Positions 1-64,000 of a stretch of DNA of 64,000 nucleotides are shown here, in pieces. The translations under genes and the position numbers were made by a program. The notes under the pieces are model-generated. The model was not told the DNA's origin and made no database searches. It worked only from the letters and a program-made list of their open reading frames with translations. The DNA is taken from NCBI GenBank assembly GCA_047967505.1, contig CM106538.1; one strand, given 5' to 3'. Numbering within the stretch: position 1 is the first letter of the stretch; each line of letters starts with the position of its first letter. This DNA comes from Dipteris shenzhenensis (taxonomy: Eukaryota).

Positions 1-971
1 AACCTACCCTCACACACCCCTCTAGGTCACTACTGCTAACCCGCATGGTTATGCAATAACACATGGCACTCACGGTGGACTGTGCAAACCACACATGCAC
101 ATCCTCAGACTGAAGTCAGATGCCTGACATAGTGCAAAGTGTATGTGCAACAATCATTTTAGGCATAGCCTCGGCAAAGAACTAGGTGCGGTAAGTTAAA
201 CCTCACCCTACACTCCGTACACAAGAATTACAAAGCATCTCATTTCGAAAAAAAATCCCCAAAAAAATCCACTCTCTGTAGTCGCAATGCTTGTCTGAAC
301 GTCCTTTTTTTATTTCTCCTCCCTGTCCAAAAGCATCCCCGCATTCCAGACATCTTCGATGTTTCTTGTCCAAAAGCAACCACTATAGTGACGTATGCGC
401 TTAGCTGCACAATGACACTTTATTCTACAAGGCCCTTTTGTAGCCATCGCCATAGTTCTACTCTTCATCCGAACTAGAAATGTACTAAACAGGTGCAACA
501 ATGCCACCCCTCTTGCTCAGTCTCGCATCGCTACTCTCAAGCAACTCTGTCAGCAACTACGTCGTCACTCCACTCGAACCAGGATCTACAGTCGGCTCTA
601 GCTACTGCTTCCACATGAACATCTTCACCTTTCGTACCTCACTGGGCATCATTGTGGACTTTGGTAGAGACATCAATAGTGGCTCCTTCATCACCAACTC
701 GCAAACTTGGCGTTGCACGTGTTCCTGAGCTGACCAATCCAGCATCTTGTCACCATTAGCAAAGTAGAGATTTAGAGGCCACTCAAGTGTTAGTAGACCT
801 AGTTGTAGAGGTAGCACGCCTACAAGCAGAGAATATAGAGCATAAATAGTTCAAAGAATACAAAGCATAGATAGTTCAACCAAGGTTACAAAAATCGCCT
901 CCGCACTCTCAAAAGTGTTATGAGGGCTGCAAGATGGACACCCCGCCAAACGATTAAGGAGGGACCCCCTC

Positions 972-2614
972 TGTAACAACCATGCTAGGCAAGGTGGCTC
1001 GCACATCTAGATTGAAGATGTTTGGCTCTTGGTGTGCTTAAACTATTAGAGCTACATGGGCCCCCTACACCCAACATGTTTTGGAGGTTTCAACGGCCCG
1101 CATGCCCTTAATGCTAGATGAGGCAGACAATATCGGGTAGTCGCCCATCAAAAACGGACCCCCATCTCCAATCGAAGTCCTCTTTGAAGGTACCTTGGAG
1201 CCTCCTTGCCTAGTCGCCAAGCCCCTATCTCCCTCATTGGAAGTCCTACCCCCACGGCTCTGTACATGCTGACATACATATTCTACACCATCCTTGGTAA
1301 GGAGGACTTTTGGGTTACAACTTACATACAGGACTATGGAATTAGCTTCCAATATTCCCCTCCAAGCCCAAGTTTTGTGTCAACCACCAGCTTGAGTCAT
1401 TCCTCTTGAATACTTACTGACAGAACTCTCCTTTTACCACTGAGTTACACACGAATACGATAAGCAATAGGCCACTAACAAGGATGAGCGTTGGACAATT
1501 TTGCAAAATATATTCGAACTAACCCATCCCACTTCCTCCACCCTACCTGATTATTTAAAGTCTTTACTTCAACTGATAGAGAAGTTGCTCTAGTTAGCTA
1601 CAACCAAGAACATCGGTTTGTGGCACGTTTTGTCTAGGTATGTTGGTATACAATCATTGAGCTCATTGAGCCACAGGTGCACCAAAAGAGGTACAAGTAC
1701 AAGTATGCGCACCTAGGACTCACAGACCCGGATATAATCCATGTAGTGGTGCAATGGAAGGAGGAATTGCTAATCCACCCCAATGAAGTATAGTGTCAAT
1801 GCCTTGCATCCATGGCCACCAAATCCGGTACCACATCGCCTTGGTCTGCTCCATACCTATCTCTTTTATCAAGATGTCCAAGGCCCTTGCTCGCTTTGAT
1901 CTCTAGCCCCAGCACGACTGCGCTAGATCTGAAACCCCCAAGGTGGAATAGGTGGCTTCAAGATGCTTCAAGTCTCATAGATCCTCAATTTTGAAAATCG
2001 GTTACAATATGGTACCCCATGAAGTACTTGTCATCCGTCGGTTCATGGATGACGGTAAGTCAAGGGCAAATGTTTACTCCTGGTTTACGTAAGAACCAGA
2101 CTAGGCCTAGGGCAACCAGACACCCTATTTGGCCCAATGAGCAGCCAGTGGAGTTTTGGGTGACAAGGACAAGCAGCATGTGGACACTGAAGTGGTCTGA
2201 TGATAGTCAATGGTTGAGTAAGGTTCTTAGATAGGAATTTAGCAGGTCGATTGCTAGAATCACTTACCAGATGGGAAGCAATCTATAAAAGTCTTGTTGT
2301 CATCATTGAAACATGCATTTGGCTCGAAGAGTCTTGTATGAGAGGCAAGTCCAAGTGAGTCCAGAGTCTTGTTACAAGAGTGAGTGGTTTGCCTTGAGTC
2401 GAGAGGCGAGCGTTTGTGCAACCCTTAGCTATTTGTACTATTTGAGGGCCTCTTGATTAATATAAGTGCTTGCAATCAATTGTTCATTCATTTCCCATGT
2501 GTACTTGTGTTGCTTCTAATTCCACTCCTCTTCATACGAGTTTCTTCCATACAACACAGACCTTGTTAGTGCACGATGTGGTTTTGCAACCAAGCACCTG
2601 ATAGGAACATTACA
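972..2614 (+). mobile_element. possible LTR (TGTAA...TTACA)
   Basis: Starts TGTAACAAC (972), ends CATTACA (2614), giving a short terminal inverted repeat; a purine-rich tract lies shortly upstream. No TSD and no partner LTR seen. Confidence 0.3.
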
Positions 2615-2769
2615 ACCTATCACCGAGGAGTGCAAGAGGGACCATCTTCCAACTAGGCATTGTGCATGCACCACTCACCAAGCATTGGGCATTGTGTATG
2701 CTATGGTGTAAGTGGAACCAAGTGTTAATAGTCTCTCAAACTTATAACCTAATTGAACTTGAGTTTGAA

Positions 2770-3505
2770 CCACCATTTTTTCATTACTGGAAACTTTTCC
2801 ACTAAACTAATAGTATAATTTCTAAAAGAATAGTGTCGCATTTACAGAAGGAGCTGAATGGAGCGATCTTATGCATGCATTTGTTTCGGCCTTGACCATT
2901 TCCTAAATTAATTTTTGGTTGATACGTTTCTTTGATTCTAGTAAAGGAGGCAAATGAGACCTCCATTGGGTGAAGACAAAAGAAGCAAATTGGATTCTTG
3001 AATCTAGTATTGACAAAAGAAGCTTAGCATGAAATCATTCAAGGTGCAAAGGAGAATGAGGCCTACCTTACGGCATATAATTTATAAACCACCATTACCA
3101 GATTACTATAAACTTTTTCACTAATACTATAATCTCTAGAAGAATAGAGTCGCATATACAGAAGGAGCTAAATAGAGCAATCATATGCATGTGTTTGTTT
3201 CGACCTTGACCATTTCTGAATTAACTTTTAGCTGATCTGTTTCCTTGATTCCATCAAAGCAGACAAACGAGACCTCCATTGGATATAGACAAAACAAGCA
3301 AATTGGATTCCTGAATTTGACGAAAGAAGCTAGCATGAAATCATTCAGGATCCATGGGAGAATGAGGCCTACCTTGTGGCATTTAATTTATAATCTACCA
3401 TCACTGGATTACTCGAAACTTTCCCACTAAACTAATAAGAGAGTCTCTAAAAGAATAGAGTCACATTTACACAAGGAACTCAATGGAGGGATCATATGCA
3501 TGCTT
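2770..3505. repeat. diverged tandem repeat, ~315-bp unit, ~2.3 copies
   Basis: AAACTTTTCCACTAA...AGAATAG.GTC.CAT recurs at ~2791, ~3110 and ~3416; GAGACCTCCATTGG and GAGAATGAGGCCTACCTT each occur twice. Confidence 0.8.
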
Positions 3506-4157
3506 TTGCACAAAGTGGATGCCTGATGTTGAGATGATGGTCCTCTTCTTATGTTGAGATGATGGTCCTCTTCCAATGCACAAATTGGATCTCTTCTGAA
3601 TAAGCCATATCCGGTTATGAGACCATTCATATAGGAAACTCATCTAACGATGAGAGCGTGACTCCCTAAGGAAATGCTTTCTAGCCGCTGGCTGAGGAAC
3701 ATGCACAAAGCATGGGTTGAGTACTCGTGTGTACCTCGCAAAACACTTGTGAAATGACCTCCTCGTACGCAATAGTTTGGCATCAGATTGCAAAACACCA
3801 AATCATTTGGAACATTCGTGATGTAGCAGCTGGCAACGAGGTTGCCACAAGGAAACGCGATGATACAAGAAGCAAAAACGACGTGATATTCACAAACTAG
3901 AGACCTCACAGCATACCAGCTTACAGGCGAGCTCGCATTAGTCTGCAACATGAATTTATAAGCCAAAAACGACGTGAATTTACATGCGTAAAGAGAACTA
4001 AAGAGCTTGCAGCATACAGACGAGGTTACATCAATCTACATGCGCAAGGCGCTTGGAGCAATATATAACAGATGGAGTCATAACGCGCAGACTGATAGAT
4101 TTAGATCGAGCTATTTTGATCGGGAGATGGCCATTGCATCTCTTAGGCGCTGCTATA

Positions 4158-6444
4158 TCATCCCTTGACCTCATCCCTTCGTTCTTGATGCTCGGCAACG
4201 AGGGCGCGCTTGGCGAACTCATACACAAGGAAGGAGAGAGCCGTCATGGGCATGAGGCGCAGAGCGTCGACCACGAAGCCTCGGTAGAGACCCAAGAAGC
4301 CCTCGCGCTGGATAATGCCTACAAAAGCCTGGGGCATGTTTTTGTAGGCTATGGCACCACTGATACTCACAGTACCCCGCGGGAGGGCGCTCAAGCTGAT
4401 CTGCTTGCGAGCAACCTCAAGAGGATAAGTGACAGCAGTGGAGACGAAGCCAGCGGCGAGGGAGGCAGTGGCCAGGGTGTAACGGCGATACTGTGCTTGG
4501 GTGTTGAGCTTGTGCTGAAGGGTATCGTAGGTGTAGAAAGCAACGGCCGCCTGGGGAACCATGGTGATGAGGGCAGGGATGAGGCCACGGTAGAGCTCGG
4601 CGATGGAGTTTTCTCTGATGACCTTCGAAGCAGCCCCCAACAATGATGATGCGTAAGCGCTGGGCTGCAAGCAAACAGATGATCAGACAGAAACACACAA
4701 ACAACAACAATAACATTTCTGTAACCTCGTTTTGTCCCTACATCTACAAATTCCAGGTTAAGCAACACTGATCATTGTTCGTCTCTTGCATGATATCAAC
4801 CCACATAGAAGAAGCGGTTCTCAGGAACTCGAATCAGCTAATATGGTATATGGTATCTTTGAATTCGCAAATGAAGTTTAGCTTTGAGCACACAAGAAAT
4901 TTTTACCTGAAGAAGCAACCTATCCATTAACGTTTGGAGCGGGTACACCACAAGCGTCGATGTTACCCCGGCCATTGCTCCCGCAACTGTTGCTATGGGA
5001 ACCTTCCTCGACACGCCAGGCAGCCATTTCGGGTCCTCTCCCAGCTTTTGCTGTTCTTTCCTCTTTACGGCCTCGAACGTTGCGAACTAATATCGATTGA
5101 ATCGTGATTAGAAACGAAGTTCAACAATCAATGAACGAGAAGCTCGATTGAATGTAACGCGCGTTGAGCAAGAACCAAACGAACTCCGCAACGACTCGAG
5201 GCAATTGAAAAAAGATCCACAACCCAGAAAAAGCTCGTTGAATTGCTATATATAAGCTCCATAATTATTCACAAACAAAGAGCTCAATTGAACGGTTAAA
5301 TCAGAAAGTATGCTCCAAATTCATCAACATGAAGCTCGATTGAATGTAGCGAGCTGCTCAGTGCTGATCAACAACAAAAACAGAACTCCCACAACAATCA
5401 TCTGGTGATTCGCGAAGACAGAGAATGCAAACAGAAACTAATTAAGCTCCGCGATCAACAAAACGCTGCATTGAATTATTCCAATCACTGCCTAATAAAA
5501 CCCACGACGCCTGAGTGACGTCCTTACCTCTACTCCCTTCTGTAGCGACGTTGCAATGGTCTGAATCGTCAGGTTACCCTTCATCAAGCTGTTGAATCCA
5601 TCGTATGCAACCACGGTATGTAGCACCTCAGCTGCAGAACTGCCCGCCCGCCCTGCTATCACCCTCGTCCGTAGCACTTGAAACGGCGTCACCAGAAAGG
5701 AAGCAACCGTGCCTGCTATTATCCCGCACAGTACCTGCACGGTTCAAAAACGCTCCCACGTCCATTCATTCCGGATGACTGACCAACAATCACAGTAATT
5801 TGTCAAGGTTCATGCTTCCTTACGCATCCTTTTTGTTCAATCTCAACAATACGCACCCGCTTCAACACCAGACTTCTGACCACTCCAATTCCTGGCAAGT
5901 TCGCTTCCGGCACAGGGAGTCGTAATTCCTCTCCCACTTTCTCGACAGATTCCTTGACCTCCTTCAGATTAGCCTGCAGTGCAACAACAACGGATGGTTT
6001 CCAATGGCTTCCAGCGGACTGACACCTAGCAAAAAACGAGCGAGATACTTCTTTCTTTTACCCCGATCAAGAAAGACAACACTAAAACGGAACAGAAAGC
6101 AAAGCTATACGAGCTGAAAGAACCTGCTCATGACGGTCCTGTTTGAAAGGGTTCGATATACTTGCGAAGCAGAGTGTTGGCCTTTTGCATCTTCCGGCCG
6201 TGCTGCTTTTGTGTTTCGCAGCAAGACCTCTCATTTGGATCATCGATCTCCTTGCTCCGGCGTCTAGGGCCTGAAATCGGCTGCGTAAGCTCCGAGTTCC
6301 GACTTCCATCGACTGAAATAGCTGTTGCAGCAATGACTGCAAGGCACACACATCAATTGTGAATCCGCCATGATCAAACCCATGTCCGCTGGGCTGCGAT
6401 TTGGACAGACCTCCATGGAAAGCAATGGAGAGACGAGCTACCAT
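4158..6444 (-). CDS. mitochondrial carrier family (SLC25) protein, BT1/BTL-like adenine nucleotide transporter, ~443 aa
   Basis: Five exons: 6444-6124, 5973-5857, 5734-5528, 5086-4907, 4664-4158. All introns GT-AG and phase 0; spliced frame is open. Three carrier repeats (PFQVLRTR, PLQTLMDR, PLEVARKQ), YRGLIPALITMVP and EGFLGLYRG motifs, long N-terminal extension. Confidence 0.9.
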
Positions 6445-8497
6445 GGCGCTTTTAAAATGCGACAAGATTTCTCTCGCAGTTGGCAAGCTAGTGGAGCAAT
6501 GCAGCTATATTGAGAACGGGGAGAGCGTTATGATGAGTATGAGATAAGGAGAGAGACTGAATCATGTCAGTTGCTAAGAAGAAGAAGAAGTTGTTTGCAA
6601 AGAAGAAGAAGAAGAAAAGATGAAGATAAGTAAGGCAAGTGGCAAAGCATATAGCTTGCCAAATGGCCTCTCCTTGATTTTTCGCTCCATGCAACACTCT
6701 AATATTCCCTCTTCTTGCCCTGAGAACAAAGTTGGGCAGTTTTCCAAAGCGAAAAATATGCTTTTCCAGGAAATTAGTTAACCTGCATTTTCGTCAAGCG
6801 TTGATTGGTCTCGCACCATGTGATTCGTTTCTATGAACTTTGGTAGTTGGCGCAGGGCACGACACATGCTTCAGTGGGTGTCGTAACTGGGAATACCCAA
6901 TGTAACACCCTGTGTAGCCAATGCTTCCAATTACATTGAGCGTTGCATGAGGTATAAAGTCACGTCGCCGATGGTGCACGAAGCAACCAAGCGTGATCGC
7001 AATTGAGGTTGCTTTTGCTTTCAAATGGATACATCAAGCTGTTTCCAAAGATGGCTTCTTTTGCTGCTGCAAAAATTCAAGACGTTGCCGCCCCTACTGA
7101 GTCCATGGACACGAGGAGTGGGAACTTCGCGAGAGGTGGCTTTCAGCATGAATTCTAGGAGCTTGGCTTTCGAAGTTTTTGTTTCAGACTTCCTTTTTGA
7201 CTTTCTTGTTTCAAAGTCGGATACATCAAGCTCTTTGTAAAGACGAGTAGCATGACCTGTCTACGACAGGTTAGAGACCCGCTTTGCTGGGTCTAAAGGT
7301 GGGATCTTAAAAACATATTTAATGCTTGATTCTATGCTCAGTTTCCTCAATCATTCAACTAGATGTATTCACACAAAAAATCCTCCCTCTCTCTCTCTCT
7401 CTCTTCCTTTGACTGTCTCCCTCATGCACACACACACACACATATTACATGTACGTAAATAGATATACACACAAATACACACGCACATGCGCACACACAC
7501 CCAAAACTCACAGGCCTCTCTCTCTCTCTCTCGTCTGCGTCGTAGGGACAAAATTTGACAAGGATATCTATGTCATTAGGCCTTTTTTGTGTCAATTACA
7601 CATTGATTTAGAATTTCTTTGTCAAATGACAATGCAAAATAGCTTTTGTCATTTTCACATGAAAAACTTCAATCTATTTTAATTGTCAAATGAAAAACTG
7701 GTTTTTAAAAAAAAAATTCATATGTTTAGATGAAATCCGGATTCAGAATCCAGATCTTAGGGAATCCAAAGAGCAATAATGATTTTAGGTGGTGGCTCGA
7801 AGGAAGGATACACGATTAGTAATAAGGCGCTTGAATATGGCGCATAACGAAGATCTTACTTTGTTAAATGGCCGTTATGGTGATTGTGTTGCAACTTGCA
7901 AGTTGCAACTTGCAAGTCTTGGTTACGGGTAAGTTGTAACTGATCTCTGAACTGAATCTAGGCCGATCTCTTCATCTACTTCTGAATTTAATGATTTTGC
8001 GCTTGATAAGTGGGGGGATTTGTGTCTACGCCGCCTCTGGTCACTGGTGTGATGGGTTTATTAATGGAGGTTTAATGTTGCGCTAATCACTCGTCCAAAT
8101 CGGAGTCCGGAGTCCGGACCTGTAGAGACGAGCGCCACTTTTCCTCCACAACAATCCTTGGTTTTGTTCACGAACGAGAGGAATCGAGAATCTGGCTGGC
8201 ATTTTTCCTCCAAAGGGTTGTTCATGAATGAGAAGCATCGGCGATTCGGCTGCGCAATCTACTTGCTTTGGCTCTTTTCCTCCAATGGTTGTATGAATGA
8301 GCTGAAGCATCGGCAGCTGTTTGCGTTCGTTGTCAAAGGGGACTCGGCGATTTTGGTGGGCAGTGGGCACTGGAGTCTGGGACTTGGGAGTCGGAAGTTC
8401 TGTCGTGGTGTTTTGCCTGCTGCTACAAGTTCCTTCCCCTCGCTGATCCCGCTTGCTTCCAAGGAAGATGAAGCTGTTGTGCATCGCATCCGTCGCT

Positions 8498-9093
8498 TGC
8501 CCTCCTTGTGGCAACCTCTCCGTCCCTTAACCCCCTCAGCACCTCCCCCTCCTGTGGTCACCCCCTCTTCCCCATCACTTGCTCCCCCCATCACCCCCGA
8601 GTCCCTCCTCGTCTCTGCTCTCTCTGGCTCCTACCCCATCCGCAGCTTCGACGGCCGACCCTCCCCCTCTCTCCTTCATCGTCTCCACTGGCTCCTTCTT
8701 GGGTAACTCGTGAGTCGTGAGTCGTGACTCGTGACTCCCTCTATGGGAACTTCTCCTTGAACCTCTCCAGACCTTTCTTCGTCTCCCCTAATAATTCTAT
8801 CATGTATGTTAATGCCTCCAATCTGCTGCGTCGCTCCCTCGTCCAGTGCTCTCCCCTTAGCCCTTGCGCTCAGGCCCTCACTGTTCTCCCGCAGGAGAGC
8901 TGCAAGAAGCTGCTGTGTTGCTCTCACCAACAGACCTATCGTCTTCAGCGTGGTGAACTTGCTGAGCGGGACCCCAGCATCCACCTGGAACTATGGTCTT
9001 CAGCTAGGATGGAACATACCGTCGGAACCTCCGTGCTCCACTCAGTCTGATTGCGGTAATAATTCGACCTGCTCCGTTAGCTCGAATGGAGCC
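8498..9093 (+). pseudogene. captured wall-associated kinase-like (WAKL15/20-type) ectodomain fragment
   Basis: Frameshifted translation CPPCGNLSVP(Y)PLSTSPSCGHP..TC; FFVSPNNSIMY; CSPLSPC; LLCC; WNYGLQLGWNIPSEPPCSTQSDC. Cysteine pattern matches WAKL20-type ectodomains as I recall them. Confidence 0.75.
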
Positions 9094-9310
9094 AGCAAGC
9101 CTCCAACCGCCATAGCCATCCTGGTCTGCAGGAGCGAGAAGGTAACGCAGGGGTTACGTGACTCCTCTCCTGCATCTTTTTCCGTTAATCCGCCTCTCTT
9201 TCTTCCTACAGTCTACTCCTCCTCCCTTTGTAGTAGAAGCTCAGCTAGCTGCCCATCTCCATCTGCTTTTCTAGATGTTTAGTCAGTCGAATGATGAATC
9301 TTGGATGCAG

Positions 9311-9377
9311 AAACGGTATGGATGTCGAGCGATAATGTTGACTCTGGAGACAGTAGCTGCAGTCCCTGGAATGGTGG
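9311..9377 (+). pseudogene. AOX: captured alternative oxidase exon fragment
   Basis: After an acceptor (TGCAG|) it reads KRYGCRAIMLTLETVAAVPGMV, matching the AOX signature RYGCRAMMLETVAAVPGMV. Confidence 0.85.
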
Positions 9378-9396
9378 ACCATGGGACTCGGGATGC

Positions 9397-9452
9397 CTAC
9401 ATCACCGTAATCTTGTTACACTCAGGGGCTTCTGCATCACTAAAACTGAAAG
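9397..9452 (+). pseudogene. captured receptor-like kinase subdomain III-IV fragment
   Basis: LHHRNLVTLRGFCITKTER followed by a GT donor at 9453; typical RLK H.NLV.L.G.C motif. Confidence 0.7.
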
Positions 9453-9704
9453 GTACACGCAGATTCCCCTTGAATGCCTTGAAAGATTGTCGTCGCCCTC
9501 GTCCAAGAAAATTCCCTGTATAGTTGGGCTCAGGGATGCTGTGAATTTGGAAACCGGAGTGATTTCTTTTGCATGATTACCGGAGTGATTTCTTTTGCTT
9601 CTTAATGCAATTACTTGTTTCTCTTTTGTGGAGTCGCAACAGTGTGTTTTGATGCAGTTTTATATTTTTCTCTGTAGGTGTTGGTTGCTTTCGAATTTAT
9701 TGTT

Positions 9705-12008
9705 ATGGAAGGTTCAAGCAGTGCTAGAACTGTTAATAAGAAAGGAAAGGGGCGTGATTTATTATCTTTTTTCAATAAAGTAGGTGATGAGACCCATGGT
9801 GAGCAGTCGCAAAAACATAGGGAGTTGTATGCAGATTTGTTTGGAGATGAGGACCATGATGACAGTATGGATGGGATGCAAGAATTTGAGGGACACAATG
9901 ATGTAACACAACAGAGAGAGGGGATGATAGTTAGGAGGTATCGAAGTCAATGGCGCTTGCAATACCCTTGGGCATACAAGGTGCAAGTAGGGGAGAAGGT
10001 ATTAGTGAAGTGTGAATATTGTACAAAGTTTACAAAAGAAAATGTGTATGCTAAGGAAGGAGCACAATCACTGCAGTTAAGTGCATTAAAGGCACATTCT
10101 AAATCAGAGCAACATCAAAATGCAAAGATACGCTTTCGAGATTGGAAAGATCGAGAAAGAAGTCCAATAAGGGAACGATTTGATGCATTGCATGATAAAG
10201 CAAGGGAGCAAATTATATGTCTCATGAAGTGTGTTTATTTCTGCTCTTGTTTCAATATTCCATTGGAGAAGTATCCACATCTAGTCCAGTTTAATCGTTA
10301 CATGGAAATGCCAAATATTTCATTAATGGATGAATATGCTTCTTATGTAAATCCAGTCTCAGCTAGAGAATTTCTGATGGCACTTCGGAATTACTTTCGA
10401 GAACTATTAAGTGCAGAAATGCTGTCTAGTTCTTTCTTTTCTGTCATGGTTGATGAAAGTACAGATTGCACATTAGAGAAGCACTTGATCATTTATATCA
10501 CATATTTAAAGGAGAATAAGCAGGTCACAAAGTTTACACGCTTGGTGTTTCTGTCCGATGGTGATGTTGAATCTATATTTCAAGCAATGATGAAGTTCTT
10601 GGAGGAAGTGAAGCTTGACATAAAGAGAATGGTTTTTATTGCTACTGATGGTGCTAGTGTGATGACAGGATCGAATTTAGGAGTTGTTACACGCTTTCAA
10701 AGTATTCTTCCTAGGCTATTGGCCACACGTTGTATAGCTCATCGGGAAGCTTTAGCTATAAAGGATGCAAGCAAATGCTTTTGGCAAATGGATGTGGTTG
10801 ATAAGCTGGCTGCAAGTGTTTACACATGGTTAGGCAAGTCAACTAAGCGTCACAATGAATTCAAAGAGTTGTTGGATGCCTTTGAGATTGTTGAGTTAAA
10901 AGCACTTCGATACCATGATGTTAGATGGTTATCTAGAGGTCAAGTGATGAAGAGGCTTGTTGAGCTTATGCCTGCAATTCTGGAAATTTGGAAAGTTTAG
11001 AATTTAAAAGGCTATCAGACAGCCACTATATTCCAAGTGCAATTTCTTATTAACCTTCTTGCAGATGTGCTGGAATTATTGAACATCCTGAGTAAGAACC
11101 TTCAACATGAAGTAGTTGATCTTACAGAAATAGGACGCAAGCTGGACAACACCATTAATACTTTGAAGAAGATGTTTTTACGCCATAACAAGCCTTTTGG
11201 AAAGGGGAGTACATATGTAGCTCCTTTTTTGAAAATGGCAATTACAGGTGGTTTGAAATATACAAAAAATGATGCAATCAGAATTTTTAATTTAAGGTTT
11301 GTTCCAATCCCTAGAAAGCAAGAGAATGCCTCAACCTCTACTCAAGGAGAGCAGCAGCAAGAAGATGGTATCCTATTGCAGCATAGTGTGCCTTCTCAAC
11401 ATGATGATAATAATACGGGAAGCATAGATGATAGTATATTGTTGGGGAGAACATTTGTACAGGCTGTAATTGATGCATTGAATAGCAGATTTACAGATTT
11501 GGGTACTTTTAATGCTGTTAAGTTCTTTGAGCCCAGAAGTTATCTAGAGGATGTGGATGATAGAGAATCAAAGACTCAAGAATGGCTTGGAAAGCTACTT
11601 GAAAAATTCTGCAGCGGTTACCACCCAGTTGCAAAGAAAGAGTTGTGCCTTAGTGAGCGAGAGGACTTTGTGGAGCAGCTATATGCAGCAGGGTCTGATA
11701 AACGGATGCCAAAAGCATGGGAATTTTGTGTGTCCAGTGGGGGGGATGAATGGTTTTTGCAGTTTCCAGAGTTGATGCGACTATGGCAAGCCATATGGGT
11801 TATTCCAGCAAGTACAGCAGAGTGTGAAAGAGGCTTTTCAAGACAAAATAAAATCAAAACTATAGATAGAAGTAATCTAGTGTTGGAAACATTAGATGCT
11901 CATATGATGCTTGTTTCAAACCAAGTCGATCCTTCCAATGTATCTTGGTCTAGAGTTTTGGATATATGGGAAAATGAGCAAGGAAAGAGTAGAAAAATAA
12001 AGATGTGA
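9705..12008 (+). pseudogene. hAT (ZNF862-like) transposase with a single in-frame TAG at 10998-11000
   Basis: N-terminal CxxC...H..H zinc finger; VDESTD, ATDGASVM, CIAHREAL, VRWLS, PASTAECERGFS motifs; ORFs 9678-11000 and 11037-12008 are in the same frame; acceptor at 9677. Confidence 0.92.
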
Positions 12009-15000
12009 ACAATTTTACTTCTATATTATTTGTTTAGTGCTTTTTCTATATATCACTTCTATATTATTTGCTAGTGCTTTTTCTAAACATTTCTTCAATG
12101 AAAGATTTATTTATGTGGATTTTTCATGAAATAATTTTTATTGTCAAATGAAAAATGGATATTCTATTTTGTTTTTCATGAGAAAAATTGGTGTATCAAT
12201 TTATTTTTCAACTTACAAGTAGGGGAGTAGCTGAATTTTTGTCCCTGCTGCGTCGTCGTCCCGTCTGTCTCGTAGTCTGCAACCTCGCTCACTTCAATTT
12301 TTGTCTACCGCGCCCTTTTTGAGCATTGGATCAAATATTGATCCAATATCTCCCAATCCACCTCGCTTGTATGTTCGCGTGACAAATTGTAGATACACCA
12401 CGTGGACTTGCAGTCACCGTTAATCCTCAAGCCTCCTGTGGAAAAGTCTAAACGGCTATCTGGTATCAAGCTCCACAGCCTCCCTCTGTGTGTCAATTAC
12501 ACCATGTGCCAGCTATGCTTCTGCACCTCTACTACTGCATGCATCCACTAGCTACGCCTCTGCACAGTGCCATGTGTCATTCTCACGTGCTTTGCTCCAC
12601 CGAACCTCCTCCATGGTCCTCCGAAGCTCCCACGAAGCTCCATTTCAGCCTCTAAATCTCTCCACATTGAAACCTCCTCTTAAAGAATAGTGTAATATAT
12701 ATATATAATCTATATATCTAATATATATATATATATATATAAATGTATAAACATAAATTATATTTATAATAAATATAACTATCTATATTATCTATAAATA
12801 AAATAATTATATTTAAAATAAATATTTATTTATATTGATGTATATATCTAACGTGCCACGTTTGCAAGTCACGCCTCATGCCACATCATCCGGAGTCGTG
12901 TGTCGTGCCACATCATTGGTTGTTTGGTCACGCCACATCATCTGGCCTCCGACTCATCTGTGCCACGTCACCTTAAGCGAGTGCCATGTGTGTGATCTGC
13001 GCTACGCAGTGCCAGGTGTCGCGTTCCGCGGAGGTATGTCATCCCTCACTCTGATCGCGTGTACGAATAGTGTCTCGCCATGTGTCGAACCACTGCATCC
13101 AATCCGCCAGTCTGGCAGTCGCGTTGCGCGTCGGTCTGCCAGCCACCCCGCACACCTGTTCTCCCTTTGGCACGTGTTCTCATCTTTTGCCTCTGCCCGA
13201 CATCTAACGGTGCTGAAGCTCCACAACCTCCGATGGCTCTAACTGCAGTCTGCTGGCCTGCTACTGCCCACATTGTCTCGTTTTGGCGAGCCGCACCATG
13301 TGTGGGACGTTATCAACACCTCGTTGACCGATCATTAGACAGCCACCCTTGCTCCAGATCTCGCTGGTCGCCATGCAATGGTGTCGCGCCACGTGGTGTT
13401 GCCAATCACTTTGCCCAAGTCGTGTGCTAGGCTAGAGTCTAGACGTCCCCGAGCCAGAGCCAGCTAGACTGGAGACAGTGCGGAGTCTAGAGTCCAGACT
13501 TCCAGTTCGCGCTGCGCAGAGTAGACTAACCCGACTGAAGAGAAGCCATGGCATGGCCACGTGTCGCGAGTCCTCGCTTCCACTCCGCCACACAGTCTGC
13601 TATGCTGGACCTGCACGATGCGTGGCACAAGGAACTGCACGACATGTGGCATTCACGTACTGTCAGACTCGGTCAGTTTTCTGAGTCCTGCACCTCTGCA
13701 AGCCTCTGGTCTGACGCGAGTCAACATGTGGATTCCGATCTACGTGCCCATGTCACTCCTGCTTTGTTGCGCTGCGCCTACACCTCCCCACGTGGTGACT
13801 CTACGAGATGCGTTCTCTCCTCCCAGGCTCGGTTAGGATCCGAACCTCCTCCAAGCCTCCGAACCTCCCGCAAACCTCCCTTCTCTTTCCAAACCTTCAC
13901 GTCAAAACCTCTCCTTGAAGAATAGTATACATAGTATAGATGGCTACTTTCCCTGCTCCAAAAATTGGAGATGTTGTCGCCCTTGCCGAGTCTATGGACA
14001 CGGGCAGCGGGAACTTCGTGAGAGGTGGCTTTCAGCATGAATTTTGGGAGCTTGGCTTTTGAAGTTTTTGTTTCAGACGTCCTTTCTTATTTCAAAGTCG
14101 GTTGTTGTTCTTATTCGACAATTCCGTAGTCGAGCCACCGTGAGCCTCATTGCAACCCGTGGGACGTACTCTGTTGCCTCTGCATATAGGAAAACGACCA
14201 TCATCATATTAGTTCCTTAGATTTCAGTTGTCCCGCTATCCGGAGTCATCATCGTAGGAGTGAGGAAGTTCATAAAGTGCAATACGAACAACATCGAAAC
14301 CGGATCCAATACATGGAAGGCGTTCCGATGATTTTGGAAGCTAGTGGAGAAATTGCGAACGGGTGGTTGTGAAATCATTTGGCCTGAGAGCTTTGTTTTT
14401 TAAACAGAATTGGAGAAGTTTGGGAAGCCCACACGTTGACGCTCAAGGTGGATGCGGCCCTGTGGCTACGAAAGTAGGTGAGCACATTCGAGTGCACTGT
14501 GGTTTCGTGTTGACGTTGTGACAGAACATGGGTCATTTGTTTATCCACGTAGCTGGTGTGGTATCCTGCTCCACCAATTGCACAATCCATACCTCTTCGT
14601 CCCTTGCACAGATCTGTGTTCCAATGGATCCCTCGCAAGTGAAGCGACCTCAAAAGGAGGGCTTGTGCCTAAAGGTGCCAGGGAGTGTTTACTCATTAAC
14701 TAGGATCAAATTTCTCTTGCTTGTGCCTTCTAGTTGCGAAGTATGTGCTTGCATGGCTTGTGTAATCCATCTTCATGGTGCAGGGTTGTCATGTTTTAAA
14801 TGGCTCTACGAGTCTATAGAGTGGTGGTCGTTGATTTGTTGTAGATTTGTGGTGCCAATGGTTGTGCTTTACGGCTCTTAGTTGCGATCAGTGGTGCTAA
14901 GGTGCGGGTTGTTTTCATCATGTTATCTAGTCGCGAACAGTATGGGTCACATACTTGCAAACAAACCACAAATCATTTGTAGCTTCTCACACAAACTGGA

Positions 15001-15232
15001 ATTGGAGTTGTACAAAATAGTGGTCAAAATAAAAGCAATATAGTGGTCAGGCATGTTTTTCTCCAACATGCCAATTTAATAAACACCAAGACATCATACT
15101 TGAGAGAATGCGATAAAATATACAACAAAAACATCCAATAACCTTGGCAATGTTACATAGTCTCCTAAGCACTCTATGTGCCACCTAAACCACTGACCAT
15201 CTAGGATTTCTTTGTTGTGATTTCTTTTTTAG

Positions 15233-15510
15233 GCAAGAGACGTAGCTTACGCCACATATATGCAAGTGGATCTCACGGACTCTGATTGCTACGTCTTACG
15301 CCATCTATGCGAGTGGATCTCACGGACTCCGATTGCTACGAGATAGTTATTTTACATGTTTCCCACAACTATGTTTTCCAGTTAAGGGACATTCTTCAGG
15401 TGGAGGAATTTTACAAGATAGAGGACCCTTCAATAGCGAAAAAAGCCATCGACGAGGGCGAAACCTGTGATGTGTCTTTGCGTCTTGATGCAACAACTAG
15501 TGTCATGAAA
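15233..15510 (+). pseudogene. RPA70/OB-fold-like exon remnant
   Basis: VDLTDSDCYEIVI..V.QLRDILQVEEFYKIEDPSI...DVSLRLDATTSV follows the RPA1 DBD-A pattern; bounded by AG and GT; contains a ~49-bp internal duplication. Confidence 0.45.
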
Positions 15511-17559
15511 GTTTGGATATACGTGGCTAGGAACATCTCATACATGCACGCATGCCACTTGCTTGCTATTTCTTATTTCACTATCCTTGTAGTGGACCCT
15601 AAGGGTAGGCTTCGTGAAAGGCTGCTCGCCGCATTTGGCCGAAAGGTTTCTGATCTTGGCTATGATCAAACGGTAAGCTCGAGAAAAATTATGGTTACTG
15701 CTTGACAATTAACATTATGAATAGAAGTTTGGCCATGCTCATGCAAATGGAAATGCATTTTTGTATCTTCTGCGGAGAGGTCAATGGAGCTCTGCAGTTT
15801 GTTGATCTGAATGGACCTTTGGCAGAGTTTCAATGTGACGAGTGCGTGGGTCCCCATGTGAGCCGTGATCCAACTCACCCCTTTTGCTACTTATGCGGGT
15901 AGCCCACAGGACATCCTCTAAATCCCTTCACTCAAAGGCCTTGTAGGTGGCTCACATGTGGAAGTGAAGCTTCTTGGGGCATACATAGATGACATATTGT
16001 AGTTGCGGCACCTCTTCATGTAGTATTACAGGCATAGTGTGGTTGCTACCAGGAGCATCCTACTGGATCATCGACCTTCAGGTGATTTCACTACATGCAA
16101 CTCCAGCTTCATCAGTGACATGGCATTTGGTGCCGATACTTAAAGACAATCCCTATTAGCTTTCTGACCACTGTGTTCACCACAGGCATCTTATATTGTA
16201 CATAGCCTTAAATAAATTGTGGGGTGAAATGATGTACATAGTCTCAAACCACGGCAGGAGCCTGCACGTCTTGTAATAAGAAGATCTCTTTCTAGAAATG
16301 ACTTGTGATAAAGCCATGGGATGTTGTATTCTTTGTAATTGCGAGTGCATGAAGTGTTGCTTCTACTGATATTATTTAACTCCATAAGGAGAGGCTTCAT
16401 TGCATGCGGCTTGGCTTTACAAAAGCCATAGATGCGCCGTTTCACACCTACCTTTGCAACGACCAACTTAAGCATTGCAAATGGGGAAACTTAGTGATCC
16501 AAGGTCTCTTGACCCCTTGTATGTAGCCCTACCATGTGCACACTTGTTCCACACAACCATTGAATCACTCATTCTATTTATACCACGATCAGAGTTGTCA
16601 TATGCACCAAGTGGGGTGAATACAGTAATGAAAAGGAACACACCATGTGCCATCAATAATTACGTGAGAACTGGTTCCTAAGGCATGCCAAAATTCATCA
16701 TTGCATGCACATTGCACCAACATGCATAGATTTCCTCGATATAAGCACATAAATGCTTGCTTTCTTTAGGCCACGATCCAAGTTGGTCAATGCGGACATA
16801 CCACGAGTGCACCGACCATGAACAACCAAAATTCTACCAACGGTGATTGCTTACTTGCTTTTTAACACAGTGAAACTTCATGCATGTGGGCATAAAACAA
16901 GTACGACACTCAAAATAGAGAGAGAGTTTGATGGGACTCAAATTGCACAGATGTGCTCCTCTATCCAGGATGGCGTCAACCTTTTGGTTCTAGTAGGTTA
17001 TGGGGATAGCTGCATTAGTATCACCACGTTCGAAGTATTGGCCTAACTTATTGATGGGGACCTTGGCTATGTTCTTGGCTCTCCTCATGTGGTTGGTCAA
17101 CTTCAGTGTTGGTAGGACCTTGGGGCAAGAATTGCCCATTCATCCAGTTTCAAAGATCTCGCTAGAGGGTAGGATTTCCTCTTAATAAGGACATGATTGG
17201 CATCTTAACCTCTGTGGAGAGGAAGGTCACTAGACCAGCACTACTATCGCATGGTTCTTGAGAGGTCTCTCTACCTACTAATAGCAGATCCTCAAGACCG
17301 TAGATGTCTCCTTCCTCTCATATGTTTTATAGCATTGGGTCCTCTTGAACATTCGTTGCATCAAGTATGGAGCCTCTGATTTACCGGAGTTGGATAGTTC
17401 CTCTTCTTCCACCTGGTCTGTGGGGATTGAGGTGCCTTGGGGTTTTGCGGCATAGGCGTTTTGTCCTTGCATGCTTCTTCATTTCCTTGCCTATGGCCTT
17501 GGCCTACATCCTCGTGATGACCTTCAAGGGTACTGCCACTACTTAACCCTGTTCAATAC

Positions 17560-19440
17560 TCAGCAAATGGATGCTAGTACTCGGGCGAGGTGGCCGGAGT
17601 TGCTGGTCTCCTCAGGGGACAATCCTTGAAAAAATGCTCCACTCCACACCCAGCACACAAGGGCGTGGTGCTTGTTGTGGGTGGAACCACCAAGGTAAGA
17701 TCCATCCCTATACGGGCAATCCTTTAGAAAATGCAGCCCTTGGCATGTCAAGCGTGACATAGGAGGGTTCATTGAGCCCTTATACGGGCATTCACTTGCC
17801 TTGTGTGGACCTTGCCAAGTATAGAAATGGATCGGGGGCCTTCGTGCCATAGAGTTCATGTCTCTTGCCCTCACAGCCATGGGCACTATCTAGAACACTG
17901 GACAAGTTGATCCTACTGTAGGAGGTAGTGACTTATGATGCCACTTCCCTCCTCACAAGGGTAATAGTCAAGGTGTCTGTGATCCTGTTCCAGCTCCTCC
18001 TAGTCATAGGGTAATTCCTCCACCAACACTTAGTTGATTGGAGTTATATGAGGTGGGGGAGGTTGTGGACCCAGTATAGGTGGCGGCAAGGGAGTTGGTT
18101 GTGCCCTATATTTCCTTATGCTAGAGGGGCACCTTGCGCATTGGGTGGGGTCTTCGGGGCTAATGGGGGTCTCCCTTGATAGATCGATTGGAGAAGGACC
18201 TTGGAGAATTGGCATTGGGAGGTGTCTTGGTCTCCCCATCTATAGCAGTGTGCACAATAGAGTGCTTTCCTTGCCCTAAGGTGGCCCCATTCATTGGAGG
18301 GGTGATTGCACATTGTCTCTCCCTGGAAACAGGTGGGTATTACTCGGTGTTTCATTGGAGGTTCCTGACTTCCACTATTGGCCCAGCTGATTCAGTAGGT
18401 TGGAGGCCAACTCGCTCATATCCAAACCCTTAGGTTCATTGTTCTCCTTCTTGGTAGGCTTCGTATTGGAAGACCTTACCGATTGTGATACCTTGGATGG
18501 AGTTGTAGTTTTGTCGTGGACAACCTTATCCATCATATTATCACTTATACGGATGGCTACCTTGCTGCAGAGTTCAAAGGAAGTGGGATTCATAACCATT
18601 AACTGGTCATGCATTTTTGGGTTTGCCAATCCAATGAGGAAGCATGGCAATAATCGTTCATCGCTCATCCTCTCATGCGGTTCGCAGCAGGAATCAAGGT
18701 GTTTGATCCTAGCGATGTAATCATGGAGGGATTCCTTGTCATTATGTTTCACATCATATAATCGATTAATCGGGTCCACTTATGACCACTGGGGGTGAAT
18801 CCTACAATGAAATCTTTTCATAATGCCTCCCAGTTCACTTTCTCTTCTGAGATGATGGCCCTATACCATTGGCCTGGCTTGCCATCTAGACTAAGGCCAA
18901 AGGAATTAACCATTTCTAGATCTTCGGGAGCACCAAATGCTTCACATATTTGCTTGAATTTCTCCACATGGGAGATCGATTCTCCTTCCCCAAGAAATTT
19001 AGTTATCAACTTGGAAATGGCTATGGGTCGAATCCTAGAGGGATTAGTGATCCCTGATCGAAATACGGGTGCAGATGGGGGTGGGGCCGCCCCCCTTCCT
19101 AGTGTGTTCACCAAGATGTGCATTGCCTCATTCGATAGCACCGTTTGGGAAACTGGTGGAGGTGGCACCATTGTGGGCCTAATGGGTCATGGAGGCAGGG
19201 CCCTGGTGGTGGGAAATTGGTGGACGTGGCACCATTGTGGGCCTAATGGTTCGTAGAGGTAGGGCCCTAGTGGTGGGATCCACTAGGTTACCGGTACCAA
19301 TGTTGGGGATGTGAAGCGTGCTTGACCGTACATTGGGGATGCAGCTGTGGGAGAAAACTGTTGTACTTGGATGGTAAGGTGGAACTTGCAAGACCACATA
19401 GCTAGTGGCAAATGTCGAGGGCACCTGAAAGGTCAAAAGC
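17560..19440 (-). mobile_element. Gypsy-type LTR retrotransposon gag remnant
   Basis: KFLGEGE..HVEKF..IC, LDGKPGQWY, ESLHDYIARIK..FLIGL (retrotransposon gag); zinc-knuckle-like GPHKASECP and CQGLHFLKDCP; several stops and frameshifts. Confidence 0.8.
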
Positions 19441-21748
19441 TCATAAGAGTTTCCCCCTCGAAAGTCTCATGCATTTCCTCGGCCTCGGGGGGGTCACTAT
19501 GTATGAACCCTCTATATCACGTGCGTTCGAGGCCTATTTGTAGAATCCCTTATCTGTAAATTTTTCCTTAATAAAACGTACCCTTTTTCTATACAAATCT
19601 GTAAATTTTTTTACATTTCATTTTAAATGCTCCCTTATGTATATTAATTTTTGAGAAATTTAGGAAATAAAAATATCCTTCTGTTGAACTCACGTGATAG
19701 GGTTACATATGATGAGTGACCCCCCCAAGTCCTCGGCTAGGGTTTTGCCTTGCGAAGTCCCTCATCCATGGGTCTTTGTCATCCATGCGTTCCAAGTCAG
19801 AGTGCCCTATGAAGAGTGTGGGTCCTGAGTCCACAAAGGTGGCCTCAATCCCTGCTTGTGGTGGCGGAGGGGCTGGTTGTTGTTGCTAGCCTACCCTTTT
19901 TGCAAACATACTGGCAAAAGGGTTCTCCATATCTATTGAATTCGTTCGATGCAACCATCCAAATATGTTGGATATTGTACCTCTTAACTTGGAGGCTACG
20001 GAAGGAGCAGAAGAATTAGGTGGAGCTAAGTTGGTGTAGGGGGCTTCGAAAGCTCTCGTTCTGCAGTGTCTTGCATTTCCTCATTGAAGTTGTCCATCTC
20101 ATCAGAGCTAGAGGGGTCCTCACATCAAGGCCCTAACACTGAGTGAGAGCTAGGAATGGAGCTCCCAGTTGGAGTCAATCCTGAACTAGGGCGAAAACTG
20201 GGCTGAGCTTAGTTTGAAACACTATCCTCAGGCTTGGGTTCCTTGGAAAAAATTCTTCCAGACCTCAATTGCATGTATAAGATCTCCGTGGAGGTATGTT
20301 CTGCCTCAATTTTAATTTTGTATTTTTTTTTAACAGTGGGTTTATTCCCAAAGGTATCCTCATAGTCTTAGGGTTAGCTGTAAGGTGACGGGCATAGGGA
20401 TAGGCATAAGGTGGCAGGTGTAGGGATAGACTATTGACACATGTCAACGGTTTGGGGTGAGGATGGTATGCCCATAATCGTGGGGTTAGCACTAAAGCAA
20501 TGGGCTACGGGATGATCAAGTCGGCATGATGAGAATATGGTGACGGTTGAAGGGTTAGCTATAAGCCAATGGGAGTAGGGATAGACTTAAATCAACGGTC
20601 AATGGGTTAGATACCTCGGAGGTATGTGAGTATGGCAAAGGTGGTAGGGTTGATAGTAAGCAGATGGATCGTAGGCATAGGCTCAAGGCAATGGATCAAC
20701 GCTTGTCAGACCGACAGGATAGCAGATTCTGACACGTATTAATTAAGGTGGCGGGTTAGATGCCAGACAGCTGTCAGGATGTTTCAATGCATTTTTGACT
20801 GCAGGGATAGCACTAAGGCAACGGGTCATGGGGATAGCACTACGATGATGACCTGTGGGGATAGGAGATGTCTGAGAACACGACTTTTTCTGACCCTGTT
20901 TGGTGATTTTTAAGTTTTTGTTCTAGATTTGAGTGTTTGTGGGTGCTACGCACTACCTAAACTACCTACACTAAGCAAAAAAAAGGAAAAAATAGCAACT
21001 TTTGGTGCACAAATAGGAGATTTCTACATGTGGGACTGTCAACACTCAAAAACCACTTTGGCATTAGGGGAGAATCGGGGTCTCAAAAGGGCCTCCAATT
21101 AGTGTTTCCTAATTTCAAGGGATTAGAGAGTGATTTGAGGTGTACCAATGAGAGTGCTAGAAGGTGTGGGGCAATGGTATGTTGAGGTGGAGGGTGGGCA
21201 GGCCTGCAGAGAGCCCCTATTGGTTGCTCCCCTTACACTAGGGACAAGTACCCAAACCATCCCCCCCCCTCTTAACCCATGTTTGACCCTAATACAAGGT
21301 GCACCTCCCCCACATGAGCCCAAAACTGCCTTCAATGGGATGGTAGGGCCCTTTTGGTGAATTTTCTTCTCCCTCCCTCTTTCTAGGGCCTTTGCCTCCC
21401 ATTGTTCTAGTCCAGCCTGCCAAATCACTCCATTTTAACCAAATCCCATGCATTTTCCCTCTTCCCCCTCTTTCTCTGCTCCGTCCTGCTCTAGCTTGCT
21501 TGCTGCAACTCCTCTCTCTCTCTCTCTCTCTTGTGCCTCTATTGGAGCTGCTCTATCCCTCTCCTTCTCCCTCTCTTGTGCCTCTGTTGCTGCCTAAGGT
21601 TGCTGCTGCTCTGTCCCTCTCCTTCTCCCTCTTTTGTGCCTCTATTGGAACTACTCTGTCCCTCTCCTTCTCCCTCTCCTGTGCCTCTGTTGGAGCGGCA
21701 TTGCCCTATGTAGGAGTCCCATTCTTGCTGGTTGCAACCTCTCCAAGC

Positions 21749-22077
21749 ATGGTGAGGAGGAAGGCTACAAGATCACGCAATGTTGTGACCTCTTGTGTCT
21801 TCCACAACACCAGGAATGCATTGGATGAGTGGATCCCTTGCACCTACAACTTAAATGACTGAATAGTGATGAAAGGATCGGCCAAAGGTCCACATAAGCT
21901 TCCCAAGAGCAAGAGAGGTGAGATCTTGCATGAGTGGAATGGGTGCATCTTGAAGTTCAAGTTTGGAATGAAAGGATGGCTGGCAAAAGTGCAACATCTT
22001 TACATGAGAAAAGATATGCGGCTTCCTCCATCATTAAATCAATCTAGGATATCATCACACTATGAGCCTTTCCATCT
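21749..22077 (+). pseudogene. BAH-domain-like fragment truncated by the CACTA insertion
   Basis: TYNLND*IVMKG...EWNGCILKF..GWLAKVQHLYMRKDM resembles the BAH pattern Y.+GD.V...Y+A.I..+....V.WFY...+; one in-frame stop. Confidence 0.4.
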
Positions 22078-22310
22078 CACTACAAGGCAAAGGCCCTTTT
22101 TGGACAAAAATACCGACGTTTCTTACACTATTTTTTTTTTAAATGGGTGCAAAGGTTGTTATTAACGTCGTTATAAGCGTCGAAAAAGAACGGTCACTAT
22201 ATAGTGACACTAGGAATCATCGCTATATAATGACGCTAATAAACGTCGCTATATAGCGACACTGATAAACGTCGCTATATAGTGACACTGGTAAACGTCG
22301 CTATATAGCA
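22078..22310. mobile_element. CACTA/EnSpm terminus with subterminal repeats
   Basis: CACTACAAGGCAAA at 22078, followed by about five copies of the palindrome GTCRCTATATAGYGAC (first at 22193-22208). Confidence 0.85.
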
Positions 22311-22619
22311 AGGATTAACAAAATTTTAAAAAAAGCATTCGTGGGGCTAAACAGGGCCATAGCAAGCCCTATTTTGCCCCACTAATGTTTTTTTTTGGGT
22401 AATTACAAAAAAAAGTTTTTTATTACAAAATTTCCCTTGCAAAAAGGGTGATACAAAATCACTCAAATGAAATGATCGAGCAACAAAAGCATATACATGT
22501 CGAAGATATACAACATTTTTTGTTACAAAAAATCCCTTTCGAAAAAGGTGATACAAAATCACTCAAACAAGCCGATATACAAAATGATATACATGTCGAA
22601 GTATATGCAAACTACTACT

Positions 22620-23850
22620 ACTAGTCATTCGAATCGTCGTCATCCTCCTCCTCGTCCTCGTCTTGCTGGCTTGATCCTGGGTCCTCGTTAGCTGCACCTG
22701 CTCCCTGACCCTCGTCAGGTGCACCTGATCCCTGGCCCTCGTGATCGCTTGCCTCTGGTGATGGGACGCTTGAGCTTTGACCCTAAGAGTGAAACCATAT
22801 TAATTGAAAATTAGATTGGAACTTAAAGAATAAAACAATTTAAAAGGTGAGATTACAAGTAGGAGTAGACTTATATCGTGTGAGTAACCACCTTAGCCCA
22901 ATAGACCATCGCTCCCATTGGCTCCTGCTCAATAAACCACGACTCTGTTCCTATGTGAAACATGCGTCGTGTCTCTACATTTGTAGGAAGATGACCCATC
23001 GCAGGTTGCTATGGATCCAATTTACAAGAGTTAGATAAAGTGCATGTAATATGTAATAAAACAAATAGAACAATACATTAAATGAGAAGAAATAGACTTA
23101 CCACGGTTGCCTTGAATGCCAACTGTCCACCTGCACCAAAGTGCTAAGTACCTACAACATCTAGCCATCTCCTCGCAGCCCTCGAGCATTTTAGGATGGT
23201 GCCTATTATCTCTCCAGCAGCCGTGATTTGATAGGAGAGGTCCTTGATTGGGTAAGGAGGACTCATGGTACAGTGGCAGAGTCAGAGCAAGTGGAAGCTA
23301 TGCGAGCGCTTCCGAAGCGAGGAGTAGCCGTGGGAGTAGGAGAGTTCAAAGGACCTGACTGATACTATGTCTCGGGACCAAGTGGAGACTTATAGGGATG
23401 TGAGTGTGCTGACTCATCTACATCTCCTAAGTCAGCACAACATAAGCGGCCCCTCCTACTCTTCCTTCCCTTATGATAGGCACGCGCAGGTGATGACCCC
23501 TCGATCGAAGAAGCACGAGCGGATGGCTAGGCAGTAGGTCCAGCCGTCGATGTAGGAGAGGTAATTACTGAGGTCCTCTGTGATAGCAGAGAGAAGGATC
23601 TCATTGCCTCCTCATCGGTCATCTATGCTACAAACTCGTCGGGACTCCCGACAAAGCCATGGGCTGCTAGCAAAGGAGTTCGCCGAGGGGTAGTCACAGT
23701 GCTACCTTCGAGAGGAGTCTGGCCAGGGGTAGTCACAAGGGTATGCTCCTGAGGTGTTGCCTGAGAGGAATCAAAGTCCTCTGGAGCATAGAGATCGTGA
23801 TGTCTCCTCCTGCGAGGCTGTCCGTACTCATTGGACGTGCGACGTTATCC
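22620..23850 (-). pseudogene. degenerate spliced CACTA accessory gene, 3' part (S/P/T-rich, acidic C-terminus)
   Basis: Minus-strand splice-like junctions, GC-richer exon-like segments, ends EEEDDDDSND*; lies just inside the CACTA end. Confidence 0.4.
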
Positions 23851-23889
23851 CATGTCTATCGTAGATACAAAAACAAAAACAAAAAACAA

Positions 23890-25524
23890 AGTCATGCTTA
23901 TGCATGAGCATATAAGCATAAAAGAAAAAGAGAGAAAGCTTAAGCATAAAAGAAAAAGAGAGAAAAAGAGATTGAAAGAGGGGAAAGATGGGGGGGAAAA
24001 GAGAGGAAAATAGGAAAAGAGATTGAAAGAGGGGAAAAAGAAGAGGGGAAAAGAGCATAAACATAAGAAAGAGAAGGAGAAGGAGAAGGAGACATATGCT
24101 CATGCATAAGCATAAGCATAAGAGAAGGAGACGTATGCTCATGCTTATGCTTATGCTTATGCATGAGCATAAGAGAAGGACACATATGCTTATGCTTATG
24201 CATAGGCAAATACATATGCTTATGAAAAGAGAAGGAGGAGGAGGAGACATATGCTCATGCTTATGCATGAGCATATAAGCATAAAAGAAAAAGAGAGAAA
24301 GCTTAAGCATAAAAGAAAAAGAGAGAAAAAGATATTGAAAGAGGGGAAAGAGGAGGGGAAAGAGAGAGGAAAAGAGGAAAAGAGATTGAAAGAGGGAGAC
24401 ATATGCTCATGCATAAGAGAAGGAGACACATGCTCATGCTCATGCTTATGCTTATGCTTATGCATGAGCATAAGAGAAGGAGACATATGCTTATGCTTAT
24501 GCATAGGCAAATACATATGCTTATGAAAAGAGATTGAAAGAGGGAAAAGAGGGGGGAAAGAGAGAGGAAAGGAGGAAAAGAGGAGAAGGAGAAGGAGACA
24601 TATGCTCATGCTTATGCATGAGCATATAAGCATAAAAGAAAAAGAGAGAAAGCTTAAGCATAAAAGAAAAAGAGAGAAAAAGACATTGAAACAGGCGAAA
24701 GAGGGGGGGAAATAGAGCGGAAAAGAGGAAAAGAGATTAAAAGAGGGAGATATATGCTCATGCATAAGCATAAGCATAAGAGAAGGAGACACATGCTCAT
24801 GCTTATGCTTATGCATGAGCATAAGAGAAGGAGATATATGCTCATGCTTATGCTTATGCATGAGCATAAGAGAAGGAGACATATGCTTATGCTTTTGCAT
24901 AAGAGGAAGAAGAGGGAAAGGAAACAAAGCATATGCTTATGCTTATGCATGAGCATATATAAGCATAAAAGAAAAAGAGAGAAAGCTTAAGCATAAAAGA
25001 AAAAGAGAGAAAAAGAGATTGAAAGAGGGGAAAGAGAGAGGAAAAGAGGAAAAGAGGAAAAGAGATTGAAAGAAGGAGACATATGCTCATGCATAAGCAT
25101 ATGCATAAGAGAAGGAGACACATGCTCATGCTTATGCTAATGCTTATGCATGAGCATAAGAGAAGGAGACATATGCTCATGCTTATGCTGATGCATGAGC
25201 ATAAGAGAAGGAGATATATGCTTATGCTTATGCATAAGAGGAAGAAGAGGGAAAGGAAACAAAGCATATGCTTATGCTTATGCGTGAGCATATAAGCATA
25301 AAAGAAAAAGAGAGAAAAAGAGATTGAAAGAGAGAAAAGAGGGGGGGAAAGAGAGAGGAAAAGAGGAAAAGAGATTGAAAGAGGGGAAAAAGAAGAGGGG
25401 AAAAGAGCATGAACATAAGAGAAGGAAGAGGGGAAAAGAGATTGAAAGAGGGAAAAAACAAGAGAAGGAAAGGAGGGAAAAAGAGATTGAAAGAGGTGAA
25501 AAAAGAAGAGAAGGAAAGGAGGGA
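23890..25524. repeat. compound satellite of (ATGCTT)n/(AAGCAT)n hexamers alternating with GA-rich tracts
   Basis: ATGCTCATGCTTATGCATGAGCAT and GAAAAGAGATTGAAAGAGGG are reiterated; the GA-rich tract resumes at 31472. Confidence 0.9.
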
Positions 25525-26242
25525 CATCATATAAATGTGGTGTTCAAAAACAAAATTAAACTTGCAACAACTGTCAATTTTTATTTGGTATATTAGATGT
25601 ATCAAATTAATGCCAAATGCATATGTTTCTATGTTGATAAATTACAGTATTGACATATCCAATAGGATTATGGTAGAGGGGAAAAGAAGGGGGAAAGAGA
25701 GAGGAAAAGAGGAAAAGAGATTGAAAGAGGGGAAAAGAGCATGAACATAAGAGAAGGAAGAGGGGAAAAGAGATTGAAAGAGGGAAAAAACAAGAGAAGG
25801 AAAGGAGGGAAAAAGAGATTGAAAGAGGTGAAAAAAGAAGAGAAGGAAAGGAGGGACATCATATAAATGTGGTGTTCAAAAACAAAATTAAACTTGCAAC
25901 AACTGTCAATTTTTATTTGGTATATTAGATGTATCAAATTAATGCCAAATGCATATGTTTCTATGTTGATAAATTGCAGTATTGACGTATCCAATAGGAT
26001 TATGGTAGAGCTTTGACATCCATCATATAAATGTGGTGTTCAAAAACACCGTTCCATCACAATAGAGCTCGTGAAACTCTCCATCACAATAGAGCTCATG
26101 AAACTCAGAGACATGGTCTTGATAAAAACCTTTTTTTAAATTGCTTTCTTGTGCTAAATATAATCAAAACCATTGACACATAGCCAATTTTGCAACTAAA
26201 TTTTGCACCACATTGTTTAACACAATCATTAACAATTCTATA

Positions 26243-26800
26243 CTAGTATTCATACTCACAAAATAGCTCATCTCTAAAGGAGATATTCTTTATGGTTTGC
26301 ATAGTAATGCAGCCATGGGCACTCAAATCTCCTTGTGACTTTTGAGCCCAAGGTGGTAGCTTAGGGATGTATACAAATATAACATTTGTTCTTTCTTTAT
26401 AATACATTGAGCTATTTATATATCCAGCAATGTTTCCATACAATACATCTCCCACAATACATTTCATATCTATCAATGGCTCAATGAATGGATCTTCAAA
26501 CATTCCATAAGTCTTCATCCTTGGAAAAAACTTGAGGAGAGATCTCCACATATCATAATCATACTTTGGACCATTATATACCATCAAATCTTGTTTCTTC
26601 TTGATGCTCGTATGTACAAAAAGACCATATCCTGCCCCAAGTATTGTTGATTTCTTTACTTCATAATGGATTCCATTCATTTCGAACATGTGCTCAATGG
26701 CTATGGGCAATTCATGTTTCCATAAACCATTGGATGCAGGATCAAAATTTATAATAAGATAGCTCTTCAAACTTTCAGGACAATCTACAACACCTATCAT
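26243..26800 (-). CDS. SET-domain ORF (185 aa), 3' end of a degenerate longer reading frame
   Basis: KSTILGAGYGLF (GxG), YNG, NIAGYINSS (RFINHS-like), ELFCEY*. No post-SET cysteines. The upstream region 27540-26800 is frameshifted coding-like sequence. Confidence 0.8.
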   Translation of the reverse strand: MIGVVDCPESLKSYLIINFDPASNGLWKHELPIAIEHMFEMNGIHYEVKKSTILGAGYGLFVHTSIKKKQDLMVYNGPKYDYDMWRSLLKFFPRMKTYGMFEDPFIEPLIDMKCIVGDVLYGNIAGYINSSMYYKERTNVIFVYIPKLPPWAQKSQGDLSAHGCITMQTIKNISFRDELFCEYEY

Positions 26801-28229
26801 ATGTTTAAATCAAAGAATCATTCTTTTAGTGGAGGAATACAAACTCACATCACAAAGCATAGAGCATTTTTTGCACAAGGTACTAACTCAATGTCTGTTA
26901 ATTCTTTCACAAAAGAAATTGAAACATAACGTTTTGCAAATTGAATCTAACCAAATAATGTCCAAATATAAATCAGAATGTAGGTACAAATGTTTTAGTT
27001 GAGCATTTGTGTCTGCAACTCTAATTAACAAGATCACTCAAATTCACTAAGGATTCTCTATGCAATAAAATCGAATCAAGTTGGCTAAGAATGCCCTTGC
27101 AGCATCAGTAGTGATTCCCCTTTCCTTGCATCCAAGAACCATAGCAAAGCGTTTTGCCTCACTATCTTTCAATGGCCACATTTTGGCAATTTTTCCTAGC
27201 ATGCATTCTTCCTCTTCATTCAATGTAACATGTTGAGCATGCACCATACTTCTTGTAGTAGGACAAGTCCCTCTCACTCTAGTTTTGGTTATAGGTGAAG
27301 CAATACCTTTCTCTGTCTTTTTTTGAACTACGAATAGACATATGATGAGATTTAACATTCATCCTTTTGAGCACTTCTTTGTTTTTTTCTTTGAATTCAA
27401 GGATCAGTGATTGAAAATAATAGAACATATCATGCCCTTCGACAATCGAGGCTTGACCAAATCTATTAGAAGAGATGGCACTGCGCACATCTACTACATC
27501 ATTTAGCATCTGTAGGTATGGCAATAACTCATGAAGCAAAATAGAATCACCACAATCTATATCAAATTTTGTAGGGAAAATGCAATTTTCTGCTAGATTA
27601 ACACAACCGAAGGATCACTCATATGTGATATTTGGTATCAAGGAGTATGTACACTTTTGGGAAAAATGGGCACACCTATAAGGTCCAGAAGCATCTTTCA
27701 CAAAGTTTTATAAGCTGGTAGTGAAGTACTACAAGAACATGATTGATGAGCTTGATAAACCAAACAATAGTGTAGAGGGCATGTACGAGAGATTTTGGCC
27801 AAAGATGCAACATATTGATTGTGTGCAAGTAGTTGATAATGAAAACGATGAGTTTCAAGGAATTAAAGAGTTGAATAATCACTACTGTGGACCTCAAAGG
27901 AAAAAGCCAAAACAATCATTTGATCTAATGGTTAATGTACAAAAAGGACACTTTCTTTTGGTCCGACTAGCAGAAAAAATTTACCAATGGCTAGGCATTG
28001 CTCAAACTGATGTACAGAAGGATAATAAATCTAAAAATTTCAAGAAGGTTCAAACCTCAACATTTGACATTTTATTTATGTTGATGCAAACCATGCACAT
28101 TTGTGAGATTTGGATGGACTGCCAAATCTATGGGAAAAATCAATGAAAAACATTGAATGTTACATAATTACAACCCCTCAAAAATTCCCAAATTATCAGG
28201 ATATTCCCAAATTCTCTAATATGGTGTTC

Positions 28230-28960
28230 ACTCGACTGGTTGGCTAGTCAGATTCTGACTGGGGGGGAGATTTGGATACACAGCACTCAACATCTAGTTA
28301 TATTTTTCTTCTAGCAAGGGGGGGGGGATATCTTGGCAATCCAGGAAACAAAACTCGGTAGCTCTCTCTTCAACAGAGGCTGAGTTTGTTGCAGCAGCAG
28401 AAGCCACAAAGGAAGGTACTTGGCTAAACAACCTATTGAAGGATCTTGCGGTTGGACTGGATCAACCCCTAAAGCTATACCTAGATAATCAATCATGTAT
28501 CACACTCATTCAATCACCAAGGCATCACGAGAAGACTAAACATGTGGATTATAAATACCACTACTTAAAGGAGATATATCAAGCAGGACACCTCGAGTTG
28601 GAATACACGCCAACACAAAACATGTGGGCGGATTTCCTCACCAAAGCGGTACCACGAAGGAAGCATGAAGAATGCAGCAGCTTAGTCGGACTGATCTCGG
28701 CATAGATTAGTTTTTTCTTTTTTCAAAAGAGTTCCTTTCAAGTTCTGTTCTAAAAAGAAGGGGGTGTGTGAGTTAGTGACAAATAAGCATGAAGTAAAAT
28801 TATGAACAATAATATTTACAAATGACATAATGGAAAGGCATCTAGTGTGACAAAGAGTCACAACCGTATCTCTGTAACAAATAAGCCGGTTGGCATCATA
28901 ATCAAATGTTTGTTTTCTACTATCTCTCTGTGTATGAGCAATCGCTCTCGTAAGTGTATG
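28230..28960 (+). mobile_element. Copia RNase H end, polypurine tract and start of 3' LTR
   Basis: SDSD.GGD...STS, ISWQSRKQ.SVALSSTEAEF, DNQSCI, KTKHVDYKYH, MWADFLTK; PPT AAAAAGAAGGGGG at ~28752 followed by TGTGAG. Confidence 0.9.
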
Positions 28961-29860
28961 CTAGTTGAAGTTTTCACAATGTCTCCCATTGTTTGAGCAA
29001 AGTGTGGTCAGATCTGGTCGCGCATCTTCATGTCTTTGGCTCGCTTGGGACATTCTTTGGCAGTCATTAACATTGCAATAGTAGCAGGTGGGCTCAACTT
29101 TTGGCTTGGGCTCCTGTCCATGCCATCTGTCAAGGTGTGGACGTTCTGATACCGAAGGAGGAGCTGAGGCCATCTTCCCAGTGAAGTATGGAGCTTTCTT
29201 GAATATGGGTGGAGGAGTAGTGAGTAACGCACGATCAGCTGCAGGAGTCATTGATTTTCGGCATGCTTCCTCTTGGAGGAGTTGATTGCTGACGAAGGGA
29301 ACAGTGACTTCCTCTCCTCGTCCCTCGATTGTCATGATGAGAGCATCGTAGGAAGGGGGCATACTGTTCAAAATGGTGAACGCGAATTGGCTTATTTTCT
29401 TTCAAATTGGTGTTGGCGAGGATATGCTATAGAATGAGGATGCTCCCTACGTTCTTTTCCTCATACATAGATTGAAGGGTCATCCATGCTTCATGAGTAG
29501 TTAGGCAGTCTTGGACTTGGTTCGCTGGCAGGTCGCCTAGGGTCAAACAGATGATGAGTTTGGCTTGGCGTTCCTTAGCTTTGAAGGTGAAAATCTCCAT
29601 TTCAGATGCAAGAACTTCTTCGACATTTGGTACTGTTGTGGGATTGGAAGGTGCAAATACGCTAGGACCAGCTGTGATTTGTGCTGGAGGAGGAGCATCA
29701 ACAGCTACCAGAATAGCTACCAGGGTGGACAATTCGCTACCAGCTTCAGGTGATGGATTAATCACGATGGAGAGGCTAGGATCTCGTTCGGCTCTAGTCA
29801 CAATAGCCCGTAGGTCTTTTTCTTCTAGAACCATCTTGATTTTCCATTTCCAGATGATGA
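28961..29860 (-). mobile_element. Copia gag (UBN2-type) remnant
   Basis: WKWKIKMVLEEKDL, AKLIICLTLGD..VQDC.T.HEAW..LQ.MYE, NSMPPSYDALI, LLQEE, broken zinc knuckle CYYC. Confidence 0.85.
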
Positions 29861-29880
29861 CCTCCTAGCATGTGGCGTCA

Positions 29881-30081
29881 TCAGAAACACAGGAAATAGG
29901 TTCCTATCCTAGGAAATGACCAAGTATATTTTCCTTCTCCAGGAGGGAATCCCTGCTGATCATTGCCCTCTTGGCCACTGGGGCTTGTAGTGTGTTCGGA
30001 GGCCATGGAGTTGTGAGGAGGAGAGCGGGTTGCATCTAAACAACGTCCAGTGGGTCTAGCAGTTTGTTTAACCCGTGCCAT
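29881..30081 (-). pseudogene. 5' part of an ORF beginning with a histone H3 tail-like peptide (MARVKQTAR)
   Basis: 7 of the first 8 residues after Met match H3 ARTKQTAR; TATATAAA (30113-30120) and AAACCCTAA lie just upstream; truncated where Copia sequence begins. Confidence 0.65.
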
Positions 30082-30362
30082 AGAAATGAGGGATTTTAGG
30101 GTTTTGAAGTGCTTTATATAGTCTTTTTTAAGGCACTTTAGGGTTTTTCTTTTAAATTAGGTTTTTTTGAGTGCACCCCATCCCACTTCGATCTTTTGTT
30201 AGCTAGTTCGGTAATACTTAATCTTCACCACCCTCCCTTCTAACCCACTCACCCCTCCACCCTGCCATGTCGCACATGCAATTCTATAATTTCCAAACAA
30301 ATTTGTGAATTTTGGAATCTATAATTGACTCAAAATAGTGTTAACTTTATTCATCAAACATT

Positions 30363-30946
30363 TTACATTTGGGGTTCTCTTAGGACCCAACGCCTCCCTT
30401 GTCTAACTCTATGTTGCAACAACCAAAGTGCAACCCCTTGGCTCCCTGTTGAGGACTTCCAAGTAGCACATCTCCTTGTCTTCTTGACATGTTGAACCAC
30501 TTTTGCAATACTTGAGAACTCTACCTTATCGCGCTTGAGAGTCTTGGCCTCTAGACATCTATAAAACCAGTCGAACATTTCGTGTAGTGCATTGCTTCAT
30601 GCGATACCACCCCCATGCCTTGTATTATTGAAGTATGATGCCTTTGCTCTGTAGTGTGATTTCTCCATTCCTTGAGTATTCCAAATGGACAGAGGGCCCC
30701 ATTGCTCCACAAACCATGATGCATGTGCGTAAAGAATATGCTATAAAGAAAAACATCATATAAGAAACATAAACTGACTCAAGTTTAAACCACAAAATTT
30801 CAACCTAAGGAGGATTACCATGTAATGTGTAATATGTGACTCCCCCCATGCTTCTACCATCAATGATATGAATTCTCCCAATGCTGTCCTGAATCTCTCA
30901 TAATAAAGCTCATCTATTTGACCTTGAAAAGCATGACTTTTTTTCC
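30363..30946 (-). pseudogene. RAG1/Transib-like DDE transposase, C-terminal exons
   Basis: Removing a 78-nt GT-AG intron (30818-30741) gives EFISLMVEAWGESHITHYM|HILYAHASWFVEQWGPLSIWNTQGMEKSH..HGGG, aligning by eye with RAG1 [31 protein letters not shown]; one in-frame TGA. Confidence 0.65.
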
Positions 30947-32243
30947 TTGCATAACGATAATTTAATTGAATACTGACAAATATTTGGAAGGTATGACATT
31001 GATCTTTTTTCTTTATCTTTTTTTGCAGACCATTGCTTCGTGGTTGCAAGTTCTGCACACTCGACAAAATATGCATTCTTACTTTTTCTCCAACTAAACT
31101 AAAATGGTGTTTTTGAACACCACCTTTTTCTGAGAAGAGGCAAAAAATGCTTCGTTGAACTCAAACATATGATGTTTTTTTCTTGGCTAATGCAGAACAT
31201 GCACACTCCAAAGTGTGAGTTTCATATACACGACCAAATCCAGGGAGAAAGTCAATGGAGTGCACTCAATGCATTGTAATTGCAACCCCTCGAAAAATAC
31301 CATGCATTGGTCAAAACCTCAACATTTAACATTTTATTTATGTTGATGCAAACCATGCACATTTGCAAGATTTGGATGGGCTACCGAATCTATGGGAAAA
31401 TTCAATGAAAAACATTGAATGTTACATAATTACAACTCCTCAAAAATTCCCAAATTCTCTAATATGGAGTTGGAGGGAAAAAGAGATTGAAAGAGGGGGA
31501 AAAAGAAGAGGGGAAAAAGAAGAGGGAAAAAGAAGAGAAGGAAAAGGAGAAAAGAGGGAAAGAAGAGGGAAGAGAGGGGGAAATAGGGTTCCTACACCCA
31601 TCACTGCAGTTAGCACTTAAGGTGCTAGCAAGGCCAATGCAAATAACAAAAATAACAAAAGGAAAAAAGAGGAAGCACTTTCTTACCTAGAATAGTCCCG
31701 CTCGGTGTTTTGTGGTGGACTGGCCCTACAAAGAGAGGAAACATAACATTTTTCAAATAAGTAGTTAAAGGAAGGAGGATTTTAAAGAAGCAACTTCTCA
31801 AAGGGATTGGATTGAGGAGACAAGGAGAAAGAGGAGAAAGAGAAATACAAAAAAGACTAGAAGAGGTGAGTCTTCTTTCTTTCACAAAATCTCGTTTTTT
31901 GTCTCTAACCCTTGAAAATCAAGCATGAAAATTAGCGCATAGCCTTAGCAATATAAGGAAAAACATGCTTCAACACTCATAAAATGAAATCTCACAAAAA
32001 ACGAACCTACATTGCTCAAAGAGACTCACCTTCTTGAAAAACTTATTTTCACACAAGCAAAGAGGGAGAAGGGTGGAGAGGGACCACAAGTGTTTGGAGA
32101 GGGGTTGAGTAGTGGTGAGGAGTGGAGAATAGAGAGGAGGAAAGCGAGGTCTCCGGATATAGGTGGGAGGAAAGATTGCTTTTCTTACAATAGAGATTGC
32201 TAAAGAAAGCGCTGCATCGCGGGGTTTTGGTTTTAGCCCACAG

Positions 32244-32378
32244 CGTCGCTATATAGCAACGCTGGTCAGTCACTATATAGCAACACTTATATTTAAAAGC
32301 ATCACTATATAGCGACGAAACAGAGCAAATCGTCACTATATAGTGATGGAATAGGGCAAAAAGTCACTATATAGCGAC
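32244..32378. repeat. internal cluster of CACTA palindromic motifs GTCRCTATATAGYGAC
   Basis: About five copies, same motif as at 22193-22310. Confidence 0.85.
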
Positions 32379-32487
32379 ACTTCAGAACACTTATTGTTTA
32401 AAGTTAAAAAAGAAGCTCATAGATGTTATTTTATTACTGTTAATATATTTCCTTGCAACTTATGTTGTGCTTTTATAAGTGTGCAGA

Positions 32488-34650
32488 TGGAAGGGACACG
32501 TGGAAGCTTGTCAGATGATGTGCCAATGCCCGGGAGCACAAAGTGGCTTACAGAGAGGTTGTATTGTCATTGCACTCATTGCAAGTGAGAAGTACGACAT
32601 CAACTTCGTCTTATCATGCGCCACTTACGGATGTATGGGGAGGAGCCCGAACCAATACCCATCTTTGGTGTTGCACGTGTTGATGGATTATCAGTAAGTC
32701 AAAGCTATTTAAGTTTGTGGTTAATATTGGATGCCATTATGATACGAAACCTTGAGACAAGATCTTATATTTACATGAAATCTTAAAATAGGATGAGGAG
32801 GCTGACGAGGGTATGCATATACCTTCACATTTTGAGCAAGACTATAGTCTCCCTAATGATGACGAGGGTATGGTCGACATGATGGATTCTATTTTTAGGG
32901 GCACTACATCCCATGTACACGTGATGTCAGAGTCTGAGGTTCAAATGCGAGAGTTGCAATCAACACAGTTGTACGAGGGTGCTAGGATTTTAAACTACAT
33001 GCTTGTCTCTCAATCTTGAATCTGCAAGTAAAGTATGGGTGGTCGGATACAAGTGTCTCAGCCTTAATGAGGTTAGCTCTTGCATTAATTTGTCTCATTA
33101 TTTGGATATTGTTTGTTTTGAGAATCATCATGTATGGATTAGTGTACCGAATCATCATTGTTCGAAGCCTATGTATGTTTGAATTGTGATAGATTGCTCC
33201 AGAAGATGTTGCCTGCACCAAATACCATGCCCGCATCAAGAGATGAAGCAAAGAAGATGCTAACAATGGTGGGTATGGATTATGATACCATCCATGCTTG
33301 CCATAAGACTATATTCTCTTTCGTTGTGAGCATGGAGATTTGGCTAGTTGTCTGAAATGTGGAGAACAACGATATAGAGATGACTTGTAGGGTGAGCAGA
33401 TACCGATAAAGGTCTTGAGACACTTTTCCATCATTGCAAGAATACAGCACATGTTCTGATGCAAATCCATAGCAGAGTTGATGACATGGCATGCATCTCA
33501 TCGGTCCACTAATGACACATTGAGGATTCCCGTAGATTGTGCAGCTTGCAGCTTGGAAGCATATAGACAATCAGTGGCCGGACTTTGCAAGGGAGCCATG
33601 CAACTTACATCTTGGCTCGCCATGGACAGCGTGAATCCTTTCAAGTTATGCTCGACATCTTGGTCGACATGGCCCATAGTCGTGGTGAATTTCAATATCC
33701 CACCATGGCTAAAAATAAAAAAGGGGGACACCTCATGATTGCACTACTTGTGCTAGGGAAGTACAAGGCAAAAAATATGGACATGTACATGGCACCTTTG
33801 ATAGAGGAGTTATAGATATTATGGAGAGGAGTGCGGGTCTTTGATATTTCCAGAGCTGCTAGACATACCAATGATATTTTGGTCAGGGGTATCTTGATGT
33901 GGACCATGCATGACTACCCAGGATATGGAGAGTGCACATGTATGTGGTTGTGTCTCTACATGTATAATATAGGATTATGCTTTTATGACTCTCTTTTGCA
34001 TGCATGTCTTATACTAACACATTCATGCACGCGTGCAGGACTTGTTACAAGTGGGTACCATGCTTGTCCTGTTTGTGGACCAGGTTTGAAATCGCTTGCA
34101 CGATACTCCAAACATATGAGGAAAAATGTTTATGAAGGTCATGCTCGATACCTTCCACTGGACCATCTCACGCATGGAGGTTAGCTTGATCCACCACCAT
34201 CATATTTGAAGGCAAGTGATTATATTCAGGCTTGGAGGGCGAATGGAGAGGAACCTGCTCCTGGTATGAAAAGGCTATCGATCTTTCACGAGCTTCCTTA
34301 TTGGGGTCAGTTACAAATCAATCATCTCTTGGATCCCATGCATATCTTCAAGAATGTGGGGGCTACTATTTGGGCACAATTGGTTGGTTCCAAAGACTCG
34401 AGAGGAGTGCGAGAATACTTGCATGCTATGAATGGGATGTCTCGTTTGTGGGCCCAAGTGCATGCTTCGAGAAAAGTTGTCCTCCCGAAAGCAACGTGGA
34501 TCCTCTCTACGAGGGAGGAGGGAGCGGTTAAGGCAGACATTGCCTCTTTTCAAACACCAACAAGGTATATGCATTGCTTGAAAGGAGCATTTTCAAAGGA
34601 CAATAAGCTTAGTAGGCTCAAGTCCCATGATTGGCATAAGGTCTTACAGG
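32488..34650 (+). pseudogene. CACTA TnpD/TNP2 (Transposase_21) pseudogene, truncated
   Basis: DTIHAC, LMTWHA, MDSVNPF, WPIVVVNFNIPPW, APLIEEL, WTMHDYPGYG, GYHACPVCG, FHELPYW, LDPMHIFKN, LKSHDWHKVLQ; introns, stops and frameshifts. Confidence 0.93.
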
Positions 34651-35117
34651 TATTCTAAGCTGTAGAAGGTTCCCCAAGGAAAAGGGATTGAAAGAAAGAT
34701 GAGCGAAGAGCAAATGGAGAAATTAGTGCCAATTTCATTCCTCCTGCAACTTTGAAGATTGCTAACAATGTGTTTGACTAGTGCAGCATTTAATTTTTTA
34801 TCTGTCAAATCCTAGTTGTTGCTTCAAAAGATGATGGACAATTAAACTAAAATGTTATTTCTTTTAATGTTTTCTCCTTTCAGTTCATGGTAAATGTTTT
34901 TCAAAAAATTTGAGAAATTTATGATTAATTTTAATTTCTAGGGTTTTGATATATATTAAGGGGTAAGAGCCCTTTTTACATCATATTCTCACTTTGATGT
35001 TTAGAGAGCCATAGAAACTCCCGTCCTCAAAATTTACTCCCTCCATCAGCTGCTATTTACCATGGATTCAACTAGAACTATGTTCCATGACTTCATTTCA
35101 TGAACTGCATTTGCAGA

Positions 35118-36053
35118 TCATAAGGAAGAGCTATTTTTAGTGTTTGATAGGACTTTAGATGTCCTAGGCACATATATGCAAGCCAAGGATGACTTCTCAG
35201 ATCTCATCCTTTACATGCAAGATAATTTCTCAAATTTTGCTTATACAGTTGACCACTCTTCAAAGAGATGGGTTCCCATAGATTACATGAAGTACCTATG
35301 CGTAGAGGAACCCAAGTTTGTAAAGCGCTTGGCCCGCTTTTGTGATAACCTTATAGACGAAGGGTTTAGGACAGTCGAAGATCAACACATCCTAGATGCA
35401 GGGATCACAAGAAATACAGGCACCAAATTCCTTTCATGGGAGACGACATTCATCTTCCTTCTCCAAGAAGGAAATTAAGAGGAAGAAGCCCCATCGTCTA
35501 GCACCCCTGCTAGTAGAACTACTGATATGGTCATCCCTAGACTAGACTCGAACATGTACATGGAAGAGAGTCTTGACGATGCAACAGAGGAGATGGAAGC
35601 AGCTCAAGCATTGAGCCTACTTCAAGAGCCCCTAGCAGAGCAAGAACCTGCATCGGAGACCGCTGACCCAGAATTAGAATTATGGTCCTTGTCCCTACTC
35701 ATCATTGATGGAGAAAAGTACGTATTCCTCCATGAAATAGAGGTTCTTTTTGAACTACGAGAGGATGAGGCACTCAGATTCCTATTGGGGTTCGATGTTG
35801 ACACAAGTGTCAAAGATCTTGAGGTTTTAGGTTTCGAAGACCAGACAATGGAAGACTTTCCCTTGATGATGTTGGTTTCAATGAGGGATGCAGACATGTC
35901 CGTATACGATGCACAACCCTCTCATGCAAAAGCTTCCACCTCCAACACAAGTCACGAGAAAGTGTCCACCTCCCAAATGGAACATCACACAGCACTTGGT
36001 TCCATCAACATTGCAAATGAGGAAAGGGGTAAAAGCCAACGATGCTGTAGTGG
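35118..36053 (+). pseudogene. unidentified coding-like remnant (two long ORFs)
   Basis: Acceptor TTGCAG at ~35117; 112-aa and 189-aa ORFs separated by a stop; donor GTAAG at ~36053; no motif recognised. Confidence 0.35.
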
Positions 36054-36872
36054 TAAGTTCGAACAATATTTTTTTTTTAATGTTCTTTTAGTATAACTTG
36101 TTTTTTGGTCTTCTAATGTTTGTTGAATTGTTGTAGGACGCGTTTGAGCTTGATGAATTCTCATCTCGACGGGTTAATGTTTGCAGTGCACTTGGGTGAG
36201 ATCATTCTTTGGCCCTTTACCTTGGCAAAGTCACAGAGCATATCATGGTCTTTCACAACAAATTTTCTCCTCGAGGTCCTTCAAAGCTGCTGAAGTGCAA
36301 GGCATTGTCGCACGCTAATACTCCAACATTACTCAGAATGCCGACAAAGGCATTGTCGCACGCTGTTGGATACTCCAACATTACTCAAAATGCCGACAAA
36401 GTCATTTTGGTACACCGCTTGGCTGGTATCAATGCCTTTGGATCAAACATTCATGGCAGGGCATTGATGGCAACAACTATGTCTTAGGCAGCAAGAGAGG
36501 ACGATGTTAGACTTGCTATTGTGGCTCGATTTATATCTAGGAATCCACTAGGGGATTCAAATACCCCATCACGACACGAATTTGGGAATTCTGGCAAGTC
36601 TAGAATGCCATGACACGAATTTGGGCATTTTGACAAGTCCAGAATGCCCAAATTCATGTCATGGTGGGTTTTGGGCTTTCTAGGGTCCTGGCGAGACATG
36701 CCAAAATGCCCAAATTTGCATCATGGCGGGTTTTGGGATTTCTAAGGTCCTGGCAACGTCTTGGACACTTTTCCCATCTACACAGTGGTGAAATTCCTTC
36801 AAGATTTGACAGAATTCAAAACCCATTAAAATGATCAGTTACTTCAATCATAGAAATGGAGAATACACAACA

Positions 36873-37046
36873 ATGCGATAGTGTAGAGAATGTGGATATA
36901 TACTCCAGGAGGCTGTGAAGCAAGTGACGACCGCTCTATTCGAGGACACCAACTTGTGTGCCATCCATGCAAAGCGTGTCATGGTCATGGACAAGGACAT
37001 GGCTTTGGCGAAGCGGCTATGGAATGACCCAAGCTTGAAGCCCTAG
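36873..37046 (+). pseudogene. divergent histone H3 fold (alpha2-alpha3 region)
   Basis: [71 protein letters not shown] is identical to canonical H3. Confidence 0.9.
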
Positions 37047-39449
37047 ATTCTCTTGTAGCCCCCTCTTAGGACTTAGACCACCCCCTACCCTTGAAGGTGC
37101 ATTGCAACAATGGTTCTATTTCCTAAATGTGCTAGCATCTCTGCTTGGGCTCTGTGCATCTCACTTGCTTGCGTATCCATTGACTGAGCATTGTTTAACC
37201 AATTGCAATAACAAAGCAACCCTGCATGTCCATTTTCAACAAACCGAATTAGCTCATGCATTGTATGTAAAGGAGGGCTCTTTTGGTTGGCAAGATTCAA
37301 AGGATACAAGGATCCTTCTACCCAAATATCGAGATGGTTCTTTCCTTGCAAACGAAGAATGTGGATTTTGGAAGCTCTCCTCAATCCCAGACTACATGTG
37401 CTTACATATTCAGCTTCCAACTCTAAGTGAACCTGGTACTTGTTGGAGACGTCCTTGAATGGTGCCATGACTAAAGGAGTGTAGAGAAGGGGAAGGTGTG
37501 GAGATGCAGGCTTGAAGGGGCAGCACGCAGAAAGAGGGAGGGTGAGGAGGAGGGATGGGGGAGGGAGGACCAGTAGTTAAAGAGGAGGAAAGGGGGGCAG
37601 ACCAGCAAGTGTGGAGGGTGAGGAGGAGTAGGCATGTAGGTGGAGGGAGGGAAGAGCAGGAGGGAGGGGGGAGGAGGAGGGAGGGGGATGGGAGGAGGAG
37701 CAGGCATGGAGGAGGGAGGGAGGGAGGGAAAGGAGGAGGAAGGGGGAGGAGGGAGTGAGGTGGGGGAGGGGGAGGAGGGGGGAGGGGGAGGGGGAGGAGG
37801 AGGGCCGGGGAGGAGGGAGTGAGGAGGGGGAGGGAGGGAGGGGGAGGGAGGAAGGGAGGAGAGAGAAGGAGGAAGGGAATTCAAAATTTGAATTTTGAAT
37901 TTTGAATTTTTTGGTTCCCACCCAAGAGTAAGAGTTGTGTAAGAGGTGGGGTCACTTTTGGGCTTAACCCACCTAGGTAAGGGGGGGTTATGACTTTTTG
38001 GGACCTACCTTGGCCCTTTCATTAGGACTAACTCCATTCCTTATGAGGCCCTTTTGAGACCCCAATTCTCCCCTAATGATTTGAGTTTTAGTCTTCATTT
38101 TTGGGTGTTTTATTGGAATTTGCTATCACATGTGCCTTAGCAATCCTCTACACTATCTTCCTATCAATTCAAAATGCTAAAAAACATAAAAACCAAGCTT
38201 CATATGATCAAGAATGCTTTCCAAAAGATTATAAGAGTTTTCTTTTTTTTCCATCCAAACACACTTCTTCACTCATTCCTGTCCTACAACTCCACTATTA
38301 AAGCTCCAAGTTAAGCTTAAAACAATGAGCAATGGGTACATGACGAGAGAAGGCAAGTGCAATGAAAAAACATACCTTGAACTACCCGGTAGTGGCACCA
38401 AAGTAGGGATGTTTTTATCGAAGCTATGCATATATATTAATATAAAATCTTGGCAAAAGTTTTCAGTATCATTTTTTTAGTTTCACAATACTAGTAGAAT
38501 GTAGTACTTTTTTATTTTTTTTATTTTAAAATTTGAAGGGAAAAATGTAAATCTTGGCGAAACTTTAAATTTTTTTGCATAAAAATTTCAAATCCTATCG
38601 AATGTTTCAAACATTTATTTTTACTAGGGCATACAAACTTTCGATGCCAATATAAAAGTTTAGCTTCTTAACAAAACTAACTTGAAAAACTAATCCATGC
38701 ACGAAAGATGTGTAGTCCCAATGGTGACTCAAGTGTAATGGGGATCTTGAAGGAATGCCGATAGAGCCTCCACTCCAAGCTACTCCTTGTGAGAGCAATG
38801 CAAAGCACAAGCCATCCGCAAGTGTCACTCAAGCAGCTCTCGGATTGTTGCAATGTGTTTCCACGAGAGAAAAAGGAAAGGGGGAGAGGGGAGAAAGAGA
38901 GGGAATGGAAGGAGAGGGAGGAGGGAAGAAGGAAGTGAAGGGGATGGAGTGGCAAACACAAAGGCACTACAAAGAAAACAAGAGAACCCCCAAAGACACT
39001 CTTGGAAGAGAAGAGGGAGCTTGTATGCCAAACTGTGTATTCAATAATGAAGACCAAAGTCAACCATTTGGCCTTTTATACAAGTCACCTTTTGAAGGGA
39101 GGGCCAACCCTTTTCCTTATATGACTCTCTCTCATCTCTCTTTTGTTGCAATCACTTGGGCCCATATGGTGCCAAGGCATTCTCTCAACCTCCTCTTGTC
39201 CTCAAATGGTTCTTGTGTTATCCATACACGGGATCCAAATGGCTCTTGTGTTATCCTTGCCAATTTGGATGATCTCGGCGCCTACCTTTGTCTTAAGCCA
39301 TTTGAGGCTCAAAATCCATAGGACTAGAATGATGTTGAGCCATTTGTGGCTCAAACCCCATCGGGCCATCTTGGTGTTGACCCATTTGTGGCTCAAAACC
39401 CATATGGCCGGATCCGTCACCATGCTCCATGGCTATGGTTGTTAGCAGA

Positions 39450-42400
39450 TCGAGAATTGGTATGACTCTCAATAACATTCTACCCAAGAACTGTACGAAA
39501 TCTTATCCCATAAATAGGTCTATACATGCCGTTTTATTTTACAAATACATGGCTCTATATCTCATAATGGATTGAGACTTGGTGATTCTCATTGATATTA
39601 TAATGAATCACCATATCAAATCTTGTCCCATAAATAGGTCTATACATGGCCTTTTGTTTTAAAGAACCTCATCATACACACGTGTGCATCACCAATGTTG
39701 GTTTCAATAACCATGTTGGACATTGATGGTCGAAAGAAGATGAAACTTGGTGAGAATCATATAGTATGGTATAAATATTTTGGCTAGGTTTTTATTTCAT
39801 TTCAAGTAGTGTAGCATTTTGGTTTATGGTAGGCAACCCTTTCTTTCCTAGACTGCGAACTGAAACATTTTTTATAGGATAAGTTCAAATCCATTTCTCT
39901 GTATCTCATAATGGTTCAAGAATTGGTATGAATCTTAATAACATTTTACCCAAGACCCTTACCAAATATTGACCCATAAATAGGTCCATACCTGTCTTTT
40001 TATTTTACAAATCCCTGTCATGCACACTACAACACGCAAGGGTCACCAATGCTATTTTTTCATAACCATGTTTGGCATTGATGGTCAGAAGAAGACAAAG
40101 CTTTGTAGGAATCTAATACATGATGGAATAAAGATTATGGCTAGGCTTTATTGCATTTTGAGTAGCGTAGCATATTATTTTAGGGTAGAGAAACCTTTAT
40201 TTGTCACACTACAATGACGATAAATATTTATGCTAGGGTAAGGTCAAATCCAATCCTCTATATCTTGTAATTGACCAAGACTTGGTATGCTTCTCATCAT
40301 ATTACACCAAATAACCGTATCAAATCTTGTCCCATAAATAGGTCTATACATGGCTTCTTGTTTTAAAGAACCTCATTGCACACATAGAACACATGTGGGT
40401 CACCAACGTTCATTTCTCATAACCATGTTGGACACCAATAGTAAAAACACAATGCATTTTGGTAGGATTATAATACATTATGGAATAGAGATTTGCTTAG
40501 GTTTTATTTCATTTCAAGTAGCGTAGCATATTGGCTTATGGTAGATAATCCTTCTTTTGCCACACCACGAGCTAAAACATTTTTGATAGGGTAAGTTCAA
40601 ATCCCTTTCTCTATATCTTGTAATGGACCAAGCATTGGTATGCCTCTCAATAACATTCTACCCAAGAATTGTACCAAATCTTGTCCCATAAATAGACCTA
40701 TACATGCCTTTTTATTTTACAAATCCCTGCTACGCACACTACAACATGTGAGGGTCACCAATGTTGGTTTTTCATAACCATGTGTGGCATCGATGGTCAA
40801 AAGAAGAAAAAAATTTGTAGGAATCTACTAGATGATTCCATAAATATTATGGCTAGGCTCTATTGCATTTGGAGTAGCGTAGCATATTGTTTTAGGTTAG
40901 ATAACCCTTTCTTTGCCTGACTGCGATGATAAATATTTTTGTTAGGAAAAGGTCATTTGAATCCATGGCTCTATATCTTGTAATGCATTGATACGGTATG
41001 TTTCTCATTAATATTATGCCAAATCACCGTACCAATTCTTGTCCCATAAATAGGTCTATACATGGATTTTTGTCTTAAAGGACCTTGTCGCACACATTAG
41101 AACACGTGTGGGTCACCAACGTTGGTTTTCAAAATAACCATGTTGGACATTGATGGTCGAAAGAAGATGTAGCTTGGTATGACTAATATATGATGGTATA
41201 AATAGTTTGGCTAGGTTTTTATTTCATTTCAAGTAGCGTAGCAGATTAGTTTATGGTATACAACCCTTTTTTGCAAGACAGCAGAGTGAAATATTTTTTA
41301 TAGGGTGAGTTCAAATCCATTTCTCTATATCGTGCAATGGACCAAGAATTGTTATGACTCAAACTTTTTTGACACAAGCCCCATACCAAATCTTGACCCA
41401 TAAATAGGTCTATACATGCCTTTTTATTTTACAAATCTGTGTCATGCACACTACAACACGTGAGCATCACCAACGTTCAAAGCTTTTCATAATCATGTTC
41501 GGCATCAATGGTTAGAAGAAGACAAAGCTTTGTAGGAATATAATACATGATGGCATAAATATTATGCCTAGGATTTATTGCATTTGGAGTAGCGTAGCAT
41601 ATTTAGGGTAGAGAACCCTTCCTTTGTCACACTATCTGCGACAATAAATATTTATGCTAGGGTAAGGTCAAGTCCACGTCTCTATATCTTGTAATTGACC
41701 GAGACTTGGTATGATTCTCATTCATATTATAAAAAATCACTGTATCAAATCTTGTCCCATAAATAGGTCTATACATGGATTTTTGGTTTGAAGAACCTCA
41801 TTGCACACATAGAACACGTGTGGGTCACCAACGTTGGATTTTCATAACCATATTGGACATCGATAGTCCAAACAAGATGCCACTTGGTAGGATTCTGATA
41901 CATGATGGAATAGAGATGTTTTTAAGGTTTTATTTTATTTCGAGTAGCATAGCATATTCGTTTACGGTAGACAACCCTTCTTTTGCCACATCGCGAGCTA
42001 AAACATTTTGATAGGTTAAGTTCAAATCTTTTCTCTATATCTTGTAATGGAGCAAGAATTGGTATGACTCTCAATAACATTTTACCCAAGAACCATACCA
42101 AATCTTGTCCCATAAATAGGTTTATACATGCCTTTTTATTTTACAAATCCCCATTGCGCACACTACAACACGTGAGGGTCACCAATGTTGGTTTTTCATA
42201 ACCATGTTCGGCATCGATGGTCTAAAGAAGACAAAAATTTATAGAGGAATCTATTATATGATGGCATAAAGATTATGGCTAGGTTCTATTGCATTTTGAG
42301 TAGCATAGCATATTGTTTTACAGTAGATAACTCTTTCTTTGCCGCACTATGACAACAAATATTTTTGTTCTAGGGTAAGGTCAAATCCAGGGCTTTATAC

Positions 42401-42850
42401 CTCCTAATGGACTGAAACTTGGTATGCCTCTAAGTCACATCATGCCCAAGAACTATATCAAATCTTGTCCCATAAATAGGTCTTTATATGTCTTTTTTTA
42501 ATAAATAACTACATTGCACACACATGAACACGCATGGGTCATCAATGTTAAGTGTTCATAACCAAGGAGTCAAAAAGCAACCCCTTAGCCCGTGGATCTT
42601 GAAAGTGCAAGCAGAAGCACTACCTCTCTAGTCTGGCCAATGAAGTGTATCCCTTGCCTAAGCGGGCCTACATTGCGGGTCTCGTAGTCAGATGGGCCTA
42701 GAGAAGACAACCCCAAGGTACGCGTATGACGAAACTATCTCAATAGGTGACCCAATCAAACGTGAATTGCTCCTGGTGCATGGCGGCTCGAGATGTCTTG
42801 AAGACCATAACCTTGTCCCATAAATAGGTCTATACATGCTTTTTTTTTTA
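39450..42850. repeat. satellite array, ~356-bp monomer, ~10 copies
   Basis: Anchor CCATAAATAGGTCTATACATG at ~39628, 39975, 40333, 40687, 41045, 41399, 41758, 42111, 42471, 42819. Confidence 0.95.
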
Positions 42851-43914
42851 AGAAAACCCGTCAAAATCGTGGAGAGAAGAGCATCTCAAAATTTAAATTT
42901 TGAATTTTGAAGCAACCTTTTAAAAAATTTAAAATTGTCTCAATTTTATAAATTTTAGTTTATATTTTTTTGAAATCGTACCTAAGTAAGAACCGAGTAT
43001 TATTAAAAATGAAATGAAAATAATTTAAATTTTAAATTTAGAAATAAGTTTTTAAAAAGGCAAATTTTTATTTTACTCAAAATTTGAATGTAGTAGTTAG
43101 ATAATTATTAAATTAGAAGCAATGTAAAAAATTAAGTTTCCCGTTCTTTAAAAAATAATATATTTATTTTTATTTACATTTTAAGTTTAGTAAAGTTGAT
43201 TTTATTGAAGTTTAAAATTTGGTAGTTGGAATTTAAATTTAAATTTATTTATATTTTCAATTTGTTAAATTTGATTTTATTTGCATTGTAAATTTAGTAC
43301 TTCGAGATTTATTTTTTCAAATCAAATTATTTAAAATTTCAAGTTATATTTTTTTCTCTCCTTTTCAAAAATTTAAATTTATATTTGTTTAGGTTATAAA
43401 TTTAGTAGTTAGAGAGCAGTTACCTTCTAACTTGAAATTGATATTTAAATTTACTTTTTATATACACTTATAACCTAAATTAGTTTGCCTTAGAGGAGAC
43501 ACAAGTTTCCAAGTTGCCAATCAAAGCCATGCTCAAATTTTCCCTAGTTCCTAATCAGAGTCAATCCCTTCGCTCACATGTGGTTTCACACTCACAATAA
43601 CCCTTAAGCGACGAGCACAGTTCAATATTGGCAAGTGTATGTATCAGTGTGCAAGATAGTTGAAATTGAAATCATTGTGTAGAGCAGGTTACAGTTGTGT
43701 CAGTGTGCAGGGCAGTTGAAGAGAAGATTACAATTTTATCACTAACAGATTAAAAATGCCATCAATGGTTGATGATTTTTTAAACATTTACACACATAAT
43801 TAAGCCTTGTAAATCCTTCTAGGCTATCCCCATTATTTTTAAAATCATTTATGTATATATTTGAGCCTTGTAAGGTCTTCTAGGCTATGCCTTCTAAGCT
43901 ATTCTTAGATGGTG

Positions 43915-44020
43915 ACAGTTGTATCATCGGGCAGATTGTAACAATTATATCATTGGGCAGATTGTAATAGTGGTATCATTGGGCATATTGTGATAGTTGT
44001 ATCATTGGATAGATTGTCAA
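43915..44020. repeat. ~26-bp minisatellite
   Basis: GTATCATTGGGCAGATTGT repeated four times. Confidence 0.8.
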
Positions 44021-45839
44021 TGACACATAATGTACTTTTGTCAAAAAATATTTTATTATTCTATATAAAAGGACTTATCCTTATTGTTTTTGTATGTAGC
44101 AATCATGGAGCATGCCAAGATTATCATGGATGTTGATGTTTTAGTATTTGTCAATGATATGACCTTGATGCATGATAGAAAAGATAATGCCCCAAAGGAC
44201 TTCTCACAATGGAGTGTACTTAAGACCACTAAGAGAGCTTGGTTCTTGGTCGAAAAAAGAGAGAAGCTATTCTTAGTGATGACAAAGAGGGATTTTGAGG
44301 AACAAGAGCCATGGGGTGCAACTTTTGGAAAACGCAATGTCCTTCAAGGGGGCACTATGCTCTAAATCACAATAAGGAAGGACAACACTTTAGTCACAAT
44401 TTACACCACGTCTAAAATTGGCAATAGACAGTTTGTGCTATCCAAGAAAGATGCAAAGCACTTTGTGATGCCACCTCAAAAAACAAACCAATTTCTTGAA
44501 TTGATGCCTGCATTAGAGATCCTCAAACTTGTATGGGAGCAATTCCCCATTGTGGAAGCAAAGAGAATGATGTCAAAGATAATGCTTGAATACTTCCAAG
44601 GTACCATCGTACAGGGACTAGTTTTGATAGAGTCTCTAAAAAGTAAACCATGATGCCAAATGCTGAAGGCGAGTACTTCACAAGCTGCAATACCAAGTTC
44701 TACTATCGCTACAAGTACTCGAAAAAGACGTCATTCATCTACAAAGAAAGGAAAAAACAATGAAGAACCTAAATCTTCGTCTCAATGAGGGAGTGACATA
44801 TGATGACCCAAGCTATATTTAGGGCCAAAATCCTTCCCCCCATTCCTCGTCCTCCACCCCCACCCTCACCGACAGCGACCGCCACCCCCCCTTCTATTAA
44901 TTTTTTAATTTTTGTTAAAAAGGACTAACCTTACCCTAACCCTAACCTAGCTCATAGCCCTAGTTAGTTAATGTAGGTTAGGTTAGACTAACCGATTAGG
45001 TTAGGTTAGTTAACTGCGTTTCAGTTAGTATTAACCTAGGTCAAATTAACCTTAGTTGGTATTAACCATAGTTAGGTTAGGTTACACGAACTGTTAGTCC
45101 CAGTACTTAGCCAATTTGAGTAACTGGACAGTTAGGGTAATAGGCTAGTTAGACTAATTGGGACTACCCTAGTCTAGTTACCTCAAATTCTAAAGCCCAT
45201 TCACACCAAACTTTTGCCAAAAGCCCCACCCCCCCACCCACACACACAAAAAAAGGGCCACATTTTACCCCGACTCCAATGCATCAAAACTCATCCATTT
45301 GGTAGCCAAACTGGACCGTGATTTCACACACAAAAACACCACGATACGGGGAATTTTATCAAACCATTTCAGGATCCCTTGCACTCGTTATTTTGTGCCC
45401 TCGTGTGGGCCCCTTTTTGCACTAATTCACTCATAAATTTCCGCCTTGACCTCCAATTGATGATCCGTCTACACCGACATATTTTCCTACTCACATGGGA
45501 CAATCCTAGGCACATTATTAACACGACGGTCCCTACTATACTAATGCATCTCTAACCCCCCTAGCACATGTACATCAACACCCGTACTTGCGAAAGAGGC
45601 ACACGTTCCACTTCTCGTCAAATCTGCATGCAAATACGCTCTGGTCAACGCCTCTAACAACCCTCTGCCCCGAATTCCCCCCCTTGAAATCTAGCCACAT
45701 CCTTTGACTCCTCCACGACACAACATGGCATACTACCGTCGCAATGATGGTGACCTTAAACTCGAAGCGAAGGGGAACAAATTCTTTAACCCTCAACAAT
45801 TTTGGCAGCAACAATAACAATCAAAACAGGCGCCCCCCC

Positions 45840-46300
45840 TAGGCAAACTTGAACTTCCCAAATACAATGGTAGGGGTGATCCAACCCGATTCCTCTAGCA
45901 TTTTGATGCCGCATGCCGAGTTGGTGGAGATCAATCCAATGAAACCAAGGTCGCTTGGTTTTCCATGGCCTTAATCGATGAGACCCCAGAATGGTACCTA
46001 GACCCCCTAGTGGAAGAAAGAGCCACATGGGGCCTTCTGCAAACATAATTCAAGAGGCACTTTCAAATGGAGAGACTATAAGGTGATCCCACTCTCCAAC
46101 TAAGCAAGCTCGAACAAGGTCGTCGAGAAGATGTATGCACGTACCTGGGCAAGATGAAATGCTTAATTACCAAATGTGACCCATGCCCCGATGCTATATA
46201 CCTCACGCGCTGGTTCATTGCAGGCCTAAGGAAGAAAATCCGCAAAGACATAAAAAAGATTAGTAGTTACGAAACATTCAGTGCTACCCATGCGACAACC
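45840..46300 (+). mobile_element. Gypsy gag remnant
   Basis: FPKYNGRGDP..FL..FDAAC; LSKLEQGRREDVCTY; WFIAGLRKKIR. Confidence 0.7.
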
Positions 46301-47278
46301 ATTAACATCGAGGATGGCATGACCAACTCTGGCATCAACAATGATGATGGAAGAGCCAGTATAAGAGATAAGTGCTCTAAAAAGAAAAAATCCAAGTCCA
46401 CTACCGAAACGTCTAATGAAGATTGCCTAGAGTCCATGACCATGAAGCCAAGAAAAGAAATGATGCAGGCCATGGAACAAAAACTTCACGTCTCAGCTGC
46501 CACCTCAGACTTATCCACGATGAGAAAATGCTTGGGGGACGGATCAACATCACATGGCACTCATCTAGCTAAATCATTGAGTCCCAAGATAAGGGGGTGA
46601 CTTATGTTCTACTATGCTCTACTAACTAAATCTAGCATTTCAAAAAAGAAGAAGTTACTTATGTCTACTTCACTATGACTACAACATTTCTTCATTGAGG
46701 ATATAGTTTCTTCCTCGAGGTGAACCTTAGGGTAAGGCAAATGGATGGGAATGGGAAAAAGTGGTCCCATCCATCTTCAAATGTATTTCTATCCTATTCA
46801 TGTCTCACCATGTGCTAAGAGTCAAAAGAACTAGGCATGGGTTGGGTGGGAGAGGACACATGGCATCATTTCATGTGTTAAGGAGGTGGGGACAAGGACA
46901 CACGTTATCATTCCATGCTCTTCAAACCCTTAAAAAAGGGGTACCCATTCTACTCCCATTGTCTTGAAGCCACTCTCCAAGATGGGAGAAAAAGTGGATA
47001 TTTTGATCCTAAACCCATTCTAACCACTTGATTTAGGATGGGACTTATGTTGACAAACATATTCCAATTGCATACTTTGCCCGTGCAGCTTTTTGGTTAC
47101 TCTCTCTCACTACCTCTCACAGGCCGTTGGTGCACACCAAACTCTTGAAGGGTTGAAACTTCATAAATTAATATATTGGGAGTTTTCAAATGAATCATGC
47201 AAAGGTAAGTAACAAGCTGTCCACGTGAAAAGAAAATTCCAATGGTTTGGAATCTGGAGAATGTGCGGATCCAAACAA

Positions 47279-47286
47279 GAATATTC
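47279..47286. promoter_or_regulatory. P1BS (PHR1-binding, GNATATNC) candidate
   Basis: GAATATTC about 1.1 kb upstream of the PHT1 ATG; short motif that could arise by chance. Confidence 0.4.
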
Positions 47287-47689
47287 GACAGCGCGAAATA
47301 GATTTCAGCACGGCAGTCCAACTCGTTGAATTTTTGGAGCAAATTCCTTCGTTAGGTCTCGAGGTTCTTTCGTAGCTCAAGAGAGCTCCGAGGTCGAGAT
47401 TCTGGAAGTTGTGCGGATGTGTGCAGAATTTCCTGCTTGATCGGGTTATTGCAATCACGACAGGTCCTCATTTTGAAGGTTTCTTTTGATGTAGTGCAGT
47501 GAGCCATTTGGTTGAGAATCAGCTGCGAGAGTCGAGCTTGGTGGGATCGAGTTCTCGGAGCTACCCGAAAGTTCGAGCAAAAGCTCTGCAATGTGGGGCT
47601 GCTGCCACAGCTTTGAAAACTATTTTAAGGTTGATGAAATTAGAGATCGGATTGCACGCATGAGCACAAGATTATGAGGCGCGAGGATG

Positions 47690-48375
47690 CTTGATCAAAG
47701 CTCGAATTGATCGGTGATGACGAGTGAAGGGTCGGAGAGTTGATTGGTCATCGTAGGAAGCTGAAGGTGATCGGCTAGTGACCAATTCCATCATCAAAAG
47801 CTGGAGGACGGATCGATCAAAATGTGCTTCCCTGAAAGTCGATCGATCAGTCGATCATGAGAGAAGCTTGCTGAAAATCATCGAGCTCGATTGAAGGATA
47901 GGATTGCTTCGAGTGTGGAAGGGTCGGATTGATCAGGGAAGCTAGCTCGATTGGTAAGGGAGAGCGATCGAGTTGCCTGATCATCGACGTGGGAAGCTGT
48001 ACAGCAGCTGGAGGACGGATCGATCAAAATTGTCCAACTGCAAGTCGATCGATCGATCAGTCGATGGTCGTAGATTAAGCTTGCTGAAAATCATCGATCG
48101 TTGATTACAGGAGTGCAGGGTAGCTAGTGATTAGTGCCATCATCAATAGCAGCTGTAGGACGGATCGATCAAAAATTTGCTAGCTACAAGTCGATCGATC
48201 AATCAATCGATGATCAGGGTAGCTAATGATCGATGCCATCATCATGAATAGCTGCAACGGATCGATCAAAATTTGCTAGCTACAAATCGATAGATCGATC
48301 ATCGATCATTCAGTCGATGATCAGAGAAGCTTGCTAAAAATAATCGATCATAGTCAAAGATTGATTGATTGATCG
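47690..48375. repeat. GATC/TCGA-rich diverged tandem repeats upstream of PHT1
   Basis: GCTG.AGGACGGATCGATCAAAA and AAGTCGATCGATC recur at ~47800, 48008, 48152, 48250. Confidence 0.8.
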
Positions 48376-50244
48376 ATGGCGAGACAACGATTGGAGGTGC
48401 TGGAAGCATTGGACAAGGCCAAGACGCAATGGTATCACTTCACAGCGATTGTAGTAACAGGAATGGGCTTCTTCACCGACGCCTACGATCTCTTTTGCAT
48501 CTCCACCGTCACCAGGCTCCTGGGTCGAATTTACTTCTACGATCCCTCCACAGACGATGATCAGCCCGGCACCCTCCCCACAATTGCCTCCTCCTTCGTC
48601 AATGGCGTCGCCCTCGTCGGCACCCTCCTCGGTCAGCTCCTCTTCGGCTGGCTCGGTGACAAATTGGGCCGTAAGCACGTCTATGGCCTCACCCTCTTCC
48701 TCATGGTCGGTAGCTCCATCGCCTCCGGCCTTTCTTTCAGTAGCTCCGGCACCACCGTCATCTCCACGCTCTGTTTCTTCCGCTTCTGGCTCGGCATGGG
48801 CATCGGTGGTGACTACCCCCTCTCTGCCACCATCATGTCCGAGTACGCCAATACTCGCACTCGAGGCGCCTTCATCGCTGCTGTTTTCGCCATGCAGGGC
48901 ATCGGCATCCTCGGCGGAGCTGCCGTGGCCATCCTCGTCTCCTCGGCCTTCAACGGCGCCTTCCCCACGCCTTCCTTCGCGGAAGACCCCCAAGGTTCCA
49001 CCCCCCCGCAGGCAGACTATGTGTGGAGGATTATCCTCATGGCCGGAGCTCTGCCCGCAGCGCTCACATATTATTGGAGGGCGAAGCTGCCGGAGACGGC
49101 ACGTTACACAGCGTTGGTGGAGGGGAGGGCGCAGCAGGCGGCCGAGGACATGGCGAAGATTCTGCAGCAGGAAAAAGGCGTAACCAAGGCAAAAGAGTCC
49201 GTCGCCATAGTCGGGGCGAGAAGCTCTAAGGATATGGCGACGATGCTGCAGCAGGAACAAGCAGCCGAAAAATCCGGTGCGAGAAGTCTTGAGGAAAGCT
49301 TATACGGCGATGGATTGGATGAAAACGAGCATCTGCTGCAGGGAAGACAAGATGAGCAAGCTCAAGGACCTCAATCCGACGCCATAGCCGGAATTCATCA
49401 GCAAGCTCGAGTAGCTCAATCCGACGCCATAGTCGAAGCTCATAGGCGCTCTGGCTATGGATTGATCTCTGCAAAATTTGCGAGAAAGCACGGCAAGCAT
49501 CTTCTGGGCACGGCGAGCTGCTGGTTCTTCGTCGACATAGCCTTCTACAGCAGCAATCTCTTCCAGAGAGATGTGCTGAGCGCCATCGGATGGCTGCCGG
49601 AAGCATCCGCCATGAACGCCATGGAGGAGGTCTATCAGATCGCTCGCAGCCAAGCTCTAATCGCCCTCTGCTCCACCGTCCCTGGCTACTGGGCTACTGT
49701 CTTGACGATCGATCTCCTCGGCCGCTTCACCATCCAGCTCCAAGGCTTCTTCTTCATGACCGCTTTCATGCTCGCCATCGCCATCCCTTACTCCTACTGG
49801 CAAACCCAAGCCCCCCCCATCGCCTTCGTCGCCCTCTATGCTTGCACCTTCTTCTTCTCCAACTTCGGCCCTAACAGCACCACCTTTATACTCCCCTCCG
49901 AGATCTTCCCCGCCCACCTCCGCTCCACTTGCCATGGCATCTCTGCCGGGGCCGGGCGCCTCGGTGCCATCATCGGGGCCTTCGGCTTCCAACCCGCCTG
50001 GGACTCGCAGGTCATCGGCCATAGCCGCACCTTGATCGTGCTCGCCGCCTGCAACGCCGCGGGGCTCCTGTGCACCTTCTTGGTGCCAGAAACCAAAGGC
50101 CGATCGCTGGAGGAGATCGCCGGAGATGATGAGGACGACGCTGAGCAAGAAGATTATCACCTCATTGACGGTCATACTTCCGGACAGTCACGAACTTTTT
50201 ATGAAGAGGATGATTCCAAAAATGTGAGAACACTGCTTCGGTAA
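48376..50244 (+). CDS. PHT1: PHT1 family phosphate:H+ symporter, intronless CDS, 622 aa
   Basis: [30 protein letters not shown], signature [42 protein letters not shown]. Confidence 0.97.
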
Positions 50245-50556
50245 ATCGCAGGCATTTTGCATCTTCAGTTCCGACGCGAGGCATTGAAATGCATTGACGC
50301 CATTACTAATTAATCTGCTTCAAGCTGAAATTAGAGAATGTTGCAAGCCGAAGCAGAATTGAGCAAATACATTCAACGTGAACTGCTTCTGCAAGTAGAG
50401 ATTGCAAGCACCACCTCAAGATGAAGCAGAATTGAGCGAAGGCCATTGCTCCAATTCGCTTTGCTTAAGAGTCTTATTAAGAGTATGGTTCCTTGAAGGC
50501 ACTTAGTAAAGAAAACATTTTTTCAACTCTAGAACTAGTTTTTCCCCTACCATTAG

Positions 50557-50730
50557 TTTTTTTTTTTGAACGAACTCAGCCACCCATTTGGCCCTATTGA
50601 GGAGCCTCGCTCTCTCCCTAACCCATTTGGCCCTATTGAGGGGCGTCGCCCTCTACCTATGCAACAAGCTTCTTGGTATCGAACAAGGGCTGCTGCCTTG
50701 GTTACCACTAGGCTGCCACTGCGTCCTCAA
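50557..50730 (-). mobile_element. possible tRNA-derived SINE
   Basis: Minus strand: A-box-like TGGCAGCCTAGTGG (50718-50705), B-box GTTCGATAC (50684-50676), A11 tail (50567-50557); internal ~40-bp duplication; box spacing is short. Confidence 0.45.
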
Positions 50731-52879
50731 CCCCTCTCATAGTTGCAGCATACCTTGCTTGGCTTCTATAAGGCCTTCTTTGGTCATTGGCCCCTCTCTT
50801 CATCACCGTGCAAAAGACAAAGGGAGTGCACAATTCATGTTATGGTGATGGAGGATTAGTACAGCTCAATAGTTATGCACATCATATTGTTCCACTAAAC
50901 ACTTCTCCCAAGTGTGGGTGTAAGGATTACGATTTCGACATAAATCAAGATGTTTATAATTTAAAAACTTTGTTAATAAACGAGTGATAAGGGGGTTGTA
51001 GGTTATTTTTCTAAAAACTCATTGGATTAGATCCCAAACAAGCTCCAACTCCCTTTTTTTTTATACATTGAACTATATTGTCCCCTATAAAGGTTATTTT
51101 CTTGAAAAAGCATTGGATTGCATTTGCAACAAGCTTTTTTTTTTTAACGTTGAACTACATTACAAAATGATATTTGCATCGTATACTAACTACTTTTATC
51201 TCAAAATGATGGTACTTTATTATTATTAGGATTGTTTTCTATTGAACTAGCACTACCTAGCCCTTCATCCCTATTCCTACGCGTTGACAGAGCCCATTAG
51301 TCATTCTTTCACATTATTCTTTTAGCTAGTAAGTTCATATGATGTTTCTCTATTCGTATAGCTGCTATTAAGTTCATATGCTTTTGCTCTATTCTTTTAT
51401 CATACATGCTAATTGATTACACACACATTATATTCTAAGAATGGAATATACATTGAACTAGATCTGTATATTTAGCTAGATAGTTATGAATTAGAGCTGG
51501 TTTTCAAAGAATTGCCACTTATAATGGGAATGTTCTCTTTTATTTTATAACTTGTATATTATTGTGTTGTAAGACTATAAAACATGCTAGTTCTAAATGC
51601 AAAATATGAAATTAGCATGAATTTGAGTGAGGTATTTCTTAATAATTATCAAATTTAAAACTAACATGTGTTGGGCACTTCCATGGGTGGCAAGGTGGAC
51701 ATGTGTTGATCCATAAGTGGTGTGCTTCTACATGGTATGCTCTTTTTGTTCGACATATGCACTGTGTTCCCATGTGCTTGTTTGTTGTAAAAGAGTATCC
51801 CTCACCAAATACTCTTGTCTATCATAACAAGAGCTAACCTAAATGGCAATCCTCAATACTACCATTCACACCAGCATCGATGCATCTTGTTGAGATTTTT
51901 ATCTCAAGGCCCATACGGTCAAATTTAGTGTGAGGGTTATGTTTATCAATATTAGCATTGATAAAAGGGTCAATATTAGTGTCGATAATTAGAAAAAAGG
52001 TCACTATTATGATCAAAAATACCATCGAAAAGTTCATTATAAAAGCGTCAATATTACTGTCAAAAACTCTAGGAAACATCGATATTAGCATCAAAATTTG
52101 CATCGATAAGGCTTTGCAAAATAACACAACATCAATAATTTACAAAGTTTAATCAATAACATTCTTAGATAAGTGTCAAATGTAACCAAAGTATTTTCTA
52201 GCAATGTTGTCCCCCATTCTCTGATCAATCAAAGCCTTACTTGAATCTTCCAAGCCACCATCATGAGATTGATGCACATCCTCGTTATCATCTGTGGGCA
52301 GGTCTCTCACATCTGAGCATATAACTTGAGTTCTTCTAAATTAGTGTCTGAGAACCGTGTGAGGAGCTCAAATTATCTTCACATTCCAAAACTCTTGTAA
52401 AAGACATGTATTGGAAGTGCTAGCTTCCAATATTTTGATCTTCCATTTCATGCTCCACTTCCACATTTTCAAATACATGTTGCTTTCTAGGTGCAACTAG
52501 AATCACAAACCATGACTAGTAGTCTACTCACTTGGGTTGAAAAACCGACTAAAATATAGTTTGAAATGATTTATTATATGTTCATGCAAGCTTTAATGAA
52601 ATATGCAATCTCTCAAGAAAAGAATCTACATTTGTCAAATGTACAAGGGTGAAGGAAGATGAGATATTACCTGCAAAAGAATCCCTCATCCTGCTTAGGG
52701 GGACACATAGAGACTCTTCTTCATATAAGCTGGCTTGAGTATAAAAGTTATTTCTTCCCATATCTATGATCCCCCCTCCTCTTCCTTGGATTCCCTTCTC
52801 CCTCCCACCCTTTTCCTCTACTCGCTCTCTCGTCCCTTAGAATGGCAAAAACTGCATTTCAATCCTACCTAACTATAGT

Positions 52880-53080
52880 GTGAGCATCTCTAAAAATGAC
52901 TTTGAACTATTTCACATTAAATATAAATACTTTGAATTTGCTAGAGTTCACTTGCATAATGTCTTGTATGGTTCCAACATAATCCATTTTGCTTGCAGTG
53001 AGATTTGTATCCCTCACATTAGCTCTACAGTCTTGCGAAAAGTTGGCCACAATTGCTCAACCAAATGTGTTGCACATCTG
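52880..53080 (-). pseudogene. CACTA transposase DUF4216-like fragment
   Basis: IVANFSQDCRANVRDTN..MDYVGTIQDIMQVNSSKFKVFIFNVK*F resembles the Y.G.IE+I.E+DY...+F...W pattern. Confidence 0.6.
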
Positions 53081-55594
53081 TGCAAGGTAAGGTGGACCAA
53101 AAAAGTGTGTCTAAGACATTACTTTTAGGTGCTTTAAATGAGACTCTCCTCTTTGTATTTCAAAAGACATTCTTGAGTCTATGTGGCACATAGTCTGGAG
53201 GCTATAGGATTTCAAGCCAAAAGGTATGTAGCATGTGCATACATTGGAGTGCATCTATTAAGATTTTTATTCCATATAGTGGTTTTTATTGTACATGTAA
53301 ATGCTAGAAACATGGGTTTAATGTTTCATTGTAACTCTCATTCTTCCTCTCTTTCTCTCCTACTTTCTATTTTGAATTCTCAAATGACAACTGTGAGACT
53401 CTCCACCAGGACTTCTATGGACAACGTACATGACTACTCGAGGGGGTCACTCAATAATATGTGTGACTATCACATGGGTTCAACATAAGGATATATTTAA
53501 TTTCATTTTGTCTCACATTTTCACTGATAGAAGGGTGCCATAAAAAAGATATGGAGAAAAAATTTTCAGATTAAATAGAAAAAGGGTGCATCTTATTAAT
53601 AAGGGGTTTTACAAATAGGCCTTGAATGCAAAAGATATATGGGGTTTATACATAGTGACCCCCCGAGCATGACTAGCTACTGTGTGTTTACAATGACCAC
53701 AGGAAATGATGCTCTACAGTAGCTAATGCATATCTCAACAAAGCCACATTGACTCAAAGTAGAGAGTTGGAATAAATGACATAGGCAAAGATCAAAATGA
53801 AGAGTTGGAACAAATGACATGCAAAGCTACATTGAGTGACAATAGAGAGTCGTAACAAAAGATGAAGGTAAGGGTCATTGTTTGCTTGGGTGTACCCATT
53901 TTTGGTGAGGTTCAGGGACTTTTCTATATATAAGTATCTTGCATGACCCATAACTTATGGATTGCTCAATAGAATTCGGCAAACTTTGTCTTCAAGTTGT
54001 AGTACACATTCCAAACTTGAACATGAGTGCAATAAATTATGGAATAAGTATTTGGAACGAGACCGTTAAAGCATTACAAGTGCTATGTTGCATGTGAAGC
54101 ATGCATCCTGAAGACTATAGGATATAGCAATTTATTCAAAAACATCAAAATTTTGTTCTATATATACATGCAACCAAGTAATCATTCTAAAGTGCACTAT
54201 GTGAGCTTCTCCTCAACCCAAGGACACACCTAAATGAGATCATTATGCATGGGTTAATGGGCCTCCAATGTTGTGCTAAAGTGATGCATACCCATTTGAG
54301 GGCACGATCCATAGCTTTTTTTTTATTTGTTGAAAACCAAAACGGATTGAAAAATTGGAATCCAAACTATTGGGACTAGTGCATGATGGTCTTAAAACAT
54401 TGATAGTTATTGGTATAGATATCTAGATTCACCCTAAAATGGAAGAAGTTGGAAAAGTGCAATTTGTGCATGTGCAAATATATTTTAATAAATCCAACAC
54501 TATTTATAATTTTGAATTGTTTCTTTTTCAATGCACTTGCTTGCTATATGACTCATAAGCATGCCAAAGGTCATTGCATTTAATAATACACATCATCATA
54601 CCTGATAGCATGCCCCTTGGCCTATTTGTGTTTTGAAGCATTTTTTGCCACATCGCACTTGTTTGGGATATCCAAGTCTGTTGACGTGTATTGTAGGAGG
54701 GGGGGAAAACCAACGGCCAAAATTTTGCTACACCCACGAATTTCAAATTTTCACACCTCTCGCCCATCAAATCTTGGAAGCTTAAGTACGTGCAACTTGG
54801 CCCTGTCCTACAAACACCCTACAAACCCACATGCACCTCGATGTGACCTTGTGCAAACTTTGGTTTGCCATTGTCTTCTTTGGGTTAAGTTGTCTTCTAT
54901 TCTTTGCTTGCCTCACCAGCTAGCTTCTCTATTTCTATTCTAGACGGATCGTGGCCATGGCGTATGTGGCAACATGTAGCTCGCCATGGCTTGCAAAAGA
55001 AGTAGACAGAGGTTGTGAGATAGGAAAGCCAAAAAGCCAGGTCAAGGCATAAGGAACAGAGTGTGGGTTGAGGAAAGCACTGGCACGATATCGAATCGGC
55101 AATAGAAGATACTTTTGCAAGAGAAGCAGACAGAGGTTACAAGATAGGAAAGCCAAAAAGCCAGGTTAAGGCATAAGGAACAAAGTGCAGGTCGAGGAAA
55201 GTGCTGGCATGGTATCGAATTGGCAACAGAAGATACTTTTGCAACATCTGCGAAGGGAGAAACAATGAGAAGAAAGAAGTCTCCTTGCAGAGCAGTAGCA
55301 AGAAGTGGTTGCAAATGCACACATTCAATCATTTTGCCATCAAAGTTTAAAACACGAGTTGTGGTGTCATGATTGGTGGGAGCATTCAAGGAAGCAACAT
55401 CAAGCCATTTAGGTGATTACAAGTCTCAAGTCTTCACAAGCTTTAGCATGCACCCTAAAGTTCATAGCGTAACAACCCTACCAACACCTCAGGAGATGCA
55501 CACCCAAGAGGCGATGCTCTCCAACCTGGGAAATGGCCTACAGAAAGTGAAAGGGGTGCACACCTTAGATTAACTAGCTACAAAGAGGGCGACA

Positions 55595-55942
55595 TTGGCT
55601 ATGTTGGTGTCCCCTGAAACAAAGGAGAAATGGCTTGGGCACACAATGTCAAAGATGTTGTCAATCAGAAGGACCAATGTGGCTCTAGCGGTTGAACATA
55701 GAGAAGAAGCAATGCACATTCATCCTGATCTGAGAAGTCTATGGGCTTCAACAGAATGCAAGAAAAGGAGAGATAGCCTACGCGCAGAAGTCATTGCTAT
55801 AGTGACGACATTTTGGCACGAAACTACGAGAGTTTCTTCAAATAGAAAGGACATCTATAAGAAGCGAATGGGATGCAAGGTGTTTGAGGAGCACATCATA
55901 CACATGCATCATACACATGCTAGATACAATGCAGGTCAATGA
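55595..55942 (+). pseudogene. TE-like coding remnant, family not identified
   Basis: RRDSL...FWHETTRVSSNRKD..K+RM..KVFEEH looks like real protein sequence, but I cannot name the family. Confidence 0.35.
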
Positions 55943-58429
55943 CGCAGGTCAATGGTGCCTAAACCAGCTCGGTGGTTGTTTGTGATTGAGCTTTGGGATA
56001 GTTTATTTGTTTCATTTCTTAAACAAGGCTTGGACTAAATGTGATTGTCCTAAACCAACTCGGTGGTTGGAACAGCATGCAACCGTAGGCTAGTTCAGCT
56101 CAATCGCCAGTTATGTGATTGTTCTAAACCAGGGTGGTTGAACAGACATGTTGTCCAGGACGGTGGCAAGGTTGAGCAGAAAATAATAGTAGCAATATAA
56201 CGTGCAGGTTCCTCTTGTATAAGGAAAGAAGTGAATGGTCTTCTTCAGCACATCTTGGAGGTCTATTGGCAAATTTGAAATATTGACTCCACCATCTTTA
56301 CTAATCTAAGCATTGGGATATACGTCTAGAATATCCTGTCTCTTTCACTGATTCTCAAAAAGTATGCATGCAAACTGCCTCCAAAAATTCCTAGAGCTTG
56401 CAAACTGCCTCCAAAAATTCCTAGAGCATTTTCAATCATGCTTTCATTGATGGTAATCTTCTGACCTTGACAGACTAGTTGCCCCTCCTTCATGTTCACC
56501 TCCTCTACCAACCTAGTGAAGTTTTGGAGAGCATCCAAATTGGGCTTTTAAAGAGTGAGAGAGGAGCTCCCATATGTCACGATTTCAAGGAGGGGCTTTT
56601 GCACTGTGCTGCAGAGGGGGAGGAAAGATTGTGTGAGGAGCTCCCAGACTGTGCAGGGTCCATTACAAGAGGGGATAGAAGTTGCAGGAAGAGCACAAGG
56701 GAGATAGAAATGGTCGAGAGGGATAAAAGATGAAACAATTAAGGAAATGGAATAGTGGAGGCTTGAGTTTGCAATCTGATTGCAAGAGAGAAAGAAATGG
56801 TTGAGAGGGATAGAAGATGAAGCAGTGAAGGAAATGGAATAGTGGAGGCTTGAGATTGCAAGGGAGAATGAAATGTTTGAGAGGGATAGAAGATGAAATG
56901 GTTAAGGGAATGGAATAGCACTACACTATCAAGGTAAGAACCACCGCAGTGGTTGGCCCGAATTTTAAATAATTCAAGGCGGCAGTACTGACTTGCATGG
57001 TAATAAATGATTAGAGGTGGTGGCATCTAAGATTCCCAGCCATGTTTGTGGTGGCAGCTAAGACCCACCAGGCTGGCAGTTAATTATCAGCCACCGCAGT
57101 GGCCCGCAATTACTTAGCTTCCAGTTACCACCATCAGGCTTACATACATGATTACTATGAGTGCAATAAATTACGACTCACCAGGCTTGCATGCTCAAGA
57201 TAATACGTAAAATTAGGTAACATAGCTATAACTCCAAGAACCAATGCGGTGGTCTAGCAGTGAGACGATGATCAGAATGATAGGTTGCGTCTCATTATTA
57301 CACCAAAAACCAACGTGGTGGTCTCTTCAAGCCAACCTATGATTTGCATGGGCTGTAGATAAAGATACAGTAAAAGGTTGCATGATGACACATGCTCAAG
57401 CCAGAGACTACACTGCAGCAGTGTTCAGAATGATAGATTGTGAATGATAGATTATGTCTAATTATTAGGCCAAGAACCAACTCGGTGGTCTCTCCAAGCC
57501 AACCTTCAATTTTAATGATCTGCATGGGTGGGTGCCTAGTGACAGGTGGCAACTATAGCAAAAAGCTGCGCGATGATAAGTGATCAAGCGGCATAGGCCA
57601 ATGTTGGCTCTTTCCCATGGCTTCCGTAGGAAGAGCAGGGTATTCTCAATATGCAGGGTTTTAAGGCTTTTTGTCACCTACAGATATATCAGGGTTGTTG
57701 TTTGTAGTATATGTGTAGCTTAGGACCTCGAGTTGTATTCCAGTGAGAGATGTAGGCATAAGTGTAGTAAGCAAACATAGTGCATGCATGTGTGAAAGGA
57801 ACGTGCATCATCATGGTTGAGGTAATGAAGGCTTTCGCCTTCATTGCGGATTGAGGGATTTAGGAGGAGTTTAACATTAAAAGGGAAGTCCAAGGTTTAG
57901 AAAGAGGTTCCATATTTTAGAAGAGGTTCAAGGGTTAGGAGGTTCCATGGTTTAGAGAGAGGTTCCAAAGTTTAGAAGAGGTTCCGAGGTTAGAAGAAGA
58001 ATCCAAGGTTCAGGGTAGAGTACATGGTGGAGAACTCGTCTCCCTCGTAGATCATGGATGTTAAGGGTTAAGGAACTAAGGGTTTAGGGGGAGCATAGGA
58101 GTGGGAGAGGAAGAAGCTGTAAGAGCATGGGGGAAAGAAGACAGAGGAGGGAGGAGGAGAAGGAGGAGGAGGAGGGAGGAGGAGAAGGGAGGAGGAGAAA
58201 AGAGGAGGAGGGAGGAGGAGAAGGGAGGAGGAGGAGTGAGAAGGATGGGTTGCAAGGTTGGAGGAGAGGGGAGGAGTTAGGACATGCTTTTAGACATGGA
58301 GTGCAAGGAAGCATGGACACTTGAGACAATTGCTCGGAATACCAAAGTAGAACTTAACACAATGCCCCAAAGAGTGTGGGCTTCATTCCATTATGAGGTA
58401 TTTATACAAGTTGGAGAGATTCTCTCTCT

Positions 58430-58635
58430 ACATGTAGGAATTGTAAGACATTCTCTCTCTACATGTAGAACTTGCATATAGAAGTTGCATGTAGAAGTTG
58501 CATATAGAACTCGCATGTAGTACATGCATGTAGGAATCACATGTAGGACTTGCATGTAGGAGTTGCATGTAGGAGTTGCATGTAGAACTCACATGTAGGA
58601 GTTGGATGTAGAACTTGCATGTAGAACATGCAAGT
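58430..58635. repeat. 13-bp tandem repeat (GCATGTAGRAGTT)
   Basis: About 12 diverged copies, next to GA-rich and GAGGTTCC repeats at 57880-58280. Confidence 0.85.
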
Positions 58636-59599
58636 TGGATTTCTAAGGGGGATTATTCCTAGCCTTATGCAAGTACAAGCAGAGCTTTGCCACTACTCTA
58701 CACACACATTCTATACTACCTAAGTACATGTTGGCACAAAGACAACATACTCCCAGATCCATTTGATTACCCATCCTGGGGTTATGGCTTATTTTGATTT
58801 CGGAGTTGGGATGCCATGTGCATAACCTAGTGGCTGTTGAGCTTGTGGCATGCAAGTCATTCATGTTGTAATTCTTTTGCACCATACAATTTATGGTCTG
58901 TAGTCAAGAAGCTTATCTCCTCTTGAGGAGGGGTAGACAGTTGTGAATTTCTGAGGGGATCTCATTGTTGAAGCTGTGGACTCTTCCATCGAATCTTCTT
59001 GGGAATAGGTTTGGCGGGGGTCTTGTTGTTGAGGCTAGTATTTCTTGCTATCTTGCATACATGTTGGATGCGATTGCACCCATATCATTGAGCTTGTAGA
59101 TAAGTTTGTGTGCAAGTCTAATATTTTTACATTTAGGAGATGGCTGTGATGTTTGGCGGGGGTCTCGTTACTGAGGCTGCAGACTCTTTTGCCAATCCAT
59201 TTTGAGTTTTTGGCATGGCTTCTTGTCCTATTGTGAATTCATTGCATGCTTTGAGAGTATGGAATGAAAGTGTGTGATACTATTATTGATGCAATCTATT
59301 ATGTGCCTGTGCAAAATCATGTGAATGCATGTGATGTGTCGATTAGGTAGGGACTAACTATATGCTTATTTGTGGGATTTAATAGGGAAACTAAGATTTA
59401 ATCATCCTTAATACAAAATTGATTAGGTCATCCTAAATGTGCAAAAACGTGCATATGCTAGTGAGTGTGCATGTAACAATCTAGTGCAAACTATGTGTGC
59501 AAAAATGTGCATATGCTAGTGAGTGTGCGTGCAACAATCTAGTGCAAATTATTAAAGCCTTGGGGTTCCCAAAACTTCATTTTTGTTAGGGATGGCTTG

Positions 59600-62500
59600 T
59601 GTGTTGAAGTAGTAGTGCTTTAGTTGGCTCTCGTTTATTATTGTGTTGAATTGGACTCCATCCAATGTTTCTAGCAGCACAGCTCTGATGGGATTCACTT
59701 TTCTTACTCAGTAGGGTCCTTGACTTAGATACTTCAGTTTCCCCTTGTGTAATTTGGCATTGTATAACAAAACCAAGTCACCTTCCTTGATGTCTTAAGC
59801 TTTAAGAGTTCTGTCAAACCATACCTTTCTTCTGCATTTTTATGTTGTCATCGCATGGTAGGTGACTAGTCTTGTCTCTGTATGCTTCTCCAACTAATAG
59901 AGTCTTTCTTTCAAGGATTCATGGTCTCCCATGCATTCCTATACTGCTATGCGTAGGCTTGGTATTACAAATTCTAGTGGGACCACAGCTTCAAGGCCAT
60001 ACACCAATTGAAAAGGTGTGTTCCCTGTAGTGACCTTGAGTGTGGTTCTGTATGCCCATAAGGCTACATTCCATTTCTCTACCTAATTAGAATGTTGTGG
60101 TTCTACTACCTTGGTGAGGATAATGCATAATATTTTGTTGGTGGATTCGGCCTGTCCATTCCCTTGGGGGTAATAGGGTGTGCTTTTTCTATGGATTATC
60201 ATAAAGCCAAGCAAGAGTTCTTGGATTACCTCATTGACCAAATGTGTGCCTCTATTTGACACAATTTCAATGGGGCATCCGAATCGGGTGATCACATTTT
60301 CATATAAGAATCTTGTTGTGCTTCTGGCATGTGCTTCTGGCATCTACCTTTCTGACTGCTTTAGCTTTAGCCCATTTTGTAAAGTAATCAGTGGCCACAA
60401 TGATGTAGCATGCCTATATTCCTTTTGTTGCTAAATGGATGGGACCCACATAGTCAATCCCCCATTTTAAAAATGGTCTTTGTGCAACAACTGTTGTTAG
60501 GGATTGAAGTCTTTATGTTGTGGTCTAGTAGTCCGTTGGCATACATCACAGTCTTTTACATATTCATGGGCATCTGCCCATAGTGTTGGCCACTACTAGC
60601 CTACGAGGAGAACTTTTTTTGCTGTGGCTTCCCCTTGGAAGTGTCCTCCTATAATGCCTTCATGGACTTCACTTAGGATTGGCATGATCTCATGAGGCAT
60701 TACACATCTTAATACTGGGTCCTTGCCCATCTTATATAGTTGTCCTGTAATAAGTTGATAGGGTGCAGCTTTCAAAATTAGTTTTTTGGCATCCACTTCC
60801 CTGCCCCACAAATGCCAAGGGAGTGCAGCAATTACATGCCATATGGGTTACTATCAAAGGTTCATTCTGTTTTACGCAGACATAGCTTGGCGAGTCAACC
60901 ATTGTACAAGCTGTTAGGATCGGCAATGTAGTGTTGGGCACCTTTGTGAACCACTATTTTGAAGTTGAATTCTTAAAGCAAGAGGAGCCATCTAGTTATT
61001 CTTCCTCTTGTACATGGATGGTTCACAAGATAAAGCAATGCTTGATGGTCGGTGTAGAAGACAAAATCATTTGCCAGTAGATAGTGTCGAAATTTCTTAA
61101 CACTATACACCATTGCTAGGGCTTCTCTTTCTGTGGTGGCATAGTTGATGTCTACATCATTGAGTTGTCGACTGGCAAAGTAGAATGGGTAGTCTTTCTT
61201 ATGTTCACCAGGTTGACAAAGCACACTCCCAATTGCATACTTGGATCCATCAATATGAACATGAAAATCAATATCCCAATTGGGAGATATAAGGATGTGT
61301 AGTCTGGCTATCATGGCATACCGCAATATAAATCTTCTATAATAGCCAGTATGTCCCATAAAGACTTGTACACCTTTGGAATTTGTAGGAGGAGGCAATT
61401 CCATGATGATTTTGATTTTGTCCATGTCAGTTGCAATCCCATGTTGAGAAATAATGTGTCCCAAAACAACTCCATGGATGACCATGAACTAGCATTTTGT
61501 TGGATTTAGGGAGATGCCATACTCCCTGCATTTGATTAGTACTACTTCAAGACATTTGAAGTGGTCTTTTTTGTTCGAGTGGATGCACAAATCATCCAAG
61601 AACACTAGTAAAAACTTATTCAAAAATGACTTGAAAGCTGTGAACATGACTCGCTAGAATGTGGCTAGGGCATTACAAAGGCCAAATGGCATGACTCTAT
61701 ATGCAAAAATACCCCATTTTGTAGCAAATGCTAATTTTGATTGGTCTTTAATTTGCAATTGGGTATAGCCCCATTGAATTTATCCAAGAAGCTATATATT
61801 TCAGAGCCTGCCACCTTTTCCAACATTGTTTCTGTTAAGGGTAGGGGATAGTGATCCCTAATTATGGCGGCATTTATATTCTTTAAGTTTACGCATATTC
61901 TGAGCTTCTTGTTGCATTTAGGCACAATGACGATGGGTGAAACCCAATCAGTGTGCTCTATCTCGTAGATGAATTTGGCGTCTAGGAGTTTTTCCAACTC
62001 GTCTCATAAACCATGGTGCCATACTTAGGATTTGTGCGATAAGGTCCACATACCTTAGGGTGAGCACCTTCCCTTATAGGTACCACATCTAGTGAAATTC
62101 CTTTCATCTCTTTGTATGACCATGCTAGGTAATCATGGTATTCCATTAGGAGTGCTTTGAGTTTGGTTTCATCTTCTTGTCAAAGCTATTTCCCAATGAA
62201 AACCCGTTTTTCTTCCTTCCTTTCAAGGGTGAGATTTATTGTGCATGTTTTTGCCGATCCCTCATAGATTGGAGTTTCTCCAATGCTATCAGTTTCTTGA
62301 ACTTCAGATTCTCTTAGTGGTCTTGGCATTACTATTGGGACACTGCCACTTGTGTAATTCTTGAAGTATTTCAGCACTTCTCAAAGATTGACCTCTGATG
62401 GTGTTGAACTAGCCTGACATGTGCCATGTGTACTAGGTGGCATAGTTTCATTTACCAATTTGTTAGGCTCTTTTTGACTTTCTTTTTCTGAAGTCTCTTG

Positions 62501-64000
62501 ATCGAGCTTCATCCGCACATGTGGCTTATATATTTATAAAACTTCTTACGTTTGGAACTATGGGGTAACTTTTCCACTGGTAAGGTGTTCCCAAGTAAGG
62601 GTTCATTTGCTGTGCATACTCCTTCTAGTCCATTTGGGGACCATTCAAGAGGTGGTGGTTTTGATTTTGAGGGAGCTGGCTTTGCAAAATACAATTCGAC
62701 GATCCTTGTTTGGACTCATTCAAATTCATTGAAGTGTTCGACTTTGGCTTTTCTGCGATTTCCTCCAACTTTATTGTGGGATCTTCTGCTATTATTCAAC
62801 TTTGGAGGTTCAACTTTTGGGAGCTTGACTGCCATTAGGGCATGCAGAATGGATGTCATTATCAAAGATTTGATCTTCAATTTTAACATTCTCAGCCTCA
62901 GTTTCAAGGTCCCAAGGAAAATCTGAGTCATCATTGGTATGGGTACCTTCTTCAAGTTCATTATTCCACTTGAGGTTAGCCATAAAGAATGGCACCTCTG
63001 GATCAATTGGTTCTTCATGTGTGAGTGGAGGATCTACCTGTAGCACCTTAGCATCTATCTATGAGAAGATGGGGTCTAATGAATGGCAGTTGTCGATGGT
63101 TGCCAATGTTTATATCCAGTTATTAACATTGCTTTGTGAATCGCCCGCTATGGCATGCTGTTGTAGGAGAGCTGATTTGCTTGAGATTTTCATTGAAGAT
63201 GTGTTCCAATGCTCTAGGCACAATCGGTTTTATAGCTCCTGTCCCCACATTCACTCTAACTACGGTGCAATTCTAGATTGTTAGTCTATCAATTCCCCAA
63301 TCATGGAAGACTGATGCTTCTCGTAACCAAGGACGTCCCACTAAGATTTGATAGGATCTTTTGGGGAGATCCAAGATTGTGAATTGAAGGGAAAAGAGGA
63401 CTCCTGCGACCTTTGTGAACATACCATTCATTATTCCCAAGGGTTTAGCCCATGAATCATCGGCAAGGCATACATTGAAATTAGCATTTTGCATTGGTAG
63501 GAGACCCCATTCATCGTAGACCTCCTTTGATAAGACATTTACACCTGCTCCACCATCCACTATGGCTTGGACTTCATTATATGCCTTGTGGATCAAAGGC
63601 ATAGTAATGTTGCATATGTCATCTCTCTCATCCATCCACATAGGGATATCTTCGATATCATTCATAGGTGGAGAGGGATTTGCAAGTTCAATTCATCCTT
63701 TGAAACTCTCCCAAAGATTGGGACAATTTCGTAGGAGGATTCCCATGGGAATTGACACAGGGCAAGTCAAGATACTAGAGAGTGTGGCTCCTTCAAGTTG
63801 ACGTGGTGGTACATTATGTTGTGGAGTCTGTTGTTGGAACAGAGGCTCGAATACATTATCACTACTTTGTGGGGCCAAGTCATGGATTGGCTCTTGAGCT
63901 TGTTTCTCAGCCTCAAATTGAGCTTGCTTCTTTTGTACCCATTGTTGAAGTGCCTAAAAACGAGCCTTCTCCACCTCTGCATTTGGGTATGGAGCTTCTT
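59600..64000 (-). mobile_element. Gypsy LTR retrotransposon pol remnant (PR-RT-RH-INT)
   Basis: Protease AIVDGGAGVN (63273-63665); RT WVSPIVIVPK, DHYPLP, MPFGLCNA, FLDD; RNase H DGSKYAIG, YATTEREAL, YTDHQAL; integrase HEG..GGHF, RFGCP, YPQGNGQAE, GPY. Stops and internal deletions; runs off the window. Confidence 0.95.

Follow-up and report, generated by a model that had tools for sequence, protein, structure and literature searches.

A hAT transposon carrying both a full-length transposase gene and host-gene pieces in its 5′ leader

Can a hAT transposon that carries its own transposase gene also hold captured pieces of several host genes, and how would such pieces have entered it? The question is raised by a 4,705-bp element at 7543-12247 of the window, by which we mean the whole 64-kb stretch of DNA analyzed. 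A sequence-only reading of this DNA had proposed a transposase-bearing hAT in which the interval from the left end to the start of the transposase holds same-strand pieces of unrelated host genes, and our analysis supported this proposal. Of the three host fragments that had been named, the alternative oxidase (AOX) piece was confirmed and the receptor-like kinase (RLK) piece is probable. The third piece is host-gene-like, but its assignment to WAKL was not upheld. The features are listed in the table.

The borders of the element are well defined. An 8-bp TSD is perfectly repeated on the two sides, and such a match would occur by chance with a probability of 1.5e-5 for one fixed pair of sites. 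The terminal inverted repeats (TIRs) are short (TAGGGACAAAA/CAGGGACAAAA), and the right one reads CAGGGACAAAAATT as its reverse complement. Both termini share the end pattern AGGGACAAAA, which had only two matches in the window, both of them the element ends. Similarly, the subterminal motif TTGTCAAATGA was found in three exact copies in the window, all within 150 nt of the ends. The termini presumably resemble those of maize Ac (C/TAGGGATGAAA). The borders and the perfect TSD given in the sequence-only reading were thus borne out, together with its single transposase stop, as exactly one TAG interrupts the frame. Because the perfect TSD encloses the entire unit, the composite was inserted as one piece. 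The element has the features of the hAT superfamily, i.e. a TSD of 8 bp (8 nt being the hAT length in the available text of PMC8903248), short TIRs with cognate subterminal repeats, a transposase dimerisation domain and a conserved core. A domesticated hAT gene was ruled out, since TIRs, TSD and an in-frame stop are present.

Table. Coordinates of the element's parts and of the flanking target site copies in the window
Feature	Position	Strand	Remarks
Left TSD copy	7535..7542	.	CTGCGTCG, identical to 12248-12255
Left TIR	7543..7556	+	TAGGGACAAAATTT
Left subterminal region, AT-rich	7543..7760	+	GC 0.275; exact TTGTCAAATGA at 7619 and 7683
GC-richer stretch of undetected origin	7761..8461	+	GC 0.476; no Pfam match on either strand
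Host-gene-like fragment, long	8462..9100	+	starts at ATG 8470; stops in all three frames
Spacer	9101..9307	+	donor-like AAG/GTAACG at 9142; pyrimidine-rich acceptor-like sites at 9211, 9233 and 9274
AOX fragment	9308..9377	+	KRYGCRAIMLTLETVAAVPGMV; 6-nt insertion relative to a related organism
Receptor-like-kinase-like fragment	about 9397..9452	+	(L)HHRNLVTLRGFCITKTE(R); ends at GT 9453-9454
Intron-like or filler DNA	9453..9601	+	perfect 20-nt direct duplication
Native leader, AT-rich	9602..9704	+	GC 0.33; candidate acceptor TAG/G at 9677/9678
hAT transposase reading frame	9705..12008	+	767 codons; one in-frame TAG, 10998-11000
Right subterminal region, AT-rich	12009..12247	+	GC 0.243; TTGTCAAATGA at 12141; right TIR 12234-12247
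Right TSD copy	12248..12255	.	CTGCGTCG

The transposase matched two Pfam families, zf-C17orf113 (57.7-58.8 bits, above the cutoff) and Dimer_Tnp_hAT (PF05699, 26.7-27.9 bits against a cutoff of 21.4). In a collection of 5.8 billion protein sequences, 290 homologues were found at E<=0.001. The named ones include ferns, Marchantia, Ceratodon and Closterium, and the nearest of them are from ferns and bryophytes, at about 35-43% identity. With 10 homologues the protein can be aligned from M1 to the C-terminus, the start codon being shared. Among the 11 aligned sequences D250, D315, C343, H346 and W408 are invariant and E708 is nearly invariant; we take the D250/D315/E708, CxxH and RW columns to be the hAT catalytic core, after the structure of Hermes. 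The conserved blocks are DESTD, TDGAS, CIAHR and RWLSRG in the core and CERGFS in the C-terminal hAT dimerisation region. An N-terminal zf-C17orf113 finger, the catalytic core and a C-terminal dimerisation block are shared with ZNF862/C17orf113-like hAT transposases, and the identity to any protein of the collection is at most 54%. Judged from its sequence, the transposase is of the ZNF862/C17orf113/DUF4371 type within the hAT superfamily and represents a family member that had not been sampled before; it does not correspond to any known named element. The gene is full length, yet at present this copy is unlikely to be autonomous, because its frame is closed by the one TAG (codon 432, in a column that is variable among the homologues) and the uninterrupted reading frame that an autonomous element needs is not present.

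We also searched metagenome contigs for relatives. The single transposase protein had no match there, and the transposase alignment revealed 80 loci at 24-48% identity. We scanned 36 of these, chosen for having flanks, for 11-nt inverted ends with at most three mismatches and a perfect 8-bp TSD. The scan yielded only low-complexity or poor end pairs, and thus no convincing complete relative among the 36. The pattern YAGGGnnRAAA at both ends was found in none of the 80 loci.

The stretch that separates the left end from the transposase contains a foreign block of about 1.8 kb (7761-9601). Its GC content is 0.46-0.57, compared with 0.24-0.39 for the transposon backbone, and all of its pieces are on the plus strand. 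Blastn and tblastx searches of the rest of the window for donors or a second copy, using 7700-9700 and the whole element, gave only matches at chance level. On either strand, the ORFs of the block had no Pfam match apart from that to AOX. For comparison we used the contigs of a related organism (run X1, with 0.05 of words shared; its type, 'DNA?', is a guess). Among the matches listed for this run, a transposase-family contig fits the element from 9602 onward only, with 255 unlike letters upstream. The resumption of the transposon backbone is adjoined by the two units of the 20-nt direct duplication, 9553-9572 and 9579-9598.

The AOX piece, of about 70 nt, is confirmed on the grounds of its sequence. 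The Pfam match (PF01786) has an E-value of 0.0028 and 17.8 bits, which is under the gathering cutoff of 22.7. Among the X1 matches listed, one contig with a depth of 97.7 matches 9308-9377 only, and beyond this match it encodes AOX on either side, with WPTDLFF before and (A)GMLLHLRSL after. WPTDLFFQR is a peptide of AtAOX1a (PMC4821348). The AOX ORF had no AOX match in PDB. An exon start with its acceptor had been proposed for this piece, and the AOX identity stands. The AG at 9309-9310 does precede the AOX-like sequence, but it aligns to a Q codon (CAG) in the relative's AOX sequence, so it could be coding and need not be a captured acceptor.

Similarly, the next piece had been described as the end of an RLK exon with its donor. 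Its kinase-like translation, HHRNLVTLRGFCITKTER, does stop at a GT (9453-9454). In a phmmer search against PDB (177,635 sequences) the top two matches were to the BAK1 kinase (E 0.018 and 0.021), with 13 identical residues over a short match of 18, and four other ORFs of the block searched alike gave E>=0.59 or no match. No Pfam kinase match was found for 9397-9452 at E<=1, and a word-indexed search of the 5.8 billion proteins gave 61 candidates, none of them at E<=10. From these comparisons a receptor-like kinase origin of the roughly 56 nt is probable.

The long fragment is decayed, as it has stops in all three frames, and reading through it requires changes of reading frame. Contigs of the X1 run match 8487-8744, 8727-8924 and on to 9100, at 80-95% identity, and then diverge from the element at both ends (among the matches listed). 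This continuation into sequence unlike the element indicates that 8487-9100 is host-gene-like. A 1-nt indel at 8529 in these contigs abolishes the element's first frameshift. We assume that CPxCG..VPYPLST.P.CG in the fragment and C.CNDGYLW in the relative's continuation resemble WAK/WAKL. However, the searches did not return the WAKL ectodomain that had been claimed, within the limits set by the broken frames. Pfam gave no family, GUB_WAK_bind, WAK_assoc and EGF included, for six plus-strand pieces, a test limited by these frames, and three ORFs of the fragment gave only noise (E>=0.59) or nothing in PDB. A HMMER search of 8721-9050 against 1.84 billion protein representatives returned a single spurious match (E 8.8e-4), to a repeat protein without a WAK domain that matched via NASN-type repeats. 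Of the 34 candidates from a word-indexed search with residues 54-115 of 8761-9279, none scored, and a search of the literature for the WAKL-like motif strings found nothing relevant. Most likely, judging by its sequence, this piece of about 615 nt came from a cysteine-rich host gene. The stretch before it, 7761-8461, is possibly its upstream region. This stretch contains short tandem repeats (7888-7917) and imperfect repeats of about 72 nt around 8197-8288. Among the X1 matches listed, none covers 7761-8461 or the spacer at 9101-9307.

We propose, with a probability of roughly 0.8, that a cut-and-paste hAT with an 8-bp TSD had earlier gained in its 5′ leader a patchwork of unlinked host genes, about 1.8 kb in length, and later moved as a unit. 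The element or its ancestor would have acquired the foreign, GC-richer DNA as pieces of AOX (about 70 nt), kinase (about 56 nt) and the cysteine-rich gene (about 615 nt), together with the stretches of undetected origin, and the composite would afterwards have transposed as a single unit. Pack-type capture is usually modeled as repair of an excision gap in which ectopic templates are copied. This would be the most likely route here as well, although we only infer both the mechanism and its timing.

The compactness and distinct composition of the block might also suggest, instead of capture during repair, that a second mobile element inserted itself into this one or that the block is a retrocopy, and an 8-nt direct repeat, ATGTTTAG, is present at 7722 and 9275. 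This repeat is at chance level, however (about 1.4 are expected when the two stretches are compared), and since it was the sole flanking 8-mer repeat, we rejected nested insertion. The sequences inside it have no inverted ends, Pfam detected neither a transposase nor a reverse-transcriptase domain in the block, whichever strand was read, and a poly(A) tail is lacking on its right side. A single retrocopy would hardly mix at least two unrelated genes (AOX and kinase) with intron-like flanks. An origin of this kind is therefore very improbable. We give equally little credit to macrotransposition, in which two neighboring ends of the same family mobilized the host DNA between them and the block was one contiguous older locus. 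This route has been proposed for Pack-TYPE elements in maize hAT and PIF (available text of PMC8903248). However, the AOX piece (70 nt) and the kinase piece (about 56 nt) are only 19 nt apart and in different frames, unlike a normal locus, and the host locus would already have to be a patchwork. Capture during repair remains our preferred reading.

It seems unlikely that the captured AOX acceptor (9310) and RLK donor (9453) are used with the acceptor at 9677 to place a chimeric 142-nt 5′ exon on transposase mRNAs. The AG at 9309-9310, the GT at 9453-9454 and the strong, pyrimidine-rich TAG/G at 9677/9678, 27 nt before the transposase ATG, do stand in the right order on the transposase strand. 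A leader transcribed from the left end holds 43 upstream ATGs, and discarding most of it would aid expression. However, a crude consensus count makes 9310 (<10/15 pyrimidines) and 9453 (<7/9) the weaker leader candidates; the mark of 10/15 pyrimidines was reached by the acceptors at 9211 and 9677, and that of 7/9 for a donor by 9142. In silico, joining exon 9311-9452 to 9678 puts six additional ATGs upstream of the transposase start; three of them begin reading frames overlapping that start. The alignment of the AG at 9309-9310 to the Q codon of AOX also counts against this exon, as does the relative's contig, which is unspliced across 9602-9677, although the run may be DNA. Because of the 43 upstream ATGs, the transposase, if expressed at all, would more likely be expressed from a start close to 9602-9704, or alternatively after removal of the insert by some other splicing pattern.

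The captured pieces are most likely passengers. We doubt, even somewhat more strongly than the chimeric exon, that they have active roles, with the upstream part of the cysteine-rich fragment serving as a promoter, the exon-intron borders as splice sites, and the same-strand AOX and kinase pieces in the transcript feeding small RNAs against their donor genes. If this were true, a host-derived, spliced and uORF-laden leader would tie both expression and translation of the transposase to host signals.

Gene capture had been called typical of non-autonomous elements, which is incomplete. In the available text of Benjak et al. (2008, PMC2528002), Hatvine-6 elements of grapevine keep their transposase and TIRs, and in their variable regions they match introns and exons of genes. 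Published cases thus exist of hAT elements that combine a transposase with transduplicated genic DNA, and the present one adds a clean example without being a new kind. It differs from Hatvine-6 (as described in that text) in its host lineage and its transposase clade, the ZNF862/C17orf113 type, and in a capture that lies wholly in the 5′ leader, with at least two and probably three unrelated gene pieces. According to the same text, Pifvine-3 also has a 5′ region of up to 3.5 kb of transduplicated host exons and introns before its canonical ORFs and keeps its coding genes, but it belongs to the PIF/Harbinger superfamily of grapevine, with a 3-bp TSD and two ORFs.

The term Pack-type applies in part. 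With the AOX fragment 9308-9377 the element holds host coding-gene sequence inside its TIRs, as in the Pack-TYPE criterion, but it is not transposase-free. As far as the available text of Gisby and Catoni (2022, PMC8903248) goes, Pack-TYPE elements are non-autonomous by definition; Pack-hAT and other Pack-TYPE elements of maize and rice likewise have TIRs, an 8-bp TSD and host coding-gene fragments inside, whereas they lack the transposase gene that is present here as a full-length frame. The pipeline described in that text classes any transposase-matching element as 'autonomous TE', so the present element would go uncounted as Pack. Capture by coding elements may therefore be under-counted by pipelines that define Pack as transposase-free. 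Maize Ds2 and Ds-l4 have hAT ends and an 8-bp TSD, with filler sometimes copied from genes with their introns retained (Du et al. 2011, PMC3260210, in the text available); this retention of intron sequence argues for capture from genomic DNA. They have no transposase gene, in contrast to the full-length one with a single stop found here.

The way in which hAT elements are known to work is unchanged by the present element. What it offers is a fully bounded, transposase-bearing hAT that holds fragments from several host genes. Among named relatives its lineage is closest to ferns and bryophytes, and to our knowledge there are hardly any descriptions of DNA transposons capturing genes in that lineage. 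If its family retains an intact copy, such a composite could itself propagate promoter and exon pieces of the host.

The borders of the hAT element lie exactly at 7543 and 12247, as determined by inspection of the sequence 7300-12500 and a script check. The perfect TSD reported in the sequence-only reading was confirmed: two identical 8-bp copies of CTGCGTCG bracket the element, and the chance of such identity is 1.5e-5 for one fixed pair of sites. The left terminus is TAGGGACAAAATTT and the right terminus, as its reverse complement, CAGGGACAAAAATT. When at most one mismatch was allowed, the pattern AGGGACAAAAWTT had two matches in the 64-kb window, and both were the element ends. In the shuffle control, this loose pattern also had two matches in 16 of 100 shuffles; the weight therefore rests on where the matches lie and on the TSD. 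The window contains exactly three exact copies of the 11-mer TTGTCAAATGA (7619, 7683 and 12141), all within 150 nt of the element ends. The TSD of hAT elements is given as 8 nt in the relevant part of PMC8903248. The 8-bp TSD, the short inverted ends and the subterminal repeats are hAT anatomy. As the TSD encloses the ends, the foreign block (GC-richer DNA at about 7761-9601) and the transposase, the composite was inserted as a single unit. A microsatellite run, 7383-7532, consisting of (CT)11, (CA)8, a 12-nt CA-rich repeat and (CT)8.5, directly adjoins the element, and the target CTGCGTCG lies 3 nt past (CT)8.5, the last microsatellite.

Features of the element and of the rest of the window
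Feature	Coordinates	Strand	Description
TSD copies	7535-7542 and 12248-12255		8 bp, identical CTGCGTCG
Transposase frame	9705-12008	+	767 codons, one internal stop (TAG 10998-11000)
Exon-sized ORF	4161-4682	-	two mitochondrial-carrier repeats, E 2.5e-29
Retrotransposon remains	28964-29864 and 60976-63692	-	copia-type gag pieces, E 2e-5 and 8e-8
Satellite-like tandem array	39610-42497		356-bp period, 8.1 copies, 71% matches
Uninterrupted frame	48373-50241	+	623 codons, Sugar_tr (E 6e-48) and MFS_1, GC-rich stretch

The single transposase stop noticed earlier is indeed the sole internal stop of the frame. In Pfam, the transposase matched zf-C17orf113 (58.8 bits against a cutoff of 29.5) and the hAT dimerisation domain (27.9 bits against 21.4). 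With the read-through, carrying X at the stop, as the query, 290 of 7,730 candidate proteins reached E ≤ 0.001. The best homologue, 54% identical, came from a Logan assembly; named homologues were from Adiantum, Ceratopteris, Marchantia, Ceratodon and Closterium, and a ZNF862-like protein of Rhizophagus was more distant. In an alignment with 10 homologues, the transposase was matched from its first methionine to its C-terminus, D250, D315, C343, H346 and W408 were invariant and E708 was nearly so. The stop sits at a column that is variable among the homologues. The gene is thus complete except for a single nonsense codon, and its coding part forms one exon, which starts at 9705.

Only one public sequencing run, X1, matched any of the stretch (5% of the sampled words). 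Its data are stored as contigs, guessed to be of DNA, and derive from a relative rather than from the organism of the window; at 80% likeness 13 contigs were placed, 11 of them only partly. Several contigs of the transposase family matched 9977-11971 at roughly 90-93% identity and one of them was without 48 nt (10343-10390), which implied several diverged family copies in the relative. Among the matches listed, one contig of this family begins to fit at 9602, with 255 unlike letters upstream, so the right border of the block lies at or before 9602. By this comparison, one or more related elements may lack the block, and not every family member would carry it. The GC content is 0.275 in the left end (7543-7760) and 0.33 in the leader (9602-9704), and 0.46-0.57 in the DNA between. 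Neither Pfam nor the X1 contigs gave matches for 7761-8461, 9101-9307 and 9453-9601.

Among the matches listed, 9308-9377 is the sole part of the element that fits an X1 contig of depth 97.7; this contig is without 6 nt at 9339. By hand translation, it reads WPTDLFF before 9308 and ...(A)GMLLHLRSL after 9377; WPTDLFFQR appears among the tryptic peptides of Arabidopsis AOX1a in the section concerned of PMC4821348. The AOX profile of Pfam reached E 0.0028 with ORF 9275-9523 (17.8 bits, below the cutoff of 22.7). Judged from these alignments, the predicted AOX piece is real, with a length of only about 70 nt. Element DNA before 9308 does not correspond to AOX exon, yet CAG 9308-9310 aligns to a Q codon of the relative's AOX sequence; the AG at 9309-9310, the acceptor claimed at 9310, may thus be the captured acceptor of the donor gene or simply coding sequence. 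Plant AOX genes have a conserved intron near FFQ|RRYGC.

The ORF 9298-9576 reads ...CLHHRNLVTLRGFCITKTER, followed by GT at 9453-9454. In a phmmer search of PDB (177,635 sequences), its top two matches were BAK1 kinase (E 0.018 and 0.021). In the alignment, VHRNLLRLRGFCMTPTER, 13 of 18 residues are identical, and the similarity stops at the GT. Four other block ORFs gave E values of 0.59, 0.97, 1.7 or nothing in this search, and no plant protein. Pfam showed no kinase match, none of 61 candidates reached E ≤ 10 in the large word-indexed search, and X1 had no cover at 9404-9570. A kinase origin of the proposed RLK fragment, at about 9397-9452, is probable.

In the long fragment, two X1 contigs matched 8487-8744, and further contig matches covered 8727-8924, where 20 nt are skipped, and continued to 9100. 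Past 9100, two contigs extend by a median of 118 nt unlike the element, among the matches listed. A 1-nt indel in X1 at 8529 removes the first frameshift of the element, and stops occur in all three frames of the element at 8462-9142. With these features, the fragment resembles a host-gene copy that has decayed. The motifs CPxCG...VPYPLST.P.CG and, in the relative's continuation, C.CNDGYLW are presumably WAKL-like. However, Pfam on the plus-strand pieces and a word-indexed search found nothing, PDB gave nothing relevant for the ORFs, and HMMER against 1.84 billion representatives returned one match, a spurious repeat protein. As the name WAKL comes from these motifs, we did not file the fragment as a WAKL ectodomain. 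Among the matches listed, another X1 contig (depth 89) fits only 8515-8556, the 42 nt of the conserved ...VPYPLSTSPSCG core, and differs from the element to the left and right of it, which suggests a gene family sharing the ...VPYPLSTSPSCG motif in the related organism.

A flanking repeat, ATGTTTAG, occurs at 7722 and 9275. It is the sole such repeat, is at chance level and has no inverted ends inside, and Pfam searches found no mobile-element domain in the block; a nested insertion is therefore unlikely. A perfect 20-nt duplication (9553-9572 and 9579-9598) lies just before 9602. From the short unrelated gene pieces, their intron-like flanks and this junctional duplication, we infer that the leader most likely gained the block as a copy made while an excision gap was being repaired, a model that parts of PMC3260210 and PMC8903248 consider for Ds and for Pack elements. 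It had also been proposed that a chimeric exon, 9311-9452, could be joined to 9678 in the transposase mRNA. In a crude count, the donor at 9142 and the acceptors at 9211 and 9677 reached marks that the 9310 acceptor and the 9453 donor did not, and such a transcript would have six upstream ATGs, three of them opening frames that overlap ATG 9705. In silico, this predicted exon is not favored. The unspliced leader contains 43 ATGs, so another start or splice would be needed for good translation.

The element belongs to an already known kind. In the portions of the literature drawn on here, Hatvine-6 hAT elements share a common transposase and TIRs and have variable parts matching genic introns and exons, Pifvine-3 elements have long transduplicated 5′ regions (Benjak et al. 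2008, PMC2528002), Ds2 and Ds-l4 contain gene fragments (Du et al. 2011, PMC3260210), and Pack-hAT has been described by Gisby and Catoni (2022, PMC8903248), whose pipeline classed elements with any transposase match as autonomous. Compared with the capture elements in these portions, the present one differs in its transposase clade, its host lineage and its tidy three-piece leader.

Upstream of the element, no recognisable gene lies closer than the mitochondrial-carrier ORF. The retrotransposon remains also include RT-RNaseH (E 6e-29) and a weak aspartyl protease match. A 712-bp motif spacing suggests a two-unit higher order in the tandem array, and the frame at 48373-50241 is apparently a sugar transporter gene without introns.

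Follow-up and report, generated by a model that had tools for sequence, protein, structure and literature searches.

The region studied spans about 17 kb of the window, by which we mean the whole 64,000-nucleotide stretch of DNA that was analysed. It contains the following features.

21062-21095, plus strand: left arm of a 34-bp inverted repeat enclosing the entire region
21749-22077, plus strand: supposed BAH stretch, comprising the short ORFs 21749-21859 and 21863-22165, neither assignable to a family
22078, plus strand: CACTA-type left terminus CACTACAAGGCAAA (region 22078-22316)
22193-22316, plus strand: subterminal repeats with the unit GTCGCTATATAGYGAC, following the CACTA-type terminus
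23850-26010: purine-rich satellite with units of 45, 51 and 332-351 bp, downstream of the SET gene (minus strand)
26243-26809, minus strand: intact SET-domain ORF of 185 codons (Met at 26800, stop at 26245-26243), a member of clade A
27390-27608, minus strand: remnant of a NIF (FCP1/SCP-like) phosphatase-like ORF, immediately upstream of SET, N-terminal half missing
27682-28146, plus strand (opposite to SET): 154-codon ORF not assigned to a family
28052-28197, plus strand: copy 1 of a 146-bp direct repeat (copy 2 at 31314-31459, 94% identical)
28961-29864, minus strand: Ty1/copia gag fragments in two frames (Pfam Retrotran_gag_2, E 8e-8 and 2e-5)
29884-30081, minus strand: H3 start fragment, a 66-codon ORF beginning MARVKQTARPTGR
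30120-30112, minus strand: promoter-like motif TATATAAAG upstream of the H3-start ORF
30146-30138 and 30104-30096, minus strand: promoter-like motif AAACCCTAA upstream of the H3-start ORF
30363-31160, minus strand: three ORF pieces not assigned to a family (no Pfam match)
32230-32380: second cluster of the CACTA subterminal unit GTCGCTATATAGYGAC, directly upstream of the transposase gene
32479-36096, plus strand: degenerate, frame-shifted CACTA transposase gene without a SET exon
36882-37046, plus strand: H3 C-terminal fragment, a 54-codon ORF (36882-37043) with stop, running from mid-helix 2 through helix 3
37620-37877: GA-rich simple repeat close to the right arm
38045-38078, minus strand: right arm of the 34-bp inverted repeat

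The 34-bp inverted repeats that had been predicted at 21062 and 38078 are present. The two arms are 97% complementary to each other, and their 29-nt core occurs in the window at these two sites only, against an expectation of 0 (100 shuffles). Gapped alignment lengthened the repeat to ~52 nt only, and the flanks of the arms, read for a target-site duplication of 2, 3, 8 or 9 bp, contained none. A CT-rich run at ~21500-21700, close to the left arm, mirrors the GA-rich repeat near the right arm. The description of the region as transposon-only held for the 17 kb between the arms and failed for the wider window, which also carries a mitochondrial-carrier ORF and a sugar-transporter ORF.

The stretch at 21749-22077, inside the left arm, had been taken for a BAH-like fragment. 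Pfam searches returned no family of any kind, either at E ≤ 1 for 21347-21862 and 21863-22165 or at E ≤ 0.1 for 21749-21859, and the left-arm ORFs resembled four H3 proteins no better than shuffled sequences did (8 tests; in the best of them 261/2000 shuffles reached the observed score). A BAH domain at this place was rejected. The stretch ends exactly where the CACTA terminus begins. The terminus pattern with three mismatches allowed gave 13 matches against 7.5 expected and is not beyond chance by itself; the case for a terminus at 22078 lies in the subterminal repeats that adjoin it. Within the transposase gene, Pfam Transposase_21 was found on three ORF pieces at 33460-34184, and the transposase of the related locus L004 matched 33194-34304 (tblastn, E 2e-49), with its DUF4218 part at 34311-34649. 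The element in the window thus combines subterminal repeats with a tnp2-type transposase, as CACTA/En-Spm elements do. No matching right terminus was found at 35.9-38.1 kb or near 32.4 kb, and no CACTA target-site duplication was found in the window. The 146-bp direct repeat brackets the block made up of the copia fragments and the H3-start ORF. For the 154-codon ORF at 27682-28146, Pfam gave no match and an Atlas search returned only clusters without a name, and for the ORF pieces at 30363-31160 the Atlas gave weak hAT-type leads only (score 0.83-0.86).

The SET domain predicted at 26243-26800 turned out to be better supported than had been claimed. The ORF is intact (188 codons from stop to stop), contains the sole SET match in the window (26246-26785, tblastn) and has its closest relative, P0001, at 45% identity (phmmer, E 2e-40). 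It scored 19.8 bits against Pfam SET (PF00856), whose curated cut-off is 22.4. An AlphaFold2 model of the ORF (pLDDT 84.7, pTM 0.79) matched 345 PDB chains in Foldseek at E ≤ 0.001, the top ones all being SET domains with a probability of 1.0. The best of these were MLL2, MLL1, EZH2, SETD8 and G9a at TM 0.5-0.65; the search pointed to no clear subfamily, since MLL, EZH2, SETD8, G9a and SET7/9 all fell in this range. The cofactor and catalytic motifs of SET domains are known as GxG, NHS/C and the ELxF/YDY tyrosine. The window SET reads GAGYGLF, GNIAGYINSS and ELFCEYEY, and it has the family residue at each position that is invariant in the alignment (G62, Y101, N126, S133 and N142). The family profile matched the solved SET domains of LegAS4 (E 1.4e-8) and MLL1 (E 7.5e-6), with GNvAGYiNSS set against GNAARFINHS and geElFvdYef against GEELTYDYKF. 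In the HMM alignment the NSS of the family falls on the NHS of MLL1 and the tyrosine of the catalytic motif aligns, the His of NHS being replaced by Ser throughout the family. Methyltransferase activity is not assured, because the canonical NHS motif reads NSS.

An exhaustive phmmer search with the window SET collected 31 cluster representatives at E ≤ 1e-3, of which 19 reached E ≤ 1e-10 and 3 reached E ≤ 1e-30. The family is small, with members from a lycophyte, a fern, Ginkgo and metagenome contigs, and Pfam recognised SET at E ≤ 0.01 in 17/23 scanned relatives, 14/23 reaching the Pfam cut-off. In the tree the window SET falls in clade A (support 95/88), and the CACTA-embedded copies form the sister clade. 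Clade A proteins are small stand-alone ORFs of 143-212 aa, several of them from transcript-like assemblies. In the fern Adiantum nelumboides the module is multicopy, as it occurs in 8 gene models on 8 contigs, where gene prediction has fused it to such unrelated parts as a Tf2 SH3, a reverse transcriptase and a P450.

The neighbourhood of SET was scanned in 23 related loci from metagenome contigs (tblastn, E ≤ 1e-5). There is some redundancy among these loci, as the SET part is the same within L014/L016 and within L018/L019/L020, and L006 hardly differs from L007. At least one CACTA transposase part lay on the strand of SET in 18/23 loci, which bears out the co-occurrence with a transposase that the original prediction had proposed to check. 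The transposase-associated exon was upstream of SET in 14/23 and tnp2 downstream in 11/23; among the 12 loci having at least 1 kb of downstream sequence, 11 had tnp2 there on the same strand. The Pfam order in L004 and L005 was Transpos_assoc (weak), SET, Transposase_21 (E 1e-73) and DUF4218, with DUF4216 additionally in L004. The family is linked to CACTA transposase in clade A as well. In L002 the order was DUF4216 (5e-13), Transpos_assoc (6.5e-6) and SET, which sits 135 bp downstream of the transposase C-terminus and has its own transposase-associated exon; this linkage was seen by Pfam and is additional to the 18/23 tblastn loci. Transposase was thus present in one of the three clade A contexts placed in the tree, and a NIF-like ORF stood in its place in L001 and the window. 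In L001, a fern-like contig, the NIF ORF (Pfam PF03031, E 1e-15) also precedes SET, and the remnant in the window matches its residues 155-226 with 49% identity over 73 aa (E 4e-16).

We then compared substitution rates across copies, as had also been proposed. Among 14 pairs tried, 10 were unusable because of stops in the copies, which many SET copies carry, 1 was saturated and 3 gave values. The three pairs among L004, L005 and L010 yielded dN/dS of 0.18, 0.18 and 0.17 for the SET exon at dS 0.77-1.24. Between L004 and L005 the values were 0.15 for the tnp2 exon, 0.10 for DUF4218 and 0.19 for the zinc-finger exon. The SET exon is under purifying selection in the CACTA-embedded copies, with dN/dS about as low as that of the transposase. 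In the three-way DNA alignment of the same copies, a GT donor in phase 0 follows the zinc-finger exon, an unconserved gap of ~85 bp separates it from the SET exon, and the SET exon opens at an AG acceptor in phase 0 and ends at a stop in the same alignment column in 3/3 copies. The transposase exon is opened by a conserved CAG|GA acceptor, also in phase 0. This arrangement, read from DNA, suggests that the zinc-finger exon is spliced alternatively to SET or to the transposase. A zinc-finger-SET protein could be made beside the transposase, because the SET exon joins the zinc-finger exon in frame and has its own stop. Same-strand linkage to CACTA and low dN/dS support a transposon family that encodes its own SET writer; this part of the original prediction stands at the family level, and the BAH reader and H3 mimic that it had included do not.

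The copy in the window is a real, intact gene of this CACTA-linked family that stands alone in its surroundings. Tblastn found no transposase or zinc-finger exon on the minus strand of the window, which is the strand of SET, so that no tnp2 or transposase-associated exon lies beside it there. The sole tnp2 of the window lies at a distance of 5.7 kb on the opposite strand and lacks a SET exon. The gene is nevertheless placed between the two clusters of CACTA subterminal repeats.

The ORF starting MARVKQTAR that had been reported at 30081 is present on the minus strand, and it lies far beyond chance, as 2.3e-6 matches to MAR.KQTAR are expected in the six-frame window. Its likeness to H3 is confined to the first ~13 residues, where it differs from canonical H3 by T3V and one lost residue; the tblastn match was not significant, and the ORF had no relatives of 36-116 aa. 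What had been described as a divergent H3 fold at 36873-37046 is derived from H3 and is the C-terminal third, not the whole fold. The ORF at 36882-37043 matched H3 residues ~91-131 (41 codons; E 1e-11; Pfam Histone, 42.4 bits) with 59-72% identity to canonical H3, and an AG after a pyrimidine run lies just 5' of the start of similarity. With four H3 proteins as tblastn queries, 36900-37019 was the sole significant stretch in the window; the middle 80 residues are missing from the window, as are helix 1 and the opening half of helix 2. The two pieces are fragments on opposite strands, head-to-head and 6.8 kb apart, and no frame holds both a tail and a complete fold. H3-like sequence accompanied SET in 0/23 related loci. 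A ~13-codon start and a 41-codon tail of this kind do not bear out the idea of encoded histone mimics. That a SET gene and two scraps of H3 origin should fall within the same 11 kb is an odd coincidence, which the explanation given next leaves to chance.

We think it probable, with moderate confidence, that these 17 kb are an accumulation of decayed transposons holding the SET module of a CACTA family and scraps of H3, with no BAH, the SET family being a plant-restricted accessory module of CACTA transposons. The accumulation would have formed around one CACTA element, marked by the left terminus at 22078, the two subterminal clusters and the frame-shifted tnp2 at 32.5-36.1 kb, with the copia, satellite and unassigned pieces sitting within it. 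In one clade the SET exon lies inside the transposase gene and would be spliced in frame to its first, 'transposase-associated' zinc-finger exon; in the sister clade, which includes the window, SET is a separate small ORF, once downstream of the transposase and twice behind a NIF-like ORF. The product is predicted to be an S-adenosylmethionine-dependent lysine methyltransferase. The shared DNA-binding exon would bring it to the element's own DNA, where it may methylate lysines of neighbouring nucleosomes or of the transposase; the resulting mark would favour the element, for instance by counteracting silencing or directing target choice. The window SET appears to have lost its partners, as its NIF ORF is truncated and neither a zinc-finger exon nor a transposase is on its strand; it may have been stranded recently, or it may continue to act in trans. 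The original prediction had cautioned that the pieces belong to different nested layers and may not form one element, and this is the better reading here, given a SET without transposase on its own strand. Of the two H3 pieces, one is a gene start preceded by promoter-like motifs and the other a tail that resembles a last exon; both would be scraps of H3 genes that transposons captured or disrupted, and probably neither functional histones nor mimics.

The stand-alone state of the window SET, its intact ORF amid decayed surroundings and the small, partly transcript-like members of clade A, which could be host genes, might instead point to a host gene, whether ordinary or domesticated, or to a captured copy of one, with the CACTA link confined to the sister clade. 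We regard this as unlikely, since L002 places a clade A member next to a transposase C-terminus with its own transposase-associated exon, the module in the fern is joined to various unrelated parts, as a repeat would be, the NIF partner in the window is truncated, and SET lies between CACTA subterminal repeat clusters. Slightly less likely still is the origin of both H3 pieces in one resident H3 or H3-variant gene split by transposon insertions and an inversion. One piece does have promoter-like motifs and a start codon, the other an exon-like 5' boundary, C-terminus and stop, and both have diverged from canonical H3; however, their opposite orientation and spacing, the missing middle 80 residues and the failure of the ORFs just inside the left arm to resemble H3 in the shuffle tests speak against one gene. 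A coordinated chromatin kit carried by one or more transposons, in which a reader and an H3-like fold would accompany the SET writer and an H3 tail would act as decoy or substrate, the whole serving anti-silencing or target choice, is very improbable. Three H3- or SET-related items, each beyond chance, do lie in 11 kb of transposon sequence, SET, the H3-tail ORF, the NIF remnant and the copia gag are all on the minus strand, and the nearest solved relatives of the SET profile include H3K4 methyltransferases. Against such a kit, the BAH reader is absent, none of the 23 SET loci has H3-like sequence, the H3-tail ORF has no relatives and only its short H3-like start, and the C-terminal piece, 41 residues without helix 1, lies on the other strand 6.8 kb off. 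We give marginally less credence again to a CACTA lineage of seed-free plants that would unite a zinc-finger-tethered SET writer, a MARVKQTAR decoy or substrate ORF and an H3-like tail, the window being a broken kit; if true, the element would evade silencing by writing a histone mark and imitating it as well.

Few transposons come with chromatin enzymes of their own, and those that do inform on the arms race with host silencing. Under the favoured explanation of a CACTA-borne SET module, the window itself is more modest: one stranded but intact copy of the module, two histone scraps and no BAH. If the zinc-finger-SET product is real, a plant CACTA lineage tethers a lysine methyltransferase through the DNA-binding exon of its transposase and keeps SET under selection as strong as that on the transposase, and the mark that a transposon wants on itself becomes directly testable. 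We found no report of land-plant tnp2-type CACTA elements with SET in the literature searched, a body that lies outside Repbase Reports.

In En/Spm, TnpA and TnpD share a first exon and arise from one transcription unit by alternative splicing. This scheme fits the exon phases and conserved stop of L004, L005 and L010, as read from DNA, whereas here a SET enzyme would take the place of the TnpA-type DNA-binding protein as second product. SETMAR, the primate SET-mariner fusion, has a SET domain and a transposase in one gene; it is one domesticated gene of the host, and its transposase is immobile. In contrast, the arrangement described here is found in many copies, some decaying and some intact, with full transposase genes. 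Transduplication by Pack-MULE, CACTA and Helitron elements leaves short host-gene pieces with exon-like borders inside DNA transposons, and such gene-fragment capture by plant DNA transposons fits both H3 scraps. SET genes are carried by HarbingerS, oomycete MuDR families and Helitrons (PMC12730594; bioRxiv 10.1101/2025.02.11.637652). These are likewise transposon lineages with a SET domain of the histone-lysine-methyltransferase type; going by the descriptions in the accessible part of these sources, the present case is set apart by its carrier, a tnp2-type CACTA transposase gene of vascular plants, and by a SET exon that shares the first exon of the transposase. Plavaka (CACTA/EnSpm) of the red alga Bostrychia has an accessory gene, PAG2, with a SET domain (bioRxiv 10.1101/2025.02.11.637652), so that superfamily and an accessory SET gene are shared. 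As described in the same part of that source, PAG2 combines a DNA methylase domain with SET in giant elements of 17-19 kb, and Pfam found no DNA methylase domain in the scanned SET loci. Unlike PAG2 as described there, SET is here joined to the transposase-associated zinc finger or placed behind a NIF-like ORF.

The window consists of plant-like eukaryotic DNA. The coding remnants found between 21 and 38 kb are all of transposon type, in agreement with the original prediction that this stretch is built of transposable elements; a Ty3-type RNase H is also present in the window beyond this stretch. The features mapped along the window are as follows.

Features of the window
4161–4682, minus strand: mitochondrial-carrier ORF, host-like
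9678–12005, plus strand: hAT-type transposase split over two long ORFs; carries a hAT dimerisation domain and a zinc finger of C17orf113 type
22078: CACTA-type terminus CACTACAAGGCAAA
22193–22316: tandem subterminal repeats of GTCGCTATATAGYGAC, after the CACTA terminus
23.85–26.0 kb: purine-rich satellite of 2 kb
28961–29864, minus strand: Ty1/copia gag pieces (Pfam)
32230–32380: second cluster of the subterminal unit GTCGCTATATAGYGAC, just 5' of the transposase start
32479–36096, plus strand: frame-shifted CACTA transposase (Pfam Transposase_21 on three ORF pieces)
39400–42600: satellite with units of ~356 and 712 bp, 5–7 copies
48373–50241, plus strand: sugar transporter ORF, host-like, 623 uninterrupted codons (Sugar_tr, E 6e-48)
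52919–53056, minus strand: short DUF4216-like match to the L004 transposase (E 1e-7)
58436–58668: 13-bp microsatellite

The hAT transposase seems less decayed than the CACTA transposase of the window, the sugar-transporter stretch is locally GC-rich (0.55 vs ~0.42), and the DUF4216-like match at 52919–53056 is a second CACTA fragment. Pfam gave no match for the ORF at 28298–28705, which we take to resemble the C-terminus of a copia polyprotein, and searches of the ESM Atlas with the ORFs at 27682–28146 and 30756–31160 returned nothing more than unnamed clusters or weak hAT-type leads. A direct repeat of 146 bp (28052–28197 and 31314–31459, 94% identical) brackets the copia fragments together with an ORF that starts like an H3 tail; it may be a scar left by recombination, or it may mark the two ends of another element.

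The CACTA transposase of the window matches the tnp2 (core) and DUF4218 parts of an intact relative. No right CACTA terminus was found between 35.9 and 38.1 kb or near 32.4 kb; TAGTG at 36048 and at 36879 was considered and rejected, as neither site resembles the left end past CACTA. The two subterminal repeat clusters align about equally well in inverted and direct orientation (scores of 116 vs 103). With similar cluster alignments and no right terminus, two layouts are possible: a single element that starts at 22078 and whose subterminal region is interrupted by a 9.9-kb insert, or two elements side by side. A short minus-strand ORF (22624–22782), ~550 bp inward of the CACTA terminus, ends in the acidic tail ...DEDEEEDDDDSND; no family was found for it, and it may represent the terminal part of an element gene on the minus strand.

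We then turned to the predicted SET domain. The minus-strand ORF at 26243–26809 is open for 188 codons, with a Met at 26800, and its SET fold was borne out by family, structural model and profile. Taken alone, the ORF scored 19.8 bits against a Pfam SET cut-off of 22.4; a word-indexed search of proteins of similar length found no relatives, and a single-sequence search of the PDB returned EZH2 alone (E 0.39). An exhaustive phmmer search of 1.84 billion cluster representatives yielded 31 relatives at E ≤ 1e-3, the best with 45% identity across the whole ORF, and 17 of the 23 representatives scanned carried Pfam SET at E ≤ 0.01. The 20 representatives that were traced included eight from Adiantum nelumboides (on eight contigs) and one each from the lycophyte Diphasiastrum complanatum and from Ginkgo biloba. 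In an alignment of the window ORF with 15 of the 31 representatives, the window copy keeps all invariant columns. The AlphaFold2 model built from these 16 sequences reached a pLDDT of 84.7 and a pTM of 0.79, and its top Foldseek matches were SET domains alone (MLL2, MLL1, EZH2, SETD8, G9a and SET7/9); since the TM scores are similar across these subfamilies (0.5–0.65), no subfamily can be named. The family profile also picks up LegAS4 (E 1.4e-8) and MLL1 (E 7.5e-6) at their SET domains, with GNvAGYiNSS aligned to GNAARFINHS and ELF.dY to ELTYDY; the asparagine and the tyrosine are retained, and His is replaced by Ser across the entire family.

In the eight annotated Adiantum nelumboides 'genes' (among representatives P0006–P0016), the SET module is fused to retrotransposon, P450 or other pieces. 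These fern models combine a nearly identical SET module with an unrelated Tf2 SH3 domain, reverse transcriptase, P450 or piggyBac-like stretch, the last judged by eye, and are likely an annotation artefact of a dispersed repeat.

Scanning metagenome contigs with the SET alignment yielded 23 loci (L001–L023), which are partly redundant because the SET parts of L014/L016 and of L018/L019/L020 are identical; among viral contigs, none of 23 pattern matches was a relative. The best-preserved locus, L004, reads in Pfam order Transpos_assoc (weak), SET (7e-10), Transposase_21 (1.7e-73), DUF4218 and DUF4216, and L005 is arranged likewise. With the parts of L004 as tblastn queries (E ≤ 1e-5), the transposase-associated first exon of the CACTA transposase (hereafter the zinc-finger exon) and/or tnp2 was found in 18 of the 23 loci, always on the SET strand, in support, for this family, of the original idea that transposons encode their own SET writer. 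The zinc-finger exon lies 400–500 bp upstream of SET in 14 loci and tnp2 lies downstream in 11. Twelve loci extend 1 kb or more past SET, and 11 of these have tnp2; the exception, L023, shows a DUF4218 match on the opposite strand. Neither part was found by tblastn in L001, L002, L006, L009 and L023. Of these, L006 and L009 have less than 410 bp downstream; in the tree, their sisters L007 and L012 are linked to CACTA. These arrangements indicate that the SET family is a CACTA module.

We next examined selection and gene structure. Of the fourteen pairs tried for dN/dS, 10 were interrupted by stops within the aligned stretch and one was saturated. In the pairs among the three intact copies, L004, L005 and L010, the SET exon gave 0.17–0.18 (dS 0.77–1.24, 200–202 codons), and L004 vs L005 gave 0.15 for the tnp2 exon, 0.10 for DUF4218 and 0.19 for the zinc-finger exon. 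SET is thus constrained much like the transposase. In a three-way DNA alignment of L004 (4140–5310), L005 and L010, the last codon of the zinc-finger exon is complete and is followed by a GT donor and an unconserved gap of ~85 bp. After a conserved AG the SET exon opens, again with a complete codon; its stop codon occupies one and the same alignment column in L004, L005 and L010, and conservation is lost 3' of this stop. The transposase exon opens at a conserved CAG|GA acceptor in phase 0. Because of the exon phases and the positionally conserved stop, we infer that one CACTA unit would produce a zinc-finger–SET and a zinc-finger–transposase protein from a common first exon by alternative splicing. 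Such a shared-first-exon scheme resembles TnpA/TnpD of En/Spm.

The SET tree comprised 34 rows, with 14 of the 31 representatives included and four loci with pieces shorter than 100 aa left out. Clade B (22 rows) holds the copies with SET inside the transposase gene, plus Ginkgo, and clade A (12 rows, support 95/88) holds the window copy, small stand-alone proteins, Adiantum, Diphasiastrum, L001 and L002. SET in L002 is preceded by a transposase-associated exon (6.5e-6), which itself begins 135 bp past the end of a transposase C-terminus (DUF4216, 5e-13), and in L001 SET is preceded by a 346-codon NIF-phosphatase-like ORF (PF03031, 1e-15). The window copy shares the latter partner: positions 27608–27390 on the minus strand match residues 155–226 of the L001 ORF (49% identity, E 4e-16). 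In the window this NIF-like ORF lacks its N-terminal half, an unrelated plus-strand ORF taking its place. The minus-strand ORF at 27047–27358 was considered as its end and is colinear, yet not significant (E 0.86). The window SET sits between the two CACTA subterminal repeat clusters, its strand holds neither tnp2 nor a zinc-finger exon within the window, and a SET exon is lacking from the plus-strand transposase. Hence the window holds a stranded SET unit, truncated in part, whose SET ORF is intact.

The L001 NIF-like ORF (3569–4606) reads ILDLNGVLL, where the family motif of NIF phosphatases is DxDxT/V. It may encode a pseudo-phosphatase, because the second aspartate is asparagine. The 519-codon ORF upstream of it (321–1877) has no Pfam family.

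The remaining pieces of the proposed chromatin cargo fared differently. The predicted H3 fold was upheld in part: the plus-strand ORF at 36882–37043 matches H3 residues ~91–131 (E 1e-11; Pfam Histone, 42.4 bits), but the other residues are unmatched. Its identity to four H3 probes, 59–72%, is low for H3, and the similarity opens right after a pyrimidine run and AG, like an exon border. With these four H3 proteins as tblastn queries (E ≤ 50), the window contained no further significant H3-like stretch. The MARVKQTAR start at 30081 on the minus strand is beyond chance (expectation 2.3e-6), with TATATAAAG 39 nt upstream and two AAACCCTAA motifs also upstream, which are presumably plant promoter elements. 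This ORF is H3-like for ~13 residues and in none of the three frames thereafter, and continues directly into the copia gag; among proteins of 36–116 aa, no relative shared three words with it.

The 34-bp inverted repeat at 21062 and 38078 does exist (33 of 34 positions complementary, its core unique in the window to the two arm sites) and brackets the region as originally described; it may or may not mark a single mobile unit. No target-site duplication of 2, 3, 8 or 9 bp was readable at its flanks. Long degenerate terminal repeats past the arms were considered and found no support, gapped alignment lengthening the repeat to just ~52 nt. A further idea, that the left-arm ORFs are the missing N-terminal portion of an H3-like gene interrupted when the CACTA element inserted, was rejected: in eight Smith–Waterman tests against four H3 proteins, between 261 and 1622 of 2000 shuffles scored at least as high as the actual sequence. 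The stretch called BAH-like ends exactly at the CACTA terminus, and the ORFs at 21347–22165 match no Pfam family. H3-like sequence was found in 0 of the 23 SET loci, and the two H3 pieces, separated by 6.8 kb, occupy opposite strands in a head-to-head arrangement. We rate the supposed cluster of chromatin cargo as mostly coincidence.

SET genes have been described in HarbingerS and oomycete MuDR transposon families (PMC12730594) and in Helitrons, and the Plavaka accessory gene PAG2 of a red alga combines a DNA methylase with SET (both in bioRxiv 10.1101/2025.02.11.637652). In the portion of the literature covered, Repbase Reports aside, we found no report of SET in tnp2-type CACTA elements of land plants. 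As far as these sources extend, we rate the CACTA SET module as a variation on the transposon SET genes already reported.
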